Below, one piece after another: positions 1 through 50,662 of a DNA stretch of 50,662 nucleotides (its first letter is position 1; each line of letters opens with the position of its first letter). The stretch is taken from contig MQRK01220489.1 of NCBI GenBank assembly GCA_001938485.1, positions 8,755 to 59,416 on the forward strand, written 5' to 3'. The notes beneath the pieces are model-generated. The model was not told the origin of the DNA. It was given only the letters and a program-made list of their open reading frames with translations, and made no database searches. Source of the DNA: Girardia tigrina (lineage: Eukaryota). The position numbers and the translations under genes were made by a program.

Positions 1-300
1 CCCTTACGACAGGAGACGAAACCCAATTTAAAAATGTTATTATTTATAAGTCTTAAGTCGGGTTATCAAATTAGATTCATAAATCAAAAATTTGATAACC
101 CGATTTAAGACTTATAAATAATAACATTTTTAAATTGGGTTTCGTCTCCTGTCGTAAGGGTTTAGGGATATATAGGGATATATATATATATTAGGGATAT
201 ATATATCCCTAAACCCTTACGACAGGAGACGAAACCCAATTTTAAAATGTTATTATTTATAAGTCTTAAGTCGGGTTATCAAATTAGATTCATAAATCAT
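1..300. repeat. Three ~75-85-bp copies of an LTR segment in forward/reverse/forward arrangement (foldback) around a (TA)-rich spacer
   Basis: 1-86 matches 214-298; 89-160 is their reverse complement; centre reads tttagggatatat...atatatccctaaa. Confidence 0.9.
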
Positions 301-1140
301 ACAACATTCTTTATATATGGGGATTAGCAATGATGTAATGATTCAAGATTCGAGATTATTATGTCATATGTCAACCAAACTCACAAAAACTCATAACACA
401 CTAAACATCATATTTTAAATTGTTGATTACGTATCTATACCTCACATCTCCCTCGTCCAATATGGCGTAAGCCATTCCACGTTTCTGATAATTTTTGATC
501 CGCTATATTTTTTTAATATATAGCTCCTATCATGAAGTTTAGTTATTATTGTATAAGCACCGTCGTGACGCTTTTCCTGTTTTTTTCCTATTATCATTTT
601 TCACATTAACTAAATCTCCAACATTAAATTGTCTATCCGTTTTCACATTCTGATTGTTTTCCTGTTTTCTTTTAACTGATTCGATATATTTGCTTTTCCC
701 CCTCATTATTACATCATCTTGCTTAAAACCCTCAAACCGATCGATATTTATTCGTTTCCCAAAAATAGTCTCCGAGGGGCTTAACATCAATGTTTTTTGA
801 ACTGTTGCGTTCATTGTAAATTCAATGTAGGGTAAACACTCTTCCCAGTCTCTAAATAACTTATCTTCTACCCAGCAAAATATCCAGTCTCGAATTGTTC
901 GGAATTGTCTTTCTACTTGTCCGTTGGCTTGATGGTGGTATGGACTCGAGTATTGTATGATGAAATTATATTTATTTCCTAAATTCGTAAACATTGATGA
1001 CAAAAATGATTTACCATTATGAACGTGCACAATTTTTGGACTGCCAAACTTCAATATCAAATGTTCTGTCAATATTTTAACTAATTTTTTCTCGTCCTGG
1101 TTATTAACCGCTTTTAATACCACATATTTACTCAATTGAT
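200..1140 (-). mobile_element. Ty3/Gypsy retrotransposon 3' part: frameshifted integrase, PPT and start of 3' LTR
   Basis: ORF 539-1135 has rve motifs (FGSPKIVHVHNGKSF, SSPYHHQANGQVER). The C-terminus continues in another frame (LHDRSYIL...IRNVEWL). Purine tract GGACGAGGGAGA (458-447) directly precedes TGTGAGG at 446. Confidence 0.88.
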
Positions 1141-1546
1141 TGATGTGAGTGAGATTTTCTGTAGATGTCTTTTCATTTGTAATTTCATGGCAGAACGATT
1201 TGGGACGATTCAGAGAATCATGTGGTCATGATTCATGCTGAATCCTCATGACAATTTTTAGACTCTGTTCCTTTAGGTCTGATGGTTATAAACTTTTGCA
1301 ATAATTAGTAATGATTTTATTGTTTCAGACATTTTAAAGGGGGTTTGGGCGTAACAGGGACTCTCAAGACTAGCACTGGGTTCTGATTCGGATCTACAAT
1401 GGCTTCCGCTTCTGCTGGAATGCCGAATCATCGCAGTGCACCGAAAGGCCATATCTGGGGAGCATTCGGCGATTTAACGGGGAAGAATTCCTTGTTGAAT
1501 ATTTTTTATTTTCTCAATAAATATTTGTAATTTGTTGGTCATTCTG

Positions 1547-1790
1547 TTATTGTGTTAGTATGCTTGGGGTATGATTGAATTGTTCTGAGTGGGATAAAAA
1601 TATACCTTTACATCTTTTAATATGGCTCAATATCGAACTATTTCTACTCGATTGACTATGTTCAGCAATTCTAGTGCGGAGATGACGACTTGTCTCTCCA
1701 ATGTACAAGGCTTCGCACTTGTCACAAGTGCGCACTTGTCACACAATAAAGTATTTTTTCAAGTTCAGCGTCTCGAATGTATATATGAAA
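1547..1790 (-). mobile_element. Penelope-like element GIY-YIG endonuclease fragment
   Basis: CDKCEALYIGETSRHLRTRIAEH matches the PLE Uri/GIY-YIG pattern CxxC-x-YIGET-x-R-x-L-x-R-xx-EH. Confidence 0.8.
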
Positions 1791-1879
1791 TTCTTAGATA
1801 CACTTTTTAAACATATTATACGTCAGTTAATAAGTGTAGGGGTGATAAATGACCCCATTTGGGCATCCTAGGGTTAAGC

Positions 1880-2463
1880 ATATTGGAATTTCTTATCATA
1901 AAATTCAACATAAAATTCAAGAAATCAACACTCCATGCGTGTTGGAAAGCAGTATGGTCTGATGTTGTTGATGATGATATATCTCACAGTATATTTGGGT
2001 CAAAAATATTCAGACATAATTCAGCTGGCTCATACGATAGGTGGAGAAAGTATTGAAAATTTATCGGAGAAACACAACAAAGGGGTAATGGAAGACCAAG
2101 AGTTAAATGAGGATGAAATAATTGAAATTGTCATTTAAGTAAACGAAAGTGAGAATGATGTTGAAAATTATGTTGATGATGATCCAGATCCATTCATAGC
2201 GCAAATAGTTCGCAAGGGACTACCAATAAATCTATTTTGATTTAGATTTTTTTTGTTTGAAAATTAATTGAATTATTGTTTTTATTTTGTTATTAGACTG
2301 CTATTTTAGACTATTTTACAAATCTTTTTCTCAATAAATAATTAAAAATAGTCAAATCTGTGATTATTTTCGTTTAACACAATTTTTAAAAAATAAAATT
2401 TATTTTTTCTCTTATCAAGGTTTTGTCAGGAACCTATCTTCCATGTATAACGAGGGATAGCTG
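1880..2463 (+). mobile_element. Tigger/pogo transposon 3' remnant with terminal inverted repeat
   Basis: TLHACWKAVW and IIQLAHTIGGE resemble Tigger C-termini; ends caggaacc...taacgagggatagctg followed by TA. Confidence 0.7.
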
Positions 2464-3289
2464 TACTAATAATCATAATACTACTACCACTATTAATAAA
2501 TAATAATACTCATTTTATTATAAATGTATGCTTAATTTTTGTTAAAAACGTTTCAATTGTAGTATTATGATATGAACCGCCTTTTAAAATTTTACTTTCT
2601 TATTTCAAATTCTACTTGTCAGATTTGAAGTAGAAACCAAAAAATAAAAAAAATGTCTGCAGTGACCACCCAAAATCAATTTATTTAAATATTTATAAAA
2701 ATATTCTGTACATGATAAAAACCCTATATATTTATTTATAATTAATCATTTTAGATAGAAATTCAAATTTCAGAATTAATTGTCGGCAACATTCAAATAT
2801 CACAACCATAAAATTCAATATAATTGACACCAGAAAAAAACTATTTGTTTGAATACTCACCCAAAATAAATTATTTGCGTAATTTTCGATGAATAAAATT
2901 TTTCATATTGTTTTTTGATTTTTATTGAAAATTCGATTCTTTATCGACGTTCTCAAATCACTCGATATTATCGAAAAATATGCGGAAATAATGAAAAATA
3001 GAAGTTATTTCAACATAGATAATCCGTCAAGGCGACAAGCGACCGATTTGCCGAGAATATCACGATCGAGCTGCGAACTCCGGCGACAGAACGCGATCAA
3101 TTCCAACGTCGGTGCCAAGATTACTTGCGGGTGTGATGGCGGCCCCTTCAGCGTTTTTTACACGCCATCAAAACACGATAAGATTTTTAAGTCGGCGATC
3201 GGTGCTCCCTTTGATGCATTCCAGTATCCGGCCACTCGGGAAGGGACACGAGACGATCAGGTCCCATTACCGATTTCTTCTGAAAACAA

Positions 3290-4461
3290 ATGTCATGTTA
3301 TTTCGACTCCTGCATTAATAAATTTTTCGAGTTCTACTGTTTGCAAAAGAGTTAATATGTCTTGGACTACTTCTTGTTCCACATCAAACCACTCTCCAAG
3401 ATAATTCTGTGCTGATTATACAATTTCGAGGCGCACCGTATCCAGATTTCTTGTAGTTGGCATATTCGTGTCAACAGCTCTTAAAATGAGTCTGTTTCCT
3501 GTGGCTGTAGTTTCTCTTCCTTTCCACCAGGATAGGGAGGCCTGGATATAAGGTCTAATTTACGAAGTACCAAAGCTCTATTGCTTATTATCTCTGGTAG
3601 AATCAGATCGTCACTCTGTAGCTGCTTTTGCAAATCAAGAAATATTTTCAAAACATCAACTGTAAGACCGTTAAGTCAAACTTGATGAGATTCATATGAC
3701 CATGTCTTTAAATATCCCCGTACTGTTGCTCTCTCTTTATTTCATTTCACCTTTCACTTCTAAAAACTTAAAAACTTCCTTGCAGCCGTAGAAATTAGAA
3801 GAATAACCGTTAAAAGGTTGACTAATTGCTCCGCAAATCAAACTTCGTAATGAGCAGGGAAATGATTCACATTTGGTTGAAATTGATGCAGGAGTTTCGT
3901 TGTATTTTTTGACGTCCTGAAGAAGATAGCTAGATGTAGCTCAAAAACGCCTTCTTTAATGCTTTTCAAAGCGAGGTCACTTCTGTGAATAGAATATCAG
4001 AACGTCAATAGATCACGATGCAACCAGTTCTTCATAAGTTTCCAAAGCCACCTTATTAATCCTGTATAAGCTCTTTCGCCATCTGTTGTAACACCAATCA
4101 GCTTGGAAGTTGGTGCGACCACGGTCTTAAGGGCCTGCTGAGTGGCTTACAGTAGTCAAAGGGCTCCAATATGTTGAGGTTAGTTGAAGGCTTTGAAGAC
4201 GTTCTTTACTTCACACTCCTTTGTTACTATTCTCGCAGAGACTTACTTGTAATCCCCCATTTGTCGATTGACGTTGCTATCAACTCGTACTACGTAAGCA
4301 AAACAATCATGTAGCTTACGAGTGAGTTCTTTTTGAACTTCTCCAGCAACTATGAGCAGCATTTCTCTATAGTAGTTTTGATCTTTGTAATGTAATGTCA
4401 ATGATGGAGATTGAAATTCCTCCCATGGAGAATTCATTTCTGTTGAATACGCAAACCCCAC
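3290..4461 (-). pseudogene. Decayed hAT-superfamily transposase, central/C-terminal part
   Basis: Minus-strand translation across stops: LHYKDQNYYREML, VRVDSNVNRQ, LIGVTTDGE, IHRSDLALKS (CxxH region), FPAHYEV*FAEQL, LQKQLQSDDLILPEI. Confidence 0.75.
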
Positions 4462-5611
4462 AACATTTAAAAAATTATTTAAAATTCAAGAACTAAATGA
4501 ACAAATTAAAAAAAATTTAAAACTACATTAACAATTAATAAAATAAAAATTAATACAACGCACAAATTCAAGTTACAAAACCAATATGTTTAGTGGTGGA
4601 ATATGGAGGATCAATTTGATACTGCATCGTTTATAAATAAACGTTTGTTGGGTATTAGAAATCTTTAATATAATTATTTACTTTTTAAACACAAATCTTA
4701 AATCTTTAATCTGACTCCAATTAATCAGAAAGGACTTCCAACATAAATATATATACAATGAACACAAATTTTTTTATGAAACTTTATTTCAAATAACAAA
4801 TATTAACAAGTCAAAGATAATAATAATAATTCAATTCTTGATGACAGAACACAAACACAAATCAATATTTCGTACGAGTTAACTGATTATAGTAAAAACT
4901 GTGAATCTCCAAAACGAACAAATGTTTAAATTTAAATTAAACCTTTTTCTCCCATACGGGATACATATGGTTTAAAAAAAAAGAGAAAAATATTTTAAAA
5001 AGAATAATAAATAATAAAAATAATTCTATATAACGAGTTTACTTGCTTCCTTTTGTTTTGATGATAGATTTTTTTTGGGCAAACTAAACTAAATTTGCTG
5101 CTGTTTATATAGTAGTTTTCATCAGCCTTGAAAATTTATAAATTAAAACAAAGAATAAAATATTTATAATTTTTAATTCCAAGTTTTGTTAAACTAAATA
5201 TTATTTTATTTGAAATTAATAATTTTACCAAAAAAATTATTTAAAATTTTTTTCTATATAAAATTTTATCAAAAGTGTTCATATGTATTTTTCGAAACCC
5301 TAACACGTTTATCGAAAATTCTCGTTCTTCTTAAATGCCTTTTACAAAAGACTGTCAAGACGGAGCAATCGAATAAATAGACTGTTACGTTGATTAAAAT
5401 TACATCTTGGACGAATCAGGTTGAACATAAACTTTTATCGTGTAAGTGGTTTTACGATTTAGGTGCCGGTCATCCGGTCTCTAACGAACGCATCGAACTC
5501 GATCAAGTCAACAGTATTGCAGACGCGGTTACACACAACAACTCGTCCCGCAATAACTTCATTTTCGCGAAGACTGTTACTGATTTTGGACCTGTATACT
5601 TGAGTTAAATA

Positions 5612-6279
5612 CCTTGAGGGTAAGCTGTTGGCAGAAGGAGTACTTATCAGACTGTCATTATAAACATCGACGATGAGTGAGGTAAGAAACCCCACAACTT
5701 CCGTACTGTACTTTTGCTAACATTTCAGCCAATGGTCGCACTGCTGGTTTATGGAAGATTGAGTAAAGGTGATCTATAACAGCCTTCCATTTTACAATGG
5801 TATCTGCACGGCAGCCATAAGCTAAGTAAACAATACAATTGTGAGCAAACTTGCAAGCTACATTCACAAACTTTTCACATGCTCAACATTTCATATATCG
5901 TGTTTTACGCTTCCCTTCAGCAGGTGCAAACATAAATGCTTCTAAGTAGTCTCTACTGATTTCTACTTACCATTTAACATCCACTTTTCTGTGCTTGTAT
6001 CATTCCATAGTATTGTGAGAAGTGCTGACAGTGGATTCTTCTGATGCGAATGGGGCCTTTATGTGTATTTTTGGTTCAGTCTTTTACTAGAACAGCTAAG
6101 TTTAAATCTTCTGTTGTTGCAAAAGCATCAGATTATGATCACAAAAATAGAAAGGTCGTTTTAAAAATCGATTTTAAAAAAATTGCCCCCAAGTCTATCA
6201 TTTTGGCCTTGGACGGGGGCATTTTTGGTCACTGTGGGTGGGCGATTGCCCCCCAGTCAATATGTTAAAAAGGGCCCTG
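5612..6279 (-). mobile_element. 5' part of the same hAT element with CAGGG terminal repeat
   Basis: Minus strand begins CAGGGCCCTTTTTAAC at 6279 with GC-rich subterminal motifs, then a C/H-containing N-terminal region and VDVYNDS...SANSLPSR. Confidence 0.6.
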
Positions 6280-6729
6280 AGAAGATATGAATGATGTATT
6301 CGATGACCTATTGATAAGAGGTGTGTAAATAAAATGGAATTCTAATAACAGGCTTTTAATAAAAAAAAGAATTTAAGAATTGATAAAAATAAGAATTAAA
6401 AAATAAGAAAAATAATAGTCTTTTGATAACAATTCGGGATTAAAGAATGGATAAAATTTAAGAATTAAAGAACTAATGAATTAAAAGGTTTTACATTTAA
6501 AATCACAAGTATAAATATGCTAGAGGAGTTAGAAGGGATAATCGTCAGTAAAAGAGTCAAGGATCAATAGTGATATAAAATAGAATAAGAGATCAAGTCA
6601 TGGTTCATACAGAGTAAAAAGGAAGGAGAGGTAAAATGAATTCTAGTAGGTATTAAATCACCAATGAACTGAATAATTAGTTAAAACCTTAAAGTAATGC
6701 TCGTGAACATAAATGGGATAACGAGTTGA

Positions 6730-7341
6730 AGAACCTTTTGGAGGCGACGCAGGTCATTCTGTAGAATGCATGGGGGCATGCGGTTCGATCGTCGTCTATT
6801 TCCCCAAGGCTATCTTCGCTCAGCGTATTTAATAACTATAAAATAAATTGGATAATATTCAGATACATCAACCCCTTCGGACACTGAAGGTACCGGTCGG
6901 GCAATACTTGTCACCAATTCGGACCCGTAGGCGCTTTGAAGCGTATAAAACTTGTTGATATACGTGGAAGAGACGCATCAGTTTCCCCTGAGTATAAAGA
7001 GCGCAGTAACAAAATAAAGGTATCAATATGAGTTGTCGTTCATTTCAGAAAACGACTGGGGGGGAACGTGACAGTAGATAGCGGTAGTTAAACAAACGAA
7101 AAATTACTGTTATAAAATCTCTAAACGATATTAGATTAATAATGATTCGGTAATGAATGTTTGACTAAGGATCTTTATGGACGTTGTATGTTCTAACTTT
7201 GTTTTCTTGATTTAGGAGAAAGCAGCTAGGGAATTTCTGTTGAAAGAAAATGTGGGACGTTTTTTTCTTTTGAGGAGAATTTATTTGATTCTGTTTCTTT
7301 CCGTCATCGACAATTCTCTTTTAACGATTAACATAACAACA
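6730..7341 (+). mobile_element. Probable Gypsy 3' end (pol tail, PPT, LTR)
   Basis: VVHFRKRLGG runs into purine tract GGGGGGGAA (7058-7066), then an LTR-like segment ending ..AACA. Boundaries are uncertain. Confidence 0.35.
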
Positions 7342-7677
7342 TTGACTGATTTTTATTCTTATGTCTTCATGCCAATATCAATTTTCTTTATTTTCTAATT
7401 AATAAATCCATATTTTATAATAACTATAATTTTAATAATTAAAAATTTCTGACTTCATCTTCTTTCCTCCTTTTATCTTGTTCTTTTTACTTCTTTTAAT
7501 TCTTTTGACTTAGATAAATAAAATTAAAAAATGAGTATAAAAATTAGTACATTCACTGAACATTTACGTTGAACAACACCAAAATAAGGTAAATAAAAAA
7601 TATGTATCCTTGAGAGAAAACAAAAATATAAAGGTGAATGATAAAAAAAGTAAAGGGCAAAGATGAATCTAGATGAA

Positions 7678-8122
7678 TATGGGGGTTTTTTGTAGTGTTT
7701 GCATGTTTAAATGTTGTGTGTTGATTTGGGATTGTGCCTCTCCTAATCAGATGGATTATCAATATTTAATTTCTTATAATCTGAAACTAATTTATTTAAA
7801 TTTAGATTAAATATTCAAATTTTTAATTTTATTATTGCAACTTTTAAATAATTTTATCGATTTTATTTTTGTAAATTTTTAATTAATTAAAATCAAATTA
7901 GTGTTTAAAAATGACTATAAAAATATTTTATTTTAGCCAATAAAATTTAAATTAAATATTTTTAAATAAAATAATTTTCTCAAGTATAGTTCAGATTATA
8001 ATGAGAGATATTGAAAAATTGATTGATGGAATCTAGTGAAAGCCTTACTGTTGATCATCATAAAGATGATAAGAATTGTGAATGTAATAAATGTTCTGTC
8101 AAATGTGTGAGTTCTCTTAACA
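7678..8122 (+). mobile_element. Solo LTR, family Y
   Basis: Motif ctctcctaatcagatgg (7738-7754), AATAAA near the end, terminus cttaaca. Left boundary approximate. Confidence 0.6.
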
Positions 8123-8422
8123 ACACGTCACTTATCCATTTGAAACCCGCCCGATGTCTGTGAGCGCTTGCTCACACAGAGGGATATAGGGAAAGGAGAA
8201 ATTATCACTTTAATTTTAAATTATAAAATGTTTTAACCCCCTCATATTTTCTTGTTAAATGATGATAATTTCAGATCTCACAGCGATAGTAATAATAAGA
8301 CAATAATTGAAAGAAGTAAGCAACATATATTCAAGAGAAATAAACAATCATTATCACAGAATTCCTTCAAATAAGCTTCACTCCACAGCAATTGAAAGCA
8401 CAACCACATAAACCACAATGGT

Positions 8423-8512
8423 TTACAAATTTCCATTTTCCATTGCATTCTCCAGATGAATAAGTGAACCTTCTTCGCATTTACTGATTTTGTGATAGGC
8501 ATTCTTCAAGTC
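8423..8512 (-). CDS. UAP1: UAP1 exon 8 (terminal; DLKNAYHK...LIHLENAMENGNL*)
   Basis: Follows a 51-nt GT..AG intron; 90 nt ending in TAA; tail length fits animal UAP1 proteins. Confidence 0.78.
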   Translation of the reverse strand, partial: DLKNAYHKISKCEEGSLIHLENAMENGNL

Positions 8513-8936
8513 CTTTGCACGAGTACCGAATTAAAAATGAATGAAAACACCAATGAGATTTACTTCTCCGCTGTAAGACACGAGGGGCGATATTTCTATT
8601 GTCATCGTTTTCACTTTACATTTCAGACTCGGATCCTTAATGTTTTCGAGAATCAACTGCCGATGATATGCCAGCAGATCGTTGCGAGACGTCTCTGGAC
8701 AGTCTGATTTGCTCCCAGGAGAATTTTTCAATGGAGAAAATTCACGTTTTCTGTCGACTTCCCAAATGGCAAATGTGCTATGGTAGTTAAATAATATTTT
8801 ATTGCGTTATACAAGAAACAATAACTCTAATTATATTATTGCGATGATTGATTTAGAATCTATTTTCGTAAAGTTTAAACATTGTCTTTGTTCCAGTTCA
8901 TGTTCTTCCATTCTTTTTATTAACTTACTTTCTCTT

Positions 8937-8967
<31 letters not shown>

Positions 8968-9402
8968 GTTTGGAGGAGAGTGACAGAAATACTAGGTAAA
9001 AGACCGGAATCAATAGAAGAGATCATCAAGAGAAGGAAGCTGAAATTCTACGGTCATCAAATAAGAAAACAAGCACTAGCAAAGGTTATGATTGAGGGAA
9101 GAGTGGAAGGAGAAAGACCAAGAGGAAGACCACAGAGGCAATGGAAGATGATTTAAAAGAAAGGACTGGACTGAGTATGGAATGTCTGAGAAAAGAAGCT
9201 ACAAATAGAGAGATGTGGCGAAGGCTTGTTTATAATTGGGTGCACCCACGGCCCAACGGCTAAGGTCAAAAAGAAAGATATAAAAAATAAGCTAATAAAA
9301 AGAATGGAAAAATAAAAAATTTTATTACAAATGTACATATAATAATGTGAAAGTCTATTAAACGTTAATGTTTATTCCATTCTTTTTATTTTTAAAAATA
9401 CA

Positions 9403-9433
<31 letters not shown>

Positions 9434-9523
9434 GTATATNNNNNNNNNNNNNNNNNNNNNNNNNNNNNNNNNNNNNNNNNNNNNNNNNNNNNNNNNNNNN
9501 NNNNNNNNNNNNNNNNNNNNNNN

Positions 9524-9559
<36 letters not shown>

Positions 9560-12500
9560 TTAGGCTGTCCAAAAGTCCTCAGGTGGCCTTTAAAAACACA
9601 TTAATACTTTACCAAATTTAACCAAATTTGGACTGAATATTATTCAGACTGTCATAAATACTGTGTTAAAATTTCAAAGCATAAAATTAAAAAAAAGTAA
9701 AATTTTGTTCTATTAAAGTATTTTAAAAAGTGTAATTTTAAAAGTGCAGCGAATTCAAATCAAGCGGTTTTTAACAATGGAACCAAATAAATGTTGCCAA
9801 CGTTTTTTGTTCTAACTCAAAGTAAAAGAGGATTCTGTGCTTCAGAAATTCTTCAGCAACTTCAGCAGACATGGGAAGTCGCAAATCACCCAGCACTGAA
9901 AACTATTCAACAATGGTTGACTGATTTTAAAAAAAGAAAAGCGGACGTCCTTCGACGATTCATCAAGAAGTGGCAGGCCGTCATTAATAGACGATGAAAA
10001 GATTAAAGCAGTCAAAGAAGTGATTGATCAAGCTCCAAATGCGTCTTTGCGTTATTTTGAAAATGAACTTTCTTTAGGTAAAAATACAGTCCACAAAATT
10101 TTGCGTGAAAAACTTCAATACAAAAAAGTTTATTCTGTTTGGGTCCCTCACGAACTTTCTGCTGCTAATAAACAACAACGCATTAACACTGCAAAGCATA
10201 TACGCCATGTAGTTTCACAGATGGGTGATGAAGAATATTCCAACATAGCGATTAAATATGAGACATGGGTCTTTTTCCAAGGTAGAGGAAAGAAAGAAGA
10301 TCACAAAGTTTGGATTCCTTCTAATTCTGTTCCACCAAAAGTGATAAAGCCATCGCCAATGACTGATAAAAAATCTCATGTTTTCGTAACCTTTACCTGC
10401 AACAAACGTTTTAATGTAAAAGCACTGCCATATGGTACCAAGATTGATTCCGAGGCGTATGTGAACTTTGTTCATGACACCGGTGAAAAATGGCGGAACT
10501 TAGATCTAACAGCATCAAGCTAAAGGAACTTAAGTGGTGGCATGATAATGCAAGATGTCATTCTAGCAAAGAAACAACTCTTTTTTGAAAGAAGAAAAAT
10601 TGACAAAAATTATCAATCCGCCCTATAGTCCAGATTTTAATCTTTGTGACAGATTCTTGTTTTCAAAAATGAAGAAAAGTTTTAAAAATCATGTTTTCAA
10701 ATCACATGAAGAAATTGAAGAAGCTTGTAAATTCTTTTTTAATTCTTTATCAACAGAAACATTAAAAAATCAACTAGATAAACTTTTTAACTATTGTCAG
10801 TTGGTTATTGACAACAATGGTGAATATGTTGTTGCTTAAGAAATTTTAAAATATTTTTTTAAATAAATTTTTAAATTCGCTGCATCTAATTTTTTGTTGG
10901 TTAATAATATTATTTTTTTGATAAGTTTCAAATTTTATGCTTTGAAATTTTAACACAGTATTTGTGACAGTCTGAATAATATTCATTCCAAATTTGGTTA
11001 AATTTGGTAAAATATTAGTGTGTTTTTAAAGGCCACCTGAGGATTTTTGGGACAGCCTAAGTATATATATATATATCCATGGAATTTAGAAACCTATTTT
11101 TGAAGGCCTTCTACTCAATCGATTTTCTTTAAACTTTGTACACTTACTCATTCTCGATGACAATAAATGATTATGTAAAAATTTGAGCGAAAAAAACTTA
11201 AGATTCCAAAATGGGAAAAAACGAAAACTTCGAAGTTCCCGAACAATATTTGTGAGGGATATTTAAAATTGTTTGAACGTGTAAATGTATGGATGTTGTA
11301 TGTTGAATTTAGAATGGTGATTCTCCCACCCAGATGGAAAGTGGTATTTTTTTATTAAATTTAAAGTGATTGACTATTCAAACATAATTAAAATAATCAT
11401 TTAATAAGTTCATATTTTTAATTTCACAATTAAAATTAAGTTTAATAATTTTTAGTAAAATTTAAATTAAATGCATTTTTAATAATTTGATGACATTTTT
11501 ATTATTTTGGGATTTATTTTGAGAAATTGTAAAATTTATTATTTTTTAATTAATATTTTTTAGAGGTTAAATATTTAAAAAAAATAACTTTGAAAAATTG
11601 TTTGAATAATCATGATTAAAAACAGAAATAAGAATACCAATTAGAAGGATGGCTAACGTTGAAAGACTTTCTGAGAGTTGTAATGATTCTAAATGTGATT
11701 GCAATAAAAATTCAAACGAGACTTATCTAAATGTTCTTAATAAAATTAATTGCATGATATCTACTTACAAACTATAAGTAGTTTATATTAATTTTTAGTG
11801 TGTTTTTTTAATTAAAATTTTTTAAATATTAAAATCTTTGTTGGTAAAGTAGAGTTCTGTCTGCATAAAGAATGGGTATAAAAATTTAATTTTTTGATTT
11901 ACTATTTTAAAATATTGCTACCATTTATAATAAATAGAAACAAATTAAAAAAATCAAATAATAATAAAACAATAAAGTTGCTAAAGATGATCAAAGGTTG
12001 TGATAGAAACATGTCCAAAGTTGATTTAAAAAAAAGACTGACAATAAATTAAAATTTTACAATACCGTATTTCTTTTAATAGAGCGACATGTCGATCTAT
12101 TGTTTCAATGGTGGTCATCATGTCGGTCTAATGGAACATGTCGCTCTAATTTTTCAAATTACGGTGTTCGGAATTTAAATTCCAGTTATTAAATTATCAG
12201 GCATCTCCAGTTCATAGTTTTCTTGCTGTCGCTTTTTGGAAATAAAAAGAATAAAGGACACAAGCTTTTTAATGCATTCCTTTGGTGGCTTTTGGCAAAC
12301 AGTTGTGACACGAATCTGTACAATATTTTGTCGCTCCAGGAATTTGTTCAAGCAGCCCTTTGGCAAACTTCCTTTTCTACTTCTCACGAATAGCTGTTCT
12401 ATGGTTATAGATTTCTCTGGCTTTATCCACCAAACGTCTGTGAGAAACCAATACTTTCTTCTTAATATATTTTTCCTCATATCACACAAATAATTCCTCC

Positions 12501-15500
12501 TCCAATTCTGTTAAAGTCAGTTTCCTTCCTCCACCACACACGCGCGCTCTCTTGCTAGTCGGAGGAAGTATTCGGGTCTCATCTTGTAATTGTTTCTTTT
12601 GTTGCCTCCAGTCAATGATGACAGATCGAATAATTTCAAAATGTTGGGATGCAGAGCTGTTGGAAGTCTTCTTGGCATTCTCTACTACGCTTAACTTGAA
12701 TCCAAAGGTGTATGATGTCCTTTACCGACGATTGTTCGAAGTGAGAGTTGCCTCAGATTTATTGCATTCATCTTTATCTGTAATGTTGACGATATCAATT
12801 GGTAAATTACAACAATGAATCAATATCAATCTGTCATGCCAGAAAGTGAATGGTAGATAACTGCACATGCTTTTGGCTTAGAAACACCAATCAATAGAGA
12901 CATCAAGTGAAATTATGGTAGTTGTCAGGTGGAGTATTACGCACAATCATACTTTATTACTCACGCATGACAGCCGTTCTGCTTCACTACCTCACTTCAT
13001 GGTAAATAGAAGATACAGTAAGTTGGATAACTCACCAATCATCCACTGTGTGTGTTGCTGGTGATAGGGACAAATGTTGATTTTGATGATGATTTATTTT
13101 TTAAATGGTTGTTACCAGAACTGTCTAATAAAGCGATATGTCGTTCTAATTAAGTAATGTCGCTTTATTAGAAGAAAAACGGTATATATATATATATATA
13201 TTATAATAATAATAAAGCATTTTTCTCATAAAAATTTACTTGGCAAATCGAAAGACATCGAACACGAATTTTTCCATTTTAATGGCGTTTTCTTTCTCCG
13301 GAATTTCTAAACAACCAGTGTTAATATTGATGAAAGGCACTTTCTTGATGGCGATGTGTTTGGCCATTTGATCTGACCATTTGTTCTGACAAATGCGAGT
13401 CAGGAAATCAACACTGAATAAATGGGTACAAATATTGCCACTGCGGTACATCAGTCTGTTATCTTTCGAGTTTCGCATCGTGGCCGTTTCGATCGAGATC
13501 TCACTGTATTCGACAACCTAATTTTGTAAATTATTTTAAAAATGTTACAATGTTTATTCTAATGGATTAAAATTTATACATATAGAATCACATTTAAACT
13601 TTCCACAGAGGATTATTTAAAGAAATGCTTATCCAAAAGTTTTTTTCGAAAAATGCAGAACCGAGATACCGATATTTTGACAATGATCATATTCAAAGGA
13701 TTATTAGTTGTGTTTCAATGTTTTTTTAATTACAATACTTCCTTTTAATTTAAGCCCAATCTCAAAACAGTCTAAACAAATATTGATACTTTCGTATCTA
13801 TTCGGTAGGTTTTATCTGTTCAAAAAAGGTTGTTGCTAGGAGCCCAATGTTAGTATTTATTAACGACTCAATGACTTTAACGTTCATTAAAACAGTAATG
13901 GTTGATCTCAGTGACCTAAGAATATAAAATTATAATTGTTTTATTTATAATCAATCTAACACAGTGTTCGTTAACGGTTTCGTGATACTGTTTGAACAAA
14001 AACATTGGCAAATAACAAAAGCTATGGGCATAAATGGGTTAATAGAGAATCATGTCGATAACAATCAAATATAACAAATCTTTGAAATATTTCATTCGCT
14101 AACATTTTTTTACAAGCTTTTATTACGTTTCATTTGTTTGTTTTGTCTGTCTGGATGCATCAAATCTTGCGATCAAAAATTTACCCACTTCCCGTTCACC
14201 TAGCGACATGAAATTATCAGGACTGATGTATTCTAGGTGACAATACACTTTTTCACTGTCACTGCTCATCTACCGCCTTTAGTTTGGCCGCAAAAAGTAA
14301 TTAAAGTGTCGTTCTAATGTTTTCCTCAGCAGTAGGCTTTGAAATTTGCTACATGTAAATGCAAATAGAAAGCGGGTTTTCGCCTAGTAGGCTTTGATAA
14401 TTCAGTCAAAAAAATGTGGGAAGTGGGTGAAATAGATACAGAACCGCAAATATATGACAAATTATAAAAGCTTGTACACCAAAATTTTTTTTGGTATGAT
14501 TATATTATTCTGACAAAAAAGTCGATGATCGGAGACAAATTTTATTCGAATAATAATTGATTTTAAAATATTTTAAGATATTCAAAAACTGTTTACGAAT
14601 GTCAAATTCTGAACTAATACTTCACCACTACAGCTTATTTTTGTAAAGATTGATATAATATGATTAATAAAATTTTGAAACCATTATTTATTCAGCAAAA
14701 TTCTATTTCTTCAATGTAATTTTTTTGAGTTCGTCTGTGACTAAATAAATGTTCAACACCTTTACGCTCTATCTGATATTGTATGCTTGTTTTTTTATTG
14801 TGTTCAATAATTCTACATTTATTTTAGACTTCTTGAGCATGGTCAAAGAGCATTTTTGAATGATATTTTATTTTAACTTCAAATTTCGGCAATCTGCAGC
14901 TGAGGATGCCTAAAATTGTTGGAGAAAGCAGTGTAAATCAATGATACCATATAAATTTAATTTCAGATATTTCAGCCTAGAAGATACACCACGATGATGT
15001 CGACTTATAATAATCTAAGACGAAGATCTGAAGACCCTGGTGGAACTTTACTCCTCTCCAACGATTCTAGGGATTGTTAAAGAACCAGACATCAGTCACA
15101 CTGCTATTGTCGATTGTTTCAAGCACATTTGAAAGGTGAATAAACTCGGCCGACATTGTTATGTATTTAAGTTTGTTCTTCTTTGCTTTTGCAAAACAAA
15201 AATGACCAGTTTGAATCGAATCTTCAGGTGATACAAAGGGAATTCTTTACGAAAACCAGTGACATTCTAGACAGTAGTTCGACGCCGGCCAACTCTTCAA
15301 GTACTTGTAAAAGGCTAAAAACCCACGAGAAAATCTTTGACTACAGCATGATGGGCGGTAGCTGGTGTGATCCAGAACGTTTTGGAATCAGGCCAAATCA
15401 TCACAGAAGAGTTATACAGTGAAAAAAATCACCCAAACATACTTTTCCGACATTGCGCCGACCAACTACCACAATTTCAAGGAATTTAATAACTCTCAGC

Positions 15501-18500
15501 AATCAGAAAAAGCAAGAATAGTATCGTTAAGATTTCGTTGTGTTTTGAGCACGAATTTATTTTCGCTGATAGAATAAATCGACTTGTATCGCGTTGGTAA
15601 AAGTGCGCTGATTCTAAAACTAAGTCGGCAGGAAAGGTAAACTTTTACAAACAATTTAATGATAAAATAAAACATATTAAAATAGCCATAATTTTTATAT
15701 GTATATATGATTCAATGAAAGTATAAAATATTGCCCCACTTACTCGGAACTTGCCTTTGACTTTTCCTACTATTCCAACGGCTTCCTTTGGGTCGACTTT
15801 CTCCACAACTTTTGCAGCGCATTCCACACCTTTTTCCACACAAAATCCAAGAAAAACAGGATCGGCTATTTTCACCAGGATATTGTCGACTCCATATACG
15901 ATAGAGTACTTGATCTTCCGTTTGATCATGTCTCTAATCAAATCAGTATTCTGAAGGGCACGGTATAGACCACCATTTCCATCTAGAATTTTTGTTTAAA
16001 ATAAAAAATCATACCACTAGAATTGAACAAAGATTTTACAAACGAGATTCCTTTGATCTAAATATATTTACACTAGAGTTTTTACCGCTTATTAATTAAA
16101 ACAGATCAAAGATTAGAGTAGTAACAGACCATTGTCATTATCTGACCTTTAGATAGGAATTAAGAAAGTTTGTGTTTATTTGAAAAAGTTATAACACTCT
16201 AAATAAGTACAATTGAAAAAATTCAATTCCAAATCCAAATTCATTCAGTAAAGACTTGACCTTCAATAGATGGCAGACTTTTAACAGTAAGAATAAGAGA
16301 AAAATTTACGACTTTGATTTTGTTATTATGTATTTCGATGAATCTTCTCGTCTCCTCCTCCCTTCTAGATCTTTTATTTGTGGATTCTAGTATTGATCTA
16401 AGTCATAATTAATATAATACAAGAAGGATTTGGGGATCATGTAAAGATCATAAGTCTCAAAGGAGGGCGATTTATCTTCGGTACGTTAGGGTATTTAATT
16501 TTTACAATAAACAATAATTTCTTTATTGACTTGCAAGGACATGATTCTTGCTCAAATATACAAGGTGCGTACGGTGTTTGAGGACAGATTTGTTTTTAAA
16601 AAATAGGATATACAATAATAGATAATAACTTTATTGTTGAAGAATGCTATAAGCATGAAAATAAATTATATTTTTTACAATATTATTCAATCAAACTGCC
16701 TCCAGTTCAATGATGTATTCTACGCCAGATCTAAATCGTCTACCAGATTGAGTTAAATGATTCTTGTTCATATTGTACATTATCCTGATTATGGGAGCTT
16801 CCAAAGATTCTTTTGTGTTATGAGGACGTTCATTGACCTCTCTCTCACCAACGCTCCAAACGTAGTGGTCAAATGGATTAAGATCTGGGGAACTAGGGGT
16901 CAAAATATTATGAGTTCTGTGGTTGTGAAAATTTTCAGCCATCCATCCGTGTGTTTCTTGAACCTTACGTAATGGTACATAGTCCTACTGCAATAAATAA
17001 GGCCTTCCATTTCATACATTGTCGATCCATGGCTAAACTACTCTTTCCAGAACGACAATATAGGCAGCTATGTTAATTAGAAGGCATTGCCGAAAGACAT
17101 AAAGAGGCATCACGGGACCATCATTGCTAAAAGCCCCGAAAACCATAACAGTTGCCAGAAATTTCGTGTGCATAACTACTAGAACATCTCTTGGGTAAGC
17201 TGAGTGTTTGCTATTACTATCACTCTAAAAAGAAATCAAATGTAATAAAATACAGAAAAAACCGGGCAACTATGTCGTCAAATACTGTACGCATCTTGTA
17301 CATGTATATCAATATTTATCAGGTAGAGCTTCTCGTTTCGAAAAAAAACTATCATTTTTCGATGTCATTCATTTAAACGATATTTAGAATGTTTTATATT
17401 TAAGAATTTGGTACATCTCCCGATTTTTCTAGTATGTACTTGATCATCTTAATGATGCCATTTTCCAGTATTCGTTATGCATGACAACAACTATGGCCAT
17501 TGACGGGATGGGATTCGAATCCAATTTATTAAAGACTCGTAATAACCTAGTTCAACAGATCTATTCAATCCGCTTGTTTGACAAAGTCGGTGTGATTGGA
17601 ACTAAACAGTTCAATAACCTTTTGATTAGACAAACTAAGCGCCGGATCTATTCCGGATCTTGAGAGATATTCGACATATATCGACATTCCTCGCTCCGAT
17701 ATAAACAATGTTCATTCCAGGTCTATGCCACATTCCATAGAAACATGACTTTGACGATTTTTAAGAATTCTTTACATGACTGAAGGTATTTTGGGGATTT
17801 TAATCCAGCCCACAGCTGTTTTAAATCAATAAGTTTTCTGCATAGATTATTAATAATTATGGAAAATGTGGCAAATTAATCAACAAAATAGGGCTGTAGA
17901 ACGATCGTTTATTATTTATTTTATAAAGCCAAACAAAAGGTAGATTTACAAATGAAAGTCAAACCAAATACAACTATGGCTGGGAACCTTTATTGAAGCT
18001 AGAAAGATCATGGACACTCTAGTATCGAAAATAATTTATCTCCATTTTATTAAATTTCTGAAAACGAAATTAAATTTGTTTATTGAAATCACATTGACCT
18101 AAAAACTGAGACCACAAATATAAAAATACGTGGGGATAAAAAGTTCTCAGACAAACATATATTTCAGAAAGACAGGGGAGCCAAATTTTATAATTACAAC
18201 AGAAATTATGTAGTTAATTAAAATAGTAATAGTTGTAAATTTTGAATACAATCAGTCGGTGTTTATTTAATTAGTGTAATTAGTGCAATTAGTTTAGTAC
18301 AATTAGTCAATTAAGTAGTACAATTAGTTAATGAGTCTTTGTCAGACCCATCTTAGCAAGTCTGAGTGGGTTCGTATTCAAATCGCAAGACAGCAGCTGA
18401 AGAAAATTTACGGAATTGATACTTCAGTTTCCTTTTCTGCTGACAATCTTACCATATATTTCACAATGGGCAATTACGTCCTTATCATCAACAGTGCTAG

Positions 18501-20031
18501 CATGCTCAAATGAAATCCATCCATGAGTCTCTTGCCGGTTTCCTCCGATTGACGCATGTATTAGGGGTACCCAAATGTTATGTCGTTTTTTATTGATTTT
18601 TAGAAACAAAAATAAAACCATATAAAACATTTATTTAATCAGAAAAATAGTCCCCATCGCAATCGATGACCTTNNNNNNNNNNNNNNNNNNNNNNNNNNN
18701 NNNNNNNNNNNNNNNNNNNNNNNNNNNNNNNNNNNNNNNNNNNNNNNNNNNNNNNNNNNNNNNNNNNNNNNNNNNNNNNNNNNNNNNNNNNNNNNNNNNN
18801 NNNNNNNNNNNNNNNNNNNNNNNNNNNNNNNNNNNNNNNNNNNNNNNNNNNNNNNNNNNNNNNNNNNNNNNNNNNNNNNNNNNNNNNNNNNNNNNNNNNN
18901 NNNNNNNNNNNNNNNNNNNNNNNNNNNNNNNNNNNNNNNNNNNNNNNNNNNNNNNNNNNNNNNNNNNNNNNNNNNNNNNNNNNNNNNNNNNNNNNNNNNN
19001 NNNNNNNNNNNNNNNNNNNNNNNNNNNNNNNNNNNNNNNNNNNNNNNNNNNNNNNNNNNNNNNNNNNNNNNNNNNNNNNNNNNNNNNNNNNNNNNNNNNN
19101 NNNNNNNNNNNNNNNNNNNNNNNNNNNNNNNNNNNNNNNNNNNNNNNNNNNNNNNNNNNNNNNNNNNNNNNNNNNNNNNNNNNNNNNNNNNNNNNNNNNN
19201 NNNNNNNNNNNNNNNNNNNNNNNNNNNNNNNNNNNNNNNNNNNNNNNNNNNNNNNNNNNNNNNNNNNNNNNNNNNNNNNNNNNNNNNNNNNNNNNNNNNN
19301 NNNNNNNNNNNNNNNNNNNNNNNNNNNNNNNNNNNNNNNNNNNNNNNNNNNNNNNNNNNNNNNNNNNNNNNNNNNNNNNNNNNNNNNNNNNNNNNNNNNN
19401 NNNNNNNNNNNNNNNNNNNNNNNNNNNNNNNNNNNNNNNNNNNNNNNNNNNNNNNNNNNNNNNNNNNNNNNNNNNNNNNNNNNNNNNNNNNNNNNNNNNN
19501 NNNNNNNNNNNNNNNNNNNNNNNNNNNNNNNNNNNNNNNNNNNNNNNNNNNNNNNNNNNNNNNNNNNNNNNNNNNNNNNNNNNNNNNNNNNNNNNNNNNN
19601 NNNNNNNNNNNNNNNNNNNNNNNNNNNNNNNNNNNNNNNNNNNNNNNNNNNNNNNNACAATGACGCAAATGTGACTCATCCAATTTGTCTATTTCATCAA
19701 TAAAATCATATGACATTTTATCTAAAAATAGGCACAAATCAAAGTTAATACACTAACTGAAATTAATAAAAAAAATGGTAGAGTCAAAATAATGTAGGCG
19801 GCAGTTAAACGATTTAGAAAAATATATCAAAAAAAACGACATAACATTTGGGTACCCCTAATAATTCGCCTTCAAAAACATGGCTGGGCAAAGCTAACAT
19901 TTGTAAATTCCACTCACAATGCAGCCTTAAACAAAAGGATTATTAGTGCAATTAAAAAGACCCATTAGTGCAATTAGTTTTTTACTATTGAAGAATGCTG
20001 AATGAGTATAGGGGCGAAAAACTAATCTAAT

Positions 20032-20074
<43 letters not shown>

Positions 20075-23000
20075 TGCAGTTGTGATTTAGTATCACCTTG
20101 TAAAGCGAATGATTATAAGCATTGGTGACGAAATGTCCTCAACTTATTCTCAAACTTTAAATGGGTATCTTTCTTTAATATTTTTGTCGAAGATATACGT
20201 AGTATAAAAGTGCTCAGTGGGCCATTTTTGGTAAGTAGAACTGGCGATGTTGGATGAACCAAATATCCGGTTAAGGTACCTAACATTATCCAGTTGCAAG
20301 AAACAACAGTGAAGAAGACCCATCAAAAGTAGTCAAGAGTTTTCTTCTGGTCGAAAAATGTTTCACTGTGAAAGTAGTAAATGACAAGTAAGAACTGGTT
20401 CATAGAAAAGTTTGAAATTAAGGTCTAGAGGAGATAGATTAACCAAATGGAGCCGCGATATCTGTTGATAGAACCGTGGAGCTTCATCTAAATAAATTGG
20501 AAATTAAGGAGTGGAAATCTCCACCTGTTAGGGTGAAGTTGATTGTGTTTAGTCTCCTAAAAACCCATATCTCATAAAAAATGTGTCATGTTTAGCATCT
20601 TTTTGGATTCCAAAAAAGTATTTGATCATTTTCCAGAAAGAATCACTCAACAAATGTTCTAAACCATGGTGATACATTAAAAAAATGTAAGTTTGCATTG
20701 GAACTACATTGAAAAACAAAACTTCGAAGGAATTCTTGGTATTCAACAAGTTTTTAAAGATGACTTCTTATAAACCACACTTGATTAATACTTGACAAAA
20801 AAATTTAATATTTTTAAACATTCTATTTTTGATTGATGATTTTTGAATCATAAAAATGAAACATTATACGGATCACAACTTATGGCCACCAAAAGTAATG
20901 GTATTTGTCGACCCCAGGAAAGATTATAACCAAATTCTAAACGGATGATCCACTTTATATTGGAGAATCCATAAACCAGATCTTATGGTATTTGTAGTGG
21001 TCACCTTTGTAAAAAATTTAGGAAATTAATTTTTACATAAATATTTATACATATAAATTAAATATATTAAAATTACCATATCAATTATCTATAACACAAA
21101 TGAAAACAATTTGTTTATTCAAATTACTTTTTGGTGTAAATTTGAATTTAAAATAAATTTTTCCTTCGATCGTTCCTTTTATTGTCAATGAAGTTGAACT
21201 TTCCGTTGAGTCATTTCCCACACAACAGTATTATTAGAAATAGTATTTACAAATTATAATTTCTCTGACCTTAATTAGATTTTAAGAAGATCTTTAATAA
21301 AATTTTTACAAACAATCAAGTCTTATTTGAAGAATTATATTTCTTTAAATTATTAGTTACATTAAATGGTATTTTTATATAAATATTTGGTAAAATAAAA
21401 CTTGTTTAATACTGTGAGGGAAAATTTGGAATGTTGTAAGTTTGCTGTTTAGATTTGCGACTCTCCTACTCAGATGGGATTGATATGTTTATTGACTGAT
21501 TATTTGAATCTAATGATATTAATTTTAAGTACTAAATAATTAAAGTTTGATAATTATGAATTTTAATAATATTTTTAGTAAACGATTTTAACTTATTAAA
21601 TGTAATATATTTTAAAAATTAATGTTCATTTAATAAATTACCTAATACCTTATATCCAATAAAATTTAAGAAATTAATATTAAAAATCTCCCATTCATTG
21701 TTTTTTTTTAGATTTGAATACAGAAACAAAAACTATATCAATCAAAGAAAGACGCTCTCTGAAAATTGTTGTGAAGAATCTGTTTGTGTTGTCAATAAAT
21801 GATAGCATTTGAATTGTGATGTTGTTAATAAATACCATATTTTATCTGACAAGAGGATCTCTTCTTATACATAGAAGAAACAAATAGTCACTTTCGAACG
21901 AAAATTGCAGAACAAACCATATCAAGTAGAAAACGCTCAATTTTGAATCACATTGGATATGTCATGAAACATATAGAAACATACAAGAGAATAATTTTCG
22001 GGTTTCAATTAGCAATTTTTATAACAAATATGACAGGATAAAAACTGAAACACTGGTAATAAAGTAAAAAAAACTTGTTTAAACGTGCAAAGTGATCCAT
22101 CAAATCATATTAGGATATTTTGATGAAAGACTAAGGTATAATGGTCATATGGTAGTGCTGCTCAACGGTTTAGAATCATAAGGACAAAATTAAAGTAGGA
22201 CTTCAATGTTCGTACTTGATAGAAAGATTCCCTAAACAAGTCATTAAAAAATGCATTTCAAGATATTTCCTTTTTAACAGAAATCTAAAATAATAATCAA
22301 TATAAACTATATAAGAATGTAAAGGAAAAATATTTGTTTAGACGAAAGAGTGTAAAATAAAGAGTAAATAATTGTAGAGCCAGACAAACAAATTAATGAG
22401 CAATTAATATGTAATAGGAAGTTCCAAACCAATTTGTGTTGTTATACAAGAGATATTATTAATATAAAATCATAAAAACCTGGGGATTTTGAGATCTTTG
22501 ATTTGGTCTCCAGAATTATTTTGCCATCGCTCCCGACGACTGGAAGAGTAAATTGCTCAAAGAAAATGACCTGGTTTTCTTCGAGACCAAAGTAATTGTT
22601 TTGCTCAAAGTAATATTTGGTTGCCGTCTTCGTGCAATCCGATGTCATAATATACCTAAGGTAGTGAGCATATAATGAAATCTTCTAAACGAATATGAAA
22701 TATACATACAATAATCTATGATTAATGGTACTCGTAAATATATAAATGTCAACATAGTCATTAAGATTGTATACACAATCAGTACAAAATAAAATCGTTT
22801 CAAGACAAATTTGTGAATAGAGACAACTCATGTAGAAGTAGTCTTACGGATGGAAAAACGTATAACGTATAGAGTGACGTAGAACCATACAGTGAAACAA
22901 CTGTTACAAACTTCTTATGTGTATAGAAGAACAAACTGAAACAAAAAACGAATACTTTTAATGTTTTCAAATTAACGCAAATTAATTAATATTATAAAGA

Positions 23001-26000
23001 ATTGTTAAACTAATTATCATTTGTTTTTTAAACCAATATCGGATGCATAATTTCGACACGAAGTGAACTCTTAAATGGTGTATTCCAACAAACAGCATAT
23101 GCAAATACCTAATTATTCCACCCACAATTCTGCCAAATTTGATATCGAACGAGAATAATTTATCCATTTCCACCCCAAAACAAAATTTAGTCATTATATT
23201 TTGTGCACTTTGCATAGAAAATAAGCAATTTTCTGACATTTATCCATGGCTTCTGCAACGATGGATTCTGTGATTTCCATTCTCTGACATTTCTTTTCTC
23301 AAATATTTTTCTTTAAATTCTTAAGGATTTATATTCTTTAGAAATATTAGGTACCCGCAACTCTATTGAAACTTAGAACAATATTATTTAATAAAAAACG
23401 GACACAAGAAATCATATAAATTGTTCGATAAAATATGCCCTGATTTTTACAACGTTTTTATTAGCTTGCTTTCTTGTCTGTTTGTCTGTCTGGAACCAAT
23501 CTTACGATTGATTTTTCGACCACTTTCAGTCATCCAATTGAGCTGAATTGTTTTATACAGGCTTGCTTCCGATGACAATACAATATTTTAAAAAAAATTT
23601 TGAAAAAAAATAATTTTTTCTAATTTTTTTTGCAAAAAAACACTTACGATTATCTACAAATTTATACACTGTATTAAATAGCAATCTTTTCGTTTATTTT
23701 CATGAATGAAGTTTTATACAGGCATATTTTATTTTTTATACACTTCTTGTTGGGATTTTTCCTTCCTTTTTACCACGTTTTTATTAGCTTGCTTTCTTGT
23801 CTGTCTGGAACAAATCTTGCGATTGATTTTTCGACCACTTTCAGTCATCCGATTGAGCTGAATTTTTTTATACAGGCTTGCTTCCGATGACAATACAATT
23901 GGATAAAAAAAATTTGAAAAAAAATATTTTTTTCTAATTTTTTTGCAAAAAAGCACTTACGATTATCTACAAATTTATACACTGTATTAAATAGCAATCT
24001 TTTCGTTTATTTTCATGAATGAAGTTTTATACAGGCTTGCTTCCGATGACAATACANNNNNNNNNNNNNNNNNNNNNNNNNNNNNNNNNNNNNNNNNNNN
24101 NNNNNNGAAAAAAAATTCCTAAATGATAACTAAAAATAGTTAAATAATATTATTAATAAAAAAAATTTTTTATAAAAACAACCACGTTTTTCAAGCATTA
24201 CCAATGCACTAAAAGGAGGAAAATATTTTTTTTCTAGACATGTGAGAAATTTTATACCTAACCAAAAAGGGGCATAGAAATGATCGATTGTTACTAAAAA
24301 GTAGTAAAGAGGAAATAGCAGTTACTAATAGCAGTAATTCAGAAATCCGCCCCACGTTTTCGGTTAGGTATAAAATTTCTCACATGTCTAGAAAAAAATT
24401 ATTTTCCTCCTTTAAGTGCATTGGTAATGCTTGAAAAACGTGGTTGTTTTTATAAAAAAAATTTTTTATTAATAATATTATTATCATATAGGAATACTTT
24501 ACATCCAAATATTGTTTTCGCAGAGGAGTTGGAAAAGAATGTTTTATAACGCTTTTAGATTTGTTAATTGAAAAGAAGAGGTAGTCAATTATGAGACTGA
24601 GATGTATGGAAAGAAAACGGATATTGGTTTATACACTGCTCATAAAAGTTAAAAGGGTTTTTTACTTGGTCTTTGTCTTCATTATATGCAAAAGCTGATG
24701 CTAGCAAAGATAAGTTAACTGAACTTTTGCATAAAATTGGCTATTTAACATAGTTTCTTAAAAGATTAATTAATGAAATAAATAAATAAATTCAAGTAAA
24801 AAAGAATTGGAGAAAAAGTGAATCAAAACCTTATTAACGACATTGTGATTATTCCTCATTCATAAACTTGTGAAATATTCAACTTTATTTTAGAATCAAT
24901 CGTCAATACAACTTTAACCTAAAAAATATATGCAAATCTTGTAAGATTACAAAGATTTTTTGTAATTATAAGGGGTCAGTTTAAATTTTCGATTCGCTGA
25001 ATAATTTTTAATTTAAAAATTTTACAAAAATTAAATAATAAAAACAGAGTTTAAAATCAAAAAAAAATTTAAAGTTGATATATTTCAATTGAAAGTTTTA
25101 AAATAAAAATTTTAAAAGAAATAATACAATAAAAAAAGTTTTTGCGTAAATTTTTATATCAAGCTGCTACAAAAGTTTTTACGAAATTAAATAGTTTTTT
25201 TCAAATTAATTTTAAAATTAGATATTTATATAAATGTCAAAATTAGTTTTATTGTGTTTAGAATATTTTTTAAAGACTTAGTGTAAATAAAATTTTCAAC
25301 AAAAAAAATATTTTCAAAATTTTATAAGTTGATTGCATCTTATTTAAATGAAATAAATTAATTTTATATGTAATAAAAAAATTATAAAAGCATTCTAAAA
25401 ATAGTAAAAAAAGTTTTAATTAAAAAGAAAAGTTCAAAAATATTTTATCAAGTATAATAAATTATTTTTAAAGTTTTTATTTAATGGAATAAATTAATTT
25501 TATTTGTCATATAATTTTAAAAATGCATTTTAAAAATAATAAAAATTTGAAATAGTAAAAAGTCAAAAATAAGTTATGAAATATAATAAATTATTTTTAA
25601 AGTTTAAAATGTTTTTTTTACAAATTGAAAGTAAAATAAAATTTATGAGACGAGACGAAAATTTTAATTAGCGAAAATTTGTTTGAAAATTGGGAGTTGA
25701 GATATTAATAAATTTTGTAAAGTTAAATTATGACTTCTGAAATTGATAATAATGAAAGTGGCATAAACGCTACCTACAGTAATAAATACCGAACTATATT
25801 TGTAGTAAGGGTAATACCACATAAATCGGAGAGACGTCTCATTACCTCAGTAAAAATCCAGGAGCAAAGTAGAATGCTTGAAATAAAGGTGGCCGTATGA
25901 ATAAAGTTTGTAGATCGGATTCGAAAATAACCAATTTTAAAATACTATGCAGTAATTTCAAAAAGTATTGAGGAACAATCGTGATGTATTATTGATTAAA

Positions 26001-29000
26001 TTACTTAATAAATCAATTAATGTAAAAAACAAATCTTTCTTCCTTTTTTGAAAGTATATATTAGTTATTATCTAATTTGATTACATAATATTCCTTTTAA
26101 TATATAATACCCACTACATTGTTAATTGTCTGAGAATGGCAATGGATAGTCCAAGGAATAACAGGATTTAAAACATAATTTAATCATTTTAACACATGAT
26201 TTAATCTTTTTAACAAATAAATTAATCTTTTTAACAAATAAATTAATCATTTTAACAAATAACTTAATCCTCGCGTACATTGCTATAAATGCAAATGTAT
26301 AAGTTTTAATTAACCTAAAATGACTATTCCAAATCACAAAAGGCAACTTTCTCAGGAATCACGAATCAAAATTATTGATTGGTTGGAATAGTCATTTTAG
26401 AGTAATTAAAACTTATACATTTGTATTTATAGCAATGTACTCGAAGATTAATTTATTTGTTAAAATGATTAATTTACTTGTTAAAAAGATTAATTTATTT
26501 GTTAAAAAGATTAAATCATGTGTTAAAATGATTAAATTGTGTTAAACCCTGTATATCGATATAAATTTAATAAATTTTACCTAGTGGCGTTTTTGATTAC
26601 AATATTAAACTAAACTACCGTTGACTTTTATGTTTTTCATCAAAAGTAATCTAGTTGCTTATTCAATTTGATAACCATTAACCCTACAATGCGCCGTGAT
26701 TCATATTCGAATCAACCATATTTTACCTCAATATCTTTTAATCACGTGATATTCTTTGAGTGTTTACATACTGTGAACCAAAAACATTGTCTATGGAATG
26801 ATAACTGCCCATAAAGTCATAGATGCAATATATTTTGTCAACAAAAATGACAGTTCAGTTTGTAATACTAATATTTTTTTTATGATAATTAAAAAAATTG
26901 CGCATTGTAGGGTTAAAAGATGATATTATTATCAATAAAAATGCCACCACCGACGATAATTATTTGGCACTATTTCTTGACAGTAATAATTGTTTCTTAT
27001 AATTTACAAGAGACAGTCATTGTCGTTTAATGTTTATAAGGTAACCTTAAAGAATATTTAAATGAATCATCTATAGACCCTGAAGGTAGACTAATAAACT
27101 AGTTCAAAATCTATGTTGAGTGAGAATATATGAACACTCTTGATCAAAGGAATATGTTCAACATTGATAACAACAATGTCGGACCTTCTCACTTGGGGAA
27201 TTTTTAAATACAAATATTTTTCTAATACTCATTTAACTTGACTGTCTGATTTCATACGTGTATTTAAGTACCTTAAATGTGAAAAATTACCATTTATTAA
27301 ATTAGTAAAGATTGTCGACATTTATTTAATATTATTTTGTTATTAACTGCTTTAGTTGTCATAATTCTTAATACTCATTAGTAATACAACAATTTGATAT
27401 AACTCAATTAAAAATGTCATCCATATTTTACACAATCGTGTTCAACAACTTTTAATATGAACTTAAAATATAAATTTAAAGCTCTTATTTATTCTTCTAT
27501 TTATATTTAAAATTGTTTTCTTTACTCTTGACACAAGTAATTGATAGCATCTTCAAAGATTCCATAGCAAATCATATATTAAAATGCTAATCATAATCCA
27601 TGACTTTCGTGTCGACTTTTCAATCCTTTCTTCTGTAGAACTTTTTCCTCTTTCAGAGTTTTGAATATGTAAATTATATTTATCATATTATTTAAACAGA
27701 ATTTCAATTATTAACTAAAACAATTTAAAAAACAGTGGTAAATGATTCAAATACAAAATTAAGAACGTCAATTAAATTTTGAATTTTTAAATGGCGTTCT
27801 TAATTTTAATAAAAATATTTGTTAATTTATACTAAAATATATATTAAATATTTATATTTTAAATAAGTTGCAAAATTTTGGTTGTTGTTTAAACGTTATT
27901 GATTTGCTTTTAGGAGAAATTCGAAAAGTAAAAAGAATCAAGTTTTCGAGTCTTGTTCATTTTTATTTGAAACAAATTGAAAACATGTTTGTGAAAGCCC
28001 AAAAGCAAATATAACCCTGTTAATTGAAATGACAAATTTAGATTTAAATGTCAGTAGTTAGGGAGTAGTAGTAATTTGAGGATGGAGATCAGTTAAAATA
28101 GTAAATACGACTGTTTCGATTGTTCGGCCGGAATTAAAAGATCTTATTAAAATTAGGATTACATTCATGGCCAATACACAGATTTTTGAAACTATTCGAA
28201 TACAACAGTCTCTTTGGAGTCGAATTACTTTTGTCTCAGAGACTTCGTTGACCGGCGAGGATTCAGCGACAATAGCTGAGAGAATAGCGGAGGCACCTGT
28301 AATGTCTCTTAATGAACGGCAATCTTACGATAAACAAGTATTTTAATTTTATCCAGAAACTTCCATGTGTTATTTTTATGCAGTCTTTCTATTTCTCTTT
28401 CACCTCTTTAAAATCTATCCATTAATCTATTTATTATTAAATAGAAACATATTCATCTTGAAATAATATAGACCAGTGTTTCCCAAAGTGGGGCGTACGC
28501 CCCACCGGGGGGGGGGAAATTCATTTTAGGGGACATTTTAAAATTTCCTGCTACTGGATTTGATGAAGACAGTTTACCATGATTTAAATTAATACTAAGC
28601 AACTTTTAACTTAATTCAAATAAAAATAGAAATTAATAAACATATAATTTAAAACTATTTATTGTCTATTGAAAATATGATATGCACTAAAAATTCCGTT
28701 CAATCAAAAACAAATTAAATGCAAGATAATTTCTATTGTCCATATTCTGCCAATTAGATTTGACACATTTGACGTTACTAAGAGAAACAAAAAAATTTAT
28801 TTAACATATATCGTCTGCTCGGTGGGCGTTTTTGTTTATACTCATAATTTTTTGAGTAAGTTGGGGTTTATTTTTATTCCTTTAGATTTTATAAAGATAA
28901 AAAATTAATGTTTTAAACAAAAATTGTTTGCAATTGGTTGACGTAATCATTGTCTATATTATAGACAAAAGTGTTACAAAACATTCAAATTTTCTGTGCA

Positions 29001-32000
29001 AATATCAATTATAATAATTATTATAAAGCAACAATATCTAAATTAAAACTTAATGAAACATTTGTACTGAATCAATGGAATTAGTGAAGCTTGAATAAGG
29101 TTCATTCAAAGAGTGACATTCACTGGCCATTGTGTTATCAAGGATTTGATAAAATAAAACGTAACTTCAAATTAAGTAAAATATCTTTCGGATTTCACGT
29201 AATTCTCTAACGTCAGAAGATGTATCGATGAGTCTCAATGAGTTTACCTAAGAGAGATTCGAAGAAGACGTTTAGGAAGCTTTAAAAGCAAATCCAAACA
29301 ATAATTACGGACATATTTGGGCTTGAAAGTAACCAACTGTAAAATATTATGCAGTAATTATTCGGTGATGTCTATCGAGACAGCAGATAAATCTCGGGGA
29401 TCTGTAAATATAAATTAAAAAACTTTGGGCACAAATTGAGAGCAGATGACCAACAAGACAAGTCACGTAGAAAATAATTATGATTTCAGGTAACAACCAA
29501 ATCTAACATTTGAACACAAACGTAATTTAGTGTATTAGTGTGAGAACTTTGTACATTTACTCACATCCCATGGATATTATCGCGAGTAAACGGCTTACTT
29601 TCCACAGTAAGACGGAAACTTCAGAGGAGTACGAGACAATCAAATGAATCTGGAAGGGAGAAATACAAATGGGGAAAAAGNNNNNNNNNNNNNNNNNNNN
29701 NNNNNNNNNNNNNNNNNNNNNNNNNNNNNNNNNNNNNNNNNNNNNNNNNNNNNNNNNNNNNNNNNNNNNNNNNNNNNNNNNNNNNNNNNNNNNNNNNNNN
29801 NNNNNNNNNNNNNNNNNNNNNNNNNNNNNNNNNNNNNNNNNNNNNNNNNNNNNNNNNNNNNNNNNNNNNNNNNNNNNNNNNNNNNNNNNNNNNNNNNNNN
29901 NNNNNNNNNNNNNNNNNNNNNNNNNNNNNNNNNNNNNNNNNNNNNNNNNNNNNNNNNNNNNNNNNNNNNNNNNNNNNNNNNNNNNNNNNNNNNNNNNNNN
30001 NNNNNNNNNNNNNNNNNNNNNNNNNNNNNNNNNNNNNNNNNNNNNNNNNNNNNNNNNNNNNNNNNNNNNNNNNNNNNNNNNNNNNNNNNNNNNNNNNNNN
30101 NNNNNNNNNNNNNNNNNNNNNNNNNNNNNNNNNNNNNNNNNNNNNNNNNNNNNNNNNNNNNNNNNNNNNNNNNNNNNNNNNNNNNNNNNNNNNNNNNNNN
30201 NNNNNNNNNNNNNNNNNNNNNNNNNNNNNNNNNNNNNNNNNNNNNNNNNNNNNNNNNNNNNNNNNNNNNNNNNNNNNNNNNNNNNNNNNNNNNNNNNNNN
30301 NNNNNNNNNNNNNNNNNNNNNNNNNNNNNNNNNNNNNNNNNNNNNNNNNNNNNNNNNNNNNNNNNNNNNNNNNNNNNNNNNNNNNNNNNNNNNNNNNNNN
30401 NNNNNNNNNNNNNNNNNNNNNNNNNNNNNNNNNNNNNNNNNNNNNNNNNNNNNNNNNNNNNNNNNNNNNAACTATCCGACCCCGTAGGAGGCCTATCGGG
30501 GGGCTGCTAGTGATTCTTTAGTTTGGGTGGACCCTCTAAAGAGCCTAAAGGCTCAATACCATTCGAAAGAGATGGGAGGCCCACATTTACTCTAGCATCT
30601 ACATAACTAAATTGAACGATTGTCTTTTACTATCTCTGAGTCGCGTCTTCTTCTGCTTATTTATTCTACATTGATATTATAACAAAAAAAGTTTTGCGAT
30701 TTTATTTATTTATTAATGAGTTTAGAAGTTATTGGAAGGAGAAGAAAAAAATATTTTCACACTAAATAAGAATGGTATTAATGATAAATAATAGTTTGAA
30801 GAATACAATAAATTTTCTTTTCTTTTGTCAAATGTTTTATAATCAGTTAAATGATTTTTTATGAATAAATATGCATGACCATCTTTCAATCTCGGGATAC
30901 CGAAGTAAGAATTCCAAATAGTTCTCCTAAAAAAAGACTGTCTATTTGTTCTTCATGTTTACAAACAAATAAATCAAGGCGCTTTGTCGATAATGCGGTA
31001 TTGGAATGGGGAGGACTTACTAATTGATACCCAACAATCCCTTGAGGGGAACATAATTTATTAAGAGATAATAAAGTTGGGAAGTTTGATTAAGCGTCTA
31101 ATCAGATTTCTCAACTCCAGGACAAAAAATATATATCAGGATTGATAATTACTCTAGGACACTTTTCAAGATATTATATATTACAACGATACTAGAATTA
31201 TTTTATTGTATCATATTCAATAAATGAAGTAGAATAGGGGCTTTAAGCAAAAAACAAATAAAAACTCCACTTATTTTGGAAACTTATTCAGGACGAAATC
31301 TCAAATTATCTTTAAAAGATAGAGTTATGACAAGGACGAACATTTTGAAAAGACAAACAGTTTGAAATATAAAATTCTAATCAGAAGTAAAGGTCATTTG
31401 AAATTATTTAGTAAAAAGAATTCAGAATAACAAAAAATAAAAAAAGACTACAAAATAATTGAGAAGAATTTTGGGAAAATTAAATATTAAAATTGAAAAA
31501 CAATCGTTCAGGTTTAAAGTCCATAGAATTTAAATAAAAGTGTTTCTCCAAACAAAATTCAATACTAGTTGTTTAAATATTCAGACAGCAATTCGGAAAT
31601 TTGAAAATTGATATTATTTGAAGATTCGTCATTGCATGTTCTATTAAATCAAATTTGAATAAGTGTGTGATGGAATTTTGTTTTCAACCAAGTGATGTTT
31701 CCACTACATCTAACAGATAGCATTGAAAATTGATGAACTCTTAGATAAGCTTCGATATTGGATACTGTATCACAACTTACAGCCATAATTAATTGGCAAT
31801 TTCTAGTCCGAAAGGGAGTTCAAGAAAATCTAATAAACAAGTCGTCCTTACAAAAAAAGTGTACGAAAACAGTATGCCAACGGAGTGGGACAAGTCTTAA
31901 TTAAATATAGATTGTAAAGAGAAGAAAAAAAAGTATAAATGACAAATAAATAAACCAAAGTTAAAATGTTTTAAAAACAATGTTATATTTTTCGTAACTT

Positions 32001-33553
32001 CTTAACTGTTTCCGAATATTTTTATTCTGCTTTGATTTATTAGCTTGTCCATCAACTAACATATACTATTATTTGTACCTTTATTTTCTTCTCTTTCTTA
32101 AGAAAACAAGCGATGCTAGAATGTAATATATCACATTTTTGATTTAATCTTATATACCAACCTTTTGCTCATTTGAATGTTCTAGACTCATTAAAAAATT
32201 CTATTATATACATGGTTGTAAAGTAAGTTTTGACAGTCATAAATTAATATATAGTTTCGCATAATGATGTATGTAGTAGTGACATTCAAGAAATAGCGAT
32301 ATTTAAATTTGTATTTTACTCGTCAAAAGATAAAATAAAGATAACTTAGCATTTGATGATGAAACAACCAACGAATACACCTGATCGCGATAGGTAGCTA
32401 AATAAAAAACTTCGATTTGCTCGAGAAAAACGTTTCAGACGATCATCTTTTGATTCGAATATCCAAATATAAAATCAATTTCATATGTAGAATTTTCTTT
32501 ACCAATGATTATTTCTCGCGTAGCCATTCTGCCGATTGTAATTCAAATGGTGAAGCGATATCTTCACTAATAACACACCGTTTCACACATCCGATCAATC
32601 CGTCCAAAAAAATCACGCCATCAGTTTCACTGTCTTATTCTCCCGGCCTGACACCATCGGACTTCTATTTTTTATTCCCACTGAAATATGCGATTAACGG
32701 AAAGAATTATTCATCTGCAGAAATTCAAGGAGAAGTGGATTATTGGGTTGCCATGTAGCCATAGAATTTCTTTAATTTTCCTATCATACTTCGAGTATCA
32801 TGGTACCACTGTTAACTGAGAACTTCTATTTTGGTTGAATAAATCTCTTATACAGGACAAAACTGCAACATTGCAACGCTGTACGCCCCATTTTTTATCG
32901 AAAACATTGGGTTGTTTACATCACCATCTTCTAATTATCCCTCACAGGGTTTTCTTTATAGCCATTTTTTTCAGATGTACATCCAAAAATTCAGCTATTT
33001 ATAGGTAAAGCACACTGCTATTCCACCCACTCTCTCTTCCTCTCGCACATACACGCTCGTACACAAGGTCCTTTATAATTGTATACTTATTTAATAAGTA
33101 TAAGACATTCTTTTGTTCTTAACCCTTTAAATCCCGTGTGCATGTGTTATGTAACAATTTTTGAGTAAAAATAAATGTTATACTGTACACCCAGCTGGAA
33201 ACCTTAAAAAAAACCTTGATTCATTATCATATTTTCAAAGTATTTTAAAAAATTTGAAAATTTTTCAAGAAAAATTGAAAATTTTTCTTCCATTCTAAGA
33301 TCAATTTGGAAGACTTTCGTCATCAATTTTTAAAAATGCCAATATTAAACATATTTGTATTATTTGTTCCAAACAGTCTTTCTTACAACACCCGATCAAT
33401 TCTAGAGTGCCACATCTTTTGAACGAATGACGAATACACAAAATGAATAGAAAAATTAAGATTTTAAGACATTTGTGGCGATTTGACCGTAAACGATATT
33501 TTATTTTAATTTCGAATGTATTTTTCCATTCTTTTTATTAGCTTACTTTCTAT

Positions 33554-33589
<36 letters not shown>

Positions 33590-36500
33590 GTATCCATGGA
33601 ATTTAGAAATATATTTTAGAATGCCTTCTACCTAATCAATTTTCTCCAATCTTTGCACAATCACTCATTCTTGATTACAATAAATGATTATGTAAAAATT
33701 GATCGAAAAAACTTTTTAAGATCCCAAAATGGGAAAAAATAGAAAATTTGGAGATCCCGAACAATATTACGAGGGTAAGTGGAAATACTTATATGCGGGT
33801 GTGCGCGTGTGTGTGCATCTTACAGAGGGACAGATGGCGTGGTGGCGTGATGTACTTACCAGCCAATAGAAATCGAGCAAAAGTGGCATTGGTCCATGCA
33901 ACATGTGAGCAGCATAGAGGAAACTGTCATAGACAGTGTAACACATGGAAAACGCAGTACGTTCTCAGCGTGCCATCATCTTTTTCTTTTGGAAAGAGGA
34001 TACTCCATTGTCTGACATTGTGCACCGCTTATCAAATGTGTTTCAAGGAAGAGCCCTGCAAAAGTCTTCCGTCTACAATTAGATGCATCAATTCGAAAAT
34101 GGACGTGAATTCTTGGACGACGAAATTCTTTGACAGTGGCATGAAGGCATTAGTGAAGCGTTGGAATAAGTGCATTCGCATTTCTGGTGAGTATCTTGAA
34201 AAGTTTGACAGTGATGAGGATGATTAATGACATTATATTCCTTCAATAAATGCTTTCTTGTGGTGTCGTCTCCCTTTTTCCCACTTACTTTCGGAACGCC
34301 CCTCGTAATTGCAAGATATCTACTTATAAATTATAAGTAGTTTATATTAATTTTTAATGTGTTTTTTTAATAAATTTTAAAATCCTTGTTGGCAAAGTAG
34401 AGAGTTCTGTCTGCATAAAGAATGGATATAAAAATTTAATTTTTTGCTTTACTAGTTTTTACTAAATCTATCCTTGACGTGTAAATATTATTCGGTATTT
34501 ATTTATTAAAGTACTTATTAGCATAATAATAGATGGGAATAAAATATTTTTATTATAAATAAAAATAACAAAATATAAATTATAAAATTTGGGGAATGTA
34601 ATTTCTATTTATTGTTAATATTCCTTTGAATGAGCACTGAGACATGAATATGATATTACAACAATTATTCGTCAGACAATAAATGCCCATCAACACATGA
34701 ATCATTTGAACCATCTCAATCACTGTTTTTTTACAAATGAGTAAATTAAATTGACTCATTCACGCAATAAAGTTGATAAAGGTTGACCTATTTATGTGAA
34801 TTTCATAGACTTTAGAGCAATGTGCTAAGGGTTGTTATCATTATTAATCATTAATTTGGTCATGAATCAGGTTAAGTTATCGTAAGACAGACAATATAAC
34901 GTACCATGTGATAGGTACCACTTGCTCAAACCGCCTGTACGCAAGGTGCTGCAGTCTCAATATGCGTTCAGCCTGCAACTGAAAGAGAGACTTGTCTGAT
35001 GGCAAGCCGACTTTGTACATGCCTTTCGGATAGTTGACTCCAAGTCTGGTTCCTGCTCCCCCAGCCATGAGAATTGCGCAATATTCGCCTCTTGAAATGT
35101 ACTCCAAACCTTAAAATAACCATATTTAAAATCATTCTTACTAGTGTTTTTGTGATGTCAAAAATTATAATACGTTTGTTTTTAAATGACGAATTGCTTG
35201 AAACTAAATATATTTTTTATTCGGTGTTAATAAATCAACATTGGAATGAATTTTCAGATCAATTGAGGATGTTATCGTTTTTACTTTTATGCTTACAATA
35301 TTATCGGATAAAGTAATAAAATACAAAAACGATAAACATGCTTTCCATGTTGATGTCCATTACAATTCGTACAGCTTCAAGCCTGATTTTCATGCTTTGT
35401 GCAATTATCTTTGTATATTAAATGTATCTAAGACGTCATTTATCGAACCTCCGACACTTCCTCGATTACAAGATGAGCAAAGATATATCAGTAATGGATA
35501 AAGGTCGAACACGTATTTTTTAGATTTTAAAAACTTTAATAATAAAATTAACAAATGATAGAAGAATGGAAACAATTGAGTAGAAAAAGATACTGATAAC
35601 TTAGTTCCTGTATAAAAATTATTAAATAATTTACATAACTAAAAAAATAATAAAGTCAAAAATATATCTACTAGCAAAAATTTGTGAAAAAAATGTTCTC
35701 AAAATGCATAGAATAATGTTTATCTGTGTTGTAACAATAATTTTAAGTAAACCGAGGCGAATATTTTTAATTTTGTGGCCCCCAGCTCATGTCACAAAAT
35801 ATTAAGACAGAAGCATTTTAGAAGGTCCTGGAACGCAGATAGTACCTTCATACTGTTAGTCCAACTGGGGATCGTCACAGTACTTTTCAACATGATAACA
35901 TGCATCATCACAATATCAGCCATACACCAGATTAGGATCTATATCCTTGTAAGTGGATTCCTAGCCTACTGGTAATACAATTTTCTGTCGGCTAGCTCTC
36001 AGACGCTTTCGCAAAGAGACAGACATAAACCCTCATTTTAGTTTCCCAGGCTCGCACAAGTTATTAATGTAACATTTATAACATAATGTTATAAGGAGGT
36101 AAATTTACTCTTGACTACAAGTATAAAAAAGTCAGGAAACGTTTCATTGAGATAATGACTGACCGGCCTTATTGAAAATAAAAGTCATCTGCATCAGGCA
36201 GTTATTGTAAGTGCAGAACAACTTGATTCATTAGGATTCTAGATACTTATTAGTATGACTGTTCCAAAAAATTACAGGTCCTAAAATACTCATGTAGAAG
36301 AAATCAGAAAAAAATAAAGAAAATGTACTCAGAAATTTCTTCTACATGAGTATTTTAGGACCCGTAATTTTATGGAACAGTCATACGAATAAGTATCTTG
36401 AATCCTAATGAATCAAGTTGTTCTGTACTTACANNNNNNNNNNNNNNNNNNNNNNNNNNNNNNNNNNNNNNNNNNNNNNNNNNNNNNNNNNNNNNNNNNN

Positions 36501-39500
36501 NNNNNNNNNNNNNNNNNNNNNNNNNNNNNNNNNNNNNNNNNNNNNNNNNNNNNNNNNNNNNNTTGTGAATGGTGTTTATTGTGTGTTGTTTGGTATGTTG
36601 TTTTAGGATTTTGTTTCTCCTACCAAGATGGAAGATTGATATTTTAAATGTTTTAAAACGTCGGGTTGTTTAATCAAGTATTAAAATTTAAATAATCACT
36701 TTAAAATTAAACTAATATTTCATAAATAATATTTTAATAATATTTTCTTAAAATAAATAAAAAATATTTCAAATTTCAAGTATAAATTATTTTTGTAATA
36801 ATTAAATTGTAATTTAAATTTGTTTGAATAATAAGACGTTAAATAATATTAGTAAAGATTATCAATCAAGAACGATGACGAGCTACGCAAGTTTTACAGA
36901 GAATTGTTCTAGTGACAATTCAAATTGTGATATAAATAAATGTAAAGAAAACCCAATTAATGTTCTTAATAATAATAACAATAATAATAGTAACAACAAA
37001 AATAGTAATAATACAAAGATCATTCCAAGTGATAAAATGGTATTTTAAAAGGACTTTGCATATGATAATACACGTGTCAAAAACATTTTCACACGGAGGG
37101 GGATCATGACGCAATCTCTGAAAAATATTAATCATTATTTATAATGCTCAAAATCACCATTCTTGTTAAATAAAAAACGTTTTTTGAGATAAAATTATCA
37201 TTTGATTCAATGTGTTCAAGTCTCGCCTACAATCACAAATAAATGAGTCCATGATGGCCATGTGTTACTACAAACAAATTCTGATTTGGACACATCCAAA
37301 TAAGAGCACATTTACCGAAATATTATTTATTAATTTATAGGAAATAAAGATTTTAAACTTAAAAAATATTATTATTATATTAATTGAATCAGTTCAAAAC
37401 GTAAGTTATTCCCATCCAAATGTCTGCTCCATAAATACTGTTACAAATATAATATTAATTGAAACTTTTTCGGACTTTAAAAATGTTAACTTAATAAAGT
37501 AAAATAATAAAATAAATCCTAACAATAATCTAAATATTCAAAATCGTATTAAAATTATATATAAAACTAGGAAAAATCATTTCTTACCAATTTCATTATA
37601 CATCTCCAATTGTTCTGGAGTGCTGTCGTTCCAACTGCCACAAACCTCTGCAGGGGGTGGCTCCAAATCGTCATCCACAATTTCTTTTCGATTCAATGCC
37701 GAAATCTATTAATTTATGTTATTTTATTTAAAGTTTTAGAGAAAGATTTTCATTACTCTACAAACTTCAAATTCCAAATAACAACAAAACAATAATCAAA
37801 CAAAACTGATATTTTTAATATAAAATATCCTGGAAATAAACGACTAAATAAAACATCAAAACACAGTAAATGATAATAAATGTTTCTTTTATATTTATGA
37901 AAATATTTACCAAAAATAATTATGAAAAAAGGAAAATCTTAACTTGTCAATTGTCTGAAGATTGAATTTAATACTTCGTCGTAAAAGAATTATTTTTTCA
38001 ATTGAAAATTTTGAGCTTTTAAGACAGGTATTTATACTAACTAAAAGTCAAACACTTCAATACCTCAACAAAGCGACTTATTTATAAATATTTGCTATTG
38101 TTTGAGCTCATTCTTCATAGTAAATAATTAATTTTAATGATAATATGTACTTAAAATCTTTTATCACCAAACGAGGTCTATTCAAAAAAGTCTATTCAAT
38201 ACCTAATTTAGGTAAACTAAAAATTAATTGGAAACTTTGCGAAACCTTTGCCCGATGATCATATTTTCGAAAAATCATTAACTAAAATTATAGGTTGATG
38301 ATAAAGTTCGTATGACGTGTTAAGACAACGTTACGACCAGAAGAAAAAGCAACTCAAGTACCAATCGTCGATCCAAATGATGCTTCGATAGGAGAGTTAG
38401 AAGCGAGTCCTTTAGAAACCCATCTGCAATACCGCCTTATAGATCTAACTGTGAGAAGAACCTTCAGATGCTCGTTTCGCGGCTGTGTAAAGTCCACGTA
38501 CACAGCCAAAGGGATGCAGAATCATGGGACTACTATCCATGACTGGTCGTTTCTGACTGGATTGCCAAAGCATGCGTGGAAGCGAAAGGCTGACGTCCCT
38601 GTAGGAGGCCTATTGAAGACCTTATATACTCATTTGGTTTGGGTGGACCATCTAAAGAGCCTATAGGCTCAATACCATTCTTGAAAGAGATGGGAGGCCC
38701 GCGACGTGTTAAAATAATGCTATTGGGTTTATTTTTATTTTTAGATGTCTAGTTATAAAATCTCAAATTTTGAGATTTAAGAAAGAATTCGATTTACAAA
38801 AACATATGATATTACCAAATTCGAAAACTTGAAGATACTTACCAGATGGTTGTGATCATTGATAATATTTATTTTAAATTTTAAATTGCACAGTAAATCA
38901 TTCTTTTAACATTTGCAAGAATTTTTTCTAAGTATATTGTTGTGTACCACAACATTTTCCTTTGTATAAAACAAATTTTCTTTCTTTCAAATAATCTCAC
39001 AAATATAACTTCAAATAAAACATCAAAAAATCCATTCGTTTCATGTAAAATTAATCTTTTGGTCTGTTGAAAAACTGTTCGTTTTTAATGTATAAAATTA
39101 TTTTTTAATGTATGAAAAAATCATTTCTGTTTAATGAAAAAAAATATTATACTTTGAAAACGATGTTGTTTTATTTTATTAACTAATTAAATACATGATT
39201 GAACAAGCGTTCGTTTTTTGTCAAATACTATAAACAATATCTTATCAATGATTGCTTGAAAAGCATTGCACGAACATGCCGCAAACGGCTACGTCCGATA
39301 AACGGAACGATCGACCCGGTGATCAAATCAACCGACCAACGTATCGGTCCGGTCAAAACCCGGGACGACTCAGGTCGAGTCGATAATCAATTTAATTAAA
39401 TTGCACAATATATATTATATATTTTTTTCATAATGAAAAGCTTTCTTTCATATGGAGTTTCATATGCAGTTGTAGAGTGATAGCTCTCCTGTCCTGAAGG

Positions 39501-41186
39501 TTAATTGATGTGTTGAATATTCTGATTGCTTGTTATACTTTTTAAAATCTAATAACGTTTTTAAAATTTAAATTTGTGTACATTTATTTGTAAGTGTTAC
39601 AATTTAATTTACATAAAACTTTTATTTTATATTTTCAAAGTTTTTGTTTTTGTTTTTCTTAATTTGTATTGAATGAATTTATATTTGCTGATAATGATGT
39701 AAGTGACATTGAAACATGGACCATGATTATATTTAAGAACGAGGTTTAAGTAAAATATAATTGTAGCGATAATCAAAACTGTAATGATAATTAAATGTTC
39801 GATAAATCATGTTATTAATCTTAAATTTCATGTGAAGTCATAAAACCAGAAGGAACGATATATTAACAATTTCCCATAATATTATTTTTCCCTATAAAAT
39901 TGAAGACTTATTTTATTGTATCTAGAAAAAAAGAATGGCAAAATATTTAATCGATTTTCTCTGAGATTAGAAAAGAAATATATCAGAAAAACTTGAGAAT
40001 ACTTCGTTGATTACAGTTTACTGAAACAATAAAGGAAGTATAAACAAAAATAAATTTTAATAATAAATAAAAAAATTAAAAATAAATTTTATGAAAAATA
40101 CAAATAAAAATAAGCGCTAAATATAAACATAAAAAAACTACTCTACAAATGAACAAAATATTTAAAAAAATGCAATTTTTCGATATAATATTCCAATAAA
40201 AATAATAATGAGCCAAAGAAATTGAACAACGAAAATAAGAGACGACCATGCAAAAATAAATAATATAAATGGCATTCATTAATAATTCAGCTTTGTTAGC
40301 TTTATTAGTTATACTTACATTTTTTCGGGCATCCTACAAAAAATATAAAAAAAATCATCAATTTTTGCGATAATTCGACATTGTGATTAATTAAACTTTT
40401 CCAGCCCAAATTATTATTTTTGAAAAAAATTTTTTTGCATAATTTAAACCCTTTTCTTTAATTTTTTAATTTTAATATATTTTTCTCATTAACTATAATT
40501 TTTAAACAATCTTTTTAATTTAACACATAATTTATTATTATTGTTACTTTTTAAAATTTAAAAGTTTTAAATTTATTTTATTTTTTAAATAATTTTTTAA
40601 TAATTTTCATTTTTATTTTTCATCAAAGTTTTTCAATTTTAAATAAATTTTAAAATAATTTTTCCATTTCTAAATATATTTCTAAATTTTTTAAACTTTT
40701 CTTTTATTTTTTGATATTTTTTTTCTATTTACTTCTGATTGTAAAAACTATTTATTTCAAATATTATCATTTTTAAATTTTTTTAAATATTTTAATACAT
40801 TTTAAAAGTTTGTGTTATATTTCAACTTTGTACTATTTTTGTAAAAAAAAATTTAATATGTTTTTTTATTTTTTTTTCATTTTTTAATATTTAAAAATAT
40901 TTTTTATTATTGAGAAATTTTTAAATATTTTTTTATTATTTTTTCTACTTTTTCATTTTTATAATATTTAAAAATATTTTTTCATTTATCTCATATTTAA
41001 AATCGTTTCTCAGGAAAACTCTACCTCCAGATCCTTAATGAAAGTCGGCAAATCGATCTCTCTGATGTCAGCCAACAGATTCTGTCTCTCGTCTTCTGTC
41101 AGCTCGTTCCAGAACGTCAATAAATGCCGCTGACCAAACCTCTCCAAAAGCGCAAGCACTTCTTCGTATTCCCGATTGATCGACAT
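8423..41186 (-). CDS. UAP1: UDP-N-acetylglucosamine pyrophosphorylase (UAP1/AGX/mummy), 8 coding exons, 493 aa: complement(join(8423..8512,8564..8777,13240..13517,15744..15982,22480..22655,34905..35109,37588..37705,41025..41186))
   Basis: Manual splicing gives one open frame with family motifs in order: GQRHLLTFWNEL, LMAGGAGTRLG-x3-PKG, SLFQLQAERI, WYIMTS, FFEQ, SPDGNGGLY, VDNILVK-x-ADP, VVEYSEI, GNICTH, KMEKFVFDVF, REFSPLKN, EISPLVSYSGE. All 7 introns are GT..AG with compatible phases (0,1,2,1,0,2,0). Confidence 0.95.
8564..8777 (-). CDS. UAP1: UAP1 exon 7
   Basis: FAIWEVDRKREFSPLKNS...DCPETSR...EISPLVSYSGE; TAG acceptor, GTAAAT donor, 214 nt. Confidence 0.93.
8968..9268 (+). mobile_element. 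RTE-like LINE 3' fragment
   Basis: IKRRKLKFYGHQIRK...IEGRVEGERPRGRPQRQW is typical of the RTE-type ORF C-terminus. Confidence 0.8.
9559..11061 (+). mobile_element. Full-length mariner (D34D) element with frameshifted transposase and long TIRs
   Basis: TIRs of about 130 bp (cttaggctgtcc... / ...ggacagcctaag) inside (TA)n. Motifs WVPHEL, (Y)ETW, HDNARCH and PPYSPDFNLCD; several frameshifts. Confidence 0.95.
11251..11742 (+). mobile_element. Solo LTR, family Y
   Basis: TGTGAGGG...cttaata; motif ttctcccacccagatgg; flanks atatt/aaatt (5-bp TSD with 1 mismatch); cleanly interrupts family X. Confidence 0.75.
12065..13182 (-). mobile_element. pogo-family (POGK-like) internally deleted transposon
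   Basis: TA-flanked TIRs ccgtatttcttttaatagagcgac / gtcgctttattagaagaaaaacgg. Brinker-type HTH RTSYTFGFKLSVVE...DWRQQK and CENP-B HTH remnant KGCLNKFLERQ. No DDE domain seen. Confidence 0.85.
13240..13517 (-). CDS. UAP1: UAP1 exon 6
   Basis: VVEYSEIS...SGNICTHLF...KMEKFVFDVF; TAG acceptor, GTAAAT donor, 278 nt. Confidence 0.95.
14110..14478 (+). mobile_element. HINE/DINE-1-like element
   Basis: Inverted pair acaagcttttat / ataaaagcttgt, with a gttt/gtct microsatellite near the left end. Confidence 0.5.
14850..15625 (+). mobile_element. Highly decayed mariner transposase
   Basis: FSLEDTPR, DEDLKTLVE, FSDIAPTNYH (YSPDLAPxDY equivalent), LVSRW*KC; many stops. Confidence 0.65.
15744..15982 (-). 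CDS. UAP1: UAP1 exon 5
   Basis: DGNGGLYRAL...YGVDNILVKIADPVFLG...AAKVVEK...EAVG; TAG acceptor, GTAAGT donor, 239 nt. Confidence 0.95.
16559..17195 (-). mobile_element. maT/DD37D-type Tc1-mariner remnant (3' half)
   Basis: VVMHTKFLATVMVFG and PSSPDLNPFDHYVWS...HNTKESL...FRSGVEYII. Confidence 0.75.
18561..19861 (-). mobile_element. Mariner element (~1.3 kb) whose interior is an assembly gap
   Basis: Perfect ~31-bp TIR TTAGGGGTACCCAAATGTTATGTCGTTTTTT with TA on both sides. The minus strand shows DESHLRHC before the gap and KVIDCDGDYFSD* after it. Confidence 0.88.
20003..20283 (+). pseudogene. 28S (LSU) rRNA fragment in UAP1 intron 4
   Basis: Conserved LSU blocks: tataggggcgaaa...catctagtagctggttccctccgaagtttccctcaggatagc; gtaaagcgaatgatta; tattctcaaactttaaatggg; gtgggccatttttggtaag-agaactggcgatg. 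No other rDNA nearby. Confidence 0.93.
21413..21830 (+). mobile_element. Solo LTR, family Y
   Basis: TGTGAGGG...gttaata; exact 5-bp TSD AATAC (21408-21412, 21831-21835); motif ctctcctactcagatgg. Confidence 0.8.
22480..22655 (-). CDS. UAP1: UAP1 exon 4
   Basis: (W)YIMTS...NYFGLEENQVIFFEQ...KSP(D); TAG acceptor, GTTTTT donor, 176 nt. Confidence 0.93.
23445..24056 (+). repeat. Tandem ~320-bp duplication of a HINE-like element, running into a gap
   Basis: acgtttttattagcttgctttcttgtctg... at ~23450 and ~23774; ttatacaggc recurs about every 160 bp. Confidence 0.8.
24143..24482. repeat. Inverted repeat with ~130-bp arms and ~85-bp spacer
   Basis: ...aaccacgtttttcaagcattaccaatgcac...tatacctaacc and its reverse complement at 24362-24482, with a few mismatches. 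Confidence 0.85.
24490..24980 (+). mobile_element. Decayed Penelope-like RT C-terminal fragment
   Basis: LLDLLIEK and YETEMYGKKTDIGLY resemble the PLE FLD...VYRKxTxTGxY region. Confidence 0.5.
26161..26552. mobile_element. Foldback MITE with ~175-bp arms, each containing four 21-bp tandem units
   Basis: acagg...gactattccaa is mirrored by ttggaatagtc...ccctgta; unit consensus ttaatc(a/t)ttttaacaaataaa. Confidence 0.85.
26682..26912. mobile_element. piggyBac-type MITE (231 bp)
   Basis: TTAA|CCCTACAATGCGC ... GCGCATTGTAGGG|TTAA. Confidence 0.9.
28474..28535. mobile_element. hAT (Charlie-like) terminal remnant
   Basis: CAGTGTTTCCCAAAGTGGGG terminus preceded by atatagac; partner end not found. 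Confidence 0.55.
29563..30582 (+). mobile_element. Family Z element, copy 1 (interior is a gap); 10-bp TSD
   Basis: ACATTTACTC at 29553-29562 and 30583-30592; right end homologous to 38595-38700. Confidence 0.75.
30870..31900 (+). mobile_element. Possible very decayed Gypsy pol remnant
   Basis: Weak similarity to the RNaseH end (KYISG...FSR) and integrase (TTYS...PTEWD). Confidence 0.3.
32417..32790 (+). mobile_element. Mariner transposase 3' remnant
   Basis: SYSPGLTPSDFYFLFPLKYAINGKNY matches the YSPDLAPSDF motif region. Confidence 0.7.
33524..34460 (+). mobile_element. HINE-like family X copy 2 (contains nested mariner)
   Basis: Same 5' end, (CA)n(TA)n, core and 3' end as copy 1. Confidence 0.7.
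33770..34305 (+). mobile_element. Internally deleted mariner (536 bp)
   Basis: TA|CGAGGG...CCCCTCG|TA; FFDSGMKALVKRWNKCIRISGEYLEK C-terminus; left TIR partly deleted. Confidence 0.85.
34905..35109 (-). CDS. UAP1: UAP1 exon 3 (nucleotide-binding loop)
   Basis: LMAGGAGTRLGVNYPKG signature; AG acceptor, GTACGT donor, 205 nt. Confidence 0.95.
36206..36433. repeat. Inverted repeat/MITE with ~100-bp arms and ~30-bp spacer, abutting a gap
   Basis: tgtaagtgcagaacaacttgattcattagg...catgtagaagaaat and its reverse complement, with several mismatches. Confidence 0.85.
36564..36971 (+). mobile_element. Solo LTR, family Y
   Basis: Motif ttctcctaccaagatgg, AATAAA, end tgttcttaata; left flank lies in a gap. 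Confidence 0.65.
37588..37705 (-). CDS. UAP1: UAP1 exon 2 (ISALNRKEIVDDDLEPPP...MYNEIG)
   Basis: TAG acceptor, GTAAGA donor, 118 nt, phase 0 to 1. Bridges exons 1 and 3 in frame. Confidence 0.85.
38324..38702 (+). mobile_element. Family Z element, copy 2 (379 bp); 10-bp TSD; C2H2 zinc-finger reading frame
   Basis: GACGTGTTAA at 38314-38323 and 38703-38712; frame open 38325-38666 including CSFRGC-x12-HGTTIH. Confidence 0.8.
39440..39820 (+). mobile_element. Probable solo LTR, family Y (divergent)
   Basis: ctctcctgtcctgaagg motif, same overall layout, end tgttattaat; boundaries approximate. Confidence 0.45.
41025..41186 (-). CDS. UAP1: UAP1 exon 1 (MSINREYEEV...PTFIKDLE)
   Basis: ATG at 41186, 162 nt, donor GTAGAG. 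GQRHLLTFWNEL resembles the UAP1 N-terminus. Missed by the ORF track. Confidence 0.9.
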
Positions 41187-41699
41187 GGTCTAAATGATCG
41201 ATTGTGTCAATGGAAAATTATCAAATAATAAAAAATTAATAATCAACAAAAAATTCTCACTTATGAAGTTTTGAATAAGTGAAATCAAGTGGCAATTCGG
41301 TCAATTTAAATGTGTTCATAAAGCGATTGATTGTAATTAATAAAAGTGATATATTTAAACAAATGTTTTTTGGGTACAGAAATTATTGATATTAACATCA
41401 GATTTTTTGTTTCTTGAGAATTTAAATTTCATTTTTGTTATTAAACACTTTAACTGCTATGGTGAAAGTGTAAACGTCTTTCGAAGGTTAAAATATTTTT
41501 TTATGAAATAACCAAGGTCAAGAGGCCATGCGGATGTACAACTTTTTAAATGGTCAATGGGATTTTAATAGTATTTTTTTCAATTATTTATTTAAAATAT
41601 TCGTACATCACGTGTAAACATATTTTTACCACCGAAGGGTTGAATTTGTCCCAAAAATAGACATCCAATTATCAAGATTAAAAAAGGATAGTAAAATAC

Positions 41700-44168
41700 T
41701 TTAAACTAGTAAATCAAATTTTTTAATTTAAATTTTTTATATCCATTCTTTATACAGACAGAACTCTTTTGCCAAAAAAGTTTTTATTAAAAAAAATAAT
41801 TGAAAAAAACAATAAAAAATTAATATTAACTGTTGTCGAAATGAAAACCTTTAAAGCGAGTGATAATTTATTGTTAAATAAATCTCCCTTTCGACGTTCC
41901 ACCTATTAGAACAAATGGATATTTATTTTCCTCGAATTACACCTCCCCTTGTCATCAAGGCACACATGCAGACGCTAACCGTGCACTGGAGGGTCCCGTT
42001 GGCCTCCGGTCGCTGTAATCCGGAGCATACAAAATCTTCGAACTGTTTTGGCCGCACGATCGTCCGATGTGGCCTCTGCTTCTCAAAGTCTGGCTGGTCT
42101 CTGGGTCACCTTCCTGCTTGTCCTTCGGCCATTAATCATCGTCTTCGGAGCTATCACTGTAGACTGGTGTTTCCGAGCTCCGATGGCTCGCCCTTGGAAT
42201 CTTTGATTTATTATCTTCCGGTTTTAAATCTTCTTTGGGAGCAAGCCTGACATGTGATACGTGGAAAGGAACTGCGTCAATCAATACCTGATGAGGCCAC
42301 TGGAACCCGTCTACTACCGCTCGTCTCCACTGGGTTGTGCATCTTGAGTTTGCCGGTTTCACAAAAACTGTATCTCCTACTTGCAACTCCGCGTTGTTTC
42401 TGATTTCTCGGATTTAGTCTCATTGGGGCAGGATCTATCGGCGCGCACCGAGAGCATCCTTTTACTATTGCCTGGATTTGTAATTCCGTCACTCACCCCA
42501 GGCCCAACAGATTCCTCGAGAGAAACTTCATTCGTTTCACTCCGAAATGGTGACTTTCGGAAAGTTTTTTGAGGATGTCCGTCGATTCTTGCTCCCCCTC
42601 AATCGTCACTGCTATGATTGCCATAGGCTCTTTTACCACTGTCAGCCAGTCGCTTGGCACTCGAGGGAGACGATCTGTCTTGTTCTCTGCTGAACTGATT
42701 AGTTTAAACTTTACCTGCAGTTGTTTTTCTTCTATGGTCTTCTTGATGTTGCTGAAACTTCTCTTCAAAAGTAGCTCGCTCATTCTATGAGATCTAATCG
42801 GCCCGTCCCCTCTTATCGCGTTCGTCGATCGAAATCGTTGAAGCCCCATGCCACTGCCGCTTTGATTGCATCGTTCCCCGCTTTCAGTTCTGTCAAGTTG
42901 ATATGGGCTGCGTCGTCTTCCTTTTGCAACCACGAAGTATCTTCCACCACTACAGAGATATCGGTTGCGATAGAGCTCGCGTAGCACCACATTCTGCCTT
43001 GTCTGCAGTTCAGAACATCCCATCTGCCAGTGACTGGGTCTTCACTCTCAAGACGTTTCCTTAATTTCTCTGCGAGGTCCACCACACGTGGACCAACAGC
43101 GTCATCCCATTCACTGCCACTCGCAATCCTCTTAAGACAGCTGCATGCAGGCCTTAAACAGCTGCACATTCACGAGCAATGTGCCCGCTCCATCCGCATC
43201 GATAACATCGTAGTCCATTGATGGTAGAGTAGTTCAGATCCGGTTTCCACCTCGTTTTCGCGATTGCCGCAACCTCTTCCTCACGACCGCGAGTAGCCTT
43301 GACATGTACTCCAGCCAATCTAACAAACCGATCAAGATCGTGATTCTTACCGAGCGCCTCGACTTCAACACTCTTGATGACCGCCTCAGGTAGATCATTT
43401 ATGAACGCCTGAGCCACAAACGCTTCGCCTCCGCCTTTGCTGCAGCAAAGTACGACGGAAAGCCGCTTTAAGTCAGTCATGATGAAGTGTACGCTCTCTC
43501 CGGGCTCCAGTCGTCGAGAAGCAAAGATGGCCCACGACAGTCTCTGGCTCGATGCGAAAGCTTCGAGAAGCGCCGCTGCGCTTTTATCGAAGTCCACTCA
43601 TATTGCTTCTCCTAATCCCCTGAAGACGATTGCCGCCTCACCTGATAGGACCAGCGGTAACATCGCCCGTTTGTCTTCGCGGAGCGTTTCTGCACATTCC
43701 ATAAACCGTTCGAGTCACACGGATATATTCTCATGCTCATCGTACTGTGGCACTATCTTCATAGTTTTCATGCTGTCGCGATAGCTTGTTGTCTAAATCA
43801 AAATAGTTAAAGCGATTGACACAAATTTATTTTTAAATAAATCTCCTTTTCGACGTTCCATCCATTAAAAAAATGGATATTTATTTTCCTCGAATTACAT
43901 TACCTACTTATAATTTATATGTAAATCTTTTCCAATTAATAATGTTCAGGAACTCCGAATTTTTCGTTTTTTTCCCATTTTTGGATCTTAAAAAGGTTTT
44001 TTGATCAAATTTTCACATAATCATTTATTGTCATCGAGAATGAGTAAGTGTGCAAAGTTTGAAGAAAAGAGATTGAGTATGTGTGATTGAGTAAAATTAC
44101 TTTAAAAATAGGTTTTTAAATACCACGGATACATATAAATAGAAAGTAAACTAATAAAAAGAGTGGAA
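41700..44168 (-). mobile_element. HINE-like family X copy 3 (contains nested LTR retrotransposon)
   Basis: Reverse-complement matches to the family X core at 43900-44168 and to its 3' end at 41700-41830. Confidence 0.65.
41831..43899 (-). mobile_element. Internally deleted Gypsy-type LTR retrotransposon with ~111-bp LTRs
   Basis: LTRs 41831-41941 and 43787-43899 (TG..CA); TSD ttaac/ttacc; PPT AAGGGGAGG; gag knuckle CYRCGWSGHIAREC; RNaseH-like WCYASS...HINLTEL; integrase HH/CC region and C-terminus QVGDTVFVKP. Confidence 0.92.
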
Positions 44169-45318
44169 AGAAGGATATTTTTGAATAATTTTCCTCGGCA
44201 AATAATTTTAGAATATTATATTTTTGTTGAAATTGGAATATGCAAATTTGATTTTCATCAAATCTTTGTTTCTTTTTTATATTTTCATGGAACCAAAAAA
44301 ACTAATGATAAAATTTTAAAAGTCATTGTTTAATTTTTAATGTTTTGTATTATTTTTTAAATTTTTTTTAAATTTCTGATGAAAAGATAAAAATTTTTAC
44401 ATATTTTCTGTACATTTAATTTTGTTTTTAGTATTATTTCAATTATCATTTTAAATATGACCCTTCTTACAAGACCGAAATTTCGGTTAATCTAATGAAT
44501 TATAATTTCCAGTGAATCATTCATTTATTTTGTTCTGTTTTTTGTTTAACTTTGACCTCTCCTGAAGTAATGAAAAAAGGAAGTCTTTTTTAAATAGATA
44601 TGTTTGTAAGTGTTTCAAAATTCACTGTAAAGATTTTATTAAAAAATTATATAATAAAAAATAAACGTTTATAAATATTTTCACAAGTGTTTCTCAAAAT
44701 CCATCACAATACTACCACAAAATTAATGCCCAATAATTTTGGTGATCTTAACATGTTTGATTTTTAAATTTTTGCACTAATATTTACACATTTTTTTAAA
44801 ATTCATACTATTAAAAACAAAAATTTATGCAGGTTTTACATACATTAAATAAGCATTCAAACTAAAATAGTAATTTCAAATTATTATTTTGACACTACAT
44901 AATATAGTAGTAATACATTTACATTTTTTGTTAATATTCTAAGTCTTAGTGGTTTTTGTGTTGTTTATGCTCCTTAACTAACGTATCTACTTTTCCTTTT
45001 ATCAAATTAGTCAAACTAATTCTCATAGTCGGCGCTCCATTAACGAGCCTATTCGATACTTTGTTTTTTATGTCAACTAACGCAGAAAATCTAGTTTCTT
45101 CTATATATGAAGTAGAAAAAGGTAGAAGTATATTTTTTAACTTTTCGTTTTATGTGGTGTATTCTTCCTGATATATAAATTAAAATATTTTTGAAATCTC
45201 TTGTAAAAATTTCAATTTATATAGACTATGGAATTTACATATTATATTAGAATTTAATTTTTCCTTATCGTGTGACCATTTGTATACTGTCCGCGACTCC
45301 CAGTTTAATAATCACTGA

Positions 45319-46536
45319 CTAGAGAACCTTCCGAACCCGCACATCCCGATTTCGATGAAATTTGGTACATATATAGAACTCACCGCGCTGAATAAGATAC
45401 ACTTAGAACCACCTGCTCTTAAAGCCTAGAACTCGAGATATTCGAATTTTTTAGATTTCAAAAATTATTTTGAATTTTATAAAAAGATAAAAAAAAATTA
45501 AATTAAAAAAAGATAAAAAATAAAGGGTGAATTTATTATTTATTCAGCAAAGTCATCACAAAAATGATAATTAATTTAAAAATGATTAAAACAAATTGGT
45601 GATTTGCACCATGAACAAATAAGAAAAGGTATCTCTCCGCATGACAACTGCGAACATGTTAGAGGCACATTATTGAACCAAAAATCTGTAGGATTTTCAA
45701 ACTGTTCATAGTCATCAATATAATCACATTGCTTCACCTAGCGAAGCTGTCGCGGCAGTTTTTCTATATTGCTGTGTTGTTTGTATGTAAGCAAATTTCT
45801 ATGGTAATCAACGTTTATTACACGTTTTTAATTACCTAGGCACCAAAGATGTTCTGTCGTTATCAATACGTTTTGTTTACTAAATTTCATGGAGCTGTTA
45901 TAATCATGACAGTTTGAGGATGGCTTTTGAAGAACAGAATAAGAATTTAAAAATCGCGATGATTCCACCTAAAACTACAGGGATTTGTCAACCTTTGGAT
46001 AGATATTTTTTCGTGTATACAAAAACTATTATCGTAAATTTTCAGATTTTGTGTTACTTCATTCGATTAATGCAAAGCTTCACTTAAGAGATGAAATCAT
46101 CAAAATTCACTCTTTTATTCATAATCAATTTTCATCTCCAAGATATGTCAATATTTGGAAATATGCTTGGTTTTGTTGTGGTTACATTGATGACTATGAA
46201 CAGTTTGTAAATCCTACAGATTTTTGGTTCAATAATGTGCCTCTAACATGTTCGCAGTTGTCATGCGGAGAGATACGTTTTCTTATTTGTTCATGGTGCA
46301 AATCACCACTTTGTTTTAATCCTTTTTACATTGATTATCATTTTTGTGAGGACTTTGTTTTTTTATCTTTTGACATAAAATTCAAAATAATTTTTGAAAT
46401 CTAAAAAAGTCGAATATCTCGAGTTCTAGGCTTTAAGAGCGGGTGGTTTAAAGTTTATCTTATTCAGCGCGGTGAGTTCTATATATGTACCAGATTTCAT
46501 CGAAATCGGGATGTGCGGGTTCGGGAGGTTCCCTAG
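45319..46536 (+). mobile_element. Tc4/Tc5-like (pogo-related) non-autonomous transposon
   Basis: C-TGA|CTAG...CTAG|TGA-G (TNA TSD in a CTNAG target); ~165-bp TIRs; IPPKTTGICQPLD and Cys-rich tail CSWCKSPLCF. Confidence 0.88.
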
Positions 46537-48107
46537 TGAGTTATATGACAATCAAATGATAAATATAAAAAAACGTAATCTAATTGGTAATATGAAAAAG
46601 CCATTTTTTTAAAATATGATTTTTAATTTCAATTTGAAGAATAACTTTTGTCTTGGATAATTTTAATTTAATAATATACTTTAAAAATAAATATTGTTAA
46701 AAGTAATTTAAAATTTTTGAGAAACGTATATAAATTTTATAAAATATAATAAAAAATTTCATTGTTTCATAAATAACTTCCATTATGTCAATAAATTATA
46801 TAAAAGTCTTTTTTCAATAAAATTTATTTTTCTTCGAGAGAAATGAAACAATTTTCCAAAAATTAGAATGAAAACATCACTATTTAAGGAAGCATGTTTA
46901 TCTAAATGAATGATATACAGGTGGACTGGACTATAGAAGAGGTATTTGTTTCGCAACTTTATACTTTTCTTATAAATCAAATCAGAAATAGGTTTAAACA
47001 TAAATTTACAGCTCTAAAGACATCAACAAAAATAGTTATTAAAGATATAATAATATTGAATAAATTATGACTGAGAGGAAGCTTTTATTTCAAAATTGAT
47101 AGCTTAGTTTTCAAATTGGGATCAAGTATTCTTAATCGCGTGAATTTACAAGAAGGATGTTAAAGTGTGAAAATGTATGTATCTCTACTTCAAATACTTT
47201 CCGTTCCTTTTCTTAACAAAATCTTTAAAATCTATTTTTTCCATTAAATAATTTTTTTAATTATAATGAACGAGAAATTATATAATAATTTTATATTCAA
47301 ATAATAAAAAAACGAAAAAAATGTAAAAATTAAATTTAGAACAAGATGTTAAAACAGAACATACATAACAAAAACAATTAATACATTCAATAATGATTCA
47401 TACAATTATTAAAATTGATCAATGATAAAGTTGTTACAAAATGATTTCTTTTCAAATAATCTTAAAAAAATTTGCACAAAATTTGTTATGCAATTATTTT
47501 TTATCTTGATTTAAACAGACAAATGATTAATGATTAATTAATTAATTAATTTATAATAAATAAATAAATAAATTTTCTTGCACACAATAAATGATCAAAT
47601 GATTTTAATTCTTTCTTTTTCTTTTTATATCAATAAAAAAGATCATTTTTATTTGTAAAAAATTAAAAATACTTTCACAATAAAATTTTGAAATTAATCA
47701 ATGTTTCACTTTTGTAAAATTAATAATTCAATTTTATATTGGAAAATGTCGTGCTAAAATTAAAGAAAAAATAATTAAAATAAGTCATCATAGTTAAATT
47801 TTTAATTAAAAATGTTTATCGTTGTAAAATTGAAATAATGGAGAAATATAAATTAAATGTTTTTAGATGATTTTTTATATTATGTTGAAATTCATCAAAT
47901 TGTTATCATTACTATAAATAATTATAAAATAATCTGTCATACTTGAACTCGGCGAACAAAGGGCCAGTCCACTGATCTTACATTAAGACAAGTTTAGTCA
48001 TTCTTAAGAAGATCACATTTTTTGTGAATTTAAAATTAAATTAGTTAAACACAGAATATTTCGAACATATCTAGAATTAATATGTTATATATTTATAGGA
48101 TATATAA

Positions 48108-48117
48108 TTATATATAT

Positions 48118-48172
<55 letters not shown>
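48108..48172. repeat. (TA)n(CA)n(TA)n microsatellite
   Basis: Directly visible. Confidence 0.95.
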
Positions 48173-48176
<4 letters not shown>

Positions 48177-50662
48177 GTAAAATAGCAGATCTATCCACTG
48201 TTTCTTATATAAATAAAACTGCTATTTACCTGTAAAAATAATAAATTGAGGAACTACATTAACAAAAAAAGACTGCTTATTTTGATGAGCCTAGTTATTA
48301 ATTAATTAACCAAAATTATCAAATCCAATAAACTCTATTTTGCATAAGATCACAATTACGCAATAACTAACGAAATGTAATATAGAATAATCAAATAACT
48401 AATTAGTGAGAACTACTGTAAATATCAGATACCGAAAATTAGCGGACTAAAGTCGTTGACAGGAAAAATAACAGTCAAATATAATTGACCTATCATTACT
48501 TTTGTTGGCATAAAAAATATAAAAAAACTAAAAATAAACATAAAATTGCAAAACCACACAAAAATATTGATAAATCGTACAAAAAAAGACATAAATGAAT
48601 AAAAATATCACCATACTCTTGATTACATGATTCAGAAGATTATGAAAAAAGAATATGATATCAGATGAAACTATATATATATATATATATATTTGGTTAA
48701 TTTATTGGATGATGATATAGCAGTATTTTTTCAGTTATCTATGACATAGAAGATAACTTTGAAAAATTTATTGAAGAATGAAAAACGTTTTCCGAAACTT
48801 TCAATAGATTCAAATCCTTAATGAATGTTTATCAAATCTTTTGTTTGGAAAAATTTAAATTAAATTTATAAAAATATGAAGGGAAATGTCACTAAGTATT
48901 TTGGCAGTCTCAAAGTTGTCCTAGAGACTTTCCGATGGTAGCAGAATCATGGTGTTCACGGTGATGGGATTGTTTTTGAAATAATTAGTAGTTCATAGTC
49001 TTATTTTTTTATATGCGTTTTTTGAAAAGATTTTTCTCACGCAAAAATTATTTTCAACTCTGACACTCGAAGGATTGGTGTTGGATATTGTAATATTTTT
49101 ACCTGCCGAATTATTGCTTTCATTGCTAAGTTGACCGTGATTAATTGCTCCAAATTTATTATTTCGACGTGAAGCATAAGTGAGAACTAATCAACGATTT
49201 TCCATTTGTGTTCGATCAGACGAGACATGATTTATGTTTTTGAGTTTGAGCGATAAACCGATGAATTTGTTAGCGAGTGCTGCAACCTTTCAAGAAAAAA
49301 AACTCGGCATTTCTGTCCCGACCACACTTTGACACAAAAATATGCATGACGGCCACTGACATTCAACATTTGAATTATCCATGTGTTCTCCCACCCCGGA
49401 TGGATCGAAAAAATAGCTTATAATTATTATTTACATTTTTTACATATTTCATTTTTTTCAAAACTCCTTTGCATCACCAATTAAATAATTGTTGGGTATT
49501 CGAAAATATTTTTGTAATAACAAAATTCAAATTTTGTAATAATAATAATAAATAATAATTAATAAATTTAATTGTCTGACTCCTTTTCAAATGGTTCTTC
49601 CAACTTTGTAATGAATTTATTAATTCGATTAACCCTCTCTTGAGGTTTCAATCCAAATGAATCTCGTCGGAAATTAGTTTTCAGATATTAATAAGAGTAA
49701 TAAGTCAAAGGAATTCTGTTTTAAACACTATATTCAATTGAATCATAAAATTCTTCCGAATAATACAACGTATAAATAACTATGGATGATTCCCAAATAT
49801 TTTGTAAATCTTCTTCTATTAATGATTTTTTGAAATATATAACTTTTCTATTATTAAAAGTTTCGTTTTTATTACGTTTACTATTTTTTTGTGATAATTC
49901 TTTAAGTTTAGGGGTATTTATACCGGTTTTGAAAAAAATAAATAGTTTAAATAAAAATTTAAATTAGTTTAATTTTAAATTAGTTTAATATTAAAATAAA
50001 ATTTAACTTAAATAAAACATTTATTTAAAAATTTTCAAATTTTAATTAATATGTAAATTTGTTTTTCTGGGTTCAATTGCCATTTATTTAAATTTTCAAA
50101 TCCCATCAAAACTAATCCCAGTGTAATTGTTGAGGAATTAGAGCATAATTGCCCGTTTTTATTTTAACAAAATCTCTGGGCATAATTGCCCAATTCATTT
50201 TTTCAAATTTTTATTTTTCAAATGAGGTAAGACTTTTTATATTGTTGAATTTTTTATATTATATATTTTTTTATTTTTTTTATATATCATACAAATATAA
50301 TAATAATTTTAATAATAATATTAATTTAAATGATAATAAAATAATAATATAAAACTAATAATAATAATAATAATAAATTAATTATTTTCCAAGCCTTTAA
50401 CGGCATTTTCTAACCGACACAGGCGTGCCCCCTTAATGAACGGGCCCTTGTGAGGGAGGAAAAACCCGTTGAAAAGGAGCTAAATAAAAATAATAATAAT
50501 CTTAATAATAATGATTGTTTCATATTAATTTTAATAAAATATAATTGTTCGGTTTCGTTAAATTTAGAAATAAAAGTTAAAGGAAAATTTAAAGTTATTT
50601 TAAATTAAGTTAAAAGAAAATTTAAAGTTAATTTATTATTAAAGTTAAAAGAAAATTTAAAG

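Follow-up and report, generated by a model that had tools for sequence, protein, structure and literature searches.

A window of 50,662 nucleotides of Girardia tigrina DNA (the whole stretch analysed) contains two inserts that have a common right end and are each flanked by a different direct repeat, and the question raised is what kind of element left them there and how it selects its sites. Both are 5′-truncated copies, from two subfamilies (A and B), of one abundant tail-less LINE. Very probably they are off-target copies of a single-ORF LINE several of whose subfamilies prefer one base within the GIY-YIG codons of a Penelope-like element, likely by way of repeated targeted insertion.

The window copies and their family

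The flanking repeats are perfect over 10 bp at the places reported from the sequence-only reading (Table 1), and neither sequence has a further occurrence in the window; a pair placed this way would arise by chance with a probability of about 2e-4 for copy 1 and 7e-5 for copy 2. The inserts stop 0 and 2 nt past GGGAGGCCC, which ends at 30582 and 38700, and about 110 nt of their right ends align as had been claimed; the first ~30 nt of this common stretch is coding (PVGGLSG) and is followed by a stop codon; in the A, B and D copies used, 71-73 nt separate this stop from the element end. On their own, the two window copies are ordinary dead fragments.

Table 1. Positions of the two inserts and of their parts in the window
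Feature	Position	Strand	Remark
Left TSD, copy 1 (ACATTTACTC)	29553..29562	+	starts ACAT as the preferred target does
Copy 1, 1020-bp 5′-truncated LINE, young subfamily A	29563..30582	+	ends map 1003 bp apart on full-length L215; interior mostly N
Copy 1 ORF fragment 3′ of RT core	29564..29680	+	97% identity to P0005 residues 385-423
Final ORF codons and stop, copy 1 (PVGGLSGGC*)	30472..30510	+	
Conserved 3′-terminal 60 nt, copy 1	30523..30582	+	predicted three-way junction
Hairpin 1, copy 1 (GAGCC-N4-GGCTC)	30541..30554	+	paired in 8/8 rows; one pair with two-sided change in the non-autonomous partner
Hairpin 2, copy 1 (CCAT...ATGG)	30559..30575	+	loop holds subfamily indels
Right TSD, copy 1	30583..30592	+	abuts element end
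Left TSD, copy 2 (GACGTGTTAA)	38314..38323	+	
12 extra bases, copy 2 5′ junction	38324..38335	+	resemble element sequence ~20 nt farther in
Copy 2, 5′-truncated LINE, older subfamily B	38336..38700	+	
Third C2H2 zinc finger of ORF, copy 2 (CSFRGC...HGTTIH)	38469..38540	+	
Conserved 3′-terminal 60 nt, copy 2	38641..38700	+	both hairpins: 38657-38670, 38675-38693
Two extra bases (GC) ahead of TSD, copy 2	38701..38702	+	AC or AA in other two-base copies
Right TSD, copy 2	38703..38712	+	

The inserts had been taken for a two-copy family with unrelated left ends. Instead, the genome holds 1330 exact 3′ ends of A/C/D type and 223 of B type (counts inflated by duplicated contigs in the assembly, e.g. 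C122976/C122977), and the left ends are homologous, being different truncation points in one ORF: that of copy 1 matches 2908-3025 of a 3910-bp reference cut from L215, and copy 2 is 87.5% identical to P0004 residues 533-628. The expectation of a non-LTR element was borne out by the genome copies, whose 5′ ends and TSDs vary while the 3′ end is fixed and carries neither poly(A) nor a microsatellite. Full-length copies, ~3.8-3.9 kb long, have their own reverse transcriptase. They consist of a 5′ HDV-like ribozyme motif, one ORF starting ~120-140 nt downstream of the 5′ end, and a ~72-nt 3′ UTR with no tail. The ORF, which runs for 1122 codons without a stop in locus L209, encodes an N-terminal apurinic-type endonuclease (APE), a reverse transcriptase (Pfam RVT_1, E 4e-37) and three C-terminal C2H2 fingers kept across the lineage; Pfam finds these three domain types alone, and no RNase H. 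Full-length copies start at or near the first G of P1 of the HDV-like motif, a stem that stays paired despite letter changes in A, C, D and B, and Rfam HDV models match full-length 5′ ends with E values of 0.15, 0.002 and 0.0006, all below the gathering score.

The family likely belongs to the RTE group. A single ORF with APE and RT, lacking ORF1 and RNase H, is as in the RTE clade, and the RT motifs are presumably RTE-like. In a FastTree analysis of 110 unnamed RT rows with no named references (11 of 120 matches had been dropped, the alignment being too short), a 12-row clade with two to three fingers has support of 100 and nests in a 23-row group (support 98) that contains DUF6451 proteins; DUF6451 and the YRGI/GVRQG motifs are what we take to be marks of RTE. 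A microsatellite-like 3′ tail, typical of RTE though not strictly defining (PMC6007223), is absent, with 0-3 extra bases following the LINE end. DNA transposons with 9-11-bp TSDs (non-TIR Mutator and similar) are ruled out by the variable 5′ ends and the RT in the ORF, and the APE-RT ORF likewise disposes of Penelope, Helitron or a non-TIR DNA transposon as the identity of the window inserts.

A site in Penelope-like GIY-YIG codons

Genome-wide, and thus mostly beyond the window, 580 exact end-plus-target matches (control 0) place the LINE end against a single 11-bp site in Penelope-like GIY-YIG codons; exact target 20-mers number 2204. Forty of 41 junctions are at one base, which subfamilies A, C, D and E have in common, and of 97,209 window positions a fuzzy version of the site rule accepts 20. 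Sampled in contig order, ends of A/C/D type are on the site in 23 of 83 cases (21 of 81 fetched, plus two unfetched rows among the 580) and off it in about three-quarters. Neither window copy is at the site, nor is any B end (0 of 76 and 0 of 30). The mark of target-specific APE LINEs (R1 and Tx1 clades), repeated independent insertion at a single base of a repeat, is seen for A, C, D and E and not for B, the subfamily of copy 2, which has likely lost the site preference.

The identity of the target rests on a Pfam GIY-YIG match above cut-off and on an RT/GIY-YIG protein 90% identical. That protein, P0121 (compared with the ORF of L312), and P0123 carry RVT_1 and then a C-terminal GIY-YIG endonuclease, the Penelope-like order, and upstream Penelope DNA in L262 gives an 89% match to P0123. 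The LINE lies in the orientation of Penelope, and a 411-bp non-coding partner, with head and tail similar to those of the LINE, is at the same site. A Penelope-type hammerhead motif occurs ~420 nt downstream of the site (a pattern match only, with no Rfam match and a fold no better than shuffles). A second flank also recurs, at 5 of 267 ends, and reads as Penelope-like DNA in antisense.

Twenty-four of the 41 Penelope-site loci break off within the element and are uninformative about both flanks. Of the 17 informative junctions, Penelope DNA flanks the insert on each side in 11, which differ at their 5′ ends and have inserts of 449 to 5397 bp, and lies downstream only in six. Where the target has diverged, the TSD repeats the variant found at that locus (L215, L116, L213), and different subfamilies are stacked with the 11-mer between them (L259, L260, L266, L270, L274).

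Parts of L215 are contained in 16 rows from sequencing runs in 11 studies. In four of these run assemblies (contigs), coverage takes in the LINE end as well as the Penelope flank, loose ends where the two meet match the empty site and the non-coding partner, and among the pieces listed none bridges the junction with 31 letters on each side. In a metagenome scan, the 80 loci kept of 258 are all distant (22-40% identity) and have no Penelope GIY-YIG match, so that these loci extend targeting no further than this LINE lineage; one C2H2-like motif is present in five of the 80, and Rfam gave no match on four. Outside Repbase, Dfam and most subscription journals, where the family may already have been deposited, the literature searched yielded no LINE targeting Penelope and no target-specific RTE.

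Routes to the site

The mechanism is likely target-primed reverse transcription in which read-through target RNA stands in for the missing tail. A LINE inside Penelope would be transcribed from its host element, with its own 5′ HDV-like ribozyme freeing an exact 5′ end, and the tail-less RNA would continue into the target, where the Penelope-type hammerhead motif could end the transcript. The LINE protein would bind the conserved 60-nt 3′ structure, which may serve as the recognition signal, and nick the bottom strand opposite the first A of ACATCGGAGAG; the read-through bases would pair with the primer and copying begin at the last base of the element. A second nick ~11 nt off would give the TSD and rebuild the site, making tandem stacking possible. 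Off-target events such as copy 1 would keep just the first 2-4 bases of the match. For target-RNA pairing there is a precedent in R1Bm, which requires the downstream target site in its RNA (PMC7265360).

The RNA-pairing step alone separates this proposal from one with the same targeting in which endonuclease and zinc fingers read the DNA, the AC after the end is a cleavage preference, and read-through RNA plays no role. This protein-only targeting is a serious possibility, if on balance a doubtful one. The base after off-target ends is A in 92% and C in 77% (n=60). An exact TSD of 9-14 bp no more than 20 nt from the 5′ boundary is present in 26 of 96 testable copies, as compared with a mean of 0.18 and a maximum of 2 in 500 swapped-flank controls (copy 2 itself scores as a miss because 12 extra bases part its TSD from the homology boundary); the exact 10 bp described from the sequence holds for both window copies and not as a fixed length for the family. 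The TSD is at offset 0 in 16 of these 26, as protein-only targeting would have it, and the conservation of all three fingers, together with the shift in SART1/TRAS1 specificity on swapping endonucleases (PMC7265360), points the same way. The other 10, nine of them from subfamily B, have 1-3 extra bases (A, AA, AC, ACA) absent from the target, which is expected if they were copied from read-through RNA, and B has the fingers but no targeting.

Many of the site matches could also arise if a few chance insertions into Penelope, by a LINE with only weak AC preference, had been multiplied by Penelope retrotransposition or 3′ transduction. Such passenger amplification probably explains some of the 580, because the six informative junctions with Penelope only downstream lack it upstream; the common orientation and the Penelope-like nature of the second flank also favor it. 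As the main explanation it is improbable. Four subfamilies, 55-72% alike in the compared ORF stretch, and the non-coding partner use one base, a coincidence of negligible chance; moreover, the 5′ ends of the 11 two-sided junctions are not alike, and the TSDs reproduce each target's own variant.

The conserved 3′ end invites a further reading, namely that it is a ribozyme or tRNA-like processing element making an exact RNA end, for which the predicted three-way junction and the high conservation (among five subfamilies, 82-95% identity in the last 60 nt versus 55-72% in the upstream ORF stretch) could be cited. The hairpins noted from the sequence can form, though the gain in folding over shuffled sequence is modest (z -1.66 and -2.08 over the final 63-65 nt, -0.96 and -1.03 over 100 nt), covariation is weak, the pair count being reached by 42 of 500 shuffles, and the best fold of copy 2 differs. 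A processing element is very unlikely: the suggested Rfam check gave no match up to E 10 within the element end (beyond the element, nothing except miRNA matches attributable to chance), the ribozyme motif being instead at the 5′ end of full-length copies, and the first flank bases join the predicted closing stem. By eye, neither the consensus hammerhead core nor a tRNA-like one is kept. Finally, R2-like elements typically show a tail-less end, TSDs, an HDV-like head and a sequence preference (PMC4640811, PMC6765202), but the restriction-like endonuclease type suspected from the sequence has next to no chance of being right, being refuted by the domain order, with N-terminal APE and C-terminal fingers and, in a pattern search of L209 and P0001, no CCHC motif, where RLE-type LINEs (R2, R4, NeSL, CRE, HERO) have C-terminal CCHC and a restriction-like endonuclease without APE. 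Among the best solved-structure relatives, L1 ORF2 (E 1e-28) also precedes R2 (E 3e-21).

Significance and known systems

According to Kojima and Jurka (PMC4640811), target-specific APE-type LINEs belong to the Tx1 and R1 clades, and site preference in an RTE-like lineage with one ORF would add another origin of target specificity. We tentatively suggest, as something quite possible, a third and independent origin among APE LINEs, outside R1/Tx1, in which a one-gene, three-finger lineage of the RTE group parasitises Penelope by cutting into its catalytic YIG codons and borrows its transcription, the RNA being bounded by its own HDV and the host hammerhead, with the read-through target, rather than a tail, as its inbuilt guide. 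Given the many sibling copies at one base of the Penelope nuclease gene, one genetic parasite is likely aiming at another. Because the site is a rival retroelement's catalytic and most conserved motif, each insertion destroys a Penelope endonuclease while host genes are spared. Subfamilies A, C, D and E on the site and B off it, with the same domains, form a natural comparison in one genome, and so it can be tested directly whether specificity comes from the endonuclease, the fingers or the RNA flank. Gene-writing tools derived from RTE insert at random (PMC13708176), which gives a compact relative with a site preference practical interest as well.

The single ORF of ~1100-1200 aa with endonuclease, RT and C2H2 finger, and the 5′ truncation, recall RTE-clade LINEs and above all octopus RTE-2_OV (PMC9115989), though with three spaced fingers here and one there. 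TSDs of ~9-14 bp with A at the start are as in animal RTEs, but the RTE families tabulated in the same source (PMC6007223) end in (CAA)n, (GTT)n or similar and the LINE has no microsatellite tail. HDV-like ribozymes have been described in RTE elements (PMC6765202), and, unlike RTE-1, which is used for gene writing and listed as random (PMC13708176), the LINE prefers a site. Its non-autonomous partner has a parallel in the R2/R1 hybrid SIDEs, which join an HDV head to the tail of a LINE (PMC3414825). With the R1 clade (R1Bm, SART1, R7) are also held in common an apurinic-type endonuclease, site preference and a fixed-length TSD. R1 elements have two ORFs, as is characteristic of both R1 and Tx1 clades, and rDNA or telomere targets, whereas the LINE has a single ORF and presumably RTE-like RT motifs and targets another retroelement.

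The Tx1 clade, as represented by Tx1L of Xenopus, is again apurinic-type with target specificity. Tx1L inserts into the DNA transposon Tx1D. More generally, other transposable elements figure among the targets of specific LINEs (PMC8869645, PMC4640811). Tx1 has been placed with the L1 group (PMC3747384); unlike it, the LINE stands apart from zf-RVT-carrying rows in the FastTree analysis (unnamed rows), and its target is the catalytic motif of the Penelope endonuclease. With Ingi, Vingi and L1Tc the LINE has in common the 5′ HDV-like ribozyme motif, apurinic endonuclease and C-terminal C2H2 fingers, and L1Tc has a TSD of ~12 bp (PMC6765202, PMC2805920); by Pfam, it lacks the RNase H of L1Tc, its RT motifs look RTE-like, and where integration of Vingi-1 is described as random (PMC13708176), the LINE is site-preferring.

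The element and its two window copies

The sequence-only reading of this window had described a family of two copies with unrelated left ends. Its positions for the target site duplication (TSD) pairs and the shared right end stand, and each TSD 10-mer occurs only twice within the window (chance odds near 1e-4). The left ends, however, are both truncation points within one ORF; copy 2 has an open frame in which a C2H2 finger is encoded, and this pointed to a coding element. Nor is the family restricted to two copies: exact genome matches number 1330 for A/C/D-type ends and 223 for B-type ends (A to E being subfamilies), counts inflated by duplicated contigs and missing mutated copies. When each copy's end was searched against the own genome, first-look candidates numbered 1900 and 1309; among the best 40 scored for each, identity at the end is 99-100% for copy 1, of the young subfamily A, and 93-95% for copy 2, of the older subfamily B. 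Both copies in the window are dead fragments of an ordinary kind.

Genome copies stop at one base and their 5' starts are scattered, in keeping with the fixed 3' end and variable 5' end proposed earlier. Upstream walking in three B copies leads to a common 5' end ~3.8 kb from the 3' end; locus L215 holds subfamily A at full length (~3.9 kb), and L209 (subfamily C) has 1122 stop-free codons up to a run of N. Pfam identifies in the ORF an apurinic-type endonuclease (slightly below cut-off in L209, above it in L215), a reverse transcriptase (RT) and C2H2 fingers, with three spaced fingers in all five proteins checked. In the copies used from A, B and D, the ORF's stop is 71-73 nt upstream of the element end; those from C and E are frameshifted. 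The element is a real, abundant RTE-like LINE, an identity held with near certainty. Its placement in the RTE group, very probable, comes from architecture and from RT motifs that we take to be marks of that group, the tree being one without named references. In that FastTree analysis of 110 RT rows the lineage falls within a 12-row clade whose members have two to three fingers, itself nested in a group of single-ORF proteins including DUF6451 rows. Seven distant single-ORF relatives (P0006, P0007, P0008, P0010, P0015, P0019 and P0021; ~26-32% identical, two to three C-terminal fingers) form one clade with it.

The tabulated inverted repeats are 99-187 nt with 91-96% complementarity, the one at 26 kb having 21-bp tandem units.

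Coordinates of features in the window and at fetched loci
Feature	Location	Strand	Remarks
LINE copy 1	window 29563-30582		subfamily A
LINE copy 2	window 38324-38702		subfamily B
Penelope-like GIY-YIG coding fragment	window 1577-1726	-	neither LINE window copy inside
Penelope-like GIY-YIG coding fragment	window 21865-22120	+	neither LINE window copy inside
Long inverted repeat	window 45311-46544		MITE or foldback-like
Long inverted repeat	window 26167-26548		MITE or foldback-like
Long inverted repeat	window 24143-24482		MITE or foldback-like
Long inverted repeat	window 9569-11050		MITE or foldback-like
Long inverted repeat	window 36206-36433		MITE or foldback-like
Likely partner	L266:104-514	-	411-bp, non-coding; HDV-like head, LINE-related tail; at same Penelope base
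Spacer, tandem subfamily C copies	L209:2389-2400		11-bp
Different LINE-like ORF fragment	L212:4107-4916	-	adjoins a subfamily C copy

A recurrent site in Penelope nuclease codons

Many 3' flanks of LINE copies are one identical sequence. The LINE end followed by ACATYGGAGAG has 580 exact genome matches (control 0), and the target 20-mer occurs 2204 times. It encodes YIGETNR within the GIY-YIG domain of RT+GIY-YIG proteins, i.e. Penelope-like elements, with the LINE in Penelope sense. Among the first 83 rows of the exact A/C/D-end list, in contig order, 23 are on target: 21 of 81 fetched ends by a fuzzy rule (background 20 in 97,209 window positions) plus two unfetched rows among the 580 exact matches. 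Among subfamily B ends, none of the 76 in one set and none of the 30 rows (27 distinct flanks) in another is at the Penelope site.

Some of the 580 matches are probably passengers as opposed to repeated insertions. One register is common to 40 of 41 distinct end-to-Penelope junctions. At 24 of these (23 plus L258) the locus stops inside the element; the other 17 are informative, with Penelope DNA on both sides and differing 5' ends in 11, and downstream only in six. L213 and L274 are two further two-sided cases. Where targets have diverged, the duplication carries each target's own variant; subfamilies A, C, D and E use the same base, and different subfamilies are stacked with the 11-mer between them. 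Together with the 411-bp element at the site, two-sided junctions, own-variant duplications, the shared base and stacking make repeated targeting well supported, and targeting as such is highly probable.

A second recurring 3' flank (L089, L117, L290, L322, L337), used by subfamilies A and D, reads by eye as Penelope-like RT-to-endonuclease linker, antisense, and would be a second hotspot or a passenger. A third (L201, L342, L359, all subfamily A) may be one duplicated locus.

Termini, a likely partner and a candidate route of insertion

The earlier remark that a poly(A) tail is lacking is borne out across family copies, which have no microsatellite tail either. Exact 9-14 bp TSDs near the 5' boundary are present in 26 of 96 copies with both junctions readable (swapped-flank control: mean 0.18, maximum 2), starting 0, 1, 2 or 3 bases after the element end in 16, 2, 7 and 1 copies. 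Extra A, AA, AC or ACA ahead of the TSD in 10 of the 26, nine of them subfamily B, would fit copying from RNA extending past the end. After off-target A/C/D ends (n=60) the next base is A in 92%, then C in 77%; after B ends (n=76) it is A in 93%, with no fixed base beyond. Insertion would be by target-primed reverse transcription, with read-through target RNA taking the role of the tail, a substitution for and against which the chances seem about balanced. Precedent for the read-through step is the requirement of R1Bm for downstream target sequence, as passages of PMC7265360 describe. A minimal hammerhead pattern matches ~420 nt past the LINE end in two (L262, L278) of the three Penelope flanks examined, with no Rfam match and an unremarkable fold; hammerhead motifs are present in PLE repeats (PMC4209133, in part).

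Full-length copies start with an HDV-like motif, a putative ribozyme for which cleavage is predicted. Rfam HDV models give E 0.15, 0.002 and 0.0006 for B, A and D heads, all under the gathering score, and P1 pairing is maintained with altered letters between subfamilies; HDV-like ribozymes have been reported from RTE elements (excerpts of PMC6765202). At the other terminus, the last 60 nt have 82-95% identity across five subfamilies, compared with 55-72% in an upstream ORF stretch and 32-77% in the 25 nt directly before them. Their predicted fold, a three-way junction, is modestly better than shuffles. Hairpin 1 is paired in 8/8 rows, and two non-autonomous rows have both bases of one pair altered; overall covariation is weak (eight rows, related to one another). 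Rfam found no ribozyme in this 3' end. By analogy with stringent LINEs, where the 3' end is a protein-binding handle (sections of PMC3747384), it likely acts as one here.

The 411-bp element, with four relatives among fetched loci (L281, L301, L333, L224), is likely a non-autonomous partner of the LINE and may itself be a LINE target. In tandem subfamily C copies (L209, L218/L252, L224) the spacer overlaps the start of its ribozyme-like head, and in L333 (subfamily D) the end is likewise inside that head.

Relation to known LINEs

For a LINE targeting Penelope, none was found in the literature searched, a scope outside which Repbase and Dfam lie. Tx1 and R1 are the groups in which APE LINEs with target specificity have been described (PMC4640811, in part), and other TEs are known LINE targets (portions of PMC8869645). 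Preference for a Penelope nuclease motif is a new form of an already known strategy. With regard to C2H2 fingers, one finger is known in RTE elements and termed rare (in text from PMC9115989), whereas this LINE has three, spaced.
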